A DNA stretch of 63,352 bases, counting the filler, from NCBI RefSeq assembly GCF_002087085.1. It is 4 parts of 4 records of this genome, joined end to end, with 100 filler letters (N's around TTAATTAATTAA, not from the genome) between each part and the next. Parts side by side here need not be neighbours in the genome. Positions count along the whole stretch, not along the records: positions 25,666 to 47,853 come from NZ_MWQY01000032.1; 3 more parts are not named here. One strand, given 5' to 3'. Under the pieces are notes generated by a model. It was not told the origin of the DNA, did no database searches, and saw nothing but the letters and a program-made list of their open reading frames with translations. Shown one piece after another: positions 1-63,352 of this stretch. The position numbers and the translations under genes were made by a program. The first letter of the stretch is position 1, and every line of letters begins with the position of its first letter.

Positions 1-55
1 ACCCTCACTCCCAAAATAGTAAAGGAGCTGACTAAGATTCTTCTTAGACAGCCCC
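1..55. mobile_element. IS terminal sequence (IS1182-like end, ...TTAGACAGCCCC) at contig start
   Basis: Exact reverse complement of 25511-25565. The GACAGCCCC followed by a T-run resembles IS1182-family ends; family assignment is inference. Confidence 0.6.
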
Positions 56-165
56 TTTTTTTATCGGTGACAGAGATTCATGGCCGATATCGGGAAGGCC
101 GACTTGAAAGCCGGTCCGGGGAGGGATAGAATATAAACAGGTCGCCCTGATAAAAGAGGTGTCTT

Positions 166-1053
166 ATGAAAAAAACCCTTCTACTCCCGCTCTTTTCAAT
201 CCTGCTTGTATTCTCCGGTACCTGTGAAGACTTCATAGTAAGTTACCTGAACGGGGATGCATTTCTCCTGACCCGGGGTGACGAGGAGTACCTGGATATA
301 GGAGACCCGGTATCGGACAAAGCCCGGATCCTTATAGAAGAAGGGGGCATCCTCGAGCTTCGGAGGGATTCCCGGAGCTTTACCCTCGCAGGCCCCGGAA
401 CCTTTGAACTGGCCTCCGTGCTTGCCCGGGCGGGAAAACGGGAATCAGCCCCCCTGGCGAACCTTCTCAGCAGCCGCATCGACCGCATGCTTTCAAACAG
501 CGAGATAGAAAAACCCTCCAGCGTCATGGGTGTCCGGGGGGCCGCAGCGGAGGAGATGGAGATGGACTGGATCGGTTCCGAAAGCGATCCGTACATATCC
601 CGGGGCCGGGATCAGCTGAGAGAGGGGGATTATTCCGCTGCGCAAAAAACCTTTTCCCAGGGTCTTGAAATTGCCCAGGATTATGGAGAGTCCGATTCAG
701 AAGCCGAACTGGCCTTTCTTCTCTCCTGGACCCTTTCCGTCGAAGGAAGCACAGGACCTGCCCTTCACTCCCTGAGCCTGCTGCAGGTCGACCCCTACAC
801 CCCCTGGTACCCTGAATACCGTCTGCTTCATGCCCGGCTTCTTCTGGATTCCGGGGCTTCAGAACAGGCGGCTGAAATACTGAGACAGAACCGCGGGATA
901 CAGCCCCTGCAGAAAGAGGACGAGCTGATTCTGGGAATCGCCCTCTTCGAAGGCGGCGGAAAAAACCGGAAGGAAGCCCTTGAAATACTGAACGGGCTCG
1001 CCGCGGAGAACGGAGCTGTGGCGGATATAGCCCGCGCCTATTTACAGAAATAA
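166..1053 (+). CDS. Exported hypothetical protein with TPR-like C-terminal half
   Basis: Signal peptide MKKTLLLPLFSILLVFS, GAGG RBS upstream, helical TPR-like repeats. Confidence 0.7.
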   Translation: MKKTLLLPLFSILLVFSGTCEDFIVSYLNGDAFLLTRGDEEYLDIGDPVSDKARILIEEGGILELRRDSRSFTLAGPGTFELASVLARAGKRESAPLANLLSSRIDRMLSNSEIEKPSSVMGVRGAAAEEMEMDWIGSESDPYISRGRDQLREGDYSAAQKTFSQGLEIAQDYGESDSEAELAFLLSWTLSVEGSTGPALHSLSLLQVDPYTPWYPEYRLLHARLLLDSGASEQAAEILRQNRGIQPLQKEDELILGIALFEGGGKNRKEALEILNGLAAENGAVADIARAYLQK

Positions 1054-1103
1054 TCCCCGTCTTCCTGAAGCGGCTTTACCTTTTTACCGGTTCTATTCTG
1101 TAT

Positions 1104-1808
1104 ATGGAAACGGTATATGATTCATCAGGATTTAACAGTGCAGAAACAGAGGGCCCCAGGGAACGCATCGCCGCTGCGGGACCGGGAAGAATAGCGGATG
1201 TCGACCTTTTAAAGGCCCTTCTGGGCTCCGGAACACGGAACTACCGGGTGGATTCCGTAGCCGGCAGCCTGCTGCGGTACTTTGACAATATGGGAGGCAC
1301 GAGAAGTCCCAGCTATCAGGATCTCCTCAGCCTTCCGGGAATGGGAACGGCCAAGGCGGCCCAGATTATCGCGGCCTGGGAATTCTGCCGGCGGCGGCTG
1401 CGCCCTGCGGAAGCCTCCGTCCGGACTCCTGAGGACCTGATACCCCTTATCCGTCATTACGGAGACAGGCCGCAGGAACATTTCTTGAGTATTCCCCTCA
1501 ACGGGGCCCACGAAGTGATTGGAATCCACATTGTTTCGGTGGGGCTAGTAAACAGAACGTTGGTGCATCCCAGAGAAGTGTTCCGTCCTGCCCTGGAAAG
1601 CTCCGCCGCAGCCCTCATCTGTGCCCATAACCACCCTTCGGGAAGGCTCGAGCCCTCCCGGGAAGACCAGGAAATCACCTTACGTTTACTACGGGCAGGT
1701 ACGCTATTGGGAATTCCGGTGCTGGATCATCTTATCTTTCACGGGAGCAGATTCTACAGCTTCCTGAGCGAGGGACAGATCCGTCATGGGGGAGAATGGG
1801 AAAAGTAG
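1104..1808 (+). CDS. radC: RadC family (UPF0758) JAB/MPN protein
   Basis: HhH 'LPGMGTAKA', 'VHPREVF' and the JAB motif 'AHNHPSG...PSRED...LDH'. Confidence 0.93.
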   Translation: METVYDSSGFNSAETEGPRERIAAAGPGRIADVDLLKALLGSGTRNYRVDSVAGSLLRYFDNMGGTRSPSYQDLLSLPGMGTAKAAQIIAAWEFCRRRLRPAEASVRTPEDLIPLIRHYGDRPQEHFLSIPLNGAHEVIGIHIVSVGLVNRTLVHPREVFRPALESSAAALICAHNHPSGRLEPSREDQEITLRLLRAGTLLGIPVLDHLIFHGSRFYSFLSEGQIRHGGEWEK

Positions 1809-1816
1809 CCGAAAAC

Positions 1817-1845
1817 AAAAAGGGCGGTCTGCCTGACCGCCCCCG
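1817..1845. terminator. Probable intrinsic terminator between convergent genes
   Basis: A-run, then the hairpin GGGCGGTC-tgcct-GACCGCCC. Confidence 0.55.
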
Positions 1846-1962
1846 ACTCTAACAAAAAACTCCGCAAACGGGCAACCCGCCGCAGAGCTCCTCCTTTTTG
1901 TTAACAGAATGCTAACACGGAACCTGGAATACCGCAACAAAAATCTTTGGAAACTTTCGGAA

Positions 1963-3867
1963 TCAGCCGCCGGGAAGAATATTGGCGACATAGAGCAGGT
2001 ACTTGGCCCTGGTACACCCCACATACACCAGTTCATCCGTAATGTTATGGTGCTGCTCCCCAGGGGTAAACGTATAATCGAGAAGGAGGATTACAACATC
2101 CGACTCGAGTCCTTTGAACTGGCTGATAGTCCTGAAGCAGATCCCCTTCGAATGGGTCATGATCTCCGGCTCGAGCCTGTAGCCGCATACCGACCCGGCC
2201 TGACTGAGGGCGGAGTTCTCGTAACTGAGATTCGACAGGATCGTTATCATGCCCCTGTTCAGCTGGTGCTCCTGAAGCAGAGTCCGGATCGTCTCATCCA
2301 CAAAGGAGACAACTTCATCACGCTGGGAGAAGTTCTTTTCCACCGGATCGTTCCCGGACATCTCCAGGGGAACGGCAGTAGCGCCGAGACCTGTTTTTCG
2401 CACAGCGAAGTCGAGAATGCTGGGGGTATTGCGCAGGTTGTTCTTCAGCCGAAAGATGTAATCCCCCAGCTCCTTTGATGCCAGCAGCTTTACGACGGGA
2501 AGCTTGGTGTCGGGCTGAAAGATGGACTGGTTGTCATCGTAAAATATATAGATGACCCGTTCATCCCGGTTGGTAAAAAAGTAGTCTATGCAGTCACACC
2601 ACTTATCCTCGAAGTCCTGGGCCTCATCGATGACAATGGCATCAAAGGTGTCCTTGAGGGTGTATTCATGGAAAATGAGCTCCAGCGCCGAGGGAAGCCT
2701 GTCCGAGAAGAAATCCCGGTCTTCGCTGCAGGCTGAATCCGCGGGGGATCCGGGCAAAAGGGTGTTCAGAACCCGGGCGAAAACCTCATCCTGAAGGAAC
2801 TTCTCCCTGCGAAAAATGGCCCGCAGGTCCACATGACAGGGGACCTTGGAGATCCAGCGGAGATACTCGAGATAATCCCCCCGGGAATCGAAGAACTCCT
2901 CTTCTCCTGTTTCCCGGTAGAGTCTGCCCATGAAAGAGACGAACTCGCGTTTCATTCCGACCTCTTCAAGGATGGCAGCCAGGAAGTCAGCCAGGACCTT
3001 CAGGGCGAAGGTATGAAAGGTTTCGATGGTTACCCGGGAAAGACCGCCGATTTTGCGCAGGATCTCATAGCGCAGATTGGAGGAGAAACAGAGAAAAAGA
3101 ACGTGCTTGCCCTCATCCGCAAGGCGCATTGTTTTTTTAATCGCCAGCCAGGTTTTTCCGGTCCCGGCGGCCCCCTGAAAACCGACCCTGCTTTTATCGT
3201 CAAAGAGGTTCAGCAGGTAATCCTGAAAACGGCCAACCGATTCCAGCTCTTCCTGCTGACGGCGCATGGCGAAGAGCATTGAGCGATGCAGAACCATATT
3301 GCCTTTGAAAAGTGAGAGAAACTGCTCCCCCTCCTCCCGGGACAGGGAATTGTTCTCCTGGGGCCGGGTATAATCAAAGAGCCGCTGGATCCAGTCATAC
3401 AGGCGGTCCAGGTTGCCCGCATGCAGAACGTTGAACTCGTTCAGGTCCCGATGCCCGAGATTATCGCTGATTACCGCCTCGGGAAAGCAGACACCCCAGG
3501 AGAAAATCCCGGAAAAGGGGGTCCTGAAGTGGTTTCGGTAAAGATCCCGGAAGGCGTACTGGGCGTAACGTGCCTGCCGTACAGGGTCCTTGATGCGGAT
3601 GCGCTGTCCGTAGCGATTGACGGAAAACCAGGCGCTGTCGATATTCTCAATCTGACCGCCCTTGATCTCCAGGGTAAGGAAGCCCCGATCCTTTTTAAAG
3701 ATAATAAAGTCACACTCGCCCCGTAGGTTACGGTTCCCGGTCCAGGTCACATTATGAAAAACATGAAACGAGTCATCCAGCTGCTTTTTGAACTGTTCAA
3801 ACATGAAGATTTCGGCACCGGACTCGATCTGCTCCGAATCCAGTGCCTCAGGATACATTACTGCCAT
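1963..3867 (-). CDS. NERD nuclease domain fused to SF1 (UvrD-like) helicase/ATPase
   Basis: N-terminal 'GECDFII...LEIKGG', Walker A 'GAAGTGKT', 'IDEAQD', 'FKGLE' and 'YVGCTRAK'. Confidence 0.85.
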   Translation of the reverse strand: MAVMYPEALDSEQIESGAEIFMFEQFKKQLDDSFHVFHNVTWTGNRNLRGECDFIIFKKDRGFLTLEIKGGQIENIDSAWFSVNRYGQRIRIKDPVRQARYAQYAFRDLYRNHFRTPFSGIFSWGVCFPEAVISDNLGHRDLNEFNVLHAGNLDRLYDWIQRLFDYTRPQENNSLSREEGEQFLSLFKGNMVLHRSMLFAMRRQQEELESVGRFQDYLLNLFDDKSRVGFQGAAGTGKTWLAIKKTMRLADEGKHVLFLCFSSNLRYEILRKIGGLSRVTIETFHTFALKVLADFLAAILEEVGMKREFVSFMGRLYRETGEEEFFDSRGDYLEYLRWISKVPCHVDLRAIFRREKFLQDEVFARVLNTLLPGSPADSACSEDRDFFSDRLPSALELIFHEYTLKDTFDAIVIDEAQDFEDKWCDCIDYFFTNRDERVIYIFYDDNQSIFQPDTKLPVVKLLASKELGDYIFRLKNNLRNTPSILDFAVRKTGLGATAVPLEMSGNDPVEKNFSQRDEVVSFVDETIRTLLQEHQLNRGMITILSNLSYENSALSQAGSVCGYRLEPEIMTHSKGICFRTISQFKGLESDVVILLLDYTFTPGEQHHNITDELVYVGCTRAKYLLYVANILPGG

Positions 3868-4666
3868 GGGTCTCCTTATCAGTTCCGCTGACGATTTCTA
3901 TATGAGGATAGGGCAATTCAATGCCCCGGGACGCAAAGGTCTCCAGTAGATCCACGGTTATGCCGTTCTTTACGGCAACATAATCGCTTTTTTCGAACCA
4001 GACCCCCAGGAGGGTCTCAACACCGGAAGAGGAAAACTCCGTAAACATGACAAAGGCTTCGGGATTGTTCAGCGCCAGGGGATGCCGGCTGACAACCTGA
4101 CGCAGCAGCTCCTCCACCAGCCTGAGATCCGTACCATAGGGCACCCGCAGCTTGAAATCCATACGTCGAACCGGGAATTTTGTAATGTTGGTAACCACCG
4201 AGGTAATCAGCTTCTGGTGGGGAATCCGGATAAGAGTATTATCGAAGGTCCTGAGGCGTACAGCCAGCAGGTCTACCGCATAGACTACACCGGTTGTGGT
4301 CTCCACCTGAATGACGTCCCCGATGGTAAAAGCGTTCTCGGAGACAAGAAAGAGACCGGCAATAATGTTGCTCAGGGAAGACTGGGATGCGACACCCACG
4401 GCAACTCCGGCGATACCTGCGGCGCCCAGGATACCGGTGACCTGTACTCCCATGCGGGAAAGAGCTCCCACAAGAACAAAGAAAAGACCCGTGTACCAGA
4501 CCAGTTTTCGTACTCCCAGCCGGACCTGCTGTGAAGCTCCGCGAAAAAAGAGGGCGATTCCCGGCATAAGGATCATACGGACAAAGGCGATCCCCAGCAC
4601 CAGCACAAGGCCGCCTTCGAAAAACTTATCCCACTGTATCTGTTCAAGGCGTATCAGATTCTGCAT
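3848..4666 (-). CDS. mscS: Small-conductance mechanosensitive channel
   Basis: 'GAAGIAGVAVGVASQSSLSNIIAG...GDVI' MscS signature and three TM segments. Confidence 0.92.
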   Translation of the reverse strand: MQNLIRLEQIQWDKFFEGGLVLVLGIAFVRMILMPGIALFFRGASQQVRLGVRKLVWYTGLFFVLVGALSRMGVQVTGILGAAGIAGVAVGVASQSSLSNIIAGLFLVSENAFTIGDVIQVETTTGVVYAVDLLAVRLRTFDNTLIRIPHQKLITSVVTNITKFPVRRMDFKLRVPYGTDLRLVEELLRQVVSRHPLALNNPEAFVMFTEFSSSGVETLLGVWFEKSDYVAVKNGITVDLLETFASRGIELPYPHIEIVSGTDKETHGSNVS

Positions 4667-4684
4667 TCTTCTACCCTTTTAATT

Positions 4685-5524
4685 TCAGTAATAGGAGGCC
4701 AGGTTACGGAAAAAATCAAAACTTTTTCGAATAAGACTGCTGTAGCTCGGATTTTTTGGATGCGAGACTCTGCGGACAGATGGTCCTTCAACTTTCTTTT
4801 TGAAAGAGAGAGAACTGGCATGTTCGTTACCCCGGAAGGAGAAGATAATATCATCGGTAATAAAGCCCCTGGAGGAAAGATAGAGCCCCAGATACTCCAC
4901 CCGGATACAGATGCGGCTGAAATCCAGGATCTCCCCGGAGACATTCACCACCTTCATGTCGCACCTGGCGCAATAATAGGGCAGATCCAGCTCATCACTG
5001 CGGTGACGGACCTCAAGGGGAGAGGAATAAACGATTTCGCCGCTATCCGGGGCACCGAAGAGGTTCTTGGACAAAATCATGGAGGATACCGTCATCAGGG
5101 TACGCTCCTTTTTCAGGGTCTTCAGGTTCAGCACCAGGGGGATCAGGGTGGTAAAAAGAGCGGATTCCCCGTCGGGAAGCAGTATTGGCTCCAGGGGCTG
5201 GGCGGCTATGGGGCGATCAGGGAGGGATACCTCCGCCACCAGAAGGTCATTATCGTCATCCACAAAATAGTTTGACCAGGCGGGCAGCTCGGGCTTGGGT
5301 TCGACGGAAAACCGGAAAGATCCCTCCAGGGGAGGCCGGTTTCCCATGGCGACACCGTACTGTTCCGCCGAATCCAGAGCCAGGCGCCAGCCGGATTCCT
5401 GACGACTGATCCACACCCTGCTCCGTCCGAACTGAAGCAGCCGGACTTCACCGGGGGGCGTGGGCAGATAGTTCCAGACGCTCCCGACACCGGCTCCTTC
5501 AATAATGCGATCGTTCATGTTCAT
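4685..5524 (-). CDS. Hypothetical protein (DUF432-like), co-oriented upstream of mscS
   Basis: 279-aa ORF with 'LPDRPI...LFGAPDSGEIVY'; resemblance to DUF432-type proteins is from recall. Confidence 0.6.
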   Translation of the reverse strand: MNMNDRIIEGAGVGSVWNYLPTPPGEVRLLQFGRSRVWISRQESGWRLALDSAEQYGVAMGNRPPLEGSFRFSVEPKPELPAWSNYFVDDDNDLLVAEVSLPDRPIAAQPLEPILLPDGESALFTTLIPLVLNLKTLKKERTLMTVSSMILSKNLFGAPDSGEIVYSSPLEVRHRSDELDLPYYCARCDMKVVNVSGEILDFSRICIRVEYLGLYLSSRGFITDDIIFSFRGNEHASSLSFKKKVEGPSVRRVSHPKNPSYSSLIRKSFDFFRNLASYY

Positions 5525-5579
5525 CAGTGTAAATAAAAACTGGTCAATTGGCTATCCTTATGTTTATACTGGTCAGCAA

Positions 5580-5957
5580 ATGATGTATCGAATATTAAAT
5601 GTTCGTCAGGTTCCCGGGGAGGACTTCAAGGTCTGGTTCACCGATGATTACTGGGATCTGTTTCTCTGGATCGACAGAAACAAGCGAATCAGTTCGTTTC
5701 AGCTTGGCTATGGAAAACCCTCGGAGGAGCAGATGTTGATCTGGCGCAGGGGCGGCGGCCTCACTGCCGCCAGGGTCAGTGACGGCGAGGAAACCCTCAC
5801 AGAAAACCGGACCCCCCTGCTCACGGAAACCAGTGACTATGATCTGGATTCGGTAATCGAACGCTTTTCAGGGGACAGCAAAAAAATCAATTCAAAAATC
5901 GCCGACTTTGTCGTATCCACCCTCACGCGCTACCGTCAGGCTCAGAGACGCCTGTAG
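5580..5957 (+). CDS. Hypothetical protein
   Basis: Protein-like ORF 'VRQVPGE...WFTDDYWDLFLW...FQLGYGK'; start chosen at the MMYR ATG. Confidence 0.65.
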   Translation: MMYRILNVRQVPGEDFKVWFTDDYWDLFLWIDRNKRISSFQLGYGKPSEEQMLIWRRGGGLTAARVSDGEETLTENRTPLLTETSDYDLDSVIERFSGDSKKINSKIADFVVSTLTRYRQAQRRL

Positions 5958-6940
5958 GCGGAAGCGTAAATTCTCAAAGGGGCGGGATAGCCCTCTACGG
6001 TCCGCCCGGGGTCTTCCGGATCCAGGAAACTCTCCAGGGACTGGGTGTCCACCCATTCGGTTTTTCGCTGCTCAGTGTGGGTCATGGAAAAAGCTTCATG
6101 GATGCGGACCTTCTCAAAACCGCTCCGTTCCAGCATGTTCTTCAGGGCCTTGACCGTGGGAAGGAACCACCATCCCGGGGCCTTCATATAGCGCTTTCCC
6201 GGAAAGAGACAGGACTCATCCCCGCCTGGAATTCCGGCGGTTTCAATCACCAGATGTGCCCCGGGCTGCATGGCCGCCGCCAGGTTTTCCAGGGCCATAA
6301 GGGGATGCCGCCGGTGATACAGAACTCCCATGAAGAAAACCAGGTCGAAGAAGGGACCGTACAGGGCAAGGTCATCCACACCGAAGAGCTCGAAGGCCAG
6401 ACGCCTGTCCCGATAAAACTTGCGGTTCAGGTAATAATAGAAGAAGTAGCGCTCCACCGGTTCGCAGCCGATCACCAGGGAGGGATCGTGTTCCAGCATC
6501 CGGTACATGTAGTAGAGGTTGTTGCAGCCCACATCCGCGACTCGGCATCCCCGGATATCCGGATTCGCAAGTTCCATAACCCGCCGCCACTTGATATCGC
6601 TTCTCCACTCGGCGTCCACCTCAATGCCGGCATACGAGAAAGGTCCCTTCCGCCAGGACTTGAGATCCTCCAGCGCTCCCCGCAGAACCCGTTTCTCCCC
6701 GGGGTCCGGACTGAGATCTTCACCAAAACAGACGACGCCGTCGCGTATACCGAAGTCGTCTGTGGAGAAAACCGGCAGCCGTACGGCATTCCGCCACCAG
6801 CGCCTGTTGTAGGGGCGGTTCAGCTGACTGCTCATGCTTTCCCGCAGGGCGGCGACCTTTTCCGCATTTTCCCGGGGCAGGGATAACCTGTCCTCAGCCC
6901 ACTGGTCAAGATACTCTCGGCTAAAATCGACGGATACCAC
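5942..6940 (-). CDS. cmoB: tRNA U34 carboxymethyltransferase
   Basis: 'WRKGPF', 'EWRSDIKW', 'DVGCNN', 'GVLYHRRHP', 'TVEGYPAP'; adjacent to cmoA. Confidence 0.92.
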   Translation of the reverse strand: MVSVDFSREYLDQWAEDRLSLPRENAEKVAALRESMSSQLNRPYNRRWWRNAVRLPVFSTDDFGIRDGVVCFGEDLSPDPGEKRVLRGALEDLKSWRKGPFSYAGIEVDAEWRSDIKWRRVMELANPDIRGCRVADVGCNNLYYMYRMLEHDPSLVIGCEPVERYFFYYYLNRKFYRDRRLAFELFGVDDLALYGPFFDLVFFMGVLYHRRHPLMALENLAAAMQPGAHLVIETAGIPGGDESCLFPGKRYMKAPGWWFLPTVKALKNMLERSGFEKVRIHEAFSMTHTEQRKTEWVDTQSLESFLDPEDPGRTVEGYPAPLRIYASAYRRL

Positions 6941-6948
6941 GGAGACCC

Positions 6949-7689
6949 TCAGCGTTTGAGACAGATAAAGGAAGAAAAATTATACCAGCAGAAGAACCGG
7001 TCCACCGAGGCGAATCCTGTGTCGAAAAAGAGGGCCTCCTCTTCCTGGACCGAATAGGGAATCAGAACATTCTCCAGGGCTTCCCGCTTCTGGGAGATCT
7101 CCAGCTCCGAGTAGCCGTTGGCCCGCTTGAAATCATAGTATTTGTCTATGAATATGCGGCTCATGTCCGTATGGCTCTGGGTAGTTTTGTCGGAAACGAT
7201 AAGGATTCCGTTGTGCTCCAGGGATTCGTAGATTTTCCGCACAAGGGCTTCCCGCTTCAGGGGAGAAACAAACTGCAGGGTATAGTTCATCAGGATCACG
7301 CTGGCTTTATCCAGCGAGGTATCCTCGATAGACTCGTTGCGAATCACGACGGGAGAATCCTCTCCGTACATCTCCTCCAGTTTTTCCCGGGCCCGCTGGC
7401 ACATGGCCGGCGAATTGTCCACCCCGACAAGAGAAACGGAATCGAATCCCTTCGCCTTCAGGGCTTCTGCAGCCAGGATCGTACCCGTTGCGGTAGAACA
7501 GCCGAGATCATACAGTATGCTCCCGGCCTGGTAGAACTCAGCGCTCAGGGAGGCACTCATCTGTTCGACCTGACGATACCAGGGAATGGAACGGTCGGCC
7601 ATATCGTCAAATACCCGGGCCACTTCGCTGTTGAACACGAAGGGCGCAACGCCGGGCATCGGGGTGTCGAATATCCGGTCCCGGGGCAT
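6949..7689 (-). CDS. cmoA: Carboxy-S-adenosyl-L-methionine synthase
   Basis: 'FDDMADRSIPWY', 'YDLGCS', 'NYTLQF', 'EISQKREALENVL'. Start at MPRDRIF overlaps the upstream SDR stop (TGATG). Confidence 0.93.
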   Translation of the reverse strand: MPRDRIFDTPMPGVAPFVFNSEVARVFDDMADRSIPWYRQVEQMSASLSAEFYQAGSILYDLGCSTATGTILAAEALKAKGFDSVSLVGVDNSPAMCQRAREKLEEMYGEDSPVVIRNESIEDTSLDKASVILMNYTLQFVSPLKREALVRKIYESLEHNGILIVSDKTTQSHTDMSRIFIDKYYDFKRANGYSELEISQKREALENVLIPYSVQEEEALFFDTGFASVDRFFCWYNFSSFICLKR

Positions 7690-8519
7690 CAGTTCATCTC
7701 GAAGCCGCCGTCCACGTTGAGGGTCTGGCCGGTCATGTAGTTGGACTCTTCGGAACAGAGGAACAGTACGGCATCGGCCATCTCGTCGGGCAGTCCGGGA
7801 CGGAGGAGAGGAATCTTTCCTATAAGCCGGTCCACCTCCGCCTGGGCCTTTTCTTCTCCCACACTGCTGATCTTGTCCTGCACATTCCTGCGCCACATGG
7901 GGGTATCAACGACACTGGGAGAAACGGCGTTTACATTTATGCTGTAGGGAGCCAGGGCCAGGGCTACCGACTGGGTCAGACTGATAACAGCCGCCTTGGA
8001 CGAGGCGTAGTGGATCTGCAAGGGCCTGCCTGAACGTCCGGAGATGGAGGAGAAGTTCACGATTTTGCCGAAACACTGACCGGCTTTCGTCTTTCCCACC
8101 AGGTCCTCGGGAACGCGTTTTACCATCTCCTTTGCCACGGCCTGCATCAGAAAAGCAGCACCCTTCTGGTTTATATCTATTACAAAGTCCCAGTCCTTCT
8201 CGGTAACATCGAGAAACCACTTGCTCTGTACCACCCCGGCGGTGTTTACCAGGATATCGATAGACTTCAGCTCCTCCACGGCCTTGGCCACAGCAGAGTA
8301 AATCTCGTCCACCGAGGCAAGGTTGACCTTAAGTGCGAAGGCATCGCCCCCGGCGTTCTTTATTTCCGCGACAGTTTCGGCCAGGGCTTCCTCGGAAACA
8401 TCCGCCGCGGCGACTTTACAGCCTTCGGCGGCAAGACGTAGTGCGCAGCTGCGCCCTATGCCTGAACCGGCGCCGGAAACCAGGGCGGTTTTCCCGGTAA
8501 ATCTGGAATAATTTTTCAT
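7689..8519 (-). CDS. SDR family oxidoreductase (polyol/sorbitol dehydrogenase-like)
   Basis: 'SGAGSGIG', catalytic 'YASSK', 'GQTLNVDGG'; GGAGG RBS before MKNYS. Confidence 0.9.
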   Translation of the reverse strand: MKNYSRFTGKTALVSGAGSGIGRSCALRLAAEGCKVAAADVSEEALAETVAEIKNAGGDAFALKVNLASVDEIYSAVAKAVEELKSIDILVNTAGVVQSKWFLDVTEKDWDFVIDINQKGAAFLMQAVAKEMVKRVPEDLVGKTKAGQCFGKIVNFSSISGRSGRPLQIHYASSKAAVISLTQSVALALAPYSINVNAVSPSVVDTPMWRRNVQDKISSVGEEKAQAEVDRLIGKIPLLRPGLPDEMADAVLFLCSEESNYMTGQTLNVDGGFEMN

Positions 8520-8639
8520 GCTGTTTCCTCCTTGAAAGCCCCATTCTGCCACATTAGCTGATCCCAGTAAAGCACAGCTGAATTCAAAAGGGCCCGCTGC
8601 AGCTGCAGCGGACCCCGGAAAAGGAGGCAATCGGCAGTC

Positions 8640-9482
8640 CTAACCTTTCAGTCCTGTTGTCGTTATACCCTCAACAAAATATCGCTGGGCGAAAAAGAAG
8701 ATCAGGATCGGCGGAATCATGGTAAGCAGGGACATGGCCATGAGCTGGTTCCAGCTTATGGCGTCGGTTATATCCATGGACATCCGCAAGGCCAGGGATA
8801 GGGGATACTTCTTGACGCTGTTGATGTAGATAAGGGGATTCAGAAAGTCATTCCAGCGCCAGATAAACTGGAAAATTCCGGCGGAAAAGAGAGCCGGCTT
8901 CAGCAGCGGAGCCATAATCCGGGTAAAGATGGTAAAGGAGTTACAGCCGTCGATATAGGCGGACTCATCCAGCTCTTTTGGAATTCCCCGGATAAACTGC
9001 ACCATCATGAAAATAAAGAAGGAGTAGGTGGCAAACATCGCCGGGACAATAAAGGGCAGATAGGTGTTCAGCCAGCCCAGGCTCCGGAACAGAATGTACC
9101 GGGGTATGATGATCACCGCGTTGGGCAGCATGAGCTGGGAGATCATCAGTATAAACAGGAGCTTCTTGAAAGGAAAGCGGAAGCGGGCGAAACCGTAGCC
9201 CACCAGAGCGCTGGAAACAATCGTTCCCAGAACGGTGGGAATAACCATCAAAAAGGTGTTGATAAAGAAGGTCCCGTAGGAATACTGCCCGGATCCCTGC
9301 CACCCCCTGGCATAGGCATCGGTAACCAGCTCTCCGGGGATAAGTCCCAGGGAGGTAAAAATCTCCTGGTTTGTCCGGAACGAGGAGGCAAAGAGCCACA
9401 GCAGGGGATAGACCATTACCAGACCCAGCAGGGAAAGAAAGATGTAGGCCGCAATCTTGTTCTGTTTTATATCAACTCTCAT
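8640..9482 (-). CDS. Carbohydrate ABC transporter permease (MalG/TogN-like)
   Basis: EAA motif 'ELDESAYIDG' and multiple TM helices. Confidence 0.92.
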   Translation of the reverse strand: MRVDIKQNKIAAYIFLSLLGLVMVYPLLWLFASSFRTNQEIFTSLGLIPGELVTDAYARGWQGSGQYSYGTFFINTFLMVIPTVLGTIVSSALVGYGFARFRFPFKKLLFILMISQLMLPNAVIIIPRYILFRSLGWLNTYLPFIVPAMFATYSFFIFMMVQFIRGIPKELDESAYIDGCNSFTIFTRIMAPLLKPALFSAGIFQFIWRWNDFLNPLIYINSVKKYPLSLALRMSMDITDAISWNQLMAMSLLTMIPPILIFFFAQRYFVEGITTTGLKG

Positions 9483-9483
9483 C

Positions 9484-10392
9484 TCAGTTCTCCCCGTCTT
9501 CATAGTGGGTCCAGTAGGGCGACGATTTGAATACCATCGCTGTAAAGGCCATCATTATGGCAAAGAGAATCCACGACAAGGCGGATGCATAGCCCATCTT
9601 GAAGAAATTAAAGGCGTTTTCGTAGATCATGAGGCCATAGAGGTAGGTCGCCTTCATGGGACCGCCGTTGGTAATGACAAAGGCGGGGGTAAACTGCTGG
9701 AAGGCGTTTACCATCTGCATGATCAGGTTAAAGAAGATCATGGGGGTAATCAGGGGCAGGGTAATATTCATAAATGTCCGGATCCGGCCGGAGCCGTCCA
9801 CCGTGGCAGCGTCATACAGATCCCGGGGGATCTGCTTGAGGCCCGCAAGAAAGATTACCATGGACGAACCGAACTGCCATACCGTCAGGAGACTTATAGT
9901 ATAGAGAGCCAGGTCAGGATTTCCCAGCCAGTCAATTCTCGGTAGATGCAGGGTCGAGAACAGCTGATTTATCAGCCCCTGTCGGGCAAAGAGAAACTTC
10001 CACAGGATGGAAACGGCGACACTGCCGCCGAGAATGGAAGGCATATAGTAGACTGTCCGGTAAAAGTTCACATACCTGATTTTCAGGTTGAGGACCATGG
10101 CAATAAAAAGAGCGAAGGCCAGTTTCGCCGGAACCGCGATAAAAACATAGATCAGCGTAACCTTCAGCGACTGCAGAAAGGTTTTGTCATCGCTAAAGAT
10201 CTGAATGAAGTTCTGCAGGCCGACAAACTTCGGCGGTGTCAGAATCGAGAAGCGGGTGAAAGAGTATACCAGCGATGCTATAAACGGATAGAGCTGGAAC
10301 GCCAGCATCCCGATAAGCCAGGGGCTGATATAGAGGAATGCAGCGTAATTATACCTCTTCCGTGCTTTCAGTTTTGCCGTTGCGGTATTCAT
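9484..10392 (-). CDS. Carbohydrate ABC transporter permease (MalF/TogM-like)
   Basis: 'LYDAATVDG' EAA motif and TM helices. Confidence 0.92.
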   Translation of the reverse strand: MNTATAKLKARKRYNYAAFLYISPWLIGMLAFQLYPFIASLVYSFTRFSILTPPKFVGLQNFIQIFSDDKTFLQSLKVTLIYVFIAVPAKLAFALFIAMVLNLKIRYVNFYRTVYYMPSILGGSVAVSILWKFLFARQGLINQLFSTLHLPRIDWLGNPDLALYTISLLTVWQFGSSMVIFLAGLKQIPRDLYDAATVDGSGRIRTFMNITLPLITPMIFFNLIMQMVNAFQQFTPAFVITNGGPMKATYLYGLMIYENAFNFFKMGYASALSWILFAIMMAFTAMVFKSSPYWTHYEDGEN

Positions 10393-10465
10393 GTTCAGAA
10401 ATCCTTATAAAGCCCCCTCCCTTCCGGGAGGGGGGTACGATTCATTTCTTCTCGAATGGATAGAA

Positions 10466-11755
10466 TTACAGCTGTGACAGAACCTTCTCCAGGTCCTCCA
10501 TCATCTGAGTTGCAGCTTCCTCGGGAGTTAAAACCTTGTATCCGACCTGCTGTACGTAGTCTTTTACAATAGTCTCTATCTCTTTGTTCAAGCTGGGACC
10601 ATTTTCCGGACCGCCGCTGTAGGGCAGTGCAAGATTGACTGCGGTAACGACATCGGTATCCAGTTCGTCTGCTGCAGCCAGAATATCCCGCGCCCTGGAT
10701 GTCGGGGGAACACCGCGACAGTCTTTAAGGATATTGATGGCTTCTTCGGAATTGAAGAACCAGTCGATGAATTTAATCGCTTCTTCCTTGTTGGCTGATC
10801 TGCTGTTTACAGCCAGAAGCTGGGAAGGTGTAGTCTGCAGCCCGGGATTTACCGCATCCTCGGGAATCGGAAAACGGGCAACGGTCATGTCAAAGGTTGT
10901 TGCATTTTTTACAGTAGTATAAACGGATGCCCAGGATGAAATCATTCCGTAACTGCCGTTCAGCCAGTTGGGGATCTGGTCCCAGCCCTTGCCGTCATAG
11001 AGAACGGTCTCTTCCAAGGGTGCAAAGGCCCCCGACTCAAACGCGCCATCAATATATTCCAGAACCTCCACCAGGTCCTGCTTTTCAAATCCGAAACTGA
11101 GATCGTCTTTTATAAAATTGTTACCGGTTTTCTGTTTCAGCTGAATTTTTATGACATACCAGAAGTGCTGCGGCTGAAGCCCCATAAGGTACTTATCTTC
11201 ACCCAGGGCCCTGACCTTGCCGCCATAATCAAGAATATCCTGCCAGGTCCAGGATTCCTTTACCGGAATACCCGCGTCCTTCAGGAGCGGTGAATTGAGG
11301 GTCAAGCCGAAGGCATTCAGTCCGGTTGGCAGCCCGAGGAGATAATCCCCGTGAGCACCATAGGCTCTGGTGAATTTCATATCGAAGCCGCTCATGTCGA
11401 TCTTGTCCGTCAGCGTATTCATATCAACAAATACTTCACCCTGGGCAGCCAGGTCGTGGACCCATTTGTAATCGATCTGCACCACATCGGCGGCGGTCCC
11501 CCCGGCCAGCTGGGTAACCAGCTTCTGATAGTAGGAATCGAATCCGCCGTATTCGGCCTCGATTTTTACGTTGGGGTTCTTTGCCTCATAGGCTTCGATG
11601 GCAGCCAGTGTTGCCTTGTGCCGGGTATCGCCCCCCCACCAGGAGAACCGTAAGTTCACCTGGTCCGAAGATCCGTCGGCAGATTCACCCTGACCACCGG
11701 CGAAAACCAGCCCGGCGGACAGAACAATAACAGACAGTAAAAGTAGTTTTCTCAT
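10466..11755 (-). CDS. Sugar ABC transporter solute-binding protein (TogB/YesO-like, oligogalacturonide type)
   Basis: Leader MRKLLLL...FAGGQ, 'LRFSWWGGDTRH' motif typical of TogB/YesO; AGGAGG RBS. Confidence 0.85.
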   Translation of the reverse strand: MRKLLLLSVIVLSAGLVFAGGQGESADGSSDQVNLRFSWWGGDTRHKATLAAIEAYEAKNPNVKIEAEYGGFDSYYQKLVTQLAGGTAADVVQIDYKWVHDLAAQGEVFVDMNTLTDKIDMSGFDMKFTRAYGAHGDYLLGLPTGLNAFGLTLNSPLLKDAGIPVKESWTWQDILDYGGKVRALGEDKYLMGLQPQHFWYVIKIQLKQKTGNNFIKDDLSFGFEKQDLVEVLEYIDGAFESGAFAPLEETVLYDGKGWDQIPNWLNGSYGMISSWASVYTTVKNATTFDMTVARFPIPEDAVNPGLQTTPSQLLAVNSRSANKEEAIKFIDWFFNSEEAINILKDCRGVPPTSRARDILAAADELDTDVVTAVNLALPYSGGPENGPSLNKEIETIVKDYVQQVGYKVLTPEEAATQMMEDLEKVLSQL

Positions 11756-11989
11756 TTTCTCCTCCTTTAAGGATAAACAGTAGAAATACATGAAAAATGG
11801 TACCATCCTGCAGGAAATCACATAAGAGCCAATGCTTATGATTATGGTATGAAGAATTGGTACCCTCAAAACAGGAACCTTTGAAAAAGACACTTTTATT
11901 GCGAAAGGTTGCATTACTTAAGATCCGTTAACATAAACAGATTGCAGGTTTTTGAAAAGAGATGATAGTATTACCACCACGGCTTAGCA

Positions 11990-12760
11990 ATGTATACCTT
12001 GTTGATAGTTGACGACGAATACGAGATACGCAACGGACTCTCCAACCTGTTCCCCTGGCACGAGACGGGCTTTCAGGTCCAGGCTGTCCGTGAGAACGGC
12101 CGGGAAGCTCTGGATTATATTATTGAGCATCCCGTGGATGTGGTGCTCTGCGACATCATGATGCCCGAACTGTCCGGAATAGAGCTGGCCAGAGAACTCC
12201 GGGACAGGCATCCCCGGATAAAGGTCGTCTTTTTAAGCGGTTACCGTGATTTTGAATACGCCCGCAAAGCCCTCTCCTACGGGGTCAGAAACTATATTGT
12301 CAAACCGACAAAATACTCTGAACTCAGCCACGTCTTCCATCAGTTGAGGGAAGAACTCGATGAAGAGCAGTCTTTATCCGGACCGCAGGGCCCGGATAAA
12401 ACTGAAGCCGAAGCTCCTCAGGAAGGCGGCCTGCAGGAGCGGATCATAGCCAGGGTACGGAAATATATCGATACGAACTGTCACGATGCAAGCCTCGAGA
12501 AGGCCGCCGATCTGGTCCGTATGAATCCCCACTATCTGAGCAAACTTTACAAACAGGTTACGGGAGTAAATTTCTCCGATCACCTCCTGGGAGTAAAGAT
12601 GGACAGGGCTGCGGAACTGCTGAGGGGCATCAACTACAGGACCCATGAAATCAGCCGAATGCTGGGCTATAGCTCCCCCAAGAGTTTTTCCCGGGCCTTC
12701 AAGCAGTACTATGGAATGAGCCCCAGGGAATTCCGGAACTCAAAACCTCCGGTTGAGTAA
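11990..12760 (+). CDS. Response regulator, REC + AraC HTH (YesN-like)
   Basis: 'LIVDDE', 'CDIMMP', 'KP' and a C-terminal AraC HTH 'FSRAFKQYYGMSP'. Confidence 0.93.
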   Translation: MYTLLIVDDEYEIRNGLSNLFPWHETGFQVQAVRENGREALDYIIEHPVDVVLCDIMMPELSGIELARELRDRHPRIKVVFLSGYRDFEYARKALSYGVRNYIVKPTKYSELSHVFHQLREELDEEQSLSGPQGPDKTEAEAPQEGGLQERIIARVRKYIDTNCHDASLEKAADLVRMNPHYLSKLYKQVTGVNFSDHLLGVKMDRAAELLRGINYRTHEISRMLGYSSPKSFSRAFKQYYGMSPREFRNSKPPVE

Positions 12761-12783
12761 TTCAAAAAGAGAAGGATTCTCCC

Positions 12784-14538
12784 ATGGTGGAACACAAGCA
12801 GTCGCGCTTCTTTTTACGAAATTTTGCCCTTTTTCTACTGCCGGTTTTCGTATCTCTTATGCTGCTGGGATCCATATCGATTGCCATAACCCAGAAATTC
12901 GTACGGGAAGAGATTGACCGGAAGGACAGTATTCTGCTCGGTCAGATCATGGCGGCGATTGAAGTAATGCTCAATGAGATGGATTCCCTGAATCTGAATT
13001 TCGGGACCAATCCGGAGATCAACTTCGGCTTGAAGCGCATCCTCAGAAGCGATCCCTACAGCCTGACAAATACGGAAATAGACAAACTCTCCATGATCAG
13101 AAACTTTATCGACGCCCCGGCGAACTCCCGCCCCTATATTCATTCCATTTACGTATACATGAACAACAATTACGGCCGGCTTCTGACTACAACGGAGGGC
13201 CTCACATCCCTGGATACCTTTTTCGACACTCAGTGGTTTGTACGTTTCCAGACCTCCCCTGCCGAATCCCTTATGTGGACGGAGGTTCGGAACATTCGTC
13301 AATACGCCTTTGAACGGGAATCGAAAAGAATTCTGAGCATATACCGCAGGCTCTTTTCGTCGGGGGTAGCCCGGACCGACGGGGTGATTGTTCTCAACAT
13401 TAACGCCGCATATATCGAAAACCTTCTGAGTTCCCTGCGAATATACCCTGAGCAGCGTCTTTTAATCAGTGACGGCGAGGGAAACGTCCTTTTCGGGAAT
13501 CCTCCGGAGGGATTTTCCGCCAAAGCCATTGTTTCAGACACGGAAAATTCCTACTCCGTATCCCGGCTCGAATCCCGGCGTTACGGCTGGAACTACATCT
13601 CCGTAGTACCCACGGAGATTATCTACGACATCCCGTCCCGCCTGAGCCTGATAACCTTCGGCGTATTCGTTTTATCAGCACTGATGGGACTGACAATAAC
13701 CTACGTGCTTACCCGACGAAATTACCGCAATATCCAGAATATTATCTCCATTATCGATTCTGCGGAGAACGACCAGCCCCTTCCGCCCGGGCCCTCCGGG
13801 GTACATGACGAATACGGGTATATCGTCCAGAACCTGCTTAAAACCTTCATCGAACGCAGCTACCTGAAGGTCCAGCTCTCCGAAAGAATGTACCGAACCC
13901 GGACTATCGAGCTCCTGGCCCTGCAGTCCCAGATGAACCCCCACTTTCTCTTCAATACCCTGGAAACCATCAACTGGAAGATCCTGGGCTTTACCGGAAA
14001 ACCCAACGAAGCAAACGAAATGATTACCAACCTCTCGGACGTTCTGCAGTACTCCCTGAGGGGGGATCAGCGGGAGGTCTCCCTGGAGGAAGAGATCGAA
14101 AACACCAGAAGTTACATCGCCATACAGAAAGTCCGCTACCGGGACAAATTCGAGGTTATCTGGGACTGGGACGAAGAACTCCTTGAGTGCGGAGTCATGA
14201 AACTTCTTTTACAGCCTCTGGTGGAAAACTCCATATACCACGGTATTAAAACCATCAAGGGTTCCGCCGCAATCTTTATAACAATCCGTTCGGCAGGAGA
14301 AACCCTGGAGCTTACGGTTCGGGATACCGGTAAAGGCATGTCTCCGGAGGACCTGGAGAAAATCCGGGATTCAATAAAGGAAGAGCGGGAAGAAAAGGAC
14401 CTCTCGCACCATATCGGTCTGTATAACACCAACAAACGGCTGAAGCTGCTTTACGGAAAGGAATATGGCCTGTTCATTGACAGCCTGCCGGGAAAGGGAA
14501 CCACAGCAACGGCAGTTCTGCCCCTGCATATTTCCTAG
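12784..14538 (+). CDS. Sensor histidine kinase (YesM/LytS-like)
   Basis: 'LQSQMNPHFLFNTL', 'QPLVENSIYHG', 'DTGKG', two TM helices. Confidence 0.93.
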   Translation: MVEHKQSRFFLRNFALFLLPVFVSLMLLGSISIAITQKFVREEIDRKDSILLGQIMAAIEVMLNEMDSLNLNFGTNPEINFGLKRILRSDPYSLTNTEIDKLSMIRNFIDAPANSRPYIHSIYVYMNNNYGRLLTTTEGLTSLDTFFDTQWFVRFQTSPAESLMWTEVRNIRQYAFERESKRILSIYRRLFSSGVARTDGVIVLNINAAYIENLLSSLRIYPEQRLLISDGEGNVLFGNPPEGFSAKAIVSDTENSYSVSRLESRRYGWNYISVVPTEIIYDIPSRLSLITFGVFVLSALMGLTITYVLTRRNYRNIQNIISIIDSAENDQPLPPGPSGVHDEYGYIVQNLLKTFIERSYLKVQLSERMYRTRTIELLALQSQMNPHFLFNTLETINWKILGFTGKPNEANEMITNLSDVLQYSLRGDQREVSLEEEIENTRSYIAIQKVRYRDKFEVIWDWDEELLECGVMKLLLQPLVENSIYHGIKTIKGSAAIFITIRSAGETLELTVRDTGKGMSPEDLEKIRDSIKEEREEKDLSHHIGLYNTNKRLKLLYGKEYGLFIDSLPGKGTTATAVLPLHIS

Positions 14539-14539
14539 T

Positions 14540-16441
14540 TCACTCCTGCCCCAGGGACTTCATTTTTCGCCACAGGGTACTTCGGCTTATCCCCAGAGAA
14601 CGGGCCGCCTGGGAATAGTTACCTCCCGCAGCCTCAACCGCAGTAAGGATGGCCTGCTTCTCCAGAGTTTTCAGCTCCGGAACCGTATCTTCCTGCAGAG
14701 CTGCTGTATCAGGTAAGGAGGATCTCGCCGGAGTATCAGCGGAGAGCCCCTCTATATCGCCGCAGTCAACTATGTTCTCCTCGCACAGGGCGGAGAGACG
14801 TTCGCAGAGATTGGCCAGTTCCCGTACATTCCCCGGCCATGAGTAGGACTCCAGCAGTCCCATGGCGCCGGGGTTTACCGCGACTCCTGGAAGTCCCATA
14901 CGGCTGCGATAGAGATTCAGGTAGTGCTTCATGAGCAGGGGTACATCCTCCCGGTGCTGCCGCAGGGGGGGCACATTGATGCGCAGCACATCGAGACGAA
15001 AAAGAATGTCCTGCCGGAATTTTCCCTCCTTCGCCATGGCTCCAAGGTCCTTGTTGGTGGCGGCTATGATCCTGACATCGATGGGAATGACCCGGTCGTG
15101 ACCTATGCGCATGATCTCCCGTTCCTGGAGCACCCTCAGGAGTTTGGCCTGCAGGGGGAGCGGGATTTCCCCCACCTCATCGAGAAAAATGGTCCCCTCG
15201 TGGGCAATTTCGAAGAGCCCGGCCTTTCCGCCCTTCATGGCGCCGGTAAAGGCCCCTTCGGTGTATCCGAAGAGTTCACTTTCCAGAAGCTGCTCCGGCA
15301 GGGCTGCACAGTTGACCGCCACAAAGGGACCCTGGGACCGGGTACTCATGCGGTGAATGCTGTGGGCAAAGAGTTCCTTTCCGGTACCCGTCTCTCCGAA
15401 GATCAGCACATTGGCATCCACTTTACTGAACTTTTCGGCAGTGCTGATGGCCGTTTTTATCCTGTCGCTCCGGCCGACGATATCCTGAAAGCCGTATTTA
15501 GCCGTATGTCCCTTGGTAAGGATTTTCTTGCGGATCTTGTTCTCTATTTCCACAATCCGGCTGACGTTCTGAAGGGTCGCTACAGCCCCTGTAACGACGT
15601 TGTCGATCCTGATGGGTACAAAGTTCGCCGCCACATGGGAATCGCCCACGAGTTCCAGGGCCCCCAGGTCCTCTTCTCCCCGTTCAAGAACCCTGGAGAT
15701 GCTGTCCGATGAGAGCACCGACTCCACCGGACGCCCCAGAATACTCCTCTGAAAACCCAGCATCCTGGAAGCGGAGGTATTCACCGCAGTGATGCGGCCG
15801 GACCTGTCCACCGCGAGAATTCCCTCATGGGTATAATCCATGATGATCTGAAAAAACTCGGCCCGTTCCCTCTCCTTTTCCTTTATTTCGCTGGTACGGA
15901 TCGCTTCGTCCACCGCCTGCTTGATGGCATCCTCCCTGCTTTTTATCCAGGTCGCATTGAGTCCCGTCTGCAGGGCGAAATTGTAGGTCATGAGTCCGCC
16001 GACAATGGCATCGGCTCCCCGTTCAACGGCATCGTGGATATAGTAGGAGGCATCACCCTCCTTCTCCACGCGGTAAACCATCACCTCTATGTCCATGATG
16101 TTATTGAGCACCGGGGATCCGTAAACCATATTTACCGAGCCGATTACAGCAATTTTTCTTGCCCCGAAACGCCGTTTACACTCATCCAGGGCGCAGATTA
16201 CATCGTATCCCGTAACCGGGATCTCCACCACGGTGATTTCAGGATGATACTCCCTGAGGGCTGCACAGGTTATTCCCCTGGCGATAATGATATCACAGTC
16301 AAATTTCAGTTTCCGTACATCTTCGGTACCGACGATATGAGTGGTATCAAAACTGACATCCCTGTGTCGCGCCTCCGACAGGTACTTGTGGACCGTCTCT
16401 TCCAGATCATAATAGGGAATAACAAAGGTAATCTTGAGCAT
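14540..16441 (-). CDS. Sigma54-dependent activator with PrpR_N and PAS domains
   Basis: PrpR_N-like 'IIIARG...IPVTGYD', 'GETGTGKE', 'GAFTGA', 'FLDEVGE', Fis HTH 'LGISRSTLWRK'. Confidence 0.92.
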   Translation of the reverse strand: MLKITFVIPYYDLEETVHKYLSEARHRDVSFDTTHIVGTEDVRKLKFDCDIIIARGITCAALREYHPEITVVEIPVTGYDVICALDECKRRFGARKIAVIGSVNMVYGSPVLNNIMDIEVMVYRVEKEGDASYYIHDAVERGADAIVGGLMTYNFALQTGLNATWIKSREDAIKQAVDEAIRTSEIKEKERERAEFFQIIMDYTHEGILAVDRSGRITAVNTSASRMLGFQRSILGRPVESVLSSDSISRVLERGEEDLGALELVGDSHVAANFVPIRIDNVVTGAVATLQNVSRIVEIENKIRKKILTKGHTAKYGFQDIVGRSDRIKTAISTAEKFSKVDANVLIFGETGTGKELFAHSIHRMSTRSQGPFVAVNCAALPEQLLESELFGYTEGAFTGAMKGGKAGLFEIAHEGTIFLDEVGEIPLPLQAKLLRVLQEREIMRIGHDRVIPIDVRIIAATNKDLGAMAKEGKFRQDILFRLDVLRINVPPLRQHREDVPLLMKHYLNLYRSRMGLPGVAVNPGAMGLLESYSWPGNVRELANLCERLSALCEENIVDCGDIEGLSADTPARSSLPDTAALQEDTVPELKTLEKQAILTAVEAAGGNYSQAARSLGISRSTLWRKMKSLGQE

Positions 16442-16448
16442 GAGAAAT

Positions 16449-16499
16449 TGTATCATACTGAAACAGGTGTAGCAAGCTGAATCGTATCATAGTAAAACA
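16449..16499. promoter_or_regulatory. Two candidate enhancer (UAS) sites for the PrpR-like activator
   Basis: TGTATCATACTGAAACA (16449-16465) and CGTATCATAGTAAAACA (16483-16499), imperfect palindromes ~90-140 bp upstream of the sigma54 promoter. Confidence 0.55.
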
Positions 16500-16585
16500 G
16501 TTTAACCGGCCGGGGTGGAGGGAAGAAATCCTATAGTGGTTCTATGTAATTGCCAGATATATACTTACCAACTTTCGCGGTTTTT

Positions 16586-16601
16586 TGGCACAAGTATTGC
16601 A
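16586..16601 (+). promoter_or_regulatory. Sigma54 (-24/-12) promoter of the TRAP-pdxA operon
   Basis: TGGCAC-AAGTA-TTGCA matches TGGCAC-N5-TTGC; the divergent bEBP is adjacent. Confidence 0.88.
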
Positions 16602-16648
16602 GTAGAGTATATACCATTAACCACATTCATAATAAGGAGTGTACAATA

Positions 16649-17662
16649 ATGAAGAAAGCACTGGTTTTTATGGTACTGTTGTTAGCAACTGCGGGAATCG
16701 TCTGGGCAGGCGGCGGACAGGAAGGAGGTGCTGCAAGCGCCGAAAAACCTGTGGTACTGAGAATCGCTCATACCCATACCGAAGAAGGTCTCTATTACAA
16801 AGGTTCAGAAAAGTTCAAGGAACTCGTTGAAGCCAATTCCAACGGCCGCATCGTCGTTGAGCACTATCCCAACGGACAGCTCGGAGCCGACAAGGACATT
16901 CAGGAGAGTATCAAGCTCGGAACCCTGGAACTGGGTCTATCCTCCTCTCCAGTCGTATCCCTGAACGATTACTTCAAGCTGCTCGACGCGCCTTACCTCT
17001 TTGTTAGCCGTGAGCACGTAAGCAGGGCCCTGGACGGTGAACTGGGAGAGAAGATGGCGAAGCCCCTGGAAGCCCAGAACATCAAACATCTGGGTTACTG
17101 GGAGAACGGTTTCCGGCAGATCACCAACAACGTCCGTCCCATATACACCCCCTCCGACCTGGCGGGTATCAAGCTCAGAACCCCTGAAAGCCCGGTGCGG
17201 ATGAGCACCTTCAAGGCCTTTGGAGCCAATCCCGTTGCCATGTCCTTTACCGAGGTTTTCGGAGCCCTGCAGCAGGGGATCATCGACGGACAGGAGAACC
17301 CTCTTGCAACCATCTATCAGGCATCTCTCCATGAAGTGCAGAAGTACCTTTCCCTGACCGGACACGTCTACTCCGCGGTTCACCTGCTGATGAACAACGA
17401 GCTTTTCCAGTCCCTGCCCGCAGACCTGCAGAAGGTTCTCGTGGATGCCGGCAAGGAAACCGCCCGTTACACCAGGCAGCTCGGTGCCGAAGCCGATGCC
17501 AAACTCGCTGACGTAATGGCTCAGGAGGGCATCGAGGTCAATGAAGCGGATGTAAAATCCTTCGTAGATCTTTCCAAACCCATCTGGCAGACCATCGCTT
17601 CCGAAAACAAGTTTCAGGATGCAGGGGACATAATGGATCAGATCGCGGCCCTGGCCGACTGA
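16649..17662 (+). CDS. dctP: TRAP transporter solute-binding subunit
   Basis: 'ENGFRQIT', 'GIKLRTP', 'DGQENP'; AAGGAG RBS. Confidence 0.92.
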   Translation: MKKALVFMVLLLATAGIVWAGGGQEGGAASAEKPVVLRIAHTHTEEGLYYKGSEKFKELVEANSNGRIVVEHYPNGQLGADKDIQESIKLGTLELGLSSSPVVSLNDYFKLLDAPYLFVSREHVSRALDGELGEKMAKPLEAQNIKHLGYWENGFRQITNNVRPIYTPSDLAGIKLRTPESPVRMSTFKAFGANPVAMSFTEVFGALQQGIIDGQENPLATIYQASLHEVQKYLSLTGHVYSAVHLLMNNELFQSLPADLQKVLVDAGKETARYTRQLGAEADAKLADVMAQEGIEVNEADVKSFVDLSKPIWQTIASENKFQDAGDIMDQIAALAD

Positions 17663-17749
17663 TTACAGGTTCCCTCGCGGAACACGGGCAGCCCCGCGGG
17701 GCTGCCTCTTTTTTACGACCGACCTGACAAAACCTAAAAGGAGCACAGA

Positions 17750-18220
17750 ATGAAAGAGAAGCTTGACAGGCTTGTCGATTCCCTGATGGGGGTACTGGTA
17801 CTCGGCATGACCGTCGTAGTCTCGATAGCCGTCTTTTATCGCTATGTACTTGATCAGCCCCTATCCTGGACCGAAGAGATAACCCGAATGTTCATCGTCT
17901 GGCTCTCCTTTCTGGGAGCCTACGCCGCCATGAGAGAAAACAAGCATATCGGCTTCGATCTGCTGGTTGCCAAATTCTCCCCCAGATTCAAAGCCCTGAC
18001 CGACCTGGTGGGGCAGATCCTGATCGGAATCTTCCTTCTTGTCGTAACCTACCAGGGCTTTATCTTTTCCTATGAATTTCTCGGAGTAACCATGCCCTAC
18101 ACGGACATATCGATCGGCTGGTTCTATTACAGCGTTTTTCCCGTGACCGGAATCCTGATGGTAACCCAGACCGTATTAGCCATCCTCCAAACCCTGAAAA
18201 ACCTCAAGGCCGCACAATAA
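17750..18220 (+). CDS. dctQ: TRAP transporter small permease
   Basis: 'RYVLDQPLSWTEE...HIGFD', four TM segments. Confidence 0.9.
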   Translation: MKEKLDRLVDSLMGVLVLGMTVVVSIAVFYRYVLDQPLSWTEEITRMFIVWLSFLGAYAAMRENKHIGFDLLVAKFSPRFKALTDLVGQILIGIFLLVVTYQGFIFSYEFLGVTMPYTDISIGWFYYSVFPVTGILMVTQTVLAILQTLKNLKAAQ

Positions 18221-18233
18221 AGGAGGGCCCCAA

Positions 18234-19517
18234 ATGTTAGTTGTGTTAATTTTCGGCCTTATGGGCCTTTTTATAATGCTGAACCTGCCGGTGGCCTTCG
18301 CCCTGGGAGTAACATCCCTGGCCTTCCTTACCTTTGCCACCAATGTTCCCCTTATCGTCGTTGTGCAGCGTCTTCTGCTGGGGGTCGACAGTTTTACCCT
18401 GCTGGGGGTTCCCCTCTTTATCTTCGTCGGAATCATGATGAACCGGACCAACCTGTCCCAGAAGATTGTCGACTTCGCCATGGCCCTGGTAGGGCACATG
18501 AAAGGGGGGCTGGCCATGGTTAACGTTGTAACCAGCATGTTCTTCGCGGGCATCTCCGGCACATCCATGGCTGACACTGCCGCGGTGGGAGGAGTCATTA
18601 TCCCGGCGATGATCGAAAAGGGCTACAAGCCCTCTTTTACCGGGGCCGTTACCGCGGCTTCCTCGACCATCGGAATCATCATTCCCCCCAGCGTCCCCAT
18701 GATTCTTTACGGTGTTTTCGTGGGATTGTCCGTACCGACCCTGTTCATAGCAGGACTTCTGCCGGGAATCATGATCGGTGCGGCCATGTGTCTGGTATCC
18801 CTTATCATCTCCATAAAGGAAGGTTACGGCTCCGAGACAAAGTTCTCCCTGAAGACCCTGGCTAAAACCTTTGTCGAGAGTATCCCCGCCCTGATACTGC
18901 CCCTCATTATTCTGGGCGGAATCATGGGGGGAGTATTCACCACCACCGAGGCTGCAGGAGCAGCGGCGTCCTACATAATTCTGTACGGTCTCGTTACCAG
19001 AGAACTGCCGCCGAAAAAGATATTTGCAGCGGCAAAAGAGTCCGCTCTCCTTTCGGGACAGGTAATGATTATCATCTCCGTGGCCAACCTGCTGGGCTGG
19101 GTCTTTGCCTACGCAAAAATTCCCCAGCTTCTGGTTAACCCTTTCCTGAACCTGACCACCAACCCCTACCTCTTTCTGTGGATCGTCTCTGCCATTCTGA
19201 TTGTGGCAGGTACTTTCCTCCACGGAACAGCCATGCTGGTCATCGTCATACCCCTTTTCCTTCCCATCGCGGCAAAACTGGGTATACACCCCTTCCACTT
19301 TGCCATGGTGGTCATGATGTGCTGGGGTATCGGTCAGCAGACTCCTCCGGTAGGTTCAGCCCTCTACATCACCTGTACCCTGGCGAAAATAGATATGTGG
19401 ACCCTGACCAAAGCGAACATGCCCTTTGTGGGTTCCCTGATCGCCATCCTGGCCATGGTTATCCACCTTCCTGATTTTATGGTATTCGCCATCCCCAGGG
19501 CACTGGGAATGTTATAA
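18234..19517 (+). CDS. dctM: TRAP transporter large permease
   Basis: 'GISGTSMAD', 'IIPPSVPMI', 'TPPVG'. Confidence 0.93.
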   Translation: MLVVLIFGLMGLFIMLNLPVAFALGVTSLAFLTFATNVPLIVVVQRLLLGVDSFTLLGVPLFIFVGIMMNRTNLSQKIVDFAMALVGHMKGGLAMVNVVTSMFFAGISGTSMADTAAVGGVIIPAMIEKGYKPSFTGAVTAASSTIGIIIPPSVPMILYGVFVGLSVPTLFIAGLLPGIMIGAAMCLVSLIISIKEGYGSETKFSLKTLAKTFVESIPALILPLIILGGIMGGVFTTTEAAGAAASYIILYGLVTRELPPKKIFAAAKESALLSGQVMIIISVANLLGWVFAYAKIPQLLVNPFLNLTTNPYLFLWIVSAILIVAGTFLHGTAMLVIVIPLFLPIAAKLGIHPFHFAMVVMMCWGIGQQTPPVGSALYITCTLAKIDMWTLTKANMPFVGSLIAILAMVIHLPDFMVFAIPRALGML

Positions 19518-19541
19518 ACCGAGCATCCAAGGAGTTAAAGA

Positions 19542-20558
19542 ATGTCTTCCGACAAGAAAATCAGAATAGCTGTCACCCTCGGTGATGCCGCCGGCATAGG
19601 CCCGGAGCTGACAGCAAAACTCCTGTCTGACCCAACGGTCTTCGACGGGACCAGAATCATCCTGATAGGGGACCAGCGGCAATGGGAAACCGGTATCTCC
19701 GTGGCAGGCGTCAAGGCGCCGGTCCCCAGAATTATTGAATCCCCGGACCAGATAGACAGCACCCCAGGAGACTTCCTGCTGCTGGACTACCCCACCCTGG
19801 ACCCCTCGACGGTGGAATACAGCAAGGTGGATGCCCGTGCGGGAAAAGCCGTCCTGGATACCCTGCTCTTCGCCATCAAGGTTATCCTGGAACAGAAACT
19901 CGACGGCTTCATCTTTGCGCCCCTGAACAAGGAAGCCATGCATAAAGGCGGGTCTCCCTACGGCAGCGAGCTGGAACTCTTCAAGGAGCATTTTCCGAAC
20001 CACAAGGCCCTGGAAGAGATTAACATCCTGGATGAATCCTGGACCATGAGGGTAACCTCTCATGTCGGGATTCGGGATGTCGCTTCCATGATAAGCAAAG
20101 AGAACGTACTGGCCGCCATTCGTTTTGTCAACGCCGCCATGAGGGCCTACGGCAAGGAGAATCCCAGGCTCGCGGTTGCGGCCCTGAACCCTCACGGCGG
20201 GGAGCATGGCCTCTTCGGCGACGAAGAAGGACGGGCCATCGAACCAGCGGTCGGGGCGGCCAGGGCCGAAGGAATCAGCGCGGAGGGACCGTTCCCCTCC
20301 GATACGGTATTCATCAAGCTCAGGGACGGTATCTACGACGCGGTAATCGCCATGTACCATGACCAGTGCCAGATAGCTACCAAGCTGATGGGTTTCCACC
20401 GGGGGGTCACCTACCATGCCGGTTTTCCGGTCCCCATCACCACACCGGCCCATGGTACCGCCTTCGATATCGCGGGCCAGGGAGTTGCGGATGTCGGTGC
20501 TACCCGGCACGCATTCAAGGTGGTTCGAAATATTGCCCTCAACGCACGCAAAGCCTGA
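19542..20558 (+). CDS. pdxA: PdxA family dehydrogenase (probably catabolic PdxA2 type)
   Basis: 'GDAAGIGPE', 'APLNK', 'LNPHGGE', 'AMYHDQ', 'HGTAFDIAG'; lies in a TRAP operon. Confidence 0.88.
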   Translation: MSSDKKIRIAVTLGDAAGIGPELTAKLLSDPTVFDGTRIILIGDQRQWETGISVAGVKAPVPRIIESPDQIDSTPGDFLLLDYPTLDPSTVEYSKVDARAGKAVLDTLLFAIKVILEQKLDGFIFAPLNKEAMHKGGSPYGSELELFKEHFPNHKALEEINILDESWTMRVTSHVGIRDVASMISKENVLAAIRFVNAAMRAYGKENPRLAVAALNPHGGEHGLFGDEEGRAIEPAVGAARAEGISAEGPFPSDTVFIKLRDGIYDAVIAMYHDQCQIATKLMGFHRGVTYHAGFPVPITTPAHGTAFDIAGQGVADVGATRHAFKVVRNIALNARKA

Positions 20559-20624
20559 GGACAGAACCCAACAAGAAAACAGCAGAACAAAACGGTCTGC
20601 CGGTTCTCCTGACCAGGACGGGAA

Positions 20625-21749
20625 TCAATCCCAGGGGAACCGGTAGTCCATCTTCCAGCGATCCCGGAGTTCCTGCATCTGTTTCTGCAGCACCGGCGGT
20701 ACGGGACAGCCCCGGGTCTTCCGGTAGTTCCAGGCGATCCACTCCTTTTCTCCCGCAGTGTAGATACGCTCCTCCCCTTCAGCCTTCTGCGAGCTTCGCA
20801 GGTCCCGCATTATGGCCCCGGCTATTCGTTTGAAAGTCTCGAGGCCCATAAAAAATTCGGTATTAATGGCAATAAAAAAGTGGCCCAGGGGGTAAGGAAT
20901 ACGCTTTCCCTCTTCGTCAAAGCCGTTGAGGTCCCGCAGGAAGGAACCGCCCTGCAGGGCCGCGGACAGGACTTCAACCACCGTGGCATATCCGTAGCCC
21001 TTGTAACCCGCCCCTTCCTCTCCGAGACCACCCAGGGGAGCCAGGGCAGCCCCTCCTGTGGTCAGGTCTTTCAGCACCTGCTGTGTATCCGTTCGCGTCT
21101 TTCCGTCCCGACCTATTACCCAGCCGGGAGGAAGCTCTTTTCCAGAGCGGCCGTACATCTCTATCTTGCCCCGCTGGGTCACGGAGGTAGCACAGTCGAG
21201 AACAAAGGGGAACTCCTCATCCGTGGGAAAACCGATGGTGAGAGGATTCGTCCCCAGCATATTCTCCACACCGAAGGTGGGGGCAATGGAAGGCCTGGCA
21301 TTGGTTCCTGTAATTCCGATCATCCCCGCATTGCAGGCCATCAGGGCGTAGTAGCCTGCGATACCATAGTGGGTGGAGTTTCTGACAACAGACATCCCCA
21401 TCCCGTGCTTCCCTGCCTTCTCGATGGCCATTTCCATGGCTGTTTTCGCCACCACATGGCCCATCCCGTTATTTCCGTCCAGGACAGCACTTGTCTCGGT
21501 CTCTTTTACCACATCAATACTGGTTACCGGATTCAGGATTCCCTGATCGATACGATCGATATAGATCGGCTTGAGCCGTCCTATACCGTGGGAATCGATT
21601 CCGCGTTTATCCGAGGTAATCAGTACATCCGTAACTACCCGGGCGTCTTTTTCCGGTACACCGCTTTTTATGAGGCAGTCCTTCATGAAGCTTTCCAGCA
21701 GATCAAAATCAACCCATGAACAGTCTGCATATTCATCCTGATATGCCAT
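20625..21749 (-). CDS. Ldh_2 family (malate/L-lactate/ureidoglycolate) oxidoreductase
   Basis: 'RGIDSHG', 'NSTHYG', 'GTNP', 'LDCATS', 'YKGYG'. Confidence 0.9.
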   Translation of the reverse strand: MAYQDEYADCSWVDFDLLESFMKDCLIKSGVPEKDARVVTDVLITSDKRGIDSHGIGRLKPIYIDRIDQGILNPVTSIDVVKETETSAVLDGNNGMGHVVAKTAMEMAIEKAGKHGMGMSVVRNSTHYGIAGYYALMACNAGMIGITGTNARPSIAPTFGVENMLGTNPLTIGFPTDEEFPFVLDCATSVTQRGKIEMYGRSGKELPPGWVIGRDGKTRTDTQQVLKDLTTGGAALAPLGGLGEEGAGYKGYGYATVVEVLSAALQGGSFLRDLNGFDEEGKRIPYPLGHFFIAINTEFFMGLETFKRIAGAIMRDLRSSQKAEGEERIYTAGEKEWIAWNYRKTRGCPVPPVLQKQMQELRDRWKMDYRFPWD

Positions 21750-21947
21750 TACACCCCCTTATTACAATGCACGTATAATACCCTATAAAGATACTCCAGG
21801 CCTGCCGGAATAATCAAACCTCAAAATACCGAGTCAGATCTTTATTGACATTTTCCTTCTGGCAACAATTTCATTGACACAACACCCTTTTCGCCCTAAG
21901 ATTAGTTTTCATAGTATACAATCGCTAAAAATGACGAGGAGTTCGCC

Positions 21948-23033
21948 ATGTGCGCTTTCCCCTTTGGGAACGATCCTGCAAAGATTGAAGGCTACCGAAA
22001 GTTCTGGAACCGAAGTCCCGCAGCGCGGCCCCTCGTAGGATTCTCCTATAAAAGCTGGTTTCCCCTGGACGAGTTCTCCGCCAGCTCAGGCTGGAAACAG
22101 GACAGCGTTCTCAGTCCCCGGATGGTTCGACCCCGGGAGTTCCTTGACGATCAGGAGCGCCTTTTACGAGAAGGGGAGGAAATCGAGGACGACATTCTGC
22201 GCGGAGCTTCCCCCTCCCAGGCGATTTTCTGGGGCTGCGGAACCCTGGGCAGCGAGATGCACATTATGCCTGGAAACATCGTCGCGGTGGACCGCGCCCT
22301 TGACTGGGATCAGGTGAGCGATGTCTCCCTGGACGCCCACCGGGGCAGTCCCTGGTTCAACACCTACATAGAGTTCATCGACGAACTGGTGCAGCGTTCC
22401 CGGGGACGCTTTCCCGTATCCCACGGAACCCTGGTCGGGCCCCTGGATTACGCGGTATCCCTTCGGGGACACGAGCAGACCGCCGTGGATTTGATGCTGG
22501 ACCCGGACAAGGCCTTCGACCTTCTCCTCAGGCTGGCGGATTTCTTTATCCAGATCACCCAGGAGGCCTGGAACCGAATACCCCTGTTTCACGGCGGTTA
22601 CTACGACGCCCAGTACCAGCTCTGGTCTCCGGGATCCATCGTCCGCCTGCAGGAGGATGCGGTGGCAGTCATCTCTCCGGACCTGTACAGGAAGTACCTG
22701 AGCCAGGTGGACCGCCGTGTTGCCTGTCAGTTCGAGAATACCTTTATGCACCTCCACGCAACATCCATGTTTATCCTGGACCAGCTCCTGGAGATTGAAG
22801 AGATTCGCGCCTTTGAAATCAACAATGATGTGGGCGGTCCCCCCGTAAAAGAGATGCTCCCCTACTTTCAGATGGTACAGAAAGCAGGGCGCCCCCTGTT
22901 GATCCGGGGCTCCTTTACCGAGGATGAGCTCAAGCTTCTCATGGATTCCCTCGATTCCGCAGGTCTCTATCTTTATATAATGGTAGCCGACGGCGAGGAG
23001 ATTTCCCGCCTGAAACCCATCGTCGGCATGTAA
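21948..23033 (+). CDS. UroD/MetE-like TIM-barrel protein of unknown function
   Basis: 'GPLDYAVSLRG', 'LQEDAVAVISP', 'MHLHA'; first gene of the catabolic operon. Confidence 0.65.
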   Translation: MCAFPFGNDPAKIEGYRKFWNRSPAARPLVGFSYKSWFPLDEFSASSGWKQDSVLSPRMVRPREFLDDQERLLREGEEIEDDILRGASPSQAIFWGCGTLGSEMHIMPGNIVAVDRALDWDQVSDVSLDAHRGSPWFNTYIEFIDELVQRSRGRFPVSHGTLVGPLDYAVSLRGHEQTAVDLMLDPDKAFDLLLRLADFFIQITQEAWNRIPLFHGGYYDAQYQLWSPGSIVRLQEDAVAVISPDLYRKYLSQVDRRVACQFENTFMHLHATSMFILDQLLEIEEIRAFEINNDVGGPPVKEMLPYFQMVQKAGRPLLIRGSFTEDELKLLMDSLDSAGLYLYIMVADGEEISRLKPIVGM

Positions 23034-23045
23034 ACAGGAGCAGCA

Positions 23046-24215
23046 ATGAAGATACGCGATATCCGCACCCATCTGTTAAAGGCCCCCCTGGGGGACAAAC
23101 GTTTTTACTCCTCCCAGGCAGCCTTTCCCGCCCGGACGAGTCTTCTGGTAGAGGTCATCGCGGAAGACGGCCGTGTCGGCTGGGGCGAAGGTGGGCAGTG
23201 GGGCCCCACGGAACCGCCTGCCGCAGTGATTGAACAGATATTCAAGCCCATGCTCATCGGCCGTTCCGTTCACGACGTTACCCGGATCTGGGAAGAACTC
23301 TACGGCTACACCCGGGATTTCGCCCGCAGGGGACCCTACCTGGAGGCACAGAGCGCCCTGGACGTGGCTCTCTGGGACCTGAAGGGACAAGACCTGGGGG
23401 TGCCCATCCATTCCCTCTTCGGCGGAGCCTTCCGGGATTCCGTGCCCGCCTACGCCACGGGCTGCTACTACCGTGGTGCGGACGTCCATGACGAGGCAGC
23501 CGTGCTGGAGGCCCTGAAAAAAGAGGCGGCATCCTACGTTGAGGCAGGTTTTTCCATCCTGAAAATCAAGACCGGCCTGTGGCCTGTAGACAAAGATGCC
23601 AAACGCATCGCCGCCGTCCGCGAAGCCGTGGGACCGGATATTGCCCTGCTCTCCGACGCAAACCACGCCTACAGGGCCTCAGATGCCCTTCGGGTGGGAA
23701 GAATACTGGAAGAGTACGGCTACCTTATGTTCGAGGAACCGGTTCCTCCGGAGGACCTGGACGGTTACCGGCGCCTCCGTTCTTCCCTGAACATCGCTAT
23801 TGCCGGAGGTGAGTGTGAATATACCCGCTGGGGCTTCCGGGACCTGATCGTCGGCGGAACCCTGGATATCGTTCAGCCGGATATTTCCGTAGCCGGCGGA
23901 CTTTCGGAGTTCGCCAAGATCCTCGCCCTGGCCACCGCCTACAATCTGATGGTGCTTCCCCACGTATGGGGCTCCGGTATCGCCCTGGCAGCCTCGCTCC
24001 AGGCCCTGGCGATTATCCCCGAGTCCCCCTACCGGGCATTCCCCCTCCCCTTCGAGACCGAGCCCATCGTTGAGTTCGACAGAAACCCCAATCCCCTGCG
24101 GGACGACCTCATTACCACGCCCTTCAGCCTGGTTGACGGACGCCTACCGGTTCCGCAGAAGCCCGGACTGGGAGTGGAGGTTAACCGGGAGGTACTGAAG
24201 AAGTACACAACCTGA
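23046..24215 (+). CDS. Mandelate racemase/MLE enolase-superfamily enzyme (D-galactarolactone cycloisomerase-like)
   Basis: 'DVALWDLKG', 'YATGCY', 'KIKTG', 'DANHAY', 'FEEP', 'AGGE', 'QPD', 'PHVWG'. Confidence 0.88.
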   Translation: MKIRDIRTHLLKAPLGDKRFYSSQAAFPARTSLLVEVIAEDGRVGWGEGGQWGPTEPPAAVIEQIFKPMLIGRSVHDVTRIWEELYGYTRDFARRGPYLEAQSALDVALWDLKGQDLGVPIHSLFGGAFRDSVPAYATGCYYRGADVHDEAAVLEALKKEAASYVEAGFSILKIKTGLWPVDKDAKRIAAVREAVGPDIALLSDANHAYRASDALRVGRILEEYGYLMFEEPVPPEDLDGYRRLRSSLNIAIAGGECEYTRWGFRDLIVGGTLDIVQPDISVAGGLSEFAKILALATAYNLMVLPHVWGSGIALAASLQALAIIPESPYRAFPLPFETEPIVEFDRNPNPLRDDLITTPFSLVDGRLPVPQKPGLGVEVNREVLKKYTT

Positions 24216-24256
24216 CCGCAAGGTCGATTGTCAATAATTATCACAGGAGTCTGTGT

Positions 24257-24685
24257 ATGTTTACCAAACTTGAACATGTTGCTTTAAGTGTAAAGGACAT
24301 TGAACGTTCAATTGAGTTCTACCGTGATGTAATCGGGTTCGAGGTAAAAATGCGTCTGGAACCGGATCCCAAACTTCCCCAGGAAAAGGTGGTAGCCCTC
24401 AAGGGCGCTGCACCCCGGATTGCTCATCTGTACCTGGGAGGATTCATGCTGGAACTCTTTCAGTACCTGAGCCCGGTTGGTCGTCCCATCCCCGAGGATT
24501 TTACCCAGGCGGACAACGGTTTCACCCACATCTCCCTTACCTCCACCGATACCCGGGCCGACTACAAGTACCTGGTGGAAAAAGGCGTAGAGTTCCTGAG
24601 CGAACCGACGGAATTCCGCCCCGGTGTCTGGATCTGCTTTTTTAAAGGACCCGACGGAGAAATCGTGGAGGTACGGCAGACATGA
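24257..24685 (+). CDS. VOC/glyoxalase family protein
   Basis: 'EHVALSVKD', 'LELFQY', 'THIS', 'GPDGEIVE'. Confidence 0.9.
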   Translation: MFTKLEHVALSVKDIERSIEFYRDVIGFEVKMRLEPDPKLPQEKVVALKGAAPRIAHLYLGGFMLELFQYLSPVGRPIPEDFTQADNGFTHISLTSTDTRADYKYLVEKGVEFLSEPTEFRPGVWICFFKGPDGEIVEVRQT

Positions 24686-25488
24686 AGCTCGGACTTGAAG
24701 GCTCCCGGGCTGTAGTCACCGGTGCCGGAGGAGCCATCGGCGGCAGCATCGCCGAGCTCCTGGTAAAGGAGGGCGCCAGGGTGGCTATCTGGGACATCTC
24801 CGCCGAAAAGGCCGGGGAGGAGGCAAAAAAACTGGGAACAGACAGGGCCTTTCCCGTCACCTGCGACGTTACCAACCATGCCTCCATAAAAGTTGCCATG
24901 GAAAAATCCGTCGCCCAGCTGGGGGGCCTGGACATACTGGTCAACTGCGCAGGAGGCAGCCACCCGACCACAACGACCTCGGAGGAGCTTCCCTTCTTCG
25001 ATATTCTTCCCGACGATATGCGCAGGATCATGGACCTTAACTACCTGTCCGCGGTTATGACCTCCCAGGAGGCGGGACGGATCTTCGCCAGGCAGAAAAA
25101 GGGAGCGATACTGAACATCTCTTCCATAGCAGGTATTCTTCCTGTTACCCGGGGAATCAGCTACTCCAACGGCAAGGCGGCGACCAACAGCCTGACCAAA
25201 TGGCTGGCGGTACACATGGCCACCAACTACTCCCCGGACATCCGGGTAAACGCAGTTGCACCGGGCTTTCTGCTGACCGAGCAGAACCGCTTTCTGCTCT
25301 TCGACGAAAAGACCGGCGAACCCTCACAGCGGGGCAGAACAGTCATGTCCCAGGTTCCCATGAGACGCTACGGGACTCCTCAGGAGATCGCCGCCATGGC
25401 GGTATTCCTTGTATCGGAGCCGGCCAGCTTTATTACCGGTTCGGTTGTCCCCGTGGACGGAGGACTCACCTCTTTCCTGGGAGTATAG
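24682..25488 (+). CDS. SDR oxidoreductase (D-mannonate oxidoreductase-like)
   Basis: 'TGAGGAIG', 'NCAGGSHP', 'YSNGK', 'KWLAVHMA', 'PGFLLTEQNRFLL'. Confidence 0.82.
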   Translation: MKLGLEGSRAVVTGAGGAIGGSIAELLVKEGARVAIWDISAEKAGEEAKKLGTDRAFPVTCDVTNHASIKVAMEKSVAQLGGLDILVNCAGGSHPTTTTSEELPFFDILPDDMRRIMDLNYLSAVMTSQEAGRIFARQKKGAILNISSIAGILPVTRGISYSNGKAATNSLTKWLAVHMATNYSPDIRVNAVAPGFLLTEQNRFLLFDEKTGEPSQRGRTVMSQVPMRRYGTPQEIAAMAVFLVSEPASFITGSVVPVDGGLTSFLGV

Positions 25489-25510
25489 AATACGGATTAA
25501 TCAGAAAAAG

Positions 25511-25565
25511 GGGGCTGTCTAAGAAGAATCTTAGTCAGCTCCTTTACTATTTTGGGAGTGAGGGT
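25511..25565. mobile_element. Same IS end as 1-55, inverted, at contig end
   Basis: 55-bp exact inverted repeat of 1-55. Confidence 0.6.
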
Positions 25566-25665
25566 NNNNNNNNNNNNNNNNNNNNNNNNNNNNNNNNNNN
25601 NNNNNNNNNTTAATTAATTAANNNNNNNNNNNNNNNNNNNNNNNNNNNNNNNNNNNNNNNNNNNN
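25566..25665. other. Artificial contig spacer
   Basis: N-run + TTAATTAATTAA + N-run, 100 bp. Confidence 0.99.
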
Positions 25666-25906
25666 TGCCGGAGGAGGTAATAAGGTGTGAGAATATCCTC
25701 CAATAGGGGACTTTTTTCTTCACGAAAATATCGAGGCTGAATGTCTGGGAAGAGAAGCCGACACCGCAGTGAAAGCACCGAAAGCGCTGAATCCTGCCGA
25801 AAAGTCGGGAAGAGTAGCTGCCGTTTCTTACATACCAGGCAGCAGTTTTTGTGGATAGATAATGGTTCCTGCACTCCTTGTTGGGACAGAAAGGGGGATG
25901 AAACAT
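25666..25906 (-). mobile_element. 5' part of a zinc-ribbon transposase-like gene, truncated by contig end
   Basis: 'PPFCPNKECRNH...RNG...IQRFRCFHCG..FSSQTF' IS1-like zinc ribbon; GGAG RBS upstream. Confidence 0.65.
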
Positions 25907-26218
25907 TATAAAAACTCCTTTTTTTCAGTGGTTCTACTGCTAAATACCAGCAGAACAAGGAGTTTGCTTCAGATCATCCCCACGGTTCGGGACACTACAC
26001 AAAGCTTTCACTCTTCCAGGGCACTTCCACAAGCTTAAGCAGCCGTGAAAACAGGCAGTGTACCTGGAAACAGCTTCAGCGAATCAGGATTCAGCATAAA
26101 AGCAGTTTTCAGATCTGCCCCCGCAAAAAAAACTTGACAGATACCGCATATCGTTCAACAATACAATAAATATTAAACTGTTAAACTAATTCACCATTAC
26201 TCCAGCTTAGGAGGCAGC

Positions 26219-26716
26219 ATGAGAAGGAACTGGTACCGCATCGTCCTGGCGATTTCGGTGGTAGTACTGTGGTTATTATTGACCCGCCCGGTAACAGGGC
26301 AGGAACTTACAGCCGGTCTGATACTGGCACTGATTCTGGCGCTGAGCCCCCTTCCGGGTTCAAAAGTATACGGCGAAATCAGCCTTGTGCCGAAAAAGAT
26401 ACTCGCGTCCTTTGTATATCTCATTATTTTTCTGGCCGCAGTTTTTAAATCCAATATCGATGTCGCGCTGCGTGTTTTAAGCCCCAGGCTCCCGATAAAT
26501 CCCGGGATCGTGCGGGTAAAAACCCGCTTGCGGAGTGCCCTCGGCCGGATGGTTCTGGCCAATTCCATTACCCTGACACCCGGTACCATAACCGTCGATA
26601 TCCGCGACGACGACCTGTTCATCCACTGGATCAACATTCAGTCCACCGACGTCCAGGAATCTACTCAGAAAATCGTCAGTGATTTTGAACGTCATTTGGA
26701 GGTGATCTTTGGCTGA
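26219..26716 (+). CDS. mnhE: Mrp-type Na+/H+ antiporter subunit E (MbxA-like)
   Basis: 'INPGIV', 'LANSITLTPGT', 'IHWI'. Confidence 0.92.
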   Translation: MRRNWYRIVLAISVVVLWLLLTRPVTGQELTAGLILALILALSPLPGSKVYGEISLVPKKILASFVYLIIFLAAVFKSNIDVALRVLSPRLPINPGIVRVKTRLRSALGRMVLANSITLTPGTITVDIRDDDLFIHWINIQSTDVQESTQKIVSDFERHLEVIFG

Positions 26717-26969
26717 TCTTATTCTTTTTGTCGCCGGCATCATTGTCCTGGCTGCCCTGGTGCTTGCCTTTGTCCGCTTTCTTGCCGGCCCCGATTATAT
26801 GAACAGAGTGGTGGCCTTCGATGCCCTGACGATCATGTCGCTCTCGGTAATCATCATGCTGTCCCACTACCTGGAACGTACAGCCTATCTTGACGTTGCC
26901 CTGGTATACGCGCTCCTCAGCTTTCTGGGAGTAATTGCCGTAGCCCGTTTTTCGGAAAAGGAGCTCTAG
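26709..26969 (+). CDS. mnhF: Mrp subunit F (MbxB-like)
   Basis: 'GPDYMNRVVAFD...LDVALVYALLSFLG'. Confidence 0.9.
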   Translation: MADLILFVAGIIVLAALVLAFVRFLAGPDYMNRVVAFDALTIMSLSVIIMLSHYLERTAYLDVALVYALLSFLGVIAVARFSEKEL

Positions 26970-26970
26970 A

Positions 26971-27330
26971 ATGACTGAAATTATCGGAGCTTTACTGGTT
27001 TTGGCGGGTGCACTTTTTCTGTTTCTTGCCGCTCTGGGGCTTATCCGCATGCCGGATGTCTACAACCGCATGCAGGCGGGTACAAAAGCGACCACTCTGG
27101 GCAGCATGCTGATTTTCATCGGTTTCAGCCTTTACAACCCCGGACACTGGCAGAAGTATCTGCTCCTGATTCTCTTCATCTTTCTGACAAACCCTCTCTC
27201 GTCCCATGCTCTGGCCCGGGCGGCCCACTTCAGCGGAATCCCGGCGCTTCTGGAAAAGTACGGATCACCGGAAACCCGACGGGACGACCTCCGCGAGGCC
27301 GGAGATCCCGAACAAGGAGGTGTCCGATGA
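26971..27330 (+). CDS. mnhG: Mrp subunit G (MbxC-like)
   Basis: 'RMPDVYNRMQAGTKATTLG', 'TNPLSSHALARA'. Confidence 0.92.
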   Translation: MTEIIGALLVLAGALFLFLAALGLIRMPDVYNRMQAGTKATTLGSMLIFIGFSLYNPGHWQKYLLLILFIFLTNPLSSHALARAAHFSGIPALLEKYGSPETRRDDLREAGDPEQGGVR

Positions 27331-27602
27331 TACATGCTGTACTGATTGTTTTTTCCCTGATGATGCTGGCTTCTGCCCTGGCCGCGGTACTGCTCAAGGA
27401 CGTGACTGGATCGATAATCGCTGCGGGGGTTGTTTCCCTCCTGGCCAGTGTGCTGTACCTGATTTACGGTGCCCCGGATGTCGCCATGACCGAGGCGGCC
27501 ATCGGGTCCGCCCTTACCACCGTTGTGTTCCTGATCGCCTGGGGCAGAATCAAGGGCGGGGAAGTTGACCAACCGGCAAACAGGGGGTCCAGCAATGATT
27601 AA
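27327..27602 (+). CDS. DUF4040/MbhD-like subunit (MbxD-like)
   Basis: 'APDVAMTEAAIG'. Confidence 0.9.
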   Translation: MIHAVLIVFSLMMLASALAAVLLKDVTGSIIAAGVVSLLASVLYLIYGAPDVAMTEAAIGSALTTVVFLIAWGRIKGGEVDQPANRGSSND

Positions 27603-28293
27603 ACGCATGAGCGTTCTGGTCCTTATGGTGCTGCTGGCCCTGGTGTTCTTTCCGCTGATATCCGGGATGCAGGACAGGGCTGAAATAGGGAAGCTCGCCA
27701 CGGCTTACCTGGAACAGGGGGTTGAGGATCTGAACGCCGCCAACCTGGTTACCTCTGTTATTGTCAGCTATCGCGGTCTGGACACCCTGGGGGAAGTTAC
27801 GGTACTTTTCGCCGCCGCGGCGGGTATCGCTCTGGTGTTTTCCCGTAAAAACGAAAGGCGTGAAAAAAACCATGATGAACGCAGAGAACCCTCGGAACTT
27901 ATTAAAACCGGTGCGGGGTTTCTGCTGCCTCCCATTTTCATCTTCGGTATCTATATCTTCCTGCACGGACACCTGACTCCCGGAGGAGGCTTTCAGGGAG
28001 GAGTAATAATCGCCTCGGGCGTTTTCTACGCCCTGGTGGCTGGGCTCAGGGAGGAACTCTCCCATGGCCTGCTTTCCGCGCTGGAAATGATTTCCGGTGC
28101 CGGCTACGTGGCCATGGGGCTGCTGGGGCTCTGGCTGGCCGCCGGTTTCCTGGACCCCCGATTTCTTCCTGCAGGAGAGTTCGGCAGCCTCTTTTCCGCC
28201 GGCGCCATACCGGTGATCTATACCCTGATCGGCGTCAAGGTCGGGGCCGAACTGTCGGGGGTAATCGATACCATGAAAAGGAGCCGCCCATGA
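27595..28293 (+). CDS. mnhB: MnhB-like subunit (MbhE/F fusion, MbxF-like)
   Basis: 'NLVTSVIVSYRGLDTLGE', 'HGHLTPGGGFQGG'. Confidence 0.9.
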   Translation: MIKRMSVLVLMVLLALVFFPLISGMQDRAEIGKLATAYLEQGVEDLNAANLVTSVIVSYRGLDTLGEVTVLFAAAAGIALVFSRKNERREKNHDERREPSELIKTGAGFLLPPIFIFGIYIFLHGHLTPGGGFQGGVIIASGVFYALVAGLREELSHGLLSALEMISGAGYVAMGLLGLWLAAGFLDPRFLPAGEFGSLFSAGAIPVIYTLIGVKVGAELSGVIDTMKRSRP

Positions 28294-28649
28294 GCACCCA
28301 GCTCTTGACTCTGCTGGCGCTGCTTTTGATGGGGATCGGGGTTTTCGGTCTCCTCTCCCGGCGCCATATCATGAAGATCATCGTAAGTTTTTCGCTGCTG
28401 GATACGGGAATCCATATCCTGCTCGTGGCAGTGGGATACCGCTCACAGGGGACGGCCCCGATTTTTGATGCGGACCTGACGGTTCGCGAGGGGCTGGCCA
28501 GGGCGGTGGACCCGGTTCCTTCCGCTCTGGTCCTTACGGCCATAGTTATAGGACTGGCTGTTACGGCGCTGATGCTCAGTTTCGCCGTTAAGATCTATCA
28601 GCGCAGAAAAACTGTCCATGTGGACAAAATAAGGGAACTCAAATGGTAA
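28290..28649 (+). CDS. mnhC: Mrp subunit C (MbxG-like)
   Basis: 'DPVPSALVLTAIVIG'. Confidence 0.92.
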   Translation: MSTQLLTLLALLLMGIGVFGLLSRRHIMKIIVSFSLLDTGIHILLVAVGYRSQGTAPIFDADLTVREGLARAVDPVPSALVLTAIVIGLAVTALMLSFAVKIYQRRKTVHVDKIRELKW

Positions 28650-31600
28650 ATCCTGTTATCTTCATCGCGGCTCTGCTGGGTTTTGCCTTTATCTATCCCC
28701 TGGCGGAAACCATCGGAAGAACCTTTGCCCGGGGTATCGCGCTTATCGTTATGGCGTTTTTCGCTCTGGCAGCAGTCTCATGGCTGCTGACGCTGGCCTC
28801 CGGCGCTCCGGTGATCGAAACGGGGACCGCCGGCTTCAGCGCTCCCCTCTCCATCAACCTGGCCGTTGGCGTACCCGAGGCTGCGGCCCTGACGGCCGTC
28901 TTTCTTGCCGGATTCGGCGCCCTGTTCCATCTGCTGTTCCGTGAGCAGGACCCCTGGCAGGGAAAACGGGTTGTTCTCTTTTTTATTCAGATGCTGGGAG
29001 CCGCCGGCCTGATCTTGACCCGGGATATCTTTAACCTCTTTGTTTTTATGGAGATATCCTCCTTAAGCCTCTTCGGCCTTCTGAGCACTTCCCGGGACGA
29101 ACGGATTTTCGAGGGCGGCTTCAAGTACATGGTCGCTTCGGGACTGGCCTCAGCCTTTTTTCTGATCGGGGTCGCCCTTGTATACCGGGAAGCCGGAACC
29201 CTCAGTATCGACGGTATAATCGAAGCCCGGGACAGACTGCAGGGATTCAGCGCGAGCATGGGACTCCTGCTGCTTCTGACCGGGGTCCTGATCGAACTGA
29301 AACCCGCGCCGGCCAACGGCTGGGCCCTGGACACCTACGAAGCCGCCGATCACGGCATCGGTTCCATGATGAGTGCCGTCGGCGCCACCGCCATGGCCAT
29401 GGTTCTCTTTAAAGTTCTGCCGATTTTTTCCTCACCGGCCCTCCCGGTTTTTAAACTCCTGGTAATCGCGGGGGCCGGTTCCTTTCTTATCTCCCAATTC
29501 GGCGCCCTGCGCCAGGAATCCTACAAACGTATGCTTGGCTACTCTTCGACGGCCCAGATTTCCCTGGTCGTCATGATTGCCGGGCTTACACCGGTCCTGC
29601 AGCATCCCCTGCGGGGATCCCTGCTTACAAGCCTCGCTGCCTTTATACCGGGCGGTGGGCCCGCTGCGGGAACCACGGCCATCGTCCTTCTTCTGCTGGT
29701 CAACCATGCCATGGCGAAGGCCGGTCTTTTCTGGATCGGCGGGGCCCTGAAAACCGCCGATACCGGCGGCGGCCCGATACTTCCCGCCTCCCTGCGCGGC
29801 CGGCCGGTTCTGCTGACCCTGCTTGGGATTTTCGTCGCCGCCCTGATCGGTCTGCCCCCCTTCCCTGCCTTCTGGGCAAAATGGTCGCTGATCATGGCTC
29901 TGGGACAGAGCGACTCCATTCTGGTAATGGCGCTTATACTGGCCGGATCCCTGGCCGAGGCAGTCTATCTGCTGCGCTTCTTTGTTATGAGCGCGCGCTC
30001 TTCGCAGGACACAGCGGATATTCTGGAAGAGACTATCCCCGGCGACTTCGAGGGAGAGCCCCCGGTCTACGATGCGGGGGTCGAAATCGGTCCCGGCGGA
30101 GCGCCGCAGACCGGACTTGCGGGTAATGCCAAAGAGGCGACAGCGTATGTTCCCGGCTCCTTTGTAAGCGGCGGGGTGCCCGCGCTGCTGGCCGCAGCGG
30201 TCCTGACGCTGCTGGGCGCGGGCTGCGCTCTGGCCGCCGGGGTTTCCACGACAATCCTCCTTCCCTTCGCGGCCCTGGTCCTTTTTGCCCTGCTGGACCT
30301 GCTGCGCTTTCCGGTCAGGCTGCAGCTGCCTGCGGCCATGACAGTAATCGGCCTCTACGGCTGGTATCTGCTGCCCGACCTGGAAGGGATGCGCCAGCTG
30401 TTCGCCCTGATGTTTATAGCCGGTTCCCTGGTACAGCTTGTCGCCTTCATGAACCGCAGGGGCCGGGAACCGGGGACCGCCGCGCTGCTTACGGCCCTGA
30501 TCCTCTCCCTGGGGGCGCTGACGGTGAGCGTCTCAAACCTCGATCTTTTTATAAGCTGGGAGACCATGACCCTGACATCCTTTCTTCTGATTCAGCGGGG
30601 GCGCCGGGCCGCGGCAGGAGCCCTCTGGTACATTAGCTGTTCCCTGGGCGGGGCCTATCTGCTCCTGAGCGGGCTCGCCCTGCTGGGAGAGGGGACATTT
30701 GTTACCGCTGCAGGAACAGCGCCGTCAGCGGCAATCCTGATTGCGTTGGGACTGCTTGTTAAACTCGGAGCCCTGGGACTCCACATCTGGCTGCCTGTCG
30801 CTTATGCCGAGGCCGAGGATGATTTCTCAAGTTTGATTTCGTCGGTGCTGAGCAAGGCGGGGCTCTTTGTCCTTTTTCTGGGGGCGGGCTTTTTTACCCC
30901 GCTGGTGTTCGGCGGCGCCGCTTTTTCCGGAATCCCCTTGAGCACCCTGATCGGCTGGTTGGGAGTCGCCACGGCCCTTGCCGGCGCGATGATGGCCCTG
31001 TTTCAGGAGGACATCAAGTACGCCCTGGCCTACTCCTCCATGGGTCAGGTGGGTTACATGGTGCTGACCTGGGCGGCCATGAGCCACCTGGGGTGGATAG
31101 CCAGCCTTTACCTTGCTGTCACCCACCTGATGTTCAAGGCCATGCTCTTTCTGGCCGTGGCCGGGGTAATCTACCGTACCGGAACGCGGCTCATGTACCA
31201 GATGGGGGGGCTCATTAAGCGCATGCCCCTGAGCTTTATTTCGGTCCTCTTCGCCATAATAGCCCTCTCCGGGGTGCCCCCTCTTACGGGTTTCGGCGCC
31301 AAATGGCTCATGTACTCGGCACTGATCGAGAAAGGCTGGTATCTGCAGGCGGGGCTTGCCATGTTCTCTTCCGGGGTCGCCTTTCTGTACCTGTTCCGGC
31401 TGATCCATTCCATTTTCCTCGGCCAGCGAAAACCGATCTACCACGACATCAAAGAGGCCCCGGCCTGGTTTATTATCCCCCAGATGATCTTTCTGGTTGT
31501 GGTATTCGCCTTCTCCATGTTTCCAAAGATCCTGATTGTTCCCCTGCAGAAGGTCATAGAGCCCTACTTCAGCTCCTCCGTCGTATGGGAGGGCTACAGT

Positions 31601-31981
31601 GTCATCTCCAGCCTGGGCTACTGGAACGGCAGCGCCGTCATGTACGTGACCATCGGCGTCTTTATCGCCCCCCTCCTGTGGCTGCTTCTCACCAAAGGCC
31701 GGGTCTACAGGGTGGAGCAGTTCAACATCGTCTACGCTGCGGAACGGCCCTACAAGCCGGAAACCACCCACTATGCCTATAACTTCTTCGGACACTACCG
31801 GAAAGCCCTGGGATTTCTGGTGGATCCGCTGGTTCGACGCTTCTGGCAGGGAACGGCGGAGGCCGCCGGCCAGATTTCAGGGGCCCTGCGGCGCATCAAT
31901 ACCGGAAATACCCAGACATACAGCCTGCAGATACTGGTCTATTTTCTGCTGGCCTACCTGATTACGCGAGGTGGCTTCTGA
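28643..31981 (+). CDS. Fused double proton-translocating antiporter-like subunit (MbxH+H'-like), 1112 aa
   Basis: Two antiporter-like domains: 'FVFMEISS...KRMLGYSS' and 'WETMT...KLGALGLHIWLP...LAYSSMGQ...GFGAKW'. They are joined by an acidic Gly/Pro linker, with a C-terminal lateral-helix-like tail. Confidence 0.9.
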   Translation: MVNPVIFIAALLGFAFIYPLAETIGRTFARGIALIVMAFFALAAVSWLLTLASGAPVIETGTAGFSAPLSINLAVGVPEAAALTAVFLAGFGALFHLLFREQDPWQGKRVVLFFIQMLGAAGLILTRDIFNLFVFMEISSLSLFGLLSTSRDERIFEGGFKYMVASGLASAFFLIGVALVYREAGTLSIDGIIEARDRLQGFSASMGLLLLLTGVLIELKPAPANGWALDTYEAADHGIGSMMSAVGATAMAMVLFKVLPIFSSPALPVFKLLVIAGAGSFLISQFGALRQESYKRMLGYSSTAQISLVVMIAGLTPVLQHPLRGSLLTSLAAFIPGGGPAAGTTAIVLLLLVNHAMAKAGLFWIGGALKTADTGGGPILPASLRGRPVLLTLLGIFVAALIGLPPFPAFWAKWSLIMALGQSDSILVMALILAGSLAEAVYLLRFFVMSARSSQDTADILEETIPGDFEGEPPVYDAGVEIGPGGAPQTGLAGNAKEATAYVPGSFVSGGVPALLAAAVLTLLGAGCALAAGVSTTILLPFAALVLFALLDLLRFPVRLQLPAAMTVIGLYGWYLLPDLEGMRQLFALMFIAGSLVQLVAFMNRRGREPGTAALLTALILSLGALTVSVSNLDLFISWETMTLTSFLLIQRGRRAAAGALWYISCSLGGAYLLLSGLALLGEGTFVTAAGTAPSAAILIALGLLVKLGALGLHIWLPVAYAEAEDDFSSLISSVLSKAGLFVLFLGAGFFTPLVFGGAAFSGIPLSTLIGWLGVATALAGAMMALFQEDIKYALAYSSMGQVGYMVLTWAAMSHLGWIASLYLAVTHLMFKAMLFLAVAGVIYRTGTRLMYQMGGLIKRMPLSFISVLFAIIALSGVPPLTGFGAKWLMYSALIEKGWYLQAGLAMFSSGVAFLYLFRLIHSIFLGQRKPIYHDIKEAPAWFIIPQMIFLVVVFAFSMFPKILIVPLQKVIEPYFSSSVVWEGYSVISSLGYWNGSAVMYVTIGVFIAPLLWLLLTKGRVYRVEQFNIVYAAERPYKPETTHYAYNFFGHYRKALGFLVDPLVRRFWQGTAEAAGQISGALRRINTGNTQTYSLQILVYFLLAYLITRGGF

Positions 31982-32913
31982 TGGCAACTGCGATACTGAC
32001 CAAGGCGTTCTACACCCTGATCTCGCTCTTCGTGATCCTCAACTACGGGCTTATCCTGATGGGAACCATGGCCCGGGTCCGGGCGAAGGTGCAGGGGCGC
32101 ATAGGACAGCCCTTTTATCAGCCCTATATCGACATGATCAAGAACAGCGCCAAGCGGACGGGAATCACCCACGGGGTGATGTTCTTTCTGGGACCCGTCT
32201 TCCGGCTGGCCGGCGGACTGGGGACCTACCTCTTCATTCCCGTTATTTTCGGTTCCGCGGTTTTCGCGAACTTCAGTTTCTCCGGTGACCTGCTGCTGGT
32301 CATGTATTTTATATTCTTCGGACAGCTCGGGATGGCCCTGGGGGCCGGAGAGAGCGGGCATCCCTTCAGTCCCATCGGGGTCTCCCGGGGACTGGCCCAG
32401 ATGACCGCCTTCGAACTGCCCTTCAGCCTGGCGGTAATCTCCCTGGCGGCCCAGTACCAGACACTGTCGATTACCGGGATCGTCGCCGCCCAGCAGGGGG
32501 GCTTCCAGAACTGGGCGGCCTTTACCAATCCCCTGGCTATGGCCGCCGGCATGCTGGCCTTTCTGGGCATGAGCATGAACAACCCCTTCAGCGTGGTTGT
32601 CGCCCCTCAGGAGATCCCCATCGGTCCGCCGACGGAGATGCAGTCCGGCTTTCTGGGTATGCTGCAAGCTAACCGGGCGATCTTCAACGGCGCCAAGATG
32701 GTCCTCTTTATGAACCTCTTCTGGGGGGGAGCGGCCCATCCGAACATCTTTATCGCCATCCTGATCATGGTGGCCAAGACCTTTCTGATCTACCTCTACG
32801 TGGTAATCGTGGGGGTCAGTTTCCCGCGGTTTAAAACCCATCAGTCGATCCGCTTTTTCCTGGGGGTACCTACCCTGCTGGGTCTGGCGGCAGTAATTCT
32901 GCAGATGCTATAG
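31981..32913 (+). CDS. NuoH-like membrane subunit (MbxM-like)
   Basis: 'AKVQGRIGQPFYQPYID', 'PFSVVVAPQEI..GP.TE', 'FPRFK'. Confidence 0.9.
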   Translation: MATAILTKAFYTLISLFVILNYGLILMGTMARVRAKVQGRIGQPFYQPYIDMIKNSAKRTGITHGVMFFLGPVFRLAGGLGTYLFIPVIFGSAVFANFSFSGDLLLVMYFIFFGQLGMALGAGESGHPFSPIGVSRGLAQMTAFELPFSLAVISLAAQYQTLSITGIVAAQQGGFQNWAAFTNPLAMAAGMLAFLGMSMNNPFSVVVAPQEIPIGPPTEMQSGFLGMLQANRAIFNGAKMVLFMNLFWGGAAHPNIFIAILIMVAKTFLIYLYVVIVGVSFPRFKTHQSIRFFLGVPTLLGLAAVILQML

Positions 32914-32931
32914 GAAAAAGGAGTTCCAACA

Positions 32932-33666
32932 ATGAGCGACACTAAACAGATCGATACAGCCGTTGCACCGGTAAAGAATCCTGATCCCCGTACGGTATCC
33001 GTCCGGCCGATGGAGACGGACGCCGTGGCAGCGGAACAGATTCGTCTCTTTACCGAAGAGGGCAGACTGGCCAACGACGGTCTTGCCGACAGCGACCGGC
33101 CGAATTTCTGTGACCAGCCGCCGGAGGTAATCAAACCCTTCAAGGGAGCCTGGGAGAAATTCCTGAACTGGGCCAGGAGCGAGTCCCTCTGGATCCTGGG
33201 ATTCGGGACCGGATGCGGCGCCATAGAGCTCCGTCCCCTGATGACCAGCCGCTTCGATATGTACCGCTTCGGCATACAGCCCCGTCCCACTCCAAGGCAG
33301 TCCAGTGTCTTTATTATCGGAGGTTATGCTTCGGTAAAGACGATGAAGCGCATCGTCCGCAGCTACGAACAGATGCAGGGGCCCAAGTTCGTAATCGGCC
33401 TGGGAAGCTGCACCATCAACGGCGGCATGTACTGGGACAGCTACAACACGGTCAACCGGCTGGACCACTATATTCCGGTGGACATCTACATCGCCGGCTG
33501 CATGCCCCGCCCGGAAGCCCTGCTGGCGGGCTTCCAGAAGCTGAAAAGGATGATAAAGGAAGGCCGCTGCGAGGGGGCCAACAAATACGCGGAGAACTTC
33601 GCCTGGTATAAAGCAAACCAGAAGCGGATCATCAAAGACTGGAACATGCCGGACTACAACTGGTAA
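32932..33666 (+). CDS. NuoB-like Fe-S subunit (MbxJ/MbsJ-like)
   Basis: 'SLWILGFGTGCGAIE', 'GSCTINGGMYWDSY', 'IAGCMPRPEA'. Confidence 0.92.
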   Translation: MSDTKQIDTAVAPVKNPDPRTVSVRPMETDAVAAEQIRLFTEEGRLANDGLADSDRPNFCDQPPEVIKPFKGAWEKFLNWARSESLWILGFGTGCGAIELRPLMTSRFDMYRFGIQPRPTPRQSSVFIIGGYASVKTMKRIVRSYEQMQGPKFVIGLGSCTINGGMYWDSYNTVNRLDHYIPVDIYIAGCMPRPEALLAGFQKLKRMIKEGRCEGANKYAENFAWYKANQKRIIKDWNMPDYNW

Positions 33667-33684
33667 GGAACAAAGGGAAGGAAT

Positions 33685-34269
33685 ATGAGTATGAACGATA
33701 AAGCAGCACAGCTGACGGCCCCCGACGCGGTCAGAACGGTGATTGACGCGCTTTTCCTGCGTTTCGGCGTCTCGGGGCTGGAGGAAAAAAATGCGTACCA
33801 GGCCTTTTTGCGGGTCGAAAAAGACGAGGCGGTATCCGTCATTACACATCTTAAGGAGATCGCCGCCTACACGCACCTGTCGTTTTTGACCGCCGTGGAC
33901 CAGATCGAACGCGGCAAATTCGAGCTTCTCTACATGCTTCACAGCTATGAGAAGAACCACGACCTGGGAATCATCGTCGATGTGGACAGGGAAAACAGCG
34001 AGATGGACAGTATTCACCATCTCTGGCCGGCGGCGGAGACCTATCAGCGGGAACTCAGGGAGATGTACGGCGTTATCTTTCCCGGCAGCCCCCGGCTCTA
34101 CGAAGACTTTGCCCTGGAGGGCTGGGAGGAACTGCCCCCCATGCGGCGGGACTTCGACACAAAAGAGTACAGCGAAAAAACCTATTACGCCCGTCCCGGC
34201 CGCTCGAGTACCGATACCCGGGAACACATGAAGAAGAAACTCTACCCCAGCGAGGCGGAAACATGGTAA
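33685..34269 (+). CDS. NuoC-like subunit (MbxK-like)
   Basis: 'LTAVD', 'YQRELREMYGVIFPG', 'PPMRRDFDT'. Confidence 0.9.
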   Translation: MSMNDKAAQLTAPDAVRTVIDALFLRFGVSGLEEKNAYQAFLRVEKDEAVSVITHLKEIAAYTHLSFLTAVDQIERGKFELLYMLHSYEKNHDLGIIVDVDRENSEMDSIHHLWPAAETYQRELREMYGVIFPGSPRLYEDFALEGWEELPPMRRDFDTKEYSEKTYYARPGRSSTDTREHMKKKLYPSEAETW

Positions 34270-35483
34270 AAACAGGCAACACCGGGGTCAGCGATCTCGC
34301 TACCCGCAACAGCGCCCATATAAACGACAATCCCCGCATGCCGGAAATCGTAAACGGAAAGAGCCGCTTTAACCTGGAGAGCGGAAAGTACCTGAAGGTC
34401 TGGCAGGGGCCCCAGCATCCCGGAATTACCGGGAACATGAGCCTTGAGCTTACCATCTGCGGCGACGAAATCGTGGAGTGCAAGACCCATGTGGGTTACC
34501 TGCACCGGGGCTTCGAAAAACTGATGGAACGGCGCAAGTATATTCAGTGCTTTCCCATCGTCTGCCGCATCTGCGTGCCCGAGCCCGATTTTAACGAGTA
34601 CCTCTTTGCCGCCACGGTGGAGGAACTGGCCGGAATTACGATCCCCGAACGGGCAGTATGGATCCGGACCCTGAACCTTGAGATGGCCCGGCTTGCCAGT
34701 TTCCTCATGTGGATCGGCGGCCAGGCGGGGGCCTTCGGCATGGGGACCTTAGGACAGTGGACGGTAACCCTGCGGGACTACGTGCTGGACCGTTTCGAAG
34801 AGCTCAGCGGCGGCCGGATCTACCACATGTACATGATTCCCGGGGGCGTCCGCGCCGATTTTCCCGAAGGCTTCCGGGAACGCCTCCTGGAGACCCTGGA
34901 GACCGTGGAAAGCACCCTCAAGGACATCGAACTGGCCATGTTCAGCAACGGGGTATTTAAAAAACGGGCCGTCGGACTGGGGGTAATCGCCCCGGAGATC
35001 GTCGACCAGTTCGGCATTACCGGCCCCAACGCCCGGGCGGCGGGCTTCAAGCGGGACACCCGCAAGGACCGCCCCTATCTGGTCTACGACCGGCTTGATT
35101 TCGAGGTCATTACCGCCACCGGGTCCGACGCCTACAGCCGGGCCGTGGTACGCCTGAAGGAGACCTTCCAGTCCATCGACCTTATCCGGCAAATTCTGGA
35201 AAAAATGCCCCAGGAGGGGCCCTTCTTTACCAAACTCCCCAACCCGCTGCACTGGAAAGTCCCGGCGGGCCAGATCTACCTGAAAGCCGAGTGTACCCGG
35301 GGAGAGTACGGCTACTACCTGAACTCCGACGGGGGAGACAAACCCCGGAGGATCTATGTTCGGGGTCCCAGTTATACCCACGCGGTGGCGCTCATGGAGC
35401 ACCTCTCCATCGGCTGCGATATCGCCGATACGGCGGGGCTGATGGTTTCGCTGCATACCTACCCCCCAGAGGTAGAGAGATAA
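34263..35483 (+). CDS. NuoD-like catalytic subunit without NiFe ligands (MbxL/MbsL-like)
   Basis: 'GPQHPG', 'GYLHRGFEKL', 'RICVPEPD', C-terminus 'SLHTYPPEVER'. Confidence 0.9.
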   Translation: MVKTGNTGVSDLATRNSAHINDNPRMPEIVNGKSRFNLESGKYLKVWQGPQHPGITGNMSLELTICGDEIVECKTHVGYLHRGFEKLMERRKYIQCFPIVCRICVPEPDFNEYLFAATVEELAGITIPERAVWIRTLNLEMARLASFLMWIGGQAGAFGMGTLGQWTVTLRDYVLDRFEELSGGRIYHMYMIPGGVRADFPEGFRERLLETLETVESTLKDIELAMFSNGVFKKRAVGLGVIAPEIVDQFGITGPNARAAGFKRDTRKDRPYLVYDRLDFEVITATGSDAYSRAVVRLKETFQSIDLIRQILEKMPQEGPFFTKLPNPLHWKVPAGQIYLKAECTRGEYGYYLNSDGGDKPRRIYVRGPSYTHAVALMEHLSIGCDIADTAGLMVSLHTYPPEVER

Positions 35484-35501
35484 AAGGCAGGAAGGTTCAG
35501 T

Positions 35502-37286
35502 ATGAGTCTGAAAGATTTAGCGGCCCCCTTTACCGTATGGAAGAGGGCCTTCGAAAAACCCTATACCCAGATCAAGCCCATCGAAGAGCGTCCGGGAGCG
35601 GAGCGCTACCGGGGCTTTCACATCAACGACACGGACAAATGTATCGGCTGCGGCACCTGCGAATCGGTGTGCCAGAACGAAGCCATCGACCTGGTGCCCG
35701 TTACAGAGAGGGAGACCAGGCATGGAGATTCGGGATTGCGGCCGAAGATCGACTACGGACGCTGCTGCTGGTGCGCCCTCTGCGTCGACATCTGTCCAAC
35801 GAGCTCCCTGGGCATGAGCAACGAGTATATCTGGATCGACGAAGACCCGGAGGTTTTCCGCTTTGTGCCCGGAGAGGATGAGACATCCTGGCAGACGAGC
35901 GACAAGGGCTACCGCCGGGCCGAAGGTTACGAGCTGCTGGAAGGGGAACGGGTGCCCATGCCGATGCTCTCCTTCGAGGAGAGCCGGAAGAGCTTCGTCG
36001 AGATGGTGCAGGGCTACAGCAGGGAACAGGCCATTGCCGAGGCGGACCGCTGCGTTGCCTGCGGGATTTGCATCGCCACATGTCCCGCCCACATGGATGT
36101 TCCCGCCTACATCGACGCCATCCGCCGGGACGACATGGAGGATGGTTTGAGGATCGTCTATCAGGCGAATCCCCTGCCCGCCTCCTGTGGCCGGGTCTGT
36201 TCCCACGCCTGCGAATACGTCTGCGCCGTAAAGCACAAGGGAGAGGCGCTTTCCATCCGCTGGCTCAAGCGCTACATCGTGGACCAGATCTACCTGGGAG
36301 ACTACAGGGGGGTACTGGAAAGCGCGGAGAATCAGAACGGTAAAAAGGTCGCCGTTATCGGTTCCGGTCCCGGCGGACTTGCCGCGGCATACTATTTGAG
36401 ACTCCTTGGCTACGAGGTTCGCATATTCGACGCCAACGAAAAAGCCGGAGGCATGCTGCGCTACGGAATCCCCGAATACCGGCTGCCCTACGACCAGGTG
36501 GATAAGGACATCGAATACATCCGCAGTCTGGGGGTAGAGATCCACCAGAATGTCAGGATCGGCGTCGACATTCCCTTCCGGGAGATTTACGACGACAACG
36601 ACGCGGTTTTCTTTTCCACCGGTCTTACCGACCCCTACGGCCTGGACATTGCCGGCGAAGATCTGCCGGGGGTCATTTCGGGACTGAAAATACTGGACGA
36701 TGTGACCGACGGCAGGGATCCGGAGGTCGGAAAATCTGTTGTTGTCGTGGGTGGAGGAAATGTGGCCATGGACGCTGCCCGTACAAGCCGCCGTTACGGC
36801 GCCGAGGTTACGATCCTCTACCGTCGACGGGAAGAGGACATGCCAGCCGACGAGGAGGAGATCCACGAAAGCCGGGGGGAAGGCTGCCGGCTGCTTACCC
36901 AGGCGATCCCCCTGCGCCTGGAGAAGGGGGAGACTACCCGCCTCAAGCTCTACTGGGGCAAAGCGGAGATGATCCCCGATCCTGAGGGGGGACGGCCCCG
37001 GCCGCAGCTGATAGAGGGCAGCGAGGAGATGATTGAATGCGACACCGTCATACCCGCCATCGGACAACAGGCGGATTATGCCTTCCTGCCGGAGGAGATT
37101 TCCGCTAAAATCAGTTTCAAACGCGGCATGGTCCAGATAAACGAGTACCGTCAGACAGGAGACACGAAAATCTTCGCCGGCGGAGACATCGCCAACCGTA
37201 AGCGCGACGCTATCAGCGCCATCGCCGACGGCCATTCTGCAGCCAAGGGGATCGACATCTTTTTAACGACCCCGGGGAAAAATTAA
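35502..37286 (+). CDS. NuoI-like 2x[4Fe-4S] domain fused to GltD-like FAD/NAD(P)H oxidoreductase
   Basis: N-terminal 'RYRGFH..CIGCGTCESVC...CCWCALCVDICP', then 'CVACGICIATCP', 'CGRVCSHACEYVC', 'GSGPGG', 'GMLRYGIPEYRLP', 'GGGNVAMD', 'YRR'. Confidence 0.92.
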   Translation: MSLKDLAAPFTVWKRAFEKPYTQIKPIEERPGAERYRGFHINDTDKCIGCGTCESVCQNEAIDLVPVTERETRHGDSGLRPKIDYGRCCWCALCVDICPTSSLGMSNEYIWIDEDPEVFRFVPGEDETSWQTSDKGYRRAEGYELLEGERVPMPMLSFEESRKSFVEMVQGYSREQAIAEADRCVACGICIATCPAHMDVPAYIDAIRRDDMEDGLRIVYQANPLPASCGRVCSHACEYVCAVKHKGEALSIRWLKRYIVDQIYLGDYRGVLESAENQNGKKVAVIGSGPGGLAAAYYLRLLGYEVRIFDANEKAGGMLRYGIPEYRLPYDQVDKDIEYIRSLGVEIHQNVRIGVDIPFREIYDDNDAVFFSTGLTDPYGLDIAGEDLPGVISGLKILDDVTDGRDPEVGKSVVVVGGGNVAMDAARTSRRYGAEVTILYRRREEDMPADEEEIHESRGEGCRLLTQAIPLRLEKGETTRLKLYWGKAEMIPDPEGGRPRPQLIEGSEEMIECDTVIPAIGQQADYAFLPEEISAKISFKRGMVQINEYRQTGDTKIFAGGDIANRKRDAISAIADGHSAAKGIDIFLTTPGKN

Positions 37287-37290
37287 GAGT

Positions 37291-37324
37291 CGCCGGCATG
37301 GAGAACAAGCCCTCCATGCCGGCG
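37291..37324. other. Strong intergenic stem-loop
   Basis: CGCCGGCATGGAG-aacaagcc-CTCCATGCCGGCG, with no U-tract. Confidence 0.6.
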
Positions 37325-37346
37325 GGGAGTTCGGGAAACGAGGATT

Positions 37347-37724
37347 ATGGATACAATCGACATGACGGCGGATGCCGGATTGAAAAGCCGAATCAGGGAA
37401 ATTAAAAACCGTTTTACCCAGGTCAGATGTAATGAAGTACAGCAGCTGCTGAATACGATGGCGAATCCCGTCCGTTTCCATATCCTCTGCGCCCTCAGGG
37501 TCCAGCCCTTCACAGTTACCGAGCTGGTGGAAATCTCCGAGGCAAACATATCCAATGTCAGTCAGCAGTTGAAGATGATGTGGATGGCGGGATATCTGGC
37601 AAAAGAAAAAAAGGGGAAGCAGGCCTACTATCGGCTGGCAAGCGACAGAATCGACAGGATTGTGGGATTCCTGGAAGATCTTTTTCCGGAGAACCGGCAG
37701 GAGGAGTGCGGCTGCGAGGATTGA
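37347..37724 (+). CDS. ArsR/SmtB family regulator, Cys-rich
   Basis: 'MANPVRFHILCAL...VTELVE...VSQQL...YYRL', C-terminal 'EECGCED'. Confidence 0.88.
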   Translation: MDTIDMTADAGLKSRIREIKNRFTQVRCNEVQQLLNTMANPVRFHILCALRVQPFTVTELVEISEANISNVSQQLKMMWMAGYLAKEKKGKQAYYRLASDRIDRIVGFLEDLFPENRQEECGCED

Positions 37725-37848
37725 ATCGCCCCGAACTCTCCATGATATAGAAAGAGCAATACATTATATTTTTTGTCATATTTCTTGACTTAGCCCTGCA
37801 CCAGGTTCATTTTATACAGCATGACGATTGAAAATAGTGGAGGATTCC

Positions 37849-38544
37849 ATGAAAAAAGTCTGTATAATCGGTGCCTCCGGTAAGCTCGGACGCTACATGG
37901 TCGCCCAGGCACTGGAGAGGGGATATGCTGTGACAGCGGTCTGCCGCCCGGAAAGTATGGAAAAACTGGCGGATTCCAAGGACACAATCCATATAATCGG
38001 CGGCAGAACCAACGATCGGGATATTATCCGCAGGGCCGTTGCAGGCTGCGACGGCGTTCTTTGCGTTCTCGTTCCCTGGGGAAGAGACACCTACTCATCC
38101 GGTACCGCCCAGGCCGTACTCGACAATGCCGATCCCAATGACAGGCTGGTGTTCTCCAGCGGCTGGCACATCTCCCGGGACGGCAGGGATATCTATTCAA
38201 AGAAATTCTTACGGATGCTCAGGTTTGTGAGCTGGATTACCCGTCTTTTGGGGCTGATCGATATACGGGATCAGGAAGAGGCCTGCCGTCGCATCTTTGC
38301 GAGCGACAGCCTGTGGACGCTGGTACGCGGCAGTGATCTCGAAGAGGGAGAAAGTGAAGGGCTCCCGGTCTGGAGCCGACATGTGGGAGACCCAATTCTG
38401 CAAAGTAATATTACCCGTCGCATCGATTTCGCCCTGTTCATGGTTGACGCCCTTACCAGGCCTGAACTGATACATGAGGCTCCGGCTATCGTCAGCCGCC
38501 TTTCCCCATCCGCCCTTGCCCATGGAAGAGAGGAGACTGCCTGA
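37849..38544 (+). CDS. NAD(P)H-binding flavin reductase-like (BVR-B-like) protein
   Basis: 'IIGASGKLG', 'WTLVR', 'TRRIDFALFM'; GGAGG RBS. Confidence 0.82.
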   Translation: MKKVCIIGASGKLGRYMVAQALERGYAVTAVCRPESMEKLADSKDTIHIIGGRTNDRDIIRRAVAGCDGVLCVLVPWGRDTYSSGTAQAVLDNADPNDRLVFSSGWHISRDGRDIYSKKFLRMLRFVSWITRLLGLIDIRDQEEACRRIFASDSLWTLVRGSDLEEGESEGLPVWSRHVGDPILQSNITRRIDFALFMVDALTRPELIHEAPAIVSRLSPSALAHGREETA

Positions 38545-38596
38545 CCGGCCTGTATTCGAGGATCTATCATTTGAAAAACATATAAGGAGTGAAATT

Positions 38597-39310
38597 GTGG
38601 AAAACACAGGTTCATTACGGCGCTACGGCATTATTGCAGGGGTAGGATACATTCTCTTGTTTGTGCTGGCAATCTTCGCCAATTTTGTAGTACGGGAGGG
38701 TTTGATTGTCGCCGCAGACGCGGCACAGACCGCCGTGAACATCCGCGGGTCGGAAGGTCTGTTCCGGACGGGCATTGTGAGTTTTATGCTGGTGTTTCTG
38801 ATCGATGTCCCGGTTGCCTGGGCTCTCTATGTGCTCTTCAGCCCGGTAAACCGGAATCTCTCCCTGCTTTCTGCCTGGTTCCGGATAGTTTATACCGTAT
38901 TCCTGGGGGTCGCCCTGATCTTCTTTTTCCAGGCCCTTCAATTGTACAGTAACGCTGAATTTCTTCGGGTCTTCACCGAGGAGCAGCTGAATGCCCAGGC
39001 TTTGACAGCCTTGAATCTGTTCAATTCGACCTGGCTCATCGGGCTTTTAGCCTTCGGAGTCCATCTGGTTATAGCTGGGGTACTGTTGATCAAATCCCGG
39101 TGGACCGTTCCCCTCCTCGGGTACATCGTCATGATCTCCGGGATCACCTATGTAATCGATACAGCAGCGCATTCGCTGCTTGCCAACTACGCCGACTACG
39201 CCATGGTGTTGCTGGTTATCGTCGCGGTTCCTTCCATACTGGCGGAAGGATGGTTCGGCCTCTGGCTGCTGATTAAGGGCGGAAAGAACATTCAGGCAAT
39301 GCCGGAGTAA
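38597..39310 (+). CDS. DUF4386-like membrane protein
   Basis: 'AGVGYI', 'DVPVAWALY', 'AWFRIVY', 'FGVHL', 'LWLLIKG'; AAGGAG RBS before GTG. Confidence 0.75.
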   Translation: MENTGSLRRYGIIAGVGYILLFVLAIFANFVVREGLIVAADAAQTAVNIRGSEGLFRTGIVSFMLVFLIDVPVAWALYVLFSPVNRNLSLLSAWFRIVYTVFLGVALIFFFQALQLYSNAEFLRVFTEEQLNAQALTALNLFNSTWLIGLLAFGVHLVIAGVLLIKSRWTVPLLGYIVMISGITYVIDTAAHSLLANYADYAMVLLVIVAVPSILAEGWFGLWLLIKGGKNIQAMPE

Positions 39311-40192
39311 TCAGTTCTTCATCCCCGTCATGACGATGCCCTCAACAAAGTAGCGCTGTCCGATAAGGTAAAAAACGATACCCGGGACAAAGGACATGCA
39401 GGTTGCCGCCATGAGCTTGGACCAGTCGGTTCCCAGGGAACCCTTGAACTGCTGAAGTCCCAGGGCAATGGTGTATTTTTCCAGGGAGTTGATATAGACC
39501 ATCTGCTGCATCAGGTCGTTCCAGAGCATGATGAACAGAAGAAGAGCAACCACAATCATGGCGGACTTGATGGCGGGGATTATGATGCTTACCAGGATGC
39601 ACAGGGGGCCTGCCCCGTCGATTGTGGCTGCCTCGTCCAGCTCCCGGGGAATGGTCTTGATGAACTGGCGGATGAGAAAAATATTGAAGGCGCCGCCACC
39701 GCAGAAGTGGGGAAAAATCAAGGGCAGGTAGGAATCCACGACCCGGAGTCCTCTGGTCCACATGATATACAGAGGAACCAGGGTTACCACCGTCGGCACC
39801 AGCATGGAACCGACACAGAGGGAAAAGAGCAGATTCTTCCCCCGGAAGCGCAGCCTGGCAAAGGCATAGCCCCCCATGGTGGCGGTAATCGTACCCCCGA
39901 TAACCGAAGGGAGAATAATCGTCATCGTATTCGCAAAGTACCTGAAGAAGGGAAAGTACTTCATGGTTTCCCTGTAGTTGCTGAACAGCCACCTGTCGGG
40001 GAAAAAATCCGGGGGATAGGCGTAGAGCTCCTTGTTGGTCATAAGGCTCGAGCGGAACATCCACCACACCGGAAGCAGTACAAGGGCACCCAGAATAATC
40101 AGGATGACGAGGGTTGCGGCATTCGCGGCTTTCTCCTGCCGCCTGCGGCTCCTGATACCTTTAGCGCTGAAACTTAATCCCTGAAACCCCAT
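39311..40192 (-). CDS. Carbohydrate ABC permease
   Basis: 'ELDEAATIDGA' EAA motif. Confidence 0.92.
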   Translation of the reverse strand: MGFQGLSFSAKGIRSRRRQEKAANAATLVILIILGALVLLPVWWMFRSSLMTNKELYAYPPDFFPDRWLFSNYRETMKYFPFFRYFANTMTIILPSVIGGTITATMGGYAFARLRFRGKNLLFSLCVGSMLVPTVVTLVPLYIMWTRGLRVVDSYLPLIFPHFCGGGAFNIFLIRQFIKTIPRELDEAATIDGAGPLCILVSIIIPAIKSAMIVVALLLFIMLWNDLMQQMVYINSLEKYTIALGLQQFKGSLGTDWSKLMAATCMSFVPGIVFYLIGQRYFVEGIVMTGMKN

Positions 40193-41115
40193 TAATGACT
40201 GTCTCCTTCGTAGAATATCCAGCTTTTACTGGTGGCGAACAGAATGATGGTAAAAACCGAAATCAGTGCGAAAAAGACAAAGGCAATTCCGCAGGCGTAC
40301 CCCAGCTGGTTGCTGATAAAGGCATAGCGGTACATAAGATAGGTCATAAAGGTAGATGAGTTTCCCGGACCCCCGTTGGTCAGGGCAAGGGCGGGAATAA
40401 CGACCTGCATGTTGGTAATCAGGGCCATCATCAGGTTGTAGAAGATAATCGGCGACATGCAGGGGACGGTTACATGACGAAAACGCTGCCAGCCGTTGGC
40501 TCCGTCTATCTCCGCCGCATCGTGATACACCTTGGGAACGTTCTGAAGTCCCGCGAGAAAAATTACTATAAGATTTCCGGAGAGCCACACTGCAATAAGC
40601 GCCAGGGACAGAACAACATACCTGGAGTCGGCGATAAACCTGATCTTCTCGATGCCGAGCCCGGTGAGGATATAATTGAAGAGCCCGAAGTTGGCTTCGT
40701 AGAGCCATGCCCAGCCCAGGAAAACCGCCATGGCCGGCAGAACATAGGGCAGGTAGAATACCGCGCGAAAGAAGCCTCTCGCCGGGACCCTCCGGTTCAA
40801 CAGCATGGCAATAAAGAGAGAGTAGATCATACTGCCGGTAACCGCCAGGAAGGAGAAATATATGGTAACCTTTATGGAATCCTTGAAGAAGGGATCCGCG
40901 GTAAAGAGCCGGATGTAGTTTTCCAGGTCGATAAAAACCGGATCCGGAGCTCCCTTCCCCCATTTGAAAAAACCCAGCACAAACATGCTCGCGAGGGGCA
41001 GGTAGGTAATAAAGACCAGACCGACAATCGATGGAGCCAGGCAGATCCAGGCCGCCCTCGATTCAGCCTTCAAAGTTTGGTTTGAAAATCCTGCACTCGT
41101 ACTCAGTAGACGCAT
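40192..41115 (-). CDS. Carbohydrate ABC permease
   Basis: 'YHDAAEIDGA' EAA motif. Confidence 0.92.
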   Translation of the reverse strand: MRLLSTSAGFSNQTLKAESRAAWICLAPSIVGLVFITYLPLASMFVLGFFKWGKGAPDPVFIDLENYIRLFTADPFFKDSIKVTIYFSFLAVTGSMIYSLFIAMLLNRRVPARGFFRAVFYLPYVLPAMAVFLGWAWLYEANFGLFNYILTGLGIEKIRFIADSRYVVLSLALIAVWLSGNLIVIFLAGLQNVPKVYHDAAEIDGANGWQRFRHVTVPCMSPIIFYNLMMALITNMQVVIPALALTNGGPGNSSTFMTYLMYRYAFISNQLGYACGIAFVFFALISVFTIILFATSKSWIFYEGDSH

Positions 41116-41242
41116 GTATTTATCCTCGGTATCACCCTAAACTCGAAGGGAAGCGCCCGGATTGAGCGAACGCTTCCCTATCACGTCAGGCCTGTGCCCG
41201 ATCATCACAACAAACCGGGCTTGCCGCTTATCTTTTAGAGAA

Positions 41243-42592
41243 TCAGCCGTCTCCCCTGAAGGCCGCGACCAGGCTCGTATATCCATCGTCAATGGCTTCT
41301 TCCGCCGTCTTTGCCCCAGTCCAGACATCTCCCAGCAGGGAACCCAGGAGGGTGTTGAAATCGACGGTGTTGTTTACATAATACCATGCCGTCGATCTGG
41401 AATATTCCCGTGCATAGTCGACAACCGCAGGCTTATACTCCTCGTAGGGAGGAAAGTTCGGGTTATCTATCCACTTTCGTATGAGATCTTCATCGGTGTA
41501 CCACTTTTCAAGAACCGGCATCCAGATACCCGCTTCAATCAGGGCCCAGCTGTTTTCTTCTCTGGAATACCATTTTACCCACTCCATGGCCTCTTCGGGA
41601 TTCTCGGACTGGCTGAAGACCACGTTCGGGCCGCCGGTACAGATTGTGACCTTCTCCTTCATGTAGGGCAGAACGGCTACACCATAATTGAGGCCCTCTT
41701 CCCGGGCAGAGGCAAGGCAGGTACCCACGTTCCACGCGCCGTTTGTTGTCATGGCGCAGGTTCCGGCGATAAGGGAACGCTGCACACCGTCATCGGTAAG
41801 CCCCGCAGAAAGAGGAGCAACGTTGTGAACCAGGTGAAGGTCCGCTATCTTCTGGATTGCCTCGACTGCAGCAGGGTTATTTATGTGAACCGAAGATCCG
41901 TCTTTACTGTAAAATCCGCTGCCGTTGCTGAGGCACCAGACCTCGAGCTGCCAGGTAAGATTCTCCACCATGCAGCCGTACTGTACGATGTTCATGGGAT
42001 CAAAAGCGGGGGATTTAGCGTTGTTGCCGTCTGCATCCAGGGTCAGGAGTTTAGCCGTATCCACAAACTCATCCCAGGTCCAGGCGTTCTCCGCATTCAC
42101 CGGGGGATACTCCACCCCCGCGGCATCGAACATATCCTTGTTGTAGTACAAAACGAGTATTTCATTCGCCGCGGAGTAGGCAACCGGTTTTCCTTCATAC
42201 TTGAAGGTTATGCTCTCCAGGGGTTTGGAGTCGCCGGATCCGTACATGCCGGAAACATCCGCAAGCAGTCCGTTCTCCGCAAACTGCAGTACCCCCGCTT
42301 CGTTCATGATACCGCAATCCGGCAGGGAACGGGCGGTGGCCAGGGTGTTGAGTTTGGTTACGTAGGTGTCGTGGGGAATGGACATGATTTCGACTTCAAT
42401 CCGGTCCTGGCCGGCATTGAACTTGTCGGCAACGCCCTGAACCGCCGCCCCCTCGTCAGGGGTTCCCCAGTAGGAATAGGTAATCGGGACCTTCCCGTCA
42501 GCCTGTTCCGCATCCTGTGAGCCGCCGGCCAACGCCAGGGGGACCATGATCAGACAGAACAGAAAAAGCGTAAACAGTCCTTTCTTCATCAT
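41243..42592 (-). CDS. Sugar ABC solute-binding protein
   Basis: Leader MMKKGLF...AGGSQ, 'LYYNKDMFDAAG', 'WTWDEF'. Confidence 0.9.
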   Translation of the reverse strand: MMKKGLFTLFLFCLIMVPLALAGGSQDAEQADGKVPITYSYWGTPDEGAAVQGVADKFNAGQDRIEVEIMSIPHDTYVTKLNTLATARSLPDCGIMNEAGVLQFAENGLLADVSGMYGSGDSKPLESITFKYEGKPVAYSAANEILVLYYNKDMFDAAGVEYPPVNAENAWTWDEFVDTAKLLTLDADGNNAKSPAFDPMNIVQYGCMVENLTWQLEVWCLSNGSGFYSKDGSSVHINNPAAVEAIQKIADLHLVHNVAPLSAGLTDDGVQRSLIAGTCAMTTNGAWNVGTCLASAREEGLNYGVAVLPYMKEKVTICTGGPNVVFSQSENPEEAMEWVKWYSREENSWALIEAGIWMPVLEKWYTDEDLIRKWIDNPNFPPYEEYKPAVVDYAREYSRSTAWYYVNNTVDFNTLLGSLLGDVWTGAKTAEEAIDDGYTSLVAAFRGDG

Positions 42593-42653
42593 CTTCTCGT
42601 ACCTTCCTTTCAAAATATTTTACACAACAACCGAAGGGTTGCGTATTTTTCTT

Positions 42654-44576
42654 TTACAGCCGCTGTTTCTGCCAGACCAGCATTTCCCCCGGGGCTCTGT
42701 TACACCACAGGCAATAGGGGACTGCCGTTATTGAAGTCTCTCCCAGGGTAAAGTTGGGGCTTCCGTACAGGGACCCCACCCCGCTTGAAAACCGGAAGCC
42801 CGGGTATTCGAGCTTCGGCATATCCCCGGGGAGACAGTCCAGACTCTCTCCCCGGCGGACCCCGGCATCAAGAGCCAGGATAAGAGCAGGCAGGTTATCT
42901 CCGTTATCCGCTTCTTCCAGGCAATAGACAAAAGGACCCAGCATAAGGGCGGTTTTCCCGGCATTCTCCCGTACACTGTCACTGGCGGCTACCCACCGGG
43001 GGGAGACATGCAGGTCGATCAGGATCTCTCCGGCGGCTACAAGGTCGATGCAGGCATAGGAGTTCCGGATTTCCGGTTCAAAAGCCGAACCGTCCACCTG
43101 GAATACAGGATGGTCAGCCCAGGAGGGAACACGAATACACAGGTTGACCGGCCCATCGCTGCTGATCCGAACAGTCCCCCGACGCACAATGTCCGCTTCC
43201 ATGCTGATTCGCACCGGCCCCTGTCTGCCCTGATGCTCAGCCCGGGAAGAGATAAACTGATGAATACAGAGGGCACCCTCATCCTCGGCATAGATATACT
43301 GTCCCAGGGAGGCCAGGGTCCGGGCCACGTTGGTGGGACAGCAGGCTACGCTAAACCATTGCTGGCGTACAGGTTTTACATGGGCCATGGAGGTATGGGG
43401 AAGGCAGATATCCGGCCAGACCTCCAGGGGATTGACGTAAAAGTAGCGGAGTCCGTCGGCACTGATCCCTGCAAGAACCGTGTTGCAGAGCGCTTTCTCC
43501 ACCGTATCGTAAAAAGAAGCGTCTTTGTTGAGGGCCGCCATCCTCTGCCCGAACATCATCAGCCCCACGGAGGCGCAGGTTTCGCAGTAGGCGCTGCCGT
43601 TGGGAAGATCATAATCCGTTGTAAAACGCTCCAGGAAACCAGATGAACCGATCCCGCCGGTAATGAACATCTTTTTTTCCGTAACGCTTTTCCACAGAGC
43701 CTGGGACGCTTCCGCGAGCTTCGCATCATCACACTCCCGGGCGAGGTCCGCCATGGCGGCGCACATGTAGATGGCCCGGACCGCATGACCTTCTATGCTT
43801 CGCTGCTCTACCGGCGGTATATGGGCCTGGGCGTATTTAAGATCAAAATCATCGAGTTCCGGAAAGATTCCCGTATTCTGGATCTGTTTCATCTCCTGGA
43901 TAAAATAGTTCGGTTCCCTGCCCCGTTGATGGATAAAATAACGGGCAGTCTCCAGATACCGAGGATCCTGTGTAACCCGATACAGCCGGATAAGAGCCAG
44001 CTCGATCTCCTGATGGCCGGGATAGCCGTGGAGCTGATTCTCCCCAGGTCCGAAGGTGGCTGCAATCAGATCGGCAAAACGGATCGCTGCGTTCAGGAGC
44101 TTTTTAGAACCCGTCGCGTTGAAATAGGCAACTGCAGCCTCGATCAGATAGCCCGCGCAGTAGAGTTCGTGGCCTTCCCGAAGGTTGGACCAGCGCTCCC
44201 GGGGTTTGACCAGGGTGTAATAGGTATTCAGATACCCGTCGGGCTGCTGAGCACGGGTAATCAGATCGATCGCCTGCTCCGCCAGAGGAACAAAAGCACT
44301 TCCCTTTCCGCTCTCTATACTGTAGGACACTGCTTCCAGCCACTTGTATACATCACTGTCCTGGAACACCGCACCGTAAAACTCTCCGTCCATCTCCCCT
44401 GCGGCGATGCGGAAATTGGCGAGGCAGTGGGAACGCTCGGTACCCTGGATCCGGTCGTTCAAGATATCCCACTGATACGGCAGGACCTTTTCTGCAATCA
44501 TATCGACGTAGTGTCTGAATAGAGGATCGGTGATCTCAACTCTGTTATGACCCAGCGGCCGGTATCCTTTCTGCAT
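42654..44576 (-). CDS. Glycoside hydrolase family 127 (beta-L-arabinofuranosidase, HypBA1-like)
   Basis: 'FQDSDVYKWLEA', 'HELYCAG', 'GHAVRA', 'YCETCAS', 'FYVNPL', 'ACCP' (Zn/Cys catalytic residues). Confidence 0.93.
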   Translation of the reverse strand: MQKGYRPLGHNRVEITDPLFRHYVDMIAEKVLPYQWDILNDRIQGTERSHCLANFRIAAGEMDGEFYGAVFQDSDVYKWLEAVSYSIESGKGSAFVPLAEQAIDLITRAQQPDGYLNTYYTLVKPRERWSNLREGHELYCAGYLIEAAVAYFNATGSKKLLNAAIRFADLIAATFGPGENQLHGYPGHQEIELALIRLYRVTQDPRYLETARYFIHQRGREPNYFIQEMKQIQNTGIFPELDDFDLKYAQAHIPPVEQRSIEGHAVRAIYMCAAMADLARECDDAKLAEASQALWKSVTEKKMFITGGIGSSGFLERFTTDYDLPNGSAYCETCASVGLMMFGQRMAALNKDASFYDTVEKALCNTVLAGISADGLRYFYVNPLEVWPDICLPHTSMAHVKPVRQQWFSVACCPTNVARTLASLGQYIYAEDEGALCIHQFISSRAEHQGRQGPVRISMEADIVRRGTVRISSDGPVNLCIRVPSWADHPVFQVDGSAFEPEIRNSYACIDLVAAGEILIDLHVSPRWVAASDSVRENAGKTALMLGPFVYCLEEADNGDNLPALILALDAGVRRGESLDCLPGDMPKLEYPGFRFSSGVGSLYGSPNFTLGETSITAVPYCLWCNRAPGEMLVWQKQRL

Positions 44577-44600
44577 CTACCTCAAACTCCTCAAGCTGAT

Positions 44601-44780
44601 GTTAAACGTTTAACTTTCTAAACCAAAACATACCGGAAAACAGTCATTCTGCTCCCCGGATGTTAAACGTTTACTTTCAATGATCATCATACACCTGCCT
44701 AATCCCTCTGTAAAGGAATAATTTTAAATTTTTACCGGTGATTTTAATCACTTTGTGGCTTTTGATGTTAAACGTTTATA
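44601..44780. promoter_or_regulatory. Three LacI-type operators
   Basis: GTTAAACGTTTAAC (44601-44614, perfect palindrome), GTTAAACGTTTAC (44662-44674) and GTTAAACGTTTATA (44767-44780), between GH127 and the divergent LacI gene. Confidence 0.85.
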
Positions 44781-44794
44781 TGATATAGTACAGC

Positions 44795-45823
44795 ATGGCA
44801 ACAATAAGAGAGATCGCCGACTGCGCGGAGGTTTCCATCGCCACTGTCTCCAAGGTGCTGAACGGTCTGCCCGGTGTGAGCCGTGAGACCCAGGATACAG
44901 TAATGGCGGCGGCAAAGCGGCTGAAATATCGACCCAATCTCAACGCCCGGAATCTGAAGATGGGCATGAGCCGTACCCTGGGAATCATTGCCGAGGACCT
45001 GACGGTATTCAACACCCCCGGTATAGTCGACGGTATCGGCGTCTGTTGCGAAACCCGGAACTATCACTACATTCTGGGTAACCTGCGCTTCAACAAACGT
45101 TTTCACCATGATCCGGGCTACGGTAAGGAGAAAACCGAACTGGTTATGGACATGATGGACGAGATGCTCTCCAAACAGGTGGACGGTATTCTCTACATCG
45201 GATGCCACAGCCACATTGTCGCGCCGGTCTCCGAACAGAAGGAGACCCGCTTTGTCTGTGCCTACTGTTTCAGCGAAGATCCGAACATCCCCGCCGTCAA
45301 CTACGATGACCGGGAAGCAGCACGGAAGGTCGCAGAACTTTTGATCAGCAAAGGACACCGCAAAATCGGAATCATCGCCGGCCCCAAGGACTCCTTGCAC
45401 ACAAACAAGCGCCTTTTGGGCTTCCAGGAGACTCTTTACGAAAAGGACATTCCCTACAATCCCCACCTGACCCGTTACGGCGACTGGGAACGGGACCAGG
45501 GATTCGCCAATGCCCCCTCCCTGCTGGCGGAAGGAGTCACCGCAATCTTTACCCAGAACGACCTTATGGCCCTGGGGGTAATAGACTACTGCAACCAGAA
45601 CGGAATAGAGGTGGGTAAGGACCTGGACCTCATCGGCTTTGACGACCGGGAAATCGCCTCGGTCTGCCGACCGAGCCTTTCGTCAGTCTCGCTGCCCCTT
45701 TTCGAGATAGGACACACCGCGGCGGACATCATGCTGGATATGATCGAGAAGGACAGAAAGCCCGAGAGTCACGAGATCCTCCTCGGCTGCAGTATTGTGG
45801 AACGGGAATCGACCTCTCCCTGA
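44795..45823 (+). CDS. LacI family transcriptional regulator
   Basis: 'TIREIADCAEVSIATVSKVLN', 'YRPNLNARNL', 'GFDD'. Confidence 0.95.
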   Translation: MATIREIADCAEVSIATVSKVLNGLPGVSRETQDTVMAAAKRLKYRPNLNARNLKMGMSRTLGIIAEDLTVFNTPGIVDGIGVCCETRNYHYILGNLRFNKRFHHDPGYGKEKTELVMDMMDEMLSKQVDGILYIGCHSHIVAPVSEQKETRFVCAYCFSEDPNIPAVNYDDREAARKVAELLISKGHRKIGIIAGPKDSLHTNKRLLGFQETLYEKDIPYNPHLTRYGDWERDQGFANAPSLLAEGVTAIFTQNDLMALGVIDYCNQNGIEVGKDLDLIGFDDREIASVCRPSLSSVSLPLFEIGHTAADIMLDMIEKDRKPESHEILLGCSIVERESTSP

Positions 45824-45862
45824 GTTGTTCCGCCGGATCATTTTAAGTATATTTGCCGGACC

Positions 45863-46660
45863 ATGAATACCCCTACCAAACTTGCCATCCTGGGATGCGG
45901 AAAGCTCTCGGGGATTGTCGTCCAGGCCCTCAACAGCGGACTCCTCCCGGAATACCGGCTCGTCGGCCTTTTATCACGATCCAGAAACAGCGCGGAAAAG
46001 ATGGTGCAGCAACTGCGCGGAGGAAACAGCGATTGCAGGGTCTGCGAAAATCAGGAGGAACTTTTTTCCCTCAACCCGGATTATATCATCGAGGCTGCAT
46101 CCCCCGCCGCAATGAAGAATATAGCCCTTCCGGCCCTCAGACGGGGAATATCGATCATAAGCCTCTCAATCGGAGCCCTGGCGGACAGAGTCTTTTATGA
46201 AGAAGTTCACAGAACCGCGGCGGAGAACAATGCAAAGGTGCATCTGGTCTCCGGTGCCATCGGAGGCTTCGATGTTCTGCGCACGGCTTCTCTGATGGGC
46301 CCCTGCAAGGCTTCCATTTCGACGGAAAAAGGTCCCGATTCCCTGAAGGGAACGGAGGTTTATTCTGATTCCCTGCACAAGGAAAGGCGCCGCGTCTTTT
46401 CCGGAAATGCGGTCCAGGCCATTGAACTCTTTCCCACCAAGGTAAACGTGGCAGTCGCCGCTTCCCTGGCCTCCGTGGGACCCGAAAACATTGAGGTTTC
46501 GGTTACCTCCACCCCGGAGTACCTGGGGGACGATCACCGTATAGAGATATCAAACAGCCAGGTGCGGACGGTAATCGACGTCTACAGCGAGACCGCGGAA
46601 ATCGCCGGATGGAGCATCGTCAACACTCTGCGCAACCTGGCCTCCCCCATCGTTTTTTAG
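45863..46660 (+). CDS. Aspartate dehydrogenase-like protein (NadX/DUF108)
   Basis: 'IIEAAS', 'SIGALAD', 'SGAIGGFD', 'FPTKVNVA', 'DDHRIEI'. Confidence 0.8.
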   Translation: MNTPTKLAILGCGKLSGIVVQALNSGLLPEYRLVGLLSRSRNSAEKMVQQLRGGNSDCRVCENQEELFSLNPDYIIEAASPAAMKNIALPALRRGISIISLSIGALADRVFYEEVHRTAAENNAKVHLVSGAIGGFDVLRTASLMGPCKASISTEKGPDSLKGTEVYSDSLHKERRRVFSGNAVQAIELFPTKVNVAVAASLASVGPENIEVSVTSTPEYLGDDHRIEISNSQVRTVIDVYSETAEIAGWSIVNTLRNLASPIVF

Positions 46661-47571
46661 GCATTTTTGTTCAGATAGTCCTGTATATTCGCCAGGACCT
46701 TTTCGCTCAGCCGGTCGAAAGCCTGCATGGTCCGTCCGGTGGAAACCTGTACGCAGAATACGTTGGGATGGTCCAGAAAGCGGGGATCTCCCAGGGCCCC
46801 CAGGGTATCGCAGTAACAGCGGTTGTCTCCGTCTATCCAGCGGGAAAAGGGTTCCTCGTCCCAGGCGGGGGAAAGCCCGGTATTGAACAGGATTTTTTTG
46901 TTTCCCAGGGCGGAAAACTCCTCCTCATGCAGAAGCACGGTGTTCCTGTTCAGGCAGGCAAAGAGCACCTCGTTTTCCGACAGCAGGTCCCGCAAGGGCA
47001 GAAAGCGGTAGCCCTTTTCTGCAGCAGCAGGTTTTTCACTGCGGGCAAAATAGGAGACCTCCGCGCCGAAAAAAGCCATGGCATCGGCGATCATGCCGCC
47101 GGATTTTCCAAGACCGATAATGCCCGCTTTAAGCCCGGTGATTTCCCGGGGCACTCCGCTCCAGGGTTTTGCAGGGCTGCCGTCCTTGTTTTTGCCGAAG
47201 CCGTGGAGGCAGCGGACCAGCTCGCTTACAACGTATTCCACAACCCCCTCGTCGCCGTAGTCCCGTATGCCGGTAACGGTTATACCCCGCTGACGGGCAT
47301 AGCGGATGTCAACGTTGGCGCTCTCCTCCGAGTAGAGGGAACAGCACATGCCAATGTAGCTGACCGCCGGACACTGCTCCAGGGCCGCGGCGTTCAGCCG
47401 GGAGGTGTAACTCAGAAGAACCGCGTCGGCATCCCCGATACGTCGCGCTATCTCGTTGTCATCGGTGGGGATATCGGGATACTGGATAATCTCTTGTGCG
47501 TATTTCTTCAGCTCCTCCTCGGCGGGGGGAGTCAGGCTTACAGGTTCGATTGCCACCAGTTTCTTGAACAT
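46657..47571 (-). CDS. D-isomer 2-hydroxyacid dehydrogenase-like NAD-binding protein
   Basis: 'ANVDI.YAR.RGI.V', 'GIIGLGKSG'; GGAGG RBS before MFKK. Confidence 0.8.
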   Translation of the reverse strand: MFKKLVAIEPVSLTPPAEEELKKYAQEIIQYPDIPTDDNEIARRIGDADAVLLSYTSRLNAAALEQCPAVSYIGMCCSLYSEESANVDIRYARQRGITVTGIRDYGDEGVVEYVVSELVRCLHGFGKNKDGSPAKPWSGVPREITGLKAGIIGLGKSGGMIADAMAFFGAEVSYFARSEKPAAAEKGYRFLPLRDLLSENEVLFACLNRNTVLLHEEEFSALGNKKILFNTGLSPAWDEEPFSRWIDGDNRCYCDTLGALGDPRFLDHPNVFCVQVSTGRTMQAFDRLSEKVLANIQDYLNKNA

Positions 47572-47586
47572 GGATACCTCCGTACT

Positions 47587-47750
47587 GCCCAACTCTACGT
47601 GTTTTTATCTATCCTGTCGACCAGGACAAGGAACCCCACTGAAGGTTCATGCATAGCACTTCGCCGATAGGCGATAGTGCAGCACGAGGCTTTTTGCGAA
47701 GCAAACCGAAGTGTACGTGCAGGGGGGTGGTGCGCCGATTGTTGTTGTGT
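47587..47750. repeat. Degenerate attC-like fold-back element
   Basis: Bounded by GCCCAAC and GTTGTGT, with nested inverted repeats CACTTCG...CGAAGTG, TCGCC-GATA-GGCGA and TTTGC-GAA-GCAAA. Confidence 0.4.
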
Positions 47751-47798
47751 ATGTGCTGGAACCAGACTTTTTATCATGGTAAAACTATATATTGTTTC

Positions 47799-47853
47799 GT
47801 AACCGTCAATTAAACCCCACCCCTGACAAGAAATCAGAGGGAAATATTCCAAG
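47799..47853. mobile_element. IS66-family terminal sequence at contig end
   Basis: Starts GTAACCGTCAATTAAACCCCACC (IS66 ends begin GTAA); identical 55 bp at 63298-63352. Confidence 0.75.
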
Positions 47854-47953
47854 NNNNNNNNNNNNNNNNNNNNNNNNNNNNNNNNNNNNNNNNNNNNTTA
47901 ATTAATTAANNNNNNNNNNNNNNNNNNNNNNNNNNNNNNNNNNNNNNNNNNNN
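47854..47953. other. Artificial contig spacer
   Basis: N-run + TTAATTAATTAA + N-run. Confidence 0.99.
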
Positions 47954-48051
47954 CCGAGCTCTATCATGAACGGGACGACACCCGTCTCCTTCATGAGCCA
48001 GGTATCCCGGAGGAGGCTTTTCTTTTCGCTTATTGTGTAATTAGTTTTCAT
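47954..48051 (-). CDS. 5' end of a gene truncated by the contig edge (MKTNYTISEKKSLLRDTWLMKETGVVPFMIEL...)
   Basis: ATG at 48051 with AAAGGG upstream, open to the contig end; not in the ORF track. Confidence 0.5.
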
Positions 48052-48118
48052 ATCATAATCCCTTTATTTTAATGATAATCATACCGTTGTAAGATTATCA
48101 TTGATTAAAAAATATCAT

Positions 48119-48679
48119 TTACGCAAAAAAACCAAGATACTTGGCATCTTCAGATATAGGAAAACATTCGTGTGAATCACTGCTATCGAAATAGATGGAA
48201 TCACCAGGATTTAAAATGTATTTCTTATCCTTTATCCTAACACACAAAATCCCTTCAATAAGGTAAATAAACTCTTGTCCATCATGTGAATCATTATGGG
48301 TCCGAACATTTTTCTTATTTGCATTATAAAGAAAGGCCTGAATTTTATTTTCTTTGTGCTCAGTAGCATAAGGGAAGATATCAAATCCTTTTTCCGTTCG
48401 TATAAAGCTTTTTTCTGCTTTATCCTTATTTGTCAAAACAACGTTAGTCGGGCTTTCTTCCTCTAAAATACTTTGAATATTTGTATTTAATGCCTTTGCT
48501 ATTTTGAACAAAGTACCGGCTGAAGGGAAAATCTTGTCGTTCTCTATTTTTGATATAAGACTCACAGAGAATCCGCTATTTTTAGCAACATCTTTAAGAG
48601 TATATTTAAGCTGCTTCCGTAGTTTTCTTATTCTTTTTCCAATACGAAGCTCTTTTTCCTCTACGGTTGTCGTTAACAT
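48119..48679 (-). CDS. XRE HTH + cupin transcriptional regulator
   Basis: 'IGKRIRKLR...SLISKIEND..PS', 'HDGQEFIY', 'GDSIYFDS..H'. Confidence 0.9.
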   Translation of the reverse strand: MLTTTVEEKELRIGKRIRKLRKQLKYTLKDVAKNSGFSVSLISKIENDKIFPSAGTLFKIAKALNTNIQSILEEESPTNVVLTNKDKAEKSFIRTEKGFDIFPYATEHKENKIQAFLYNANKKNVRTHNDSHDGQEFIYLIEGILCVRIKDKKYILNPGDSIYFDSSDSHECFPISEDAKYLGFFA

Positions 48680-48789
48680 GCTATCTCACCCACAAAAATC
48701 TTTCTGTTAATTATTATGAATAGATGGAGCACAGGACACTTCTTTAATAATTTGTATCTCACAGATACCTCCATATCTAGATTAATAAC

Positions 48790-49959
48790 TTATTCCGCAA
48801 GTTTCAGTATGTTAATAATGTCATCTTTTCCAAGTGAAACAACATTCCCTACAGAACCATTACGGCCATACAAGGTCTTTACAGCTATCTCATTAAAGTT
48901 ATCTTCGCCTATACCTATGTGTTTTAATTTTGTTGGTAATCCAAGAAATGTGAAAAAACTCTCAAGACGGTTTATACCTTCCATAATTGTTTCTTTTGGA
49001 TTTTCAAAATTTTGATCAATATTCCAAACCCTGACAGCAAATTGAAGAAATTTCTCTGATAGTTTCTCTTGAACATATTTTGCCCATGCTGGAAAAATAA
49101 TTGCAAGTCCAGCACCATGTGCCACATCATTTATACTAGACAACTCATGTTCAATAAAATGAGATCCAAAGTCCCCAATACGTCCAGTACTTAGCAAATT
49201 ATTATGCGCTATTGTGGATGCCCACATAATCTCAGCTCTAGCATTATAATCTTTTGGATTTTTACTGACTATATAGGCGTTGTTTATTACAGTCTTCATC
49301 GTGGCTTCACATAGTCTGTCTGTAAAATCGACATTTTTTATATTTGTAAAATATCGCTCCATTACATGTGACAGAATGTCTGCAATTCCACATGCAGTTT
49401 GATATTTTGATAAAGTGAATGTTAATTCCGGATTCATGAAAGTGAATGACGGTCGATTCATTTCCATATTTAGAGGACGTTTCAACATGCCTTCTTCATT
49501 TGTTATAACTGAACTATGTGAGGCCTCACTACCAGCAGCAGGAATAGTTAATACTGATCCTACTCCAAGTTTTTTTTCTGGAGTTGCTTCGCCAGAATAG
49601 AAATTCCAAACATCTCCACTGTATGGTACTCCGACGGCTATTGCTTTAGCAGAATCAATAACACTTCCTCCACCAACTGCGAGTACAAAATTCAGATCAT
49701 TCTCTCGGCATATTTTTATGCCCTCTCGAACAAGACTAAGTCTTGGATTAGGCTGAACCCCACCCAACTCAATAAATCTTATTTTCTCAGATTTAAGAGA
49801 ATGTACAATTCTATCATATAATCCATTCTTTTTTATACTTCCTCCGCCATAATGTAAAAGGCATGACGAAGAATGCTTCTTGACTTCTTTTCCAACATGT
49901 TCCTCGACATCTTTACCAAAAATTATTTTTGTTGGATTTAAAAACTCAAAATTATTCAT
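48790..49959 (-). CDS. Iron-containing alcohol dehydrogenase (butanol dehydrogenase type)
   Basis: 'NPTKIIFG', 'GGGSVIDSAK', 'GSE', 'DILSHVMERY', 'HFIEH', 'AHGAGL'. Confidence 0.93.
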   Translation of the reverse strand: MNNFEFLNPTKIIFGKDVEEHVGKEVKKHSSSCLLHYGGGSIKKNGLYDRIVHSLKSEKIRFIELGGVQPNPRLSLVREGIKICRENDLNFVLAVGGGSVIDSAKAIAVGVPYSGDVWNFYSGEATPEKKLGVGSVLTIPAAGSEASHSSVITNEEGMLKRPLNMEMNRPSFTFMNPELTFTLSKYQTACGIADILSHVMERYFTNIKNVDFTDRLCEATMKTVINNAYIVSKNPKDYNARAEIMWASTIAHNNLLSTGRIGDFGSHFIEHELSSINDVAHGAGLAIIFPAWAKYVQEKLSEKFLQFAVRVWNIDQNFENPKETIMEGINRLESFFTFLGLPTKLKHIGIGEDNFNEIAVKTLYGRNGSVGNVVSLGKDDIINILKLAE

Positions 49960-50082
49960 CCTAAAGCCTCATTTAAGTAACAATCATTTTTGTCTTGCAT
50001 AATCTAAATAGAAAATTATTTTTCTATTTTAGCCTCAATTGTATTTTACAGAAAAAATCTCGTAAATATTTCTTTTTAATTC

Positions 50083-51360
50083 TTAAAAAACCAGATTCGG
50101 AAGAAACATCACGATATCCGGGACAAACGCCATAACCAAAATCAAAGCGAAGACAGACACAAAGAACGGGACAGACTCCTTTGCATAGTCCTCGATTTTC
50201 ACATTCATTATGGAACATGTTGCGTACATCGCCATACCTACTGGTGGTGTCATGTTTCCAAAGGTCAAAGTACTCATCATTATTAAACCATAATGTACAG
50301 GATCTATCCCGGCTTTTACAATTATAGGTGTTAAGATAGGACCAAATATCAACACTGTGGCGTTTGGATCAAGAAACATTCCAGTCACTGCAAAAAATAG
50401 AATAGACAATAGCATAAGCATATTTGGACCGATAGAAAGTTCACTTAATACTTTGTATAGTTCATTACCTATATTATCGTAAGAAACAATATAACCGATG
50501 ATTGCTGACATTGCTATAATTAACATTACCATCGCATTATCTTTTACAGTTGCAATAATTGTTTCCATCATATTTTTATAGTTTAGTTCTTTGTATATAT
50601 ATTTACCAACTATATACGCGTAAATTACGGCAAATGCTCCTGCCTCGGATGGTGTGAATAATCCGAAACGTATACCAATAATTAAAATTAAAGGAAATAT
50701 TAATGCCCAGATACATTCTCTAAAACTTCCTAATATTTCCCTTATTGAAGCAATGGATTCTCGTTCTGGAACATAATCCCTTTTCTTGGCAATAATACCA
50801 GCTACTGACATAAAAAGAATGGTCATCAAAAACCCAGGGACTATGCCTCCTATAAATAACTTTCCTATCGAAACATTGCATACAAAACCAAAGACTATAA
50901 GGCCAAGGCTCGGAGGTATCGTTGCTGTAATCAAACCAGGCATAGCTATTACTGCAGCAGCATAACCAGAGGAATAATTTCTTTCAAGCATCGTAGGACC
51001 AAGCATTCTAGCTTCCATTGCTGCATCTGCGACAGCCGAACCGGATATACCTCCCATTAAAAAGCTAAGAACACAACTTACATGTGCTAATCCACCTGCG
51101 AGATGACCAGTTATTAAAGTAGCGAATCGCATAAGACGTTGTGTAATACCTGAGGAGTTCATCAAATTACCAGCAAGTATAAAGAAAGGCACAGCGAGCA
51201 ACGGAAAAGACTGAGAGGTTCCGGCGATCTTCTGGACAATAATGCTGATTGGCAACTGTTGATCGATTAAAAAGTATACCGTCCCTGATATACCGATTAC
51301 AAAAGCAACAGGCATTCCAAATACCATAAGTATTATAAAAGTACCCACTACATAAATCAA
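50083..51360 (-). CDS. dctM: TRAP large permease
   Basis: 'GGISGSAVAD', 'TIPPS', 'TPPVG'. Confidence 0.93.
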   Translation of the reverse strand: MIYVVGTFIILMVFGMPVAFVIGISGTVYFLIDQQLPISIIVQKIAGTSQSFPLLAVPFFILAGNLMNSSGITQRLMRFATLITGHLAGGLAHVSCVLSFLMGGISGSAVADAAMEARMLGPTMLERNYSSGYAAAVIAMPGLITATIPPSLGLIVFGFVCNVSIGKLFIGGIVPGFLMTILFMSVAGIIAKKRDYVPERESIASIREILGSFRECIWALIFPLILIIGIRFGLFTPSEAGAFAVIYAYIVGKYIYKELNYKNMMETIIATVKDNAMVMLIIAMSAIIGYIVSYDNIGNELYKVLSELSIGPNMLMLLSILFFAVTGMFLDPNATVLIFGPILTPIIVKAGIDPVHYGLIMMSTLTFGNMTPPVGMAMYATCSIMNVKIEDYAKESVPFFVSVFALILVMAFVPDIVMFLPNLVF

Positions 51361-51400
51361 TTTATATCTCCTAAAACAATATTATTCATGAAATTAGTTA

Positions 51401-51883
51401 TTAACGTCTTACAGTCATAGACTTCAACTCTAAAAAGCTTTTATAAATTTCGACAGCCGAAGTAACTAACATTGACGTTGCTCCGATAGGCACACTTATG
51501 GTGCATACAGAGTAACTAATTCTAAATGATTGAAAAGTTCGTCCAATATTCTCGTAACTTAGCTGAAAGCCATAAAAAATTAATATGCACAAGAAAAAGG
51601 AAATTATAATATTGTTAATTATCCGTACAATAATCTGTTTATCCTCTGGAAATTTTTCAACAATTAAATCAATACCAATGTGGCCTTTATACCTGTAAAC
51701 AATATCTGCTCCCAGGAAAATTAACCACGCAAAAAGCAGTTGAGCTATTTCGACAGACCAAATAATTGGTCTGTCAAAAAAACGCGTAATTGATGAAATA
51801 AATACCAAGATTACAATCGCAACAAGAAAATACCCGGCTATTTTTTCTTCAATCCTTATAGCTGTTCTATATAATCGCTTCAT
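51401..51883 (-). CDS. dctQ: TRAP small permease
   Basis: 'PIIWSVEIAQ..FAWLIFLG...HIGID'. Confidence 0.88.
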   Translation of the reverse strand: MKRLYRTAIRIEEKIAGYFLVAIVILVFISSITRFFDRPIIWSVEIAQLLFAWLIFLGADIVYRYKGHIGIDLIVEKFPEDKQIIVRIINNIIISFFLCILIFYGFQLSYENIGRTFQSFRISYSVCTISVPIGATSMLVTSAVEIYKSFLELKSMTVRR

Positions 51884-51901
51884 AATTCTTTGATCAGGCA
51901 A

Positions 51902-52900
51902 TTAGTTGCTTTCTATTTCCTTTCTTATTTCGTCATATAGTTCTTTGTATCCCAATTTGTCATAGACTTTTCTGGTTGCTTCTCGGAAAAGATCTACATC
52001 AGGTTCTATTATTGTCATACCATTTTCCTGCAAAACCTGTTCGTAATACTTTCGTTTTTCAACCATATCTCGTACCTGCATATCTCCAACTCTAGCAGCT
52101 TCCTCTCTTAACAATATCTGTAAGTCTTCAGGTAATTTATAGAACCATTTACTACCGACCGCGATACCATTAAGCAGATGAAAATGCCCGGTTTTACTGA
52201 CATATTTGGCTACTTCATAGAGTCGTGAGCCATCTATTGCTGAAAACTGAGCTTCCAAACCATCGACAACTTTCTGCTGAATTGCCTGATATGCTTCTGA
52301 CCATGGCATTGCTGTTCCTACACCACCCATCGCATTTATTGATTCTATATAGATTGGGGCTCCCATCGTACGAATTCGGAGTCCATTTAAATCATCTGGC
52401 GTTCGTACAGGTTGGTTTGTGACAAAATGTCTCTGTCCTGAAAACCAGTTAGTTGACAACTCAACAATACCATGCTTTTCATCTAATTCTTTTACCCATC
52501 TCTTGTAAGCAGAAGTTTCCATAATTTTATTAACCTGGAAAATATCATCTAACAAGAAAGGACCTGCCATTATTCCCATTTCAGGTACGATTGTAGAAAA
52601 TCGACCCGGATCACTTAGAAATCCGATATCGGCACCAACCTTAGCCTGCTCCTGGGTATCTTCGGTGGAACCCAATTGGCTGGAATGAAAAACAGATACT
52701 TTCAGTCTCCCATTTGACTTTTTTTCCAATTCATCCGCAAGAATTTGCATATGAACAGTAACCGGGTCATCAGCAGTTACGGCAGTTGTTAGTCGTAATG
52801 TATATACTTCTTCTTTGGCTCCAGTTCCATCTTGCGCACCTCCACCAAATGCCAATGTAGCCATCAAAGAACACAACATAAGGACTACGATCTTTTTCAT
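51902..52900 (-). CDS. dctP: TRAP solute-binding subunit
   Basis: Leader MKKIVV..., 'GQRHF', 'GLRIRT', 'VVDGLE'. Confidence 0.9.
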   Translation of the reverse strand: MKKIVVLMLCSLMATLAFGGGAQDGTGAKEEVYTLRLTTAVTADDPVTVHMQILADELEKKSNGRLKVSVFHSSQLGSTEDTQEQAKVGADIGFLSDPGRFSTIVPEMGIMAGPFLLDDIFQVNKIMETSAYKRWVKELDEKHGIVELSTNWFSGQRHFVTNQPVRTPDDLNGLRIRTMGAPIYIESINAMGGVGTAMPWSEAYQAIQQKVVDGLEAQFSAIDGSRLYEVAKYVSKTGHFHLLNGIAVGSKWFYKLPEDLQILLREEAARVGDMQVRDMVEKRKYYEQVLQENGMTIIEPDVDLFREATRKVYDKLGYKELYDEIRKEIESN

Positions 52901-53396
52901 GATACTTCCCCTTTGCAAAATAATATTTTCAAAAAAGTAAAATTATATATATAATTTTACTTAGAAGAAACATTTTAACCAGTATTTATAGGTCATTTAT
53001 TGTGTACAATCCTTTCTTTTAACGAAAAAATATCGTTAAATATATATAAAGTAAGTATTTGCAATGTATATGACATAATTACTCTATCAATGTCTTTGAT
53101 ACTTTCATTTTTATGATAGTTCAACTTTTACTATCTGTCAAACTGAAATTTTAAAAAATATGCACATATCATATAATTCAGCCTCTATGATGAAATAACT
53201 AAACTGGTTTTATCTAAATTACATAAGTACGGTAGAAAAGGGACTAAAGAGAGATTTCATATATTATTCATTATTATACGTGATGAAACTTAGAGAAAGA
53301 AGCTGCCATTTTTAAATTAAAGCTTTACGCAATATATAAATATTTTACTATTCTGACATGATAAATAGAAACCCAGCAATTGATAATTGCTATAAG

Positions 53397-54535
53397 TGTA
53401 TTTGCAGGTCCAAAGCGGACACTTTTTCCGATCTTCCGGAATTGCCTTATAAGGAAATCTTCGATCAAAAACGAGCTACTGCCTATAATGATGGTAACAA
53501 CACTACTGGAGTACTTCATGCCAAGAGCGAGGATAAAATTGAAACTGTTACGAAAATTACTTTCTCTCACGTAGGGGAATAACCTAAGTCTCAGGGAAAC
53601 CAAACAGCTTTCAGGAATCCCAAGAACGACCATCAATGATTTTCTTGTACGGTTCCGGCGGTGCGGAATCTCTTATGATGTGAGCCTGAATCTCAACGTT
53701 ATGAAGCGGATTTAACTCCTGTGGAAAAAACAGGAGGAAAGTGAACAGTACACCACATTGGTATCAATCTTTACTAAGTACGGCCGCCGCTTCTAAAGCG
53801 CGGTCAGTACACTACTCATTCAGCACATATGCCGCCGAAACACCAGTTTGTCCATTCCTTGTCCGCTGAACGGTTTCAAACCTGGGCCCGCTCGATAGGA
53901 AAAGAAACCTGCCTAGTGGTTTCTCATCTGTTAAACTGTAAGCCCCATAAAAATCAGGCCTACGAATCCTGCCTCAGGGCTCTCTCCCTGGCTAAAAAGC
54001 ATAGAAACGAAGATTTGAACCTGGACTGCCGCAGGGCTTCAATTACGACCGGATCAGCTTCAAAGAAGTAAAACTGTATCTGAAGGACCTGATAGACAGC
54101 AAGAACGATTCTACGGGGAATGAGCAGATTCTCCCCTTTGCCACCCATAAAAACCTCAGGGTCAAAGCCGTTTACAAATAACAGGAGCAATCAGTGAACA
54201 ACCACGTTACAATCAATAAATTAAGCCAGATGCGCCTTCATGGCATGGTTACGACCTATAGGACGCTCATGGAGACCGGAAAAAATATGAACTTGACCAC
54301 TGACGAGGTAGTCAGCTATCCGGTGAACGCGGAATGGTATAAGAAACACAACCAACGACTGGACCGTTTACTCCGTGCCGCGCGATTCCGTTACCATACC
54401 GGCCTTGGAGAAATCGACTACTCCCTGGATGGGACTGTTGATAAAAACCAGATTCTACGGCTCTCAGACTGCTCCTGTATCGATAAGGGACAGGACATTC
54501 TTATAAGCGGTCCCACGGAGTTCCCGGTATATTAA
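53397..54535 (+). pseudogene. Degenerate, internally deleted IS21-family element (istA fragments + truncated istB)
   Basis: istA N-terminus from 53518 'MPRARIK..RKLLSL*..LSLRE...PRTT', istA C-terminus 'HMPPKH...WARSIG...QAYESC', and istB 54194-54535 ending at the Walker A 'ISGPT'. Possible TG end at 53397. Confidence 0.75.
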
Positions 54536-54539
54536 AGTA

Positions 54540-55231
54540 CTACTAACCGGGTTCAGCGAGTATCTTCTTCAGACCGATGGATAGGAAGCCTATGAGACAT
54601 TTCTCACCAGTAACGATGGTATTATTGATGTTGGTTGTATGGCGCATGCCCTCCTGAAGTTCCGCGAAGCTTCCAAGGCAACCAAGAAATCAGCAAGTGC
54701 GCAGGAAGCCATGAACAGGATCAGACAGCGCTACGTGCGAGAAAGAGGCTTTACGCAGTAAGGATTCGCTGTCTGAGCAGTTCGCAGTTTGTCGTAGAGC
54801 GAAAGAGCAAGGCAGAACCGGTCATAGGCAGTTCAAAGAGTGGCTTGAGAAGCGCAGTCTGCAGGTGCCACTGTCTCTGCTTCGGGGAATTCGATTCAGT
54901 ATACTCTGAATGAATGGCCTGAACTTGTTCAATACCTCGATTCACCGTATCTATCCCCGGACAATAACAGTGCAGAACTGGCTATCAGGACTTTTGTCGT
55001 CGGCAGGAAGAACTGGCTCTTCTCGGAAAAATCCAAAGGGGTTGAGAGTTCCTGCGCTATGCATTCACTACTTGAGACAGCACAACAAAACAACGCTAAT
55101 CCCAATGTTTATGTGCGAGCAATCTTTGAAATGGCCTAATCTGCACGGACTGAGGAAGATTGGAAGACGCTCCTCCTCTGGAACATCAATCGTTGAATTT
55201 TTCCATAGCTTGCAGTTTATTTGAAGCTTAC
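54540..55231 (+). pseudogene. Degenerate IS66 tnpC remnant with right end
   Basis: Frameshifted motifs 'LQTDG', 'GCMAH', 'DNNSAELAIRTFVVGRKNWLFS'. Ends ...GTTTATTTGAAGCTTAC at 55231, resembling the reverse complement of the IS66 end at 47799. Confidence 0.8.
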
Positions 55232-55319
55232 CAATAATCACAATAAATCCTCACAAAAATTAACATATCTGTTACCGACTCCTCAGTAAGCGAATAGTAA
55301 GTATGTAACGGAGGACAAG

Positions 55320-55535
55320 ATGGCGTTAAACAAATTTCTAAATACAACACTTCTTACATACAACCAGGCGGCAGCACTTCTAAACATCTCACCAGGTACC
55401 CTTCGACGGTGGGTCATGCAAAAAAAGATTCCGTACATCAAGTTATTAAATCGCTCTGTTCGCTTTGAAGCAAAGGAGCTTGAGAGGTGGGTCAAACAAC
55501 AGACAAGAACTCAGGAGGTTCAAAATGATAACTGA
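55320..55535 (+). CDS. Excisionase-like HTH protein
   Basis: 'LLTYNQAAALLNISPGTLRRWV..KKIPYIK...VRF..ELERW'; GGAGG RBS. Confidence 0.88.
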   Translation: MALNKFLNTTLLTYNQAAALLNISPGTLRRWVMQKKIPYIKLLNRSVRFEAKELERWVKQQTRTQEVQNDN

Positions 55536-55683
55536 TCTTATACCGTATTTTAAGTGGATCATGGAAACACTTGATAAACTTAAGTTTGGAGAAATTACCC
55601 TCTCCATAATTGTTCATGAGGGTAAGATTAGACGATTTAAACAGTCGGTAGAAGAAAGCCATCTCCCGGAGAACAAATCATGA
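55525..55683 (+). CDS. Small DUF2292/YezD-like protein
   Basis: 'LKFGEITLSIIVHEGKI'; AGGAGG RBS; overlaps both neighbours. Confidence 0.6.
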   Translation: MITDLIPYFKWIMETLDKLKFGEITLSIIVHEGKIRRFKQSVEESHLPENKS

Positions 55684-56279
55684 ATAATCAACTTAAACGA
55701 ACCACGTTCTCTATGAACCGGGTGTCGGAATATTTCTCTGAGAAAAAACTTAATATGCAGATCGGTCATAACCGATCTGCATGGAAGTTAGCTATTCTCA
55801 AAGAACTAATAGATAATGCCTTGGATGAGTGCAAGAAGCAAAGGATCCAACCACGAATTAATATTCTTATCAAGGAATCTTACTTCGAGGGCAGTGATAA
55901 TGGGACTGGTATTCCTGTATCGACTATAACTAAGTCTTTGGATTATAGTATCAGCGTATCCGATAAGCAATTCTATATCTCTCCTAGCAGAGGCCAGTTA
56001 GGTAATGCCATGAAAACAATCTGAGCTGCGCCATTAGTCGATTCCGACAAAGCTATTTTCGTAATTGAGGTACAGGGAATTTTTCACCGTTTTGAGGTGT
56101 CCTTTGATAAATTAAAACAAGAGCCTATCATTCAACATTGTAAAGAAACAATGTTTATTGTTAAACCAGGAACAAGATTTAGGATCTATTGGAGGGATTC
56201 AGCTTGCCTACTCAATAAACATACTAATTCACTTTCTTACAATATAACGCTTATGATCTCGTCTTTGCCAATTCTTTAA
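55680..56279 (+). pseudogene. GHKL ATPase, topoisomerase VI subunit B-like, with in-frame TGA and truncation
   Basis: 'KELIDNALD', 'DNGTGI', 'SRGQLGNAMK'. The frame continues after the TGA at 56022-56024 into the 56097-56279 ORF. Confidence 0.7.
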
Positions 56280-56492
56280 TGAAGTAATCCAGCAGATATT
56301 TGGGACTTAGCGGTGTGGAACATTGCAAAAGGAGTTCTGGACGTAGATTCTGACATAGGGTGAGGAGCTGTCTGATAGGAACTGTCTGATATTTCCAAAA
56401 CAGAGATCAACAGAAAAACACAAAAAGTTGACATATTTTTATGTTATATATACAATTAATCACAAGCGGACACGCTCGGTAACATATTGAAA

Positions 56493-56539
56493 TCGGGCTC
56501 ATAACCCGGAGGTCGCAGGTTCGAGTCCTGCCCCTGCTA
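56493..56539 (+). pseudogene. 3' half of tRNA-Met(CAT), probable att-site duplication
   Basis: TCGGG-CTCATAA-CCCGG anticodon arm, GCAGG-TTCGAGT-CCTGC T-arm and CCCTGCTA; no pairable 5' acceptor strand or D-arm upstream. Confidence 0.82.
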
Positions 56540-56540
56540 T

Positions 56541-56580
56541 AAAAAGCACCGAAGTCCTTTAGGGCTTTGGTGCTTTTTTA
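56541..56580 (+). terminator. Intrinsic terminator after the tRNA fragment
   Basis: AAAAAGCACCGAAGTCC-ttta-GGGCTTTGGTGCTTTTT. Confidence 0.8.
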
Positions 56581-56712
56581 TTGTAGAAAGCAGAACGAGT
56601 GTAGACTCGCACATTAAATTAAACAAACCTGTGTAGAAAATCTCAAGAACAGTTACACAATCTCGCAAATGATTTAGGGAGGGATTCCATGTGTCCGACA
56701 TAAAAAAGAGCA

Positions 56713-57291
56713 ATGGTTAAGAAGTTGACGCTTCCCATTGCTCTTAAAACTCTCCCCGAGGGGAAAAAATCGTTACTTATTTGTCGGATAGAATTAGAAA
56801 AAGTTCAAGAGCTTGGGAAGAAATTTCGATGGAAAAATCCCGGAAGGTGTCTTGTCTGTGGGAGTACCCGCCTGTGGGGCCATGGATTTGTCCTGAGGTA
56901 TTTCTTTGGATTTGCTTCAGGAGTGTGGATAAAACGATGGCGGTGCCCGGAATGCGGGTCCGTTCATACCGTGCGACCTGAAAGCTTTCTTCCCGGGATG
57001 CAGTATCCGAAATCTACCCAGCGATCAAGTCTGGAATCGAAACTTGCCGGGAAATCTTTTCTTAAGACAGTCTCCCGCCAGATTCAGCAGCACTGGTGGC
57101 GAACATTCCGTCATCTCTGTCGGGAATCGGGAAACTGGACTGACCTTCGGAAGTTCCTGACCGAGCACCTTCTCCCGGATCAGTTGCCGGTGACAAAGCG
57201 ACGAATCTACCGTGCAAGCTGGCCGACAGCAGTATCTCCCTACCTGCCTTTTGCGCTGACAGTCAGACCGCCCCCATTTAGTTTTGAGTGA
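56713..57291 (+). CDS. Zinc-finger protein (DUF6431-like) of the transposon; start uncertain
   Basis: 'CLVCGS..LWGHG' and 'RWRCPECG..HT..P'. Confidence 0.75.
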   Translation: MVKKLTLPIALKTLPEGKKSLLICRIELEKVQELGKKFRWKNPGRCLVCGSTRLWGHGFVLRYFFGFASGVWIKRWRCPECGSVHTVRPESFLPGMQYPKSTQRSSLESKLAGKSFLKTVSRQIQQHWWRTFRHLCRESGNWTDLRKFLTEHLLPDQLPVTKRRIYRASWPTAVSPYLPFALTVRPPPFSFE

Positions 57292-57320
57292 ACGAAATTA
57301 CTTCACTCAAAGGAGAAAAA

Positions 57321-58598
57321 ATGGACCGGGAAAAGCAGGAGAAAATCGCCGTATTTCGTTTTGGCGTCATCTTTCCGCTTGTGGAGAAGGACCTTCACGA
57401 ATACTGGGGAGAAAAGGAGCGCATTCTTAAGGAACTGGTCAGCAAAGAATGGGAGATCCCGTACTCAAAGCGGACCTACATCAGCAAGGCCACTCTGTTG
57501 AACTGGGTAAAGCGCTATGAAGACGGCGGGCGTAAGATCGAAGCATTGTTCCCCGAAAGCCGCGGCGATCGGGGTAGGATGAGGAGCATCTCCGATGAGC
57601 AGATTGATGCGCTTATGAGACTTCGAAGTGAGAACCCAAAACTTTCTACGCCTCGGCTTGTAGAAAAGGCTCAAGGAGCACGAGTGTTTCCGCCGGGCAC
57701 CGAGGTCTCCATGGCCAGTATCTACCGGCTTTTGAAGATCCGCAAAGCAAAGCGACAGAAGAGTGAGCAGGATATGCGGAAGTTCGAGGTGCAGATGTCC
57801 AACGATCTGTGGCAGTCGGACTGCATGCATGGCCCGCAGATCGTTATCAATGGGAAAAAGCGCAAGACCTATCTGTTTGCCATCATCGACGACCACAGCC
57901 GACTGATTACTCATGGTCAGTTTTACCCGGCTGAGAACCTGGAGAATTACCTGGACTGCCTGTGGACAGCAATGCGCAAACGAGGACTGCCAAGAAAGCT
58001 GTATGTGGACAATGGAGCCTCCTTCAGGGCCCACCGGCTACAGCTGGGCTGTGCAGCTCTTGAAGTTGGCTTAAAGTACGCCAGGCCGTATCGTCCCCAG
58101 GGGAAGGGAAAGATTGAGCGTTTTTTCCGTACCGTCAGGATGCAGTTCCTGCCAGAGCTGAATGAGAACCTGGACCTTGAGAAGATCAACGAATTGTTTG
58201 CCCGGTATATAGAACACCAGTACCACCAGAGGATACACGGAACGACCGGTCAGAAACCGATAGACCGATACCTGGCAGATGTGAAGGCGCTCAGGAAAGC
58301 ACCGGATGACCTTCCTGAGTATTTCCGGAAGCAGGAGATCCGAAAAGTGAACAAAGACCGCACCGTGCAGTTGTCCGGACGACTCTATGAGGCTCCGGCC
58401 GGGCTTGTGGGGATGAAAGTCGTCCTGCGGTACGAGAATACCGACCGAATTGAAGTGTTCGTTGATGAGAAGTCACGGGGATTCCTGAAAGACCTCAATC
58501 AGGAAGTAAACAGTCGCATTAAACGCGATCGCCCAGATCCAAGCGGCCCGACTATAACCGGCGGACAGCTGTTTGAACGAACGGCGGGAGGACGATGA
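57321..58598 (+). CDS. DDE (rve) transposase with Mu-like C-terminal domain
   Basis: 'LWQSD', 'IDDHSR', 'YVDNG', 'GKGKIERFFRT', 'RKVNKDRTV'; AGGAG RBS. Confidence 0.92.
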   Translation: MDREKQEKIAVFRFGVIFPLVEKDLHEYWGEKERILKELVSKEWEIPYSKRTYISKATLLNWVKRYEDGGRKIEALFPESRGDRGRMRSISDEQIDALMRLRSENPKLSTPRLVEKAQGARVFPPGTEVSMASIYRLLKIRKAKRQKSEQDMRKFEVQMSNDLWQSDCMHGPQIVINGKKRKTYLFAIIDDHSRLITHGQFYPAENLENYLDCLWTAMRKRGLPRKLYVDNGASFRAHRLQLGCAALEVGLKYARPYRPQGKGKIERFFRTVRMQFLPELNENLDLEKINELFARYIEHQYHQRIHGTTGQKPIDRYLADVKALRKAPDDLPEYFRKQEIRKVNKDRTVQLSGRLYEAPAGLVGMKVVLRYENTDRIEVFVDEKSRGFLKDLNQEVNSRIKRDRPDPSGPTITGGQLFERTAGGR

Positions 58599-59401
58599 TG
58601 GATTCCATACGACATCACTTTGGATTGAAGAAGGATCCTTTCCCGCAGAATATGGCCGTGAAGGATCTGTATCCGCTGCCTGCACTTACTCCCCTGGAAC
58701 AGCGGGTGTTCTTTGCTGTGGGCCAAAAGGCGATAGCAGTAATCACCGGTGATGTAGGCTCCGGGAAATCTACCTCTCTGCGCTATGTGGCCAGCAAGTT
58801 CCACCAGAGCGAATATGAGCTGATTTCCATCGTCGGCGGCAACTACTCGCCGATGGAGTTGTACCGGCAGATTCTCTTAAACTTTGGCGTGAGCTATATG
58901 TCATATCAGGTGTCGGTGATGATCGCAAGAATCCGGGAGATCATTCTGGAAATCGCATCCAGAAAAGTCACACCGGTGCTTATCATTGATGAGGCTCACT
59001 TGCTCAAGCGTGCCGTGTTTACCCAGCTGCATACCCTGGCTCAGTTCGAATTTGATTCCCGTCCGGTCATGCCCATGATTCTCTGCGGTCAGGATCTTCT
59101 GCTTGAACACCTTATGGCGAATGCGGTACGCCCTCTTGCATCCCGGATCCTGGGACGCACCCACCTGGAAGCGATCAAGATGGAAGTTATGGAAGAATAC
59201 CTGAATCACCATATCCGCCTTTCAGGGAGCACCAGCAAGATATTCAGTCAGGAAGCGATCTTTGCCATCCACCAGGGATCCGGTGGCTTATTGCGTAGAG
59301 CCAACTCTTTGGCGAAGACCGCGCTCATGGCCAGTGCGCTGGAAGGGGGCCATACTATCTCGGCGGAACATGTCCGTCTCGCTGCAACAGAGATTCTGTA
59401 A
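58595..59401 (+). CDS. ExeA/TnsC-like AAA+ ATPase
   Basis: 'FGLKKDPF', Walker A 'GDVGSGKS', Walker B 'IIDEAH', 'LCGQ'. Confidence 0.92.
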   Translation: MMDSIRHHFGLKKDPFPQNMAVKDLYPLPALTPLEQRVFFAVGQKAIAVITGDVGSGKSTSLRYVASKFHQSEYELISIVGGNYSPMELYRQILLNFGVSYMSYQVSVMIARIREIILEIASRKVTPVLIIDEAHLLKRAVFTQLHTLAQFEFDSRPVMPMILCGQDLLLEHLMANAVRPLASRILGRTHLEAIKMEVMEEYLNHHIRLSGSTSKIFSQEAIFAIHQGSGGLLRRANSLAKTALMASALEGGHTISAEHVRLAATEIL

Positions 59402-59515
59402 GTCTGTTCACCCTGCGGCAAAGCCGCAGGGTGAACGTTCATTCAATGTGCATGAGAAATTGTCTAACTGTTCGTGCGAGGGTTTATTTAGTTTAATTTG
59501 AGATTCGACAACGAG

Positions 59516-59790
59516 AGCCGCAGGTGAATAGTCCTGCCCACAGCACATCCCGGACGGGATGTGCAAGCCCAAGCTTGCGGCAGGGTTTTCCGAAGGAAAA
59601 TCCCGAGAGCACGCGCAGGGACTGCTAACCAAACCGGATCGCGAAAGCGGTTCGGTTTTTTTATTTTCTTTCTGGACGAGAACCTTGGCCGAGCACATTG
59701 CAGTGCAATGTGCGGGGTCCGAAAGTTCCACAGGAACTGGAGGATAAGAGTCCTGCCCACAGCACATCCCGACAGGGATTTAGAGGCCGG
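59516..59790. repeat. Structured region with a 23-bp direct repeat and multiple hairpins
   Basis: AGTCCTGCCCACAGCACATCCCG at 59530-59552 and 59749-59771. Hairpins GCACATCCCG-ga-CGGGATGTGC, TTTTCC-gaa-GGAAAA, GCACATTGCA-g-TGCAATGTGC and AGTTCC-aca-GGAACT. Confidence 0.75.
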
Positions 59791-59831
59791 GGTACTGCCT
59801 TCGATAAAGTGGGCTGGAGGGCAAAGAAACT

Positions 59832-59944
59832 TTCACGCACATGAATATTTCAACAAAAACTGAAGCAGACCAGTACAATATTCATGAACATGAAAAAATA
59901 TGGACAAATGACATAAGATGCATTATAATATTCACGAACATGAA
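59832..59944. promoter_or_regulatory. Three palindromic operators, probable HipB sites
   Basis: TTCAYG-NN-CATGAA at 59832, 59881 and 59931 (49-50 bp period); the last overlaps the hipB ATG. Confidence 0.75.
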
Positions 59945-60176
59945 ATTAGCCATTCATTCAGCAGAACAGATCGGAGAACTCATCCGCTGCGAACGGAAGC
60001 GGCAGAAGATCCTGCAGCAGGATCTTGCCGATTTAAGCGGTGTCAGTCTGCACTTTTTATCCAACCTGGAAAACGGTAAAGCCACTGTTGAATTCCAGAA
60101 GGTCCTGCTGGTACTGCGCAGTCTCGGCATCGAAATGGAACTGCGTACCCGCTACACGGATAAAGAGGTGTCATGA
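59940..60176 (+). CDS. hipB: HipB-like XRE antitoxin
   Basis: 'IGELIRCERKRQKILQQDLADLSGVS...LENGK.T' directly upstream of a hipA N-terminus. Confidence 0.82.
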   Translation: MKLAIHSAEQIGELIRCERKRQKILQQDLADLSGVSLHFLSNLENGKATVEFQKVLLVLRSLGIEMELRTRYTDKEVS

Positions 60177-60544
60177 GTCTGCAGGTTTTTTATAATACCA
60201 GACTGGCAGGGACGCTTCATCAATACGAAAACAGCCGGATCAGTTTTGAGTATTCCCGGGACTGGGCCGACACAGCTGATTCGTTTCCGATCTCCCGGAG
60301 TATTCCCCTTTCTGGTAACTATGAACGAGGGACAACAGACCACCGCTTCTTTGCCAACCTTTTGCCCGAAGCCGCCGCGCGGGAAACGATATGTTGAGGT
60401 CTGGGAATTTCTCTGGATAATGATTACGAATTACTGTCAGCAATCTGCGGGGAATGCGCCGGCGCCCTGCAGATTATACCCGAAGGTGCTGAAAAAACCA
60501 CCACCCACGAATATGTTCCTCCTAAAGTGAGCGATTCCGAATAG
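60173..60544 (+). pseudogene. hipA: hipA pseudogene (N-terminal subdomain only)
   Basis: 'FEYS..W...PISRSIPL', 'FFANLLPE'. In-frame TGA at 60395-60397, then 'LLSAICGECAGALQI', then TAG at 60542-60544; no kinase domain. Confidence 0.8.
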
Positions 60545-60575
60545 AAATGAACTCCGCCAGCGGTTTTACCCTAGC

Positions 60576-60675
60576 NNNNNNNNNNNNNNNNNNNNNNNNN
60601 NNNNNNNNNNNNNNNNNNNTTAATTAATTAANNNNNNNNNNNNNNNNNNNNNNNNNNNNNNNNNNNNNNNNNNNN
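60576..60675. other. Artificial contig spacer
   Basis: N-run + TTAATTAATTAA + N-run. Confidence 0.99.
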
Positions 60676-60677
60676 CC

Positions 60678-63260
60678 ATCAGCACCGACCCTGAGGGGCG
60701 GGTAACAGAAACCCTGAGCGACCAGCGGGGACGTATCGTTGAACTGCGGAAGAAGTACCAGTCCACCCTGCTCATGAAGAGCGCCTACAGCTACGATGTG
60801 CTGGGACAGCTGTGTGAAGCGGTGATACGTGACGAAAAGATAAGCGGATCACCTGAGTACAGAACAGAATACGAGTACGACCTCCGGGGCCTTCAGACCG
60901 CCCTGGAATCGGCTGACACCGGACGCACGACCTTGAGCTACGACGCGGCAGGACGTCTTGTAAAGAAGGTGAGCGCCGTACTGCGGGAAACAGGCGGAGC
61001 GGTGAACTACGGGTACGACGGCCTGGGACGGCTGATACACATCAGCTACCCCGACCCCGCCATGGACGTGACTTATCAGTATGGAACAGCCGCCGCGGCC
61101 GCCGAGTACGGGGCAGGCCGGCTTGTAAGCAGAAGCGATGAATCCGGGAGCATCGACTACGAACATGGAAAGATGGGGGAGGTAGTCGCCGAGACCAGGA
61201 CCCTGAGGCGCCTTGATCCCCTCTCGACCACCCGGGAGGCCCGCATCGAGTACACGTCGAACTACCTGGGCCAGATGGAGAGCGTGAGGTATCCTGACGG
61301 AGAGGAGATCCGCTACGGCTATGACGAAGGCGGGCAGGTAGTCCATGTTGAAGGCGTACGGCCAAACGGAAGCACGACCGTATTCGTCGAGAGAATCGGT
61401 TACGACGAGTTCGGCCAGCGGAGCTATCTTGAATACGGCAACGGGGACGTGACCCGTTATACCTACGACCCCGATCGCCGCTGGCTCAGCGCTTTAAGCA
61501 CGGAGAACCAGTGGGGACGGAACCTGCAGAACCTGAGCTACAGCTTCGACCATGTGGGAAACATCGAAGAGCGGACAGACGCAAGCGGCAGGTACACAAG
61601 CACCCAGAGCTACAGCTACGACGGCCTCTACCAGCTTGAGACCGCCCGCGGAGAATACGTGAACAAACCCTCAGGCCACACCAGCTGGACTGACCGCTAC
61701 AGCCAGAGCTTTACCTACGACGGCCTGGGGAATATCCTGAAGAAGACCAGCACGGAAACGAGAGTCCCCTCGGCCTCTGTCCGGCCCCTGAATTACGAAC
61801 TGAACTATGAGTACGATGAGGACAGGCCGCACCTTGCAACGAAGATCGGGGAACTCTACTACAGCTACGACGCCAACGGAAACGTAACCCGTGAATCGAC
61901 CCTGCCTGACGGCCAGTCCTCCGCCCATGAAGCCCCGAACCTGAGCACCATCGGGGATGTCCGCCGGGCCGACCAGGCCTTCGGCTTTATCAACGAAGTG
62001 GAAAGCGGATGCGAGAACGAGTACATCCGCAGCTTCAGCTGGGACGCGGAGAACCGCTTGAAGAGCGTCCTGACCTCCAACGGAAAGAGCGTGAAGTACC
62101 TCTACGACGCCGACGGCAAACGCACCACCAAGTATGCAGGAGACGGCTCGTACACCGAAGGCATAAGCGGCGAGACCCTCTATTTTAACGAATGGTGGAC
62201 CGAAACCGCCGACTCAGGGAGCTTCCGGCGGGCCAAGCACATCTACGTGGGAAAGGAGCGTATCGTAACCCGCTTAAGCAACCCTTCAACCGGAGGGAAT
62301 CCCTATGAGGATGTAAACACCTACTACTACCACCCCGACCACCTGGGAAGCGCCCACTGCATAACCGACCCGCAGGGAAACCCCTACGAGAGGATAGAGT
62401 ATACCCCCTACGGCGAGATGTGGATCGAGATACAGGAGGATGAAGCTACAGCAAGCTATAACTACATACCTTTTCGATTTACCGCAAAGGAATATGACGA
62501 GGAGACCGGGCTCTATTATTATGGTGCCAGGTATATGGATCCGAAGACCAGCAGGTGGATGTCAGCTGATCCTGCGGGTTTTGAATTGCTTAACCCCATG
62601 GAGAAGAATAACAAGGGGAAGCTGAAACCGAAGACGAATTATTCCATGATTGAGGGGCTGAACTGGTATTCGTATGTGTCGAATAATCCGATGAAGTATT
62701 CTGATCCAACAGGTATGAATGGTCAATCTGAGATAGGGGGAGATCAAATACCATATTTTAAAAATGGTAAACCATATAATTTAATCGATGGACTTGATGT
62801 ATTTAACAGGTCCCCATACTTCACAGAAGATGGAAATGTCCCTGGTTTATATAGCAACACTCCTTGTTTATTTCCATCAAGTGGTAGTGCATCATTTACT
62901 GCAAAAGTAGGTCCATTGATGAAATTTTTACGTTCTTTGCCCACTGGCCTTGGTGAAGAAAAATATGATGCAGCATTAGGATTCTTAGAAAATGTTATTG
63001 ATCCAGATACTAGTGTTGCCATTGAACTTTGGGCAGAGTGGAGTGGAAGAGGATCACGACGGAAAATTGATCGATGGGGAATTAGAATTCCGTTACCTGA
63101 AATGACAGATGCTCTCGAAACAGGTGGTTCAAATGCTCTCGAAATCAACCTAAAGGATGTTCCTTATAAGAGTCATGCGATGGAAATTTTATTTAATAAT
63201 CCAGAAGCAGTGGAAGGATTGTTAAGAGAAGCAGGTATGTTGGAATATGAAAATGAGTAA
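60678..63260 (+). CDS. Rhs/YD-repeat polymorphic toxin, 5'-truncated by contig start
   Basis: Frame open from 60678; many YD repeats, 'YYYHPDHLGS', 'FTAKEYDEETGLYYYGARY', core end 'NNPMKYSDPTG', then an AT-rich C-terminal extension. Confidence 0.93.
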   Translation: MSTDPEGRVTETLSDQRGRIVELRKKYQSTLLMKSAYSYDVLGQLCEAVIRDEKISGSPEYRTEYEYDLRGLQTALESADTGRTTLSYDAAGRLVKKVSAVLRETGGAVNYGYDGLGRLIHISYPDPAMDVTYQYGTAAAAAEYGAGRLVSRSDESGSIDYEHGKMGEVVAETRTLRRLDPLSTTREARIEYTSNYLGQMESVRYPDGEEIRYGYDEGGQVVHVEGVRPNGSTTVFVERIGYDEFGQRSYLEYGNGDVTRYTYDPDRRWLSALSTENQWGRNLQNLSYSFDHVGNIEERTDASGRYTSTQSYSYDGLYQLETARGEYVNKPSGHTSWTDRYSQSFTYDGLGNILKKTSTETRVPSASVRPLNYELNYEYDEDRPHLATKIGELYYSYDANGNVTRESTLPDGQSSAHEAPNLSTIGDVRRADQAFGFINEVESGCENEYIRSFSWDAENRLKSVLTSNGKSVKYLYDADGKRTTKYAGDGSYTEGISGETLYFNEWWTETADSGSFRRAKHIYVGKERIVTRLSNPSTGGNPYEDVNTYYYHPDHLGSAHCITDPQGNPYERIEYTPYGEMWIEIQEDEATASYNYIPFRFTAKEYDEETGLYYYGARYMDPKTSRWMSADPAGFELLNPMEKNNKGKLKPKTNYSMIEGLNWYSYVSNNPMKYSDPTGMNGQSEIGGDQIPYFKNGKPYNLIDGLDVFNRSPYFTEDGNVPGLYSNTPCLFPSSGSASFTAKVGPLMKFLRSLPTGLGEEKYDAALGFLENVIDPDTSVAIELWAEWSGRGSRRKIDRWGIRIPLPEMTDALETGGSNALEINLKDVPYKSHAMEILFNNPEAVEGLLREAGMLEYENE

Positions 63261-63297
63261 AAATTATTTTTATCTCCTATTTATTGTTTGTTTATGT
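63253..63297 (+). pseudogene. Start of putative Rhs immunity gene interrupted by an IS66 end
   Basis: ATG overlaps the Rhs stop; MSKNYFYLLFIVCLC is signal-peptide-like and is cut at 63298. Confidence 0.5.
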
Positions 63298-63352
63298 GTA
63301 ACCGTCAATTAAACCCCACCCCTGACAAGAAATCAGAGGGAAATATTCCAAG
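63298..63352. mobile_element. IS66-family terminal sequence at contig end
   Basis: Identical to 47799-47853; begins GTAA. Confidence 0.75.

Follow-up and report, generated by a model that had tools for sequence, protein, structure and literature searches.

A 12-gene operon in a spirochaete almost certainly belongs to a widespread bacterial family of Mbx/MBS-like ion pumps related to complex I, in an NADPH-type form. It may work as an ion-translocating NADPH:sulfane-sulfur oxidoreductase; for that whole mechanism, acceptor and direction included, our analysis gives a probability of about 0.5. The host, originally called a probable spirochaete, is one, and its best named relative is Ca. Marispirochaeta associata.

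Operon layout and membrane arm

The window, meaning the whole stretch of DNA analysed (63,352 nucleotides of assembly GCF_002087085.1), consists of four contigs joined with N spacers at 25566-25665, 47854-47953 and 60576-60675. The operon's own contig occupies 25666-47853 and the operon starts 554 nt inside it; because separate contigs were joined here, genes upstream of position 25566 are not its neighbors. Profile searches of translated ORFs revealed an intact operon of tightly packed genes on the plus strand (26219-37286), with overlaps of 1-38 nt or gaps of 1-18 nt between them. All genes named in the original prediction of an MBX/MBS-like operon are present on this strand, at the positions given below, and the subunit set and order are those of the P. 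furiosus MBS (formerly Mbx; 6U8Y, PMC7684303), as had been claimed. Across the 4.2-Mb genome, PF00346 matched this locus only.

The sequence shows a membrane arm made up of an entire Mrp-type module and a fused MbsH-MbsH' antiporter-like pair. It opens with an MrpE-like (MNHE/MrpE) membrane subunit at the MbsA position (26219-26716; PF01899, 3.2e-37), which leads the conserved gene order in 51 of the best 80 related loci. MrpF-like (26709-26969; PF04066, 8e-17) and MrpG-like (26971-27330; PF03334, 4.9e-28; NF009314 above cut-off) subunits follow at the MbsB and MbsC positions, then an MbhD-like subunit at the MbsD position (27327-27602; PF13244, 4.5e-19), an MbhE plus MnhB-like subunit at the MbsE position (27565-28293; PF04039, 3.2e-20; PF20501, 2e-7) and an MrpC/NuoK-family (Oxidored_q2) subunit at the MbsG position (28290-28649; PF00420, 2.8e-26). 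This last gene amends the prediction that NuoA, NuoJ, NuoK and NuoEFG are all missing: NuoA and NuoEFG are indeed absent, but the MrpC-like gene encodes a NuoK-family protein.

The antiporter-like pair, unlike that of P. furiosus MBS, is fused into one protein of 1112 aa with two antiporter modules (28643-31981). The two halves have MbsH and MbsH' as their best PDB matches: residues 6-313 match 6u8y_H (1.1e-51) and residues 680-1103 match positions 191-612, of 618, in 6u8y_X (2.8e-52), with the C-terminal half resembling MbsH' inclusive of its C-terminal extension. Among 64 related loci that reach this gene, 58 have an ORF of at least 1000 aa.

Upstream of the operon lies a candidate sigma-70-like promoter on the plus strand (26134-26162; TTGACA, 17 nt, AACAAT) that agrees with the consensus at 10 of 12 positions, although such sites are no more numerous in the region than in shuffled sequence. 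The candidate falls inside a segment that is also conserved 5' of the operon in two further spirochaetes: a TTGACA...GTTCAACAAT...TTAAACTnTTAAA block aligns among the window and loci L084 and L008, while the remaining upstream DNA does not. Farther 3' on the contig are genes for an NmrA-like protein, a DUF4386 protein, a sugar ABC transporter and GH127. Two RNA libraries from a single study yielded near-identical contigs covering the operon.

Peripheral arm and proximal cluster

By the same kind of comparison, the peripheral arm is MbsM/J/K/L-like, with a three-Cys proximal cluster and neither a NiFe site nor the Nqo4 quinone ligands. It comprises a NuoH/MbsM-like membrane anchor (31981-32913; PF00146, 2.2e-40), a NuoB/MbsJ-like proximal [4Fe-4S] subunit (32932-33666), a NuoC/MbsK-like subunit (33685-34269; PF00329, 1.6e-27) and a NuoD/MbsL-like subunit (34263-35483). 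For the D-, B-, H-, H'- and N-like parts alike, an MBS chain is the best PDB match, and the B-, D- and antiporter-like subunits fit P. furiosus MBS far better than they fit complex I or MBH. With 6u8y_L (MbsL) the D-like subunit reaches 320.8 bits, against 219.9 with Nqo4 and 138 with MbhL, and the B-like subunit matches 6u8y_J (MbsJ) at 2.4e-65, against 1.8e-38 for NdhK, the next match. Both predicted signatures were recovered, 'RICVPEPD', shared with P. furiosus MBS, in the D-like translation and 'GCGAIE' in the B-like one.

The B-like subunit aligns with MbsJ without gaps across 163 residues, placing its cysteine ligands C95, C160 and C190 opposite MbsJ C28, C93 and C123, with Gly92 facing MbsJ C25. 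It lacks the tandem Cys of NuoB, and the single-Cys motif is kept in 72 of 75 family rows. In the D-like subunit, C104 aligns with MbsL C85 and Y400 with MbsL C385. C104 is the only one of the four NiFe cysteines that is kept, in keeping with the prediction of an incomplete NiFe ligand set and in contrast to MBH (6CFW), while P. furiosus MbsL retains two. Position 104 is Cys in 57 and Ala or Ser in 27 of 84 rows, and position 400 is Tyr in 63 rows and Cys in 19. In the available portion of the MBS study (PMC7684303), the three-Cys proximal cluster is the catalytic site and C25, C85 and C385 are dispensable; the free variation at positions 104 and 400 agrees with the account given there of C85 and C385.

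Complex I (4HEA) and MBH share homologous H, B, C, D, I and antiporter-like subunits with this operon, as well as a general coupling architecture. That the complex is a plain NAD(P)H:quinone oxidoreductase, complex I with a changed input module, is nevertheless extremely improbable. The D-like subunit passes the broad NuoD model NF004739 (396 bits against a cut-off of 360), and relatives are named 'NADH-quinone oxidoreductase subunit D' in source databases, but it misses the curated NuoD equivalog TIGR01962 (302 against 459), and it has T56 and V105 where Nqo4 carries the quinone ligands H38 and Y87. The missing tandem Cys of the B-like subunit also argues against a quinone reaction, as does the failure of MenA and cytochrome bd to find a match in the 97%-complete genome, where NrfD was likewise unmatched.

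Phylogeny agrees with the structural matches in grouping the D-like subunit with MbsL rather than with Nuo or group-4 hydrogenases, and PDB scores place the B-like subunit with MbsJ, as had been anticipated. The bacterial clade (support 100) adjoins P0128 and P0129, the latter with MbsL as its best PDB match, and FpoD and NuoD representatives fall outside it. The branch joining this clade to the MbsL-like representatives has moderate support (81) in a tree that holds no named Thermococcales or Thermotoga sequence, and a long separate branch (0.77) leads to the bacterial clade.

The fused electron-entry subunit and its family

The last operon gene (35502-37286) encodes a 594-aa protein in which an MbsN/NuoI-like domain is fused to an NfnB/SudA/GltD-type flavoprotein (Fer4_20 and Pyr_redox_2), so that the NAD(P)H input claimed for the complex is located within this subunit. 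Residues ~9-135 form the 2x[4Fe-4S] MbsN/NuoI-like domain (6u8y_N, 4e-22). Residues ~148-589 form the flavoprotein part, with FAD, NAD(P)H and 2x[4Fe-4S] sites, and align full-length with NfnB/SudA (4YLF, 5JCA; ~2e-82 for 4ylf_B and 5jca_L) and GltD (6S6S, 2VDC; 2e-57), with which they have in common both [4Fe-4S] motifs, the FAD and NAD(P)H folds and the YRR motif. The match to NF010590 is near-full-length (8.8e-215), yet below the model cut-off. Each of the 16 Fe-S cysteines is present in 76-79 of 79 rows. Unlike in NfnB/SudA and GltD, the flavoprotein here stands behind an MbsN-type domain and is attached to a membrane complex; P. furiosus MBS differs in its MbsN, which in the spirochaete carries this C-terminal extension.

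The YRR (NADPH-type) motif lies at residues 440-442 and tracks one clade of the family, xLE tracking the other. Given the NfnB-type NADPH flavoprotein on MbsN, the electron donor is probably NADPH and not ferredoxin. A simple linear electron wire through this flavoprotein is our assumption; the NfnB-type flavin bifurcates in Nfn. The operon, in contrast to Nfn, has no NfnA-like partner, and nothing therefore points to a second branch of high potential.

In Nfn, modules of the NfnB type connect NADPH with ferredoxin, which lends some weight to an ion-translocating ferredoxin:NADP+ oxidoreductase, the older Mbx model, in which reduced ferredoxin from pyruvate oxidation would dock at the MbsN-like domain, the flavoprotein would reduce NADP+ and pumping would be Rnf-like. 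The MbsN-like domain, the ferredoxin dock in MBS, is retained, and the available text of PMC4758237 puts the model forward for mbx-like operons with a gltD-related subunit. We regard it as unlikely here. Coupling begins at the proximal cluster and chamber in all solved relatives (PMC7684303, in the part available), and if the reaction took place only at the tip of the peripheral arm, neither the conserved three-Cys site nor the L/J/M chamber would have a function. Rnf-type genes, among them two Rnf/Nqr-type D subunits, are also present in the genome already.

The system is not rare, and its novelty in spirochaetes was overstated originally: no characterised spirochaete example was found in the literature searched, but the same operon, fusion included, is found across many bacterial phyla. 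Operons of the mbx-like type that end in a gltD-related subunit were described from Thermotoga and proteobacteria (Degli Esposti 2015, PMC4758237, available in part), and the present operon, like the T. maritima MBX (PMC9431562), belongs to that family. The D-like subunit is encoded in at least 577 stretches of species genomes. The best 80 loci come from Spirochaetota, Cloacimonadota, Bacteroidota and Pseudomonadota; all 12 gene products are on one strand in 51 of them, and the NuoI-flavoprotein fusion is a single ORF in 73, the other seven being cut by contig ends. Of 40 relatives sampled in the spirochaete class, 8 encode the fused subunit at full length. The literature searched yielded no report of Mbx in Sphaerochaeta and one unrelated spirochaete mention otherwise. 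Particular to the window are its spirochaetal, YRR-clade copy, a subclade-specific BigR/SqrR-like regulator, the lack of MenA, cytochrome bd and NrfD matches and the RNA-library contigs.

Acceptor, direction and regulation

In the mechanism that we propose, NADPH would reduce the FAD, and electrons would pass through the two flavoprotein [4Fe-4S] clusters and the two MbsN-type clusters to the three-Cys proximal cluster. There, in the chamber of the L, J and M subunits, a hydrophobic acceptor would be reduced, and this would power the H-H' subunit as an H+ pump and the Mrp module as an Na+/H+ exchanger. The likeness to P. furiosus MBS suggests sulfane sulfur, in the form of polysulfide or persulfide, as the likeliest acceptor. 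Redox potentials are about -320 mV for NADPH and about -260 mV for polysulfide. The drop between them falls well short of the driving force that ferredoxin supplies in MBS, and yet no pump module has been lost, which counts against the proposal. The absence of sulfur genes adjoining the operon on its contig counts against it as well, and would suit an NADPH-driven pump acting on some other acceptor, such as an organic disulfide or trisulfide or a small hydrophobic oxidant, at the open iron of the proximal cluster.

Such an acceptor seems unlikely. The family spans very different lifestyles, including aerobic or quinone-containing Pseudomonadota (Roseobacteraceae loci L062 and L065, and Gallionellaceae), so that sulfur respiration alone may not account for every member; in the literature searched, no assay of acceptor or activity was found for any fused bacterial member. 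Conversely, the features that define the MBS catalytic site are all kept, and many holders are sulfur-cycling taxa (Thiodiazotropha, Sedimenticola, Chromatiaceae, Thiohalospira). In T. maritima, the accessible part of PMC9431562 has mbxA, nsr, yeeE and rnfC rising with S0 or thiosulfate, mbxA 4.36-fold after S0 addition. The spirochaete genome has YeeE-type transporters and CoADR/NSR-like genes, the latter below the model cut-off.

Complex-I-type machines are reversible, and an ion gradient could instead drive electrons uphill from sulfide or polysulfide, a weak donor, at the chamber to NADP+, giving NADPH. The family is frequent among sulfur-oxidising autotrophs, and a putative Mrp-Mbx complex of the Riftia symbiont shares co-expression neighbors with the rTCA cycle (PMC11636981, available in part). 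For this host we find reverse operation very unlikely: it looks like a sugar fermenter, with seven FeFe-hydrogenase-like matches, and its genome gives no sign of a respiratory chain able to build a large gradient.

The predicted regulator is an ArsR/SmtB-family gene of the BigR/SqrR/HlyU type on the plus strand (37347-37724; NF033788 above cut-off), 60 nt downstream of the last operon gene. A perfect 13-nt inverted repeat with an 8-nt loop lies between the two (37291-37324, plus strand), with no T run 3' of it on that strand. The best PDB matches of the regulator are BigR from Xylella (3PQJ, 3.8e-9) and SqrR from Rhodobacter (6O8L, 1.1e-6), while NF040642 (BigR) falls below its cut-off (6e-14; 51.9 bits against 155). 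C48 aligns with the first sensing Cys of both proteins, but Pro114 occupies the position of the second, and helix 1 holds the other conserved Cys, C28. Every orthologue has both C28 and C48, whereas the C-terminal CGC is not kept in every one. An orthologue follows the operon only in loci L004, L005, L007, L008 and L084, within its own subclade. The regulator might conceivably couple operon expression to thiol or persulfide status.

P. furiosus is a hyperthermophilic archaeon, and the host described here a mesophilic-looking bacterium. If the proposed NADPH-driven reduction of sulfane sulfur is correct, a fermenting spirochaete would dispose of reducing equivalents onto sulfur and gain ion-motive force in doing so.

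Organization of the operon and its surroundings

Twelve + strand genes, overlapping or no more than 18 nt apart, occupy positions 26219-37286, and a thirteenth begins 60 nt after the twelfth. Profile searches with Pfam and NCBIfam models identified the products, in order, as MrpE-like, MrpF-like, MrpG-like and MbhD-like proteins (genes 1 to 4), a protein with MbhE and MnhB-like parts (gene 5), an MrpC/NuoK-family protein (gene 6), a 1112-residue protein containing two antiporter modules (gene 7), and NuoH, NuoB, NuoC and NuoD (genes 8 to 11). Gene 12 (35502-37286) encodes 594 residues, in which a NuoI-type dicluster domain is followed by Fer4_20 and Pyr_redox_2 domains (NF010590, 8.8e-215, below its cut-off). 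Gene 13 (37347-37724, + strand) encodes an ArsR/SmtB regulator. The Mrp, double-antiporter and Nuo-like series of the original prediction was therefore borne out by these twelve assignments, as was the regulator gene accompanying it. Gene calls and Pfam agree with its further claim that the operon holds no NuoEFG and no NuoA/J genes, and both signatures it had cited, 'RICVPEPD' in the D-like and 'GCxxIE' in the B-like protein, are present in the translations. A profile search of the genome returned the operon locus as the sole match to PF00346.

The window joins four contigs through spacers at 25566-25665, 47854-47953 and 60576-60675, each consisting of 44 N, TTAATTAATTAA and 44 N, so that gene neighborhoods are not readable across them. 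Because the operon begins at nucleotide 554 of its contig, genes before 25566 are not its context; the genes at 21948-25613, considered as upstream context, were ruled out because they lie beyond an N spacer on another contig. Downstream of the regulator, 37828-39310 encodes an NmrA-like NAD(P)H-binding protein and a DUF4386 membrane protein, without counterpart in related loci. The following region (39311-47670) holds two ABC permeases, a solute-binding protein, a GH127 beta-L-arabinofuranosidase, a LacI regulator and an aspartate-dehydrogenase-like gene; these sugar-use genes fit a saccharolytic fermenter. No sulfur genes adjoin the operon on its contig. On the third contig, positions 47954-54000 have a G+C content of 0.34-0.38, versus about 0.55 elsewhere, and encode a TRAP transporter (DctPQM), an iron alcohol dehydrogenase and an HTH-cupin regulator; this low-G+C contig may be of foreign origin or have been binned wrongly. 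Further along, 57288-58598 encodes a Mu-type transposase (rve, Mu-transpos_C), and the fourth contig encodes an 828-residue RHS-repeat protein (60774-63260).

Relationship to MBS, complex I and hydrogenases

Subunits were compared by searches against all PDB chains. The D-like protein matched MbsL of the P. furiosus membrane-bound sulfane sulfur reductase (MBS, formerly Mbx; 6u8y_L) over its full length with 320.8 bits, ahead of T. thermophilus Nqo4 (219.9 bits), MbhL of the membrane-bound hydrogenase MBH (138) and HycE (110). Similarly, the B-like protein matched MbsJ at 2.4e-65, with the next match at 1.8e-38 and MbhJ at 5.7e-23. In the long antiporter protein, the N-terminal half matches MbsH and the C-terminal half MbsH', nearly to the end of the chain, and residues 1-135 of the last protein match MbsN. 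The operon thus carries a full Mrp-type module, the H and H' pumps, the M anchor and the J/K/L/N arm, arranged as in MBS except that H and H' are fused.

The sections of Yu et al. (2020, PMC7684303) that deal with the catalytic site define MBS by a proximal [4Fe-4S] cluster on just three MbsJ cysteines (C28, C93 and C123), an MbsL without two of the four NiFe cysteines, and the absence of Nqo4 H38 and Y87. Activity was kept, according to the same sections, in mutants of MbsJ C25 and MbsL C85/C385. The MBS cluster lies in a shorter loop than its MBH counterpart. In the window, B-like residues C95, C160 and C190 align ungapped with the three MbsJ cysteines, and Gly92 stands at C25. The D-like protein has C104 at the position of MbsL C85 and Tyr400 at that of C385, Thr56 at Nqo4 H38 and Val105 at Nqo4 Y87. 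Judged from these alignments, the MBS catalytic-site features are all present in the predicted proteins, and the NiFe and complex-I quinone sites are excluded.

Group 4 [NiFe] hydrogenases (MBH/Ech/Hyc) have four NiFe cysteines in the large subunit, whereas the D-like protein keeps one of the four, so the incomplete ligand set noted originally holds. The features of complex I (NuoEFG, NuoA/J, tandem cysteines in NuoB, quinone ligands in NuoD) are likewise not matched by the operon; its B subunit has a single cysteine, and its D subunit scores below the cut-off of the NuoD model TIGR01962. Across the family, the single-cysteine B motif occurs in 72 of 75 rows. Of 84 D-like rows, 57 have Cys and 27 have Ala or Ser where MbsL has C85; where MbsL has C385, Tyr is found in 63 rows and Cys in 19. 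This variability fits the dispensability of both positions in P. furiosus. MBS takes its electrons from ferredoxin through a free-standing MbsN; in the window the MbsN-like domain instead continues into an NfnB-type NAD(P)H flavoprotein of 450 residues.

When 5.8 billion proteins were searched, 3676 of the 8000 candidates scored were matches at E <= 1e-20. The best 120 of these are 68-99% identical, carry the database name 'NADH-quinone oxidoreductase subunit D' and, where named, come from Spirochaetaceae, Spirochaetales, Sphaerochaeta, Pleomorphochaeta and Cloacimonetes. Scanning a single genome of each prokaryote species with a pattern gave at least 582 stretches, at least 577 of which encode a D-like relative. 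The best 80 of these loci span Spirochaetota, Cloacimonadota, Bacteroidota, Pseudomonadota, Calditrichota, Chlorobiota and Aminicenantes, the closest named one being Candidatus Marispirochaeta associata JC231 (83%). Within the same 80 loci, the NuoI-like domain and flavoprotein share one open reading frame in 73, the remaining 7 being cut off where a contig ends; 51 loci encode the full set of 12 products on one strand, and the window shares their order A-B-C-D-E-G-HH'-M-J-K-L-N. Of the 64 loci extending as far as the HH' reading frame, 58 have one of at least 1000 residues. Closer to the window, 8 of 40 relatives of the same class encode a full-length match to the fused subunit; among 150 further genomes sampled evenly across the phylum, 16 have a D-like match at E <= 1e-90.

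In a quick maximum likelihood tree of 95 D-like rows, the fused-operon family (84 rows) forms a single clade with support of 100, adjoining two representatives through a branch with support of 81. The references are unnamed 50%-identity representatives, labeled through PDB and NCBIfam searches and without named Thermococcales or Thermotoga sequences; within that frame, the adjoining representative P0129 best matches MbsL (346.7 bits versus 248.5 for Nqo4), and representatives passing the FpoD or NuoD models fall outside the clade. The phylogenetic check proposed with the original prediction places the D-like subunit beside an MbsL-like representative and apart from those of the NuoD type, at a joining support of only 81, and together with the PDB scores, subunit order and site residues it supports the MBS-like assignment. 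The window protein belongs to a spirochaete subclade (support 96-99) that also contains Marispirochaeta associata, a Spirochaeta sp. and a Salinispira sp., which, along with its closest relatives, supports the proposed spirochaete host.

The complex encoded in the window is typical of its family, which is widespread in bacteria and described from genomes alone, and to which the spirochaete copy adds a regulator and a clear cofactor motif and no new architecture.

The fused flavoprotein and the adjacent regulator

Residues 148-589 of the last protein match NfnB/SudA (4ylf_B, 5jca_L) at about 2e-82, better than GltD (2e-57), so that a NuoI-type domain and an NfnB/GltD-type flavoprotein form one polypeptide of 594 residues, in support of the expectation that the complex has its own NAD(P)H input. 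Its 16 Fe-S cysteines are kept in 76-79 of 79 family rows. At the end of the second Rossmann strand the window protein has YRR (residues 440-442); across the 79 rows this motif is YRR in 36, xLE in 38 and gapped in 5. The two types follow the tree, with 37 xLE, 2 YRR and 3 gapped rows in one clade (support 97), and 34 YRR, 1 xLE and 2 gapped rows outside it. By the classical rule, Arg binds the 2'-phosphate and an acidic residue the ribose hydroxyls; an NADPH-type and an NADH-type clade are thus predicted, the window belonging to the former. Both types occur in one spirochaete genus (YRR in locus L084, CLEP in L040). One relative, G035, has two full-length copies of the fused subunit. In parts of PMC4758237 that treat bacterial mbx-like operons, their gltD-related last subunit is read as an NAD(P)+ site.

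Elsewhere in the genome (G000:C34:93169-96232), a GltD/NfnB-like domain lies in an open frame of about 1050 residues immediately 5' of an FeFe-hydrogenase gene; the two may form a hydrogenase linked to NAD(P)H, and the genome thereby uses the flavoprotein module a second time.

Among the best 80 loci, an ArsR orthologue follows the operon solely in the window's subclade (L004, L005, L007, L008 and L084). The best PDB matches of the regulator are BigR (3.8e-9), then HlyU and SqrR, with a score below the cut-off of the BigR model. BigR and SqrR place their sensing cysteines in helices 2 and 5; window C48 aligns with the first, whereas Pro114 stands at the second. Further cysteines are C28, C121 and C123, and across six orthologues C28 and C48 are invariant, while the C-terminal CGC is not. 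The protein is possibly a thiol- or persulfide-based switch; alternatively, it may sense a metal or arsenite. In two of the related loci, an extra GltD-like reading frame lies between the fused N and ArsR genes: 511 residues stop to stop in L007 (Spirochaeta sp., about 4500-6700) and 533 in L008 (Salinispira sp., about 13100-15500).

A promoter-like site, TTGACA-17-AACAAT, lies 57 nt 5' of the first start codon; the region holds 6 such sites versus a shuffle mean of 6.2, that is, no enrichment. At 26130-26200, a block of about 60 nt (TTGACA...GTTCAACAAT...TTAAACTnTTAAA) holds this site and aligns between the window, L084 and L008, whereas the surrounding DNA does not, making it a candidate promoter plus operator. 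No inverted repeat of at least 10 nt was found in the 553 nt 5' of the operon. The gap separating the twelfth gene from the ArsR gene contains a perfect inverted repeat of 13 nt around a loop of 8 nt (37291-37324). The hairpin is not a canonical terminator because no T run follows on the + strand; it could stabilize RNA, terminate transcription in part or bind a protein.

Contigs of two metatranscriptomic libraries from one sediment study cover the operon with few differences (for example, 0 in 506 nt and 2 in 663 nt), with depth in 28/30 and 22/30 bins. They record presence in RNA libraries, which may also hold DNA, and not transcript structure. Contigs of the RNA run X19 have no depth at 37125-37581 and almost none at 37582-38038, where the DNA run X1 continues, although such contigs cannot show transcript ends.

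Electron donor, acceptor and physiological setting

Conserved cofactor motifs trace an unbroken chain from the NAD(P)H/FAD fold through 2 + 2 + 1 Fe-S clusters, ending at the three-cysteine proximal cluster. The operon also encodes an MBS-type chamber, two antiporter-like pumps and a full Mrp module. NADPH would be the electron donor and sulfane sulfur the acceptor, and the reaction between them would be coupled to ion pumping.

Four other ways of running such a complex have to be weighed. Reduction of quinone appears unlikely in this organism, because queries for MenA, cytochrome bd and NrfD gave no match in the genome, which is 97% complete. An acceptor other than sulfane sulfur would suit the occurrence of the family in aerobic Pseudomonadota and the lack of sulfur genes by the operon, both weak points of the sulfane-sulfur mechanism; the catalytic-site residues shared with MBS favor sulfane sulfur. 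The genome also encodes CoADR/NSR-like genes (below equivalog cut-offs), YeeE-type transporters, two Rnf/Nqr-type D subunits, seven FeFe-hydrogenase-like matches and one molybdopterin enzyme match, on contig G000:C27 and not on the third piece of the window. The third and fourth alternatives are operation in reverse and the older ferredoxin:NADP+ model. Two further weak points of the sulfane-sulfur mechanism are that NADPH provides little driving force for reducing polysulfide and that the flavoprotein is of the NfnB type, which bifurcates in Nfn.

For T. maritima, the sections of Liang et al. (2022, PMC9431562) on sulfur addition report mbxA up 4.36-fold after S0, along with nsr, yeeE and rnfC, and propose MBX as a sulfur reductase. 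These sulfur-responsive gene types all have counterparts in the window genome. A putative Mrp-Mbx complex is noted in part of a report on the Riftia symbiont (PMC11636981). In the literature searched, we found no paper tying an Mbx/MBS-like complex to spirochaetes, the text that names both citing a spirochaete for YeeE alone; literature searches on Sphaerochaeta, Cloacimon- and Marispirochaeta likewise found nothing about such a complex.

Taken jointly, the operon may encode an energy-conserving sulfur reductase of free-living spirochaetes, governed by a BigR-like switch and existing as two distinct pump types across clades, a combined reading that we consider improbable as a whole, at roughly one chance in eight. 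NADPH, perhaps plus ferredoxin by flavin confurcation at the NfnB-type domain, would reduce polysulfide at the three-cysteine Fe-S cluster, and the subclade-specific regulator, with its invariant C28 and C48, would turn the operon on when sulfane sulfur appears. If this is true, the split between YRR (NADPH) and xLE (NADH), both within one spirochaete genus, would separate two pumps of distinct physiology.

Hundreds of species genomes from anoxic and sulfidic habitats encode the bacterial Mbx/MBS-like complex, whose donor, acceptor and ion stoichiometry are all inferred. The lineage of the window has cultivated relatives (Marispirochaeta, Sediminispirochaeta and Sphaerochaeta). Given these, the NADPH-type motif, a candidate redox or persulfide regulator, the lack of any quinone sign and the presence in sediment RNA, it offers a reasonable test case for the question of whether fermenting bacteria can conserve energy by reducing sulfur with NAD(P)H.

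Follow-up and report, generated by a model that had tools for sequence, protein, structure and literature searches.

Our analysis indicates, with a probability of roughly 0.85, that positions 56600-59510 of the window (the whole 63,352-nucleotide stretch, filler included, joined from four parts of genome GCF_002087085.1) are occupied by an autonomous, probably still active insertion sequence of a widespread three-gene family, and that its choice of target is not directed by tRNA genes. It is a real mobile element of the DDE transposase plus AAA+ ATPase kind, and its family, widespread and barely described, combines a DUF6431 gene, a transposase with rve and Mu-C domains, and an AAA_22 ATPase. 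Taken alone the window is ordinary, holding one insertion sequence copy in a mobile-DNA graveyard by an old tRNA attachment site.

The element is a complete insertion sequence of 2,911 bp with TGT...ACA ends, and is flanked by two copies of a 5-bp target-site duplication, ACGAG, at 56595-56599 and 59511-59515. A preliminary description of this DNA had reported these ends and this duplication, and both are borne out; in the congener G002 an intact tRNA-Met gene and terminator are followed by ...ctggACGAGaaccgcagg..., an uninterrupted site with ACGAG present once and no element. The ends form 30-bp terminal inverted repeats, the left one (56600-56629, plus strand) starting TGTAG and the right one (59481-59510, minus strand) ending ...CGACA, with 24 of 30 positions identical between the first 30 bases of the element and the reverse complement of its last 30. 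The terminal block TGTAGnnTCnCAnATTA is conserved among relatives of the element. In addition, the ends contain a conserved left sub-terminal block at 56647-56673 (plus strand), made up of GAACAGTTACACAA (56647-56660) and TCTCGCAAATGA, and a right block at 59460-59473 (minus strand), GAACAGTTAGACAA in reverse complement, both motifs lying where they had first been noticed. The left block recurs at the right end of the element and in the relatives L003, L004, L009, L016 and L019, and is a candidate second protein-binding site. A perfect hairpin with a 14-bp stem just 3′ of ORF3 (59406-59436, plus strand) is probably the terminator of the operon, and relatives L004, L038 and L047 have hairpins at the corresponding place of their right ends.

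Public sequencing data agree with these boundaries, and the features go beyond what chance would yield. In one run a 3,034-bp contig spans exactly 56600-59510, and contigs of other, independent runs break at the element ends (56600; 59510-59512); among the contigs of the public runs, no joint in the form of an empty site, circle junction or skip was seen, and none of the runs listed is recorded as RNA. For other copies, we accepted only those ends that an alignment between copies supported or that combined TGT...ACA with the family terminal block. Automatic end-finding by inverted-repeat score missed the copies in OY764216.1 and gave several false ends, and was not relied on.

Three uninterrupted frames, all on the plus strand, fill the element in the order DUF6431, transposase, ATPase, so the three intact genes first described are present. 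The second, ORF2 (57321-58598, 425 aa), is a DD(35)E transposase with HTH_32, rve and Mu-transpos_C regions by Pfam, the last at 32.9 bits against a cut-off of 21.7. Its start is taken as the ATG at 57321, and an upstream GTG at 57288 is also open. The catalytic residues D167, D230 and E266 are invariant across 35 sequences. The best profile match is to the NCBIfam IS481 model (NF033577; 190.9 bits, 3.2e-56), which aligns over its full length (model positions 5-284 of 284) and yet scores below the curated cut-off of 224, and the IS21 profile gives 74 bits against a cut-off of 160. Among solved structures the best sequence match is IstA of the IS21 element IS5376 (2e-10), while TnsB of ShCAST is matched at 8e-6 over residues 208-381. 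By sequence, ORF2 is thus nearest to IS481 transposases and IS21 IstA, not to TnsB.

The stop codon of ORF2 overlaps the start of ORF3 (ATGA), which spans 58595-59401 and encodes a 268-aa AAA+ ATPase (Pfam AAA_22, 76.5 bits). Its Walker A (G52, G55, G57, K58) and Walker B (D132, E133) residues are invariant in 33 sequences. Searches with the sequence found no PDB match at E≤0.1 and no TniB (PF05621) or IstB_IS21 Pfam match at E≤0.01. The predicted model (pLDDT 89.5) matches ORC/Cdc6, ShCAST TnsC (7m99, TM 0.74/0.77), MuB (8xvb, 0.67/0.72) and Tn7 TnsC in Foldseek, the TnsC and MuB matches being about on par with those to ORC/Cdc6. The AAA+ protein named in the preliminary description is present.

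The first gene, ORF1 (56713-57291), encodes a 192-aa DUF6431 zinc-ribbon protein that scores 27.9 bits against a Pfam cut-off of 26.6, and all 24 aligned relatives match the same family (E≤1). Residues C46, C49, C78, C81, H57 and H85 are invariant, and a C-terminal tail, PYLPFALT...SLE, is conserved. The predicted model is mediocre (mean pLDDT 64). In Foldseek it has no PDB match at E≤0.001, its top rows being generic zinc ribbons (Rpa12/Rpb9, NrdR), and the sequence finds only chance-level zinc-finger matches among solved structures (E≥0.24). Structural comparison of residues 88-159 with VIA-align gives weak matches of helix-turn-helix type, with a best Z of 5.3 for any chain, and neighbouring Atlas clusters contain DUF6431, some of them with HTH_23. 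ORF1 thus looks like a zinc ribbon followed by a helical, probably helix-turn-helix, domain. It shows no detectable relationship to TniQ, the zinc-finger selector of Tn7-like elements: ORF1 has no Pfam match to TniQ (PF06527) at E≤0.01, TniQ is absent among the 25 of 65 Pfam families listed for the 24 relatives (E≤1), hhalign of the ORF1 family against three TniQ proteins of the same class returns a probability of 0.43%, and the genome of the window has no TniQ match. The fold searches speak neither for nor against TniQ: no structural match was significant, and TnsD of 9bw1 aligns with the model at Z 3.4, among many helix-turn-helix proteins and at the level of a common arrangement. Because ORF1 looks like a zinc ribbon plus helix-turn-helix, it may nevertheless act as a non-homologous, TniQ-like adaptor.

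ORF1 is an integral, conserved third gene. Among 60 related loci whose downstream DNA extends for 2,300 bp or more, the gene trio is whole in 40, partial in 19 and missing in one, and distant DDE plus AAA pairs also carry an upstream CxxC...CxxC frame, with a DUF6431 match in five of the eight scanned. The family is common among anaerobic and sediment bacteria, and its ORF1 forms 593 clusters at E≤0.001, with transposase clusters in the thousands; relatives of ORF1 turn up in one of five congeners and, with G000 counted, in 6 of 41 genomes. As defined here, the family has the three genes in this order on one strand, TGTAGnnTCnCAnATTA-type terminal inverted repeats and duplications of 4-6 bp, and the element shows all of these. 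Public annotation enters the family as three unrelated genes, and one homologue carries the NCBI name "IS481 family transposase".

By analogy with Mu A/B, IS21 IstA/IstB and Tn7-like TnsB/TnsC, we infer a division of labour among the three proteins. ORF2 would bind the terminal and sub-terminal sites, pair the ends, and attach the 3′ ends at TGT/ACA to target strands cut 4-6 bp apart, most often 5 bp. ORF3 may form an ATP-dependent platform on DNA that passes the target to the transposase, and ORF1 may be a DNA-binding accessory subunit. Copies that survive are found in non-essential DNA, namely in other mobile elements, in satellites, between genes and in genes the host can spare. Within this scheme it is possible, at somewhat less than even odds, that ORF1 works at the target and links DNA to the ATPase in the manner of TniQ, though with another fold and a looser specificity. 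A bolder form, in which the DUF6431 protein is a non-TniQ target-DNA adaptor of about 190 aa (zinc ribbon plus helix-turn-helix) that loads the TnsC/MuB-like ATPase with an evolvable specificity, would make this the most compact selector, ATPase and transposase transposon known, and is speculative enough that we consider it distinctly unlikely.

The most serious competing explanation places ORF1 on the donor side, where it would bind the sub-terminal blocks or the left-end promoter and either aid the paired-end complex or repress the operon, with no role in targeting. The conserved blocks at both ends, which lie beyond the terminal repeat, would suit such a role, as would the position of the left block between the element end and the start of ORF1, the resemblance of the helical domain to helix-turn-helix proteins, and the weak matches of ORF1 relatives to the N-terminal zinc ribbons of IS1595 and ISL3 transposases (18 of 24 each, E≤1). 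However, ORF2 already has a DNA-binding region of its own in HTH_32, and no fusion of ORF1 to a transposase was found among 7,999 longer candidate proteins, although this is weak evidence. To our knowledge, the small third protein of other known three-component DDE plus AAA+ systems is a target selector, which also speaks against a donor-side role. We regard that role as somewhat unlikely, although it stands closest to a target-side ORF1.

It is also doubtful, and we think rather unlikely, that target choice in the family follows sequence or a structural feature of the DNA (GC-rich quasi-palindromes or repeats, for example), and that the apparent randomness of its sites reflects diverged specificities among subfamilies. 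Evidence for such a preference comes from the MAG OZ245363.1, where a 47-bp satellite makes up 16 of 20 left and 18 of 19 right flanks and junctions recur at CCGGG, in phase 15 at 6 of 16 left junctions and in phase 9-11 at 8 of 18 right junctions. A 16-mer of the satellite occurs 783 times in 3.5 Mb, which we estimate as a few per cent of the genome. In addition, ORF1 diverges faster than ORF2 and ORF3 (identities of 66 versus 80 and 80% in one comparison, and 48 versus 65 and 67% in another). Yet an insertion into a satellite is neutral, so that survival bias by itself could produce this enrichment. Recombination within the array also copies the element together with its flank, as the identical 60-bp flank of L022 and L022b indicates, and the closest relatives of the window element lie at diverse sites. 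Among 14 duplicated 4-5-mers no shared target motif is evident. Mu follows the target rule NYSRN, which only a minority of these duplicated sequences fit in a by-eye check. Since a relative has the CCGGG hot spot, relaxed specificity may not hold across the whole family. On the view of an evolvable specificity, this relative would home to CCGGG in the satellite and the subfamily of the window's element would insert broadly.

The genome of the window contains one copy of the element, so its activity here is inferred from its intact genes and from the 99%-identical copies found elsewhere. G002 holds two copies that are 99% identical over their whole length of 2,911 bp and share the ends but not the flanks; one, with a CCCCT duplication, sits within a group II intron, and the nearest tRNA gene to the other is 6 kb away. 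Copies at 99% identity also occupy other sites in several metagenomes, three complete MAGs carry several copies, and a good many homologues come from contigs 2.9-3.1 kb long; the plasmid collection gave neither a DNA match nor an ORF1 protein match. Across 19 delimited copies, leaving out the satellite genome, the duplication is 5 bp in 11, 4 bp in 3 and absent in 5, and the copies lacking one fit recombination between copies or intramolecular transposition; the element has neither a TnsA nor a resolvase gene. That this copy is a dead relic and only looks intact would be in keeping with its single occurrence in its own genome and with the decayed mobile genes around it. Three open frames with invariant catalytic and Walker residues, an intact target-site duplication and the 99%-identical copies in another species and several metagenomes make this improbable.

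The surroundings of the element explain why tRNA targeting had been suspected. A tRNA-Met 3′ fragment (56473-56539, plus strand; Rfam and congener match) precedes it and ends at 56539, with 60 nt to the first TGT, 5-bp duplication included, as originally reported. Real tRNA likeness starts at about 56493 and covers the anticodon arm, the T arm and the 3′ acceptor strand, whereas the 5′ acceptor strand and D arm do not resemble those of a tRNA; positions 56493-56539 are matched at 96-100% by intact tRNA-Met genes in congeners. ARAGORN predicts no tRNA anywhere in the window. With the Rfam tRNA model the stretch reaches 31 bits (gathering score 29), its acceptor pairs being mismatched, and the broken acceptor stem and D arm identify it as a fragment. 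A hairpin and T-run at 56543-56581 (plus strand) looks like an intrinsic terminator, and G002 has a different hairpin at the equivalent place after its intact gene. The neighbours of the element comprise an IstB fragment, an excisionase-like HTH_17 gene, the tRNA fragment and a truncated hipA. This copy landed in a zone of decayed mobile DNA, at what is left of the attachment site of an island once integrated into tRNA-Met.

Related copies give little sign that such a position is chosen. They occupy long reading frames (a frame of at least 200 aa spans 6 of 13 reconstructed insertion sites), another insertion sequence (one copy is nested inside a related one) and, in one genome, the 47-bp satellite, often at CCGGG. 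With the window's own contig left out, a tRNA or tmRNA gene lies within about 6 kb at 6 of 77 related loci and within 300 bp at one of them, L009, which follows tRNA-Asn by 300 bp in the same orientation as the window copy and has ACGAG 4 bp from its left end; no exact duplication was found there (GCCGC versus GCGCC). In G002 a left end on its own survives as a remnant about 195 bp past the tRNA-Met gene (50 of 70 positions identical; score 55, shuffle maximum 27). The window copy, L009 and this remnant all have the left end proximal, so a regional bias near tRNA genes may exist. That a Tn7-like element uses its zinc-finger protein to insert at a set distance past tRNA genes, or at ACGAGA.CC, can draw on these three cases and on the recurrence of ACGAGAACC at 59676, but is hardly credible given three unequal distances (60, about 195 and 300 bp), the positions of the 99%-identical G002 copies (one within a group II intron, one with its nearest tRNA 6 kb away), the lack of a tRNA over about 6 kb at 71 of 77 related loci, Rfam tRNA matches at gathering score in 2 of 18 delimited loci, duplicated 4-5-mers without a common motif, and the absence of a detectable TniQ relationship. 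The fixed-distance insertion first proposed is thus not upheld, since copies delimited and tabulated against tRNA genes fall at unrelated sites, and the position beside the tRNA fragment looks incidental.

The closest parallel in the literature is a "repetitive gene cassette" of Clostridium sp. JS66, described in a preprint as DUF6431, DDE-type integrase and AAA ATPase genes in 15 copies, recombination between which caused a 63-kb deletion (bioRxiv 10.64898/2026.08.16.744336). It has the same three annotated gene types as our element and is likened to it by annotation only, in a host of a different phylum; the available text of the preprint does not call the cassette an insertion sequence or give its ends, duplication, family or mechanism. 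Apart from this preprint, our literature search found no description of a DUF6431-DDE-AAA+ element family. Recognising the three-gene unit improves the annotation of DUF6431 genes and explains repeat-mediated deletions such as that in JS66.

Among established systems, Mu resembles the element in the Mu-transpos_C domain of ORF2, in MuB filaments being among the best fold matches of ORF3, and in a 5-bp duplication. Mu has low target specificity. The element differs in not being a phage and in carrying an extra zinc-ribbon protein, and its transposase is less than two thirds of the length of MuA. IS21 likewise joins a DDE transposase to an ATPase in an element of insertion sequence size with several repeats in its ends; it has no third gene, and ORF2 and ORF3 fall short of the IS21 profile cut-off and of an IstB_IS21 match, respectively. 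IS481 elements are about 1-1.3 kb long and have one gene. They provide the best, below cut-off, profile match of ORF2 and have TGT...ACA ends and a short duplication in common with the element, which is 2.9 kb long and adds a Mu-type C-terminal domain, an AAA+ ATPase and a zinc-ribbon protein. IS481 and Tn7-like elements are themselves described as sharing TGT...ACA ends (PMC11406308).

The preliminary description had called the element a minimal Tn7/Mu-like transposon, and this holds in part: it is intact and cargo-less, with a Mu-C DDE transposase and an ATPase that matches TnsC and MuB, but ORF1 is no detectable TniQ relative and by sequence the transposase is nearest IS481 and IstA. Its TGT/ACA ends and mostly 5-bp duplications are shared with minimal Tn7-like elements. 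The fold of ORF3 matches TnsC on a par with ORC/Cdc6 and MuB, and ORF2 has rve and Mu-transpos_C domains as TnsB does, although IS481 and IstA match it better. No TnsA, TniQ (PF06527) or TniB (PF05621) match is listed for its three ORFs at E≤0.01; TnsA is a feature of prototypic Tn7 and is absent in Tn5053 and type V-K elements. Unlike Tn7-like elements, it keeps no fixed distance and orientation from an attachment site, and its copies lie at unrelated sites. Tn5469, Tn5541 and Tn5053 (TniA/TniB/TniQ) also pair a DDE transposase with an AAA+ regulator, Tn5469 and Tn5053 with one small selector protein alongside; Tn5469 and Tn5541 are cargo-less and their authors think attachment-site targeting probably absent (PMC9881144, PMC11406308). 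Compared with these minimal Tn7-like elements, the selector-like gene of our element comes first, and its family's duplications are 4-6 bp. Elements in which a DDE transposase works with an AAA+ target-capture ATPase, namely Mu, IS21, Tn7 and the CRISPR-associated transposons, are the main models of regulated target choice and underlie programmable DNA-insertion tools. To these the present family adds a conserved third subunit, apparently of a fold other than that of TniQ, and, if ORF1 does set or relax target choice, it would offer a very small natural system for selector-ATPase communication.

The element is a 2,911-bp unit at window positions 56600-59510, on contig C31 of its own genome (window 47954-60575). 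Because the window sets several contigs end to end, with N spacers at 25566-25665, 47854-47953 and 60576-60675, features across a spacer are not genomic neighbours. The element starts with TGT, ends with ACA and is flanked on both sides by the target-site duplication ACGAG (56595-56599 on the left, 59511-59515 on the right), and its two 30-base ends, compared as inverted repeats, agree at 24 positions. A left sub-terminal motif lies forward at 56647-56660 and a right one in reverse complement at 59460-59473, while the 11-nt core of the terminal site (at most 3 mismatches, both strands) occurs seven times across the element, five of them within the terminal 130 bp. In the aligned ends of nine family members a terminal block (TGTAGnnTCnCAnATTA...AACC) is kept, and a second end block, of the form TCnCAnGAACAGTTAnACAA-TyTC, is also kept among the closer relatives. 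One 3,034-bp contig from public runs spans exactly 56600-59510 with 27 differences, and in three sludge metagenomes the element is covered piecewise by contigs that stop, or diverge from the window, at 56600 and 59510-59512. In run X6, a sludge metagenome with a loose end at window 59495, the right tip of an element variant matches the left tip, inverted, at 14 of 15 positions, better than the right end of the copy described here. The ends and duplication, the repeated sub-terminal motifs, the three intact genes and the tRNA-Met fragment whose end lies 60 nt ahead of the TGT, all listed in the preliminary description, are borne out. The element, present as a single copy in its own genome, is a genuine, intact IS, and the three-gene family to which it belongs is under-described.

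All three frames are open. ORF1 (56713-57291) is matched by DUF6431 at 27.9 bits (cut-off 26.6). ORF2 (57321-58598) carries HTH_32, rve and Mu-transpos_C domains, with D167, D230 and E266 invariant in 35 sequences; its best curated profile is IS481, aligned over the full length at 190.9 bits, below the cut-off of 224, and its closest solved structures by sequence are IS21 IstA (2e-10) and ShCAST TnsB (8e-6). ORF3 (58595-59401) is matched by AAA_22, and its Walker A and Walker B residues do not vary across 33 sequences. A sequence search of the PDB with ORF3 gave no match; its model is confident (pLDDT 89.5), and initiator-type AAA+ proteins superpose on it, among them ORC/Cdc6, MuB filaments (8xvb, TM 0.67/0.72), ShCAST TnsC (7m99, TM 0.74/0.77) and the TnsC of Tn7 and Tn6677. 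Chemistry and target capture of the element would most likely conform to the Mu / IS21 / Tn7 scheme. An overlap between the ORF2 stop and the start of ORF3 suggests that the two are translationally coupled, and a perfect hairpin with a 14-bp stem (59406-59436) lies 3′ of ORF3.

The family is broad. A word index returned 35 ORF1 homologues, many on 2.9-3.0 kb contigs, and a profile search matched 593 clusters at E<=0.001, 62 of them at E<=1e-30; among the profile matches listed, 150 of 150 are short, stand-alone proteins. For ORF2, 5,284 of 7,999 scored clusters fall at E<=1e-20, under public names such as 'DDE-type integrase/transposase/recombinase', 'putative transposase', 'InsO family' and, once, 'IS481 family'. 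Among species-representative genomes, 77 loci were recovered, mostly from Spirochaetota, the remainder being labelled Desulfobacterota, Ignavibacteria, Omnitrophota, Planctomycetales, Eubacteriales and Methanosarcinales. In 60 loci the sequence extends 2,300 bp or more downstream from ORF1; complete ORF2 and ORF3 homologues follow in unchanged order in 40 of these, partial ones in 19 (deleted, interrupted or cut copies) and none in one. At 20 regions with more distant DDE and ATPase pairs from the same class, the ORF1 profile matched an upstream ORF in 5, and a Pfam scan of 8 chosen upstream ORFs found DUF6431 in 5, two of them above the cut-off.

The proposal that the element is targeted to a fixed distance downstream of tRNA genes was rejected, as it fails comparison with other copies of the element. 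In G002, a genome of the same genus, an intact tRNA-Met is followed by a terminator and then by ...ctggACGAGaaccgcaggtgaa..., which runs on into the window's right flank; ACGAG is single there and the element is absent. Two copies in G002 (L106 and L107) are 99% identical to the element across all 2,911 bp. The L107 copy has the duplication CCCCT and lies between Rfam matches to group II intron D1-D4 and D5/D6 (L107 5764-5840 and 9387-9498), and therefore sits inside a group II intron. The L106 copy is without a duplication and its closest tRNA is 6 kb away. A tRNA or tmRNA occurs within ~6 kb at 6 of the 77 related loci, the closest case being L009, 300 bp downstream of tRNA-Asn; at the Rfam gathering score, tRNA is found in 2 of 18 delimited loci.

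The target sites themselves are diverse. Among 19 delimitable copies outside the satellite-rich genome OZ245363.1, duplications are 5 bp in 11 (ACGAG, CCCCT, ATCGT, CATGC, TGCGG, ACGAT, GTATT, GCACC, CTCCG, AGTAT and AGTGC), 4 bp in 3 (CCAT, CGAA and CTGC) and lacking in 5, and the duplicated 4-5-mers have no common motif. When uninterrupted sites were rebuilt for the 13 copies with a duplication, 6 had a frame of 200 aa or more running across the junction. One copy in the multi-copy MAG OY764216.1 is nested in a related L016-type element. Near two Salinispira copies (L003 3530-3646; L005 10898-11014) there are ALIL pseudoknots, the frameshift signal in IS3-type elements; together with the intron at L107, they place these insertions among other mobile elements.

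The MAG OZ245363.1 holds 20 copies or internal-deletion derivatives of a related element, flanked by a 47-bp GC-rich tandem repeat on the left in 16 of 20 and on the right in 18 of 19. Junctions fall at one phase of the repeat in 6 of 16 left and 8 of 18 right flanks, at the CCGGG of ...cacgCCGGGcacgccc..., and the duplications are CCGGG (twice), CGGG (twice), GCCGGG and CCCC. A 16-mer of the repeat occurs 783 times in 3.5 Mb (reversed control, 0), and L022 and L022b share an identical flank. Two accounts fit this pattern, a genuine hot spot or survival in neutral DNA, in combination with recombination of the arrays. Kilobase-long arrays hold most of the related IS copies here, often at the CCGGG of the unit (L017-L032 and L045); those around the L019 element (3400-5827 and 8731-12490) comprise 51.6 and 79.8 repeat copies. 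Array orientation flips across the element at L024 and L030, suggesting that recombination or inversion has taken place between copies. The internal-deletion derivatives, ~1.0-1.6 kb with both ends kept (L018, L022, L024, L026, L028-L032 and L045), resemble non-autonomous miniature elements.

The neighbourhood of the insertion offers another account of the nearby tRNA. ARAGORN called no tRNA on the window, and the tRNA-Met stretch at 56473-56539, which Rfam scores at 31 bits, is a 3′ fragment only, because the 5′ acceptor strand and D arm are unpaired. To its left lie an IstB_IS21 fragment of 113 aa (54194-54532), an excisionase-like HTH_17 gene (55320-55535), small unassigned ORFs and a HATPase_c-like frame of short length; on the other side, beyond the element, are repeats and a HipB-like HTH gene, after which comes a hipA frame with only the N-terminal Couple_hipA domain left (59841-60397). 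The surroundings thus contain decayed mobile and toxin-antitoxin genes. Contig C8 carries a 55-bp stretch with a 96% match to the 3′ part of tRNA-Met. On the simplest reading, a now decayed island once integrated into tRNA-Met and left the fragment as its far attachment site, and the IS would have landed in dispensable DNA after that island had decayed. A repeat of ~115 nt directly right of the element (59516-59630 and 59740-59790; also near 225351-225824 of contig C12) has 7 matches in its own genome, itself included, and is present in congeners; it ends in tRNA-3′-like ...GGGACTGCTA, then a terminator and ctggACGAGaacc, matches no Rfam family, and may represent either piled-up remains of old attachment sites or a small mobile repeat. 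The G002 tRNA-Met site also carries a degenerate solo left end of a related element (L108, on G002 contig C1, ~7480-7556, minus strand; 50/70 identical, score 55, where shuffled sequences reached at most 27), followed by unrelated genes that include 1,167-aa and 644-aa ORFs. Since this remnant lies ~195 bp downstream of tRNA-Met in the same orientation, a regional bias may exist, and the copy in the window, L009 and the remnant together make a weak tRNA-downstream trend.

As a subunit, ORF1 belongs to the conserved core and shows features of a DNA-binding protein. DUF6431 is matched in all 24 aligned relatives (E<=1), and four cysteines and two histidines are invariant. Its model is mediocre (pLDDT 64); the helical part, residues 88-159, has many weak helix-turn-helix-type structure matches (best Z for any chain, 5.3), and in the ESM Atlas its neighbours are DUF6431 clusters, of which two have HTH_23 as well, in 13-33% of members. 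The preliminary description had raised ORF1 as a possible selector and suggested comparing it with TniQ; the comparison gave no detectable kinship: ORF1 had no PF06527 hit at E<=0.01, TniQ was absent from the best 25 of 65 families for 24 ORF1 relatives (E<=1), and hhalign of the ORF1 family against a profile of three same-class TniQ proteins gave a probability of 0.43%. Fold searches with the mediocre model gave weak matches and nothing decisive. TniQ proteins are rare in this class (3 of 151 genomes), with none found in the element's own genome, and no longer, fused ORF1 forms were found. Judged by sequence, ORF1 diverges faster than ORF2 and ORF3, at 66, 80 and 80% identity to Salinispira and 36, 51 and 54% to OY764216.1. 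To our knowledge, the third small protein of other DDE + AAA+ systems is a selector. By this analogy, and because ORF1 evolves faster than its partners, we lean tentatively, at a little short of even odds, towards ORF1 acting on the target side, as TniQ does, rather than on the element's ends.

The sole description of the family that we found in the literature is in a 2026 preprint, which reports 15 copies of a 'repetitive gene cassette' of DUF6431, DDE-type integrase and AAA ATPase genes in Clostridium sp. JS66, and the deletion of 63 kb by recombination between two of them (bioRxiv 10.64898/2026.08.16.744336). In Ruminococcus gnavus, DUF6431 adjoins a DDE-type integrase in a published table (PMC12323340). 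TGT/ACA ends are common to IS481 and Tn7-like elements, according to one review (PMC11406308). For comparison, Tn5469 and Tn5541 are cargo-less Tn7-like elements for which Peters laboratory reviews judge attachment-site targeting probably absent (PMC9881144, PMC11406308).
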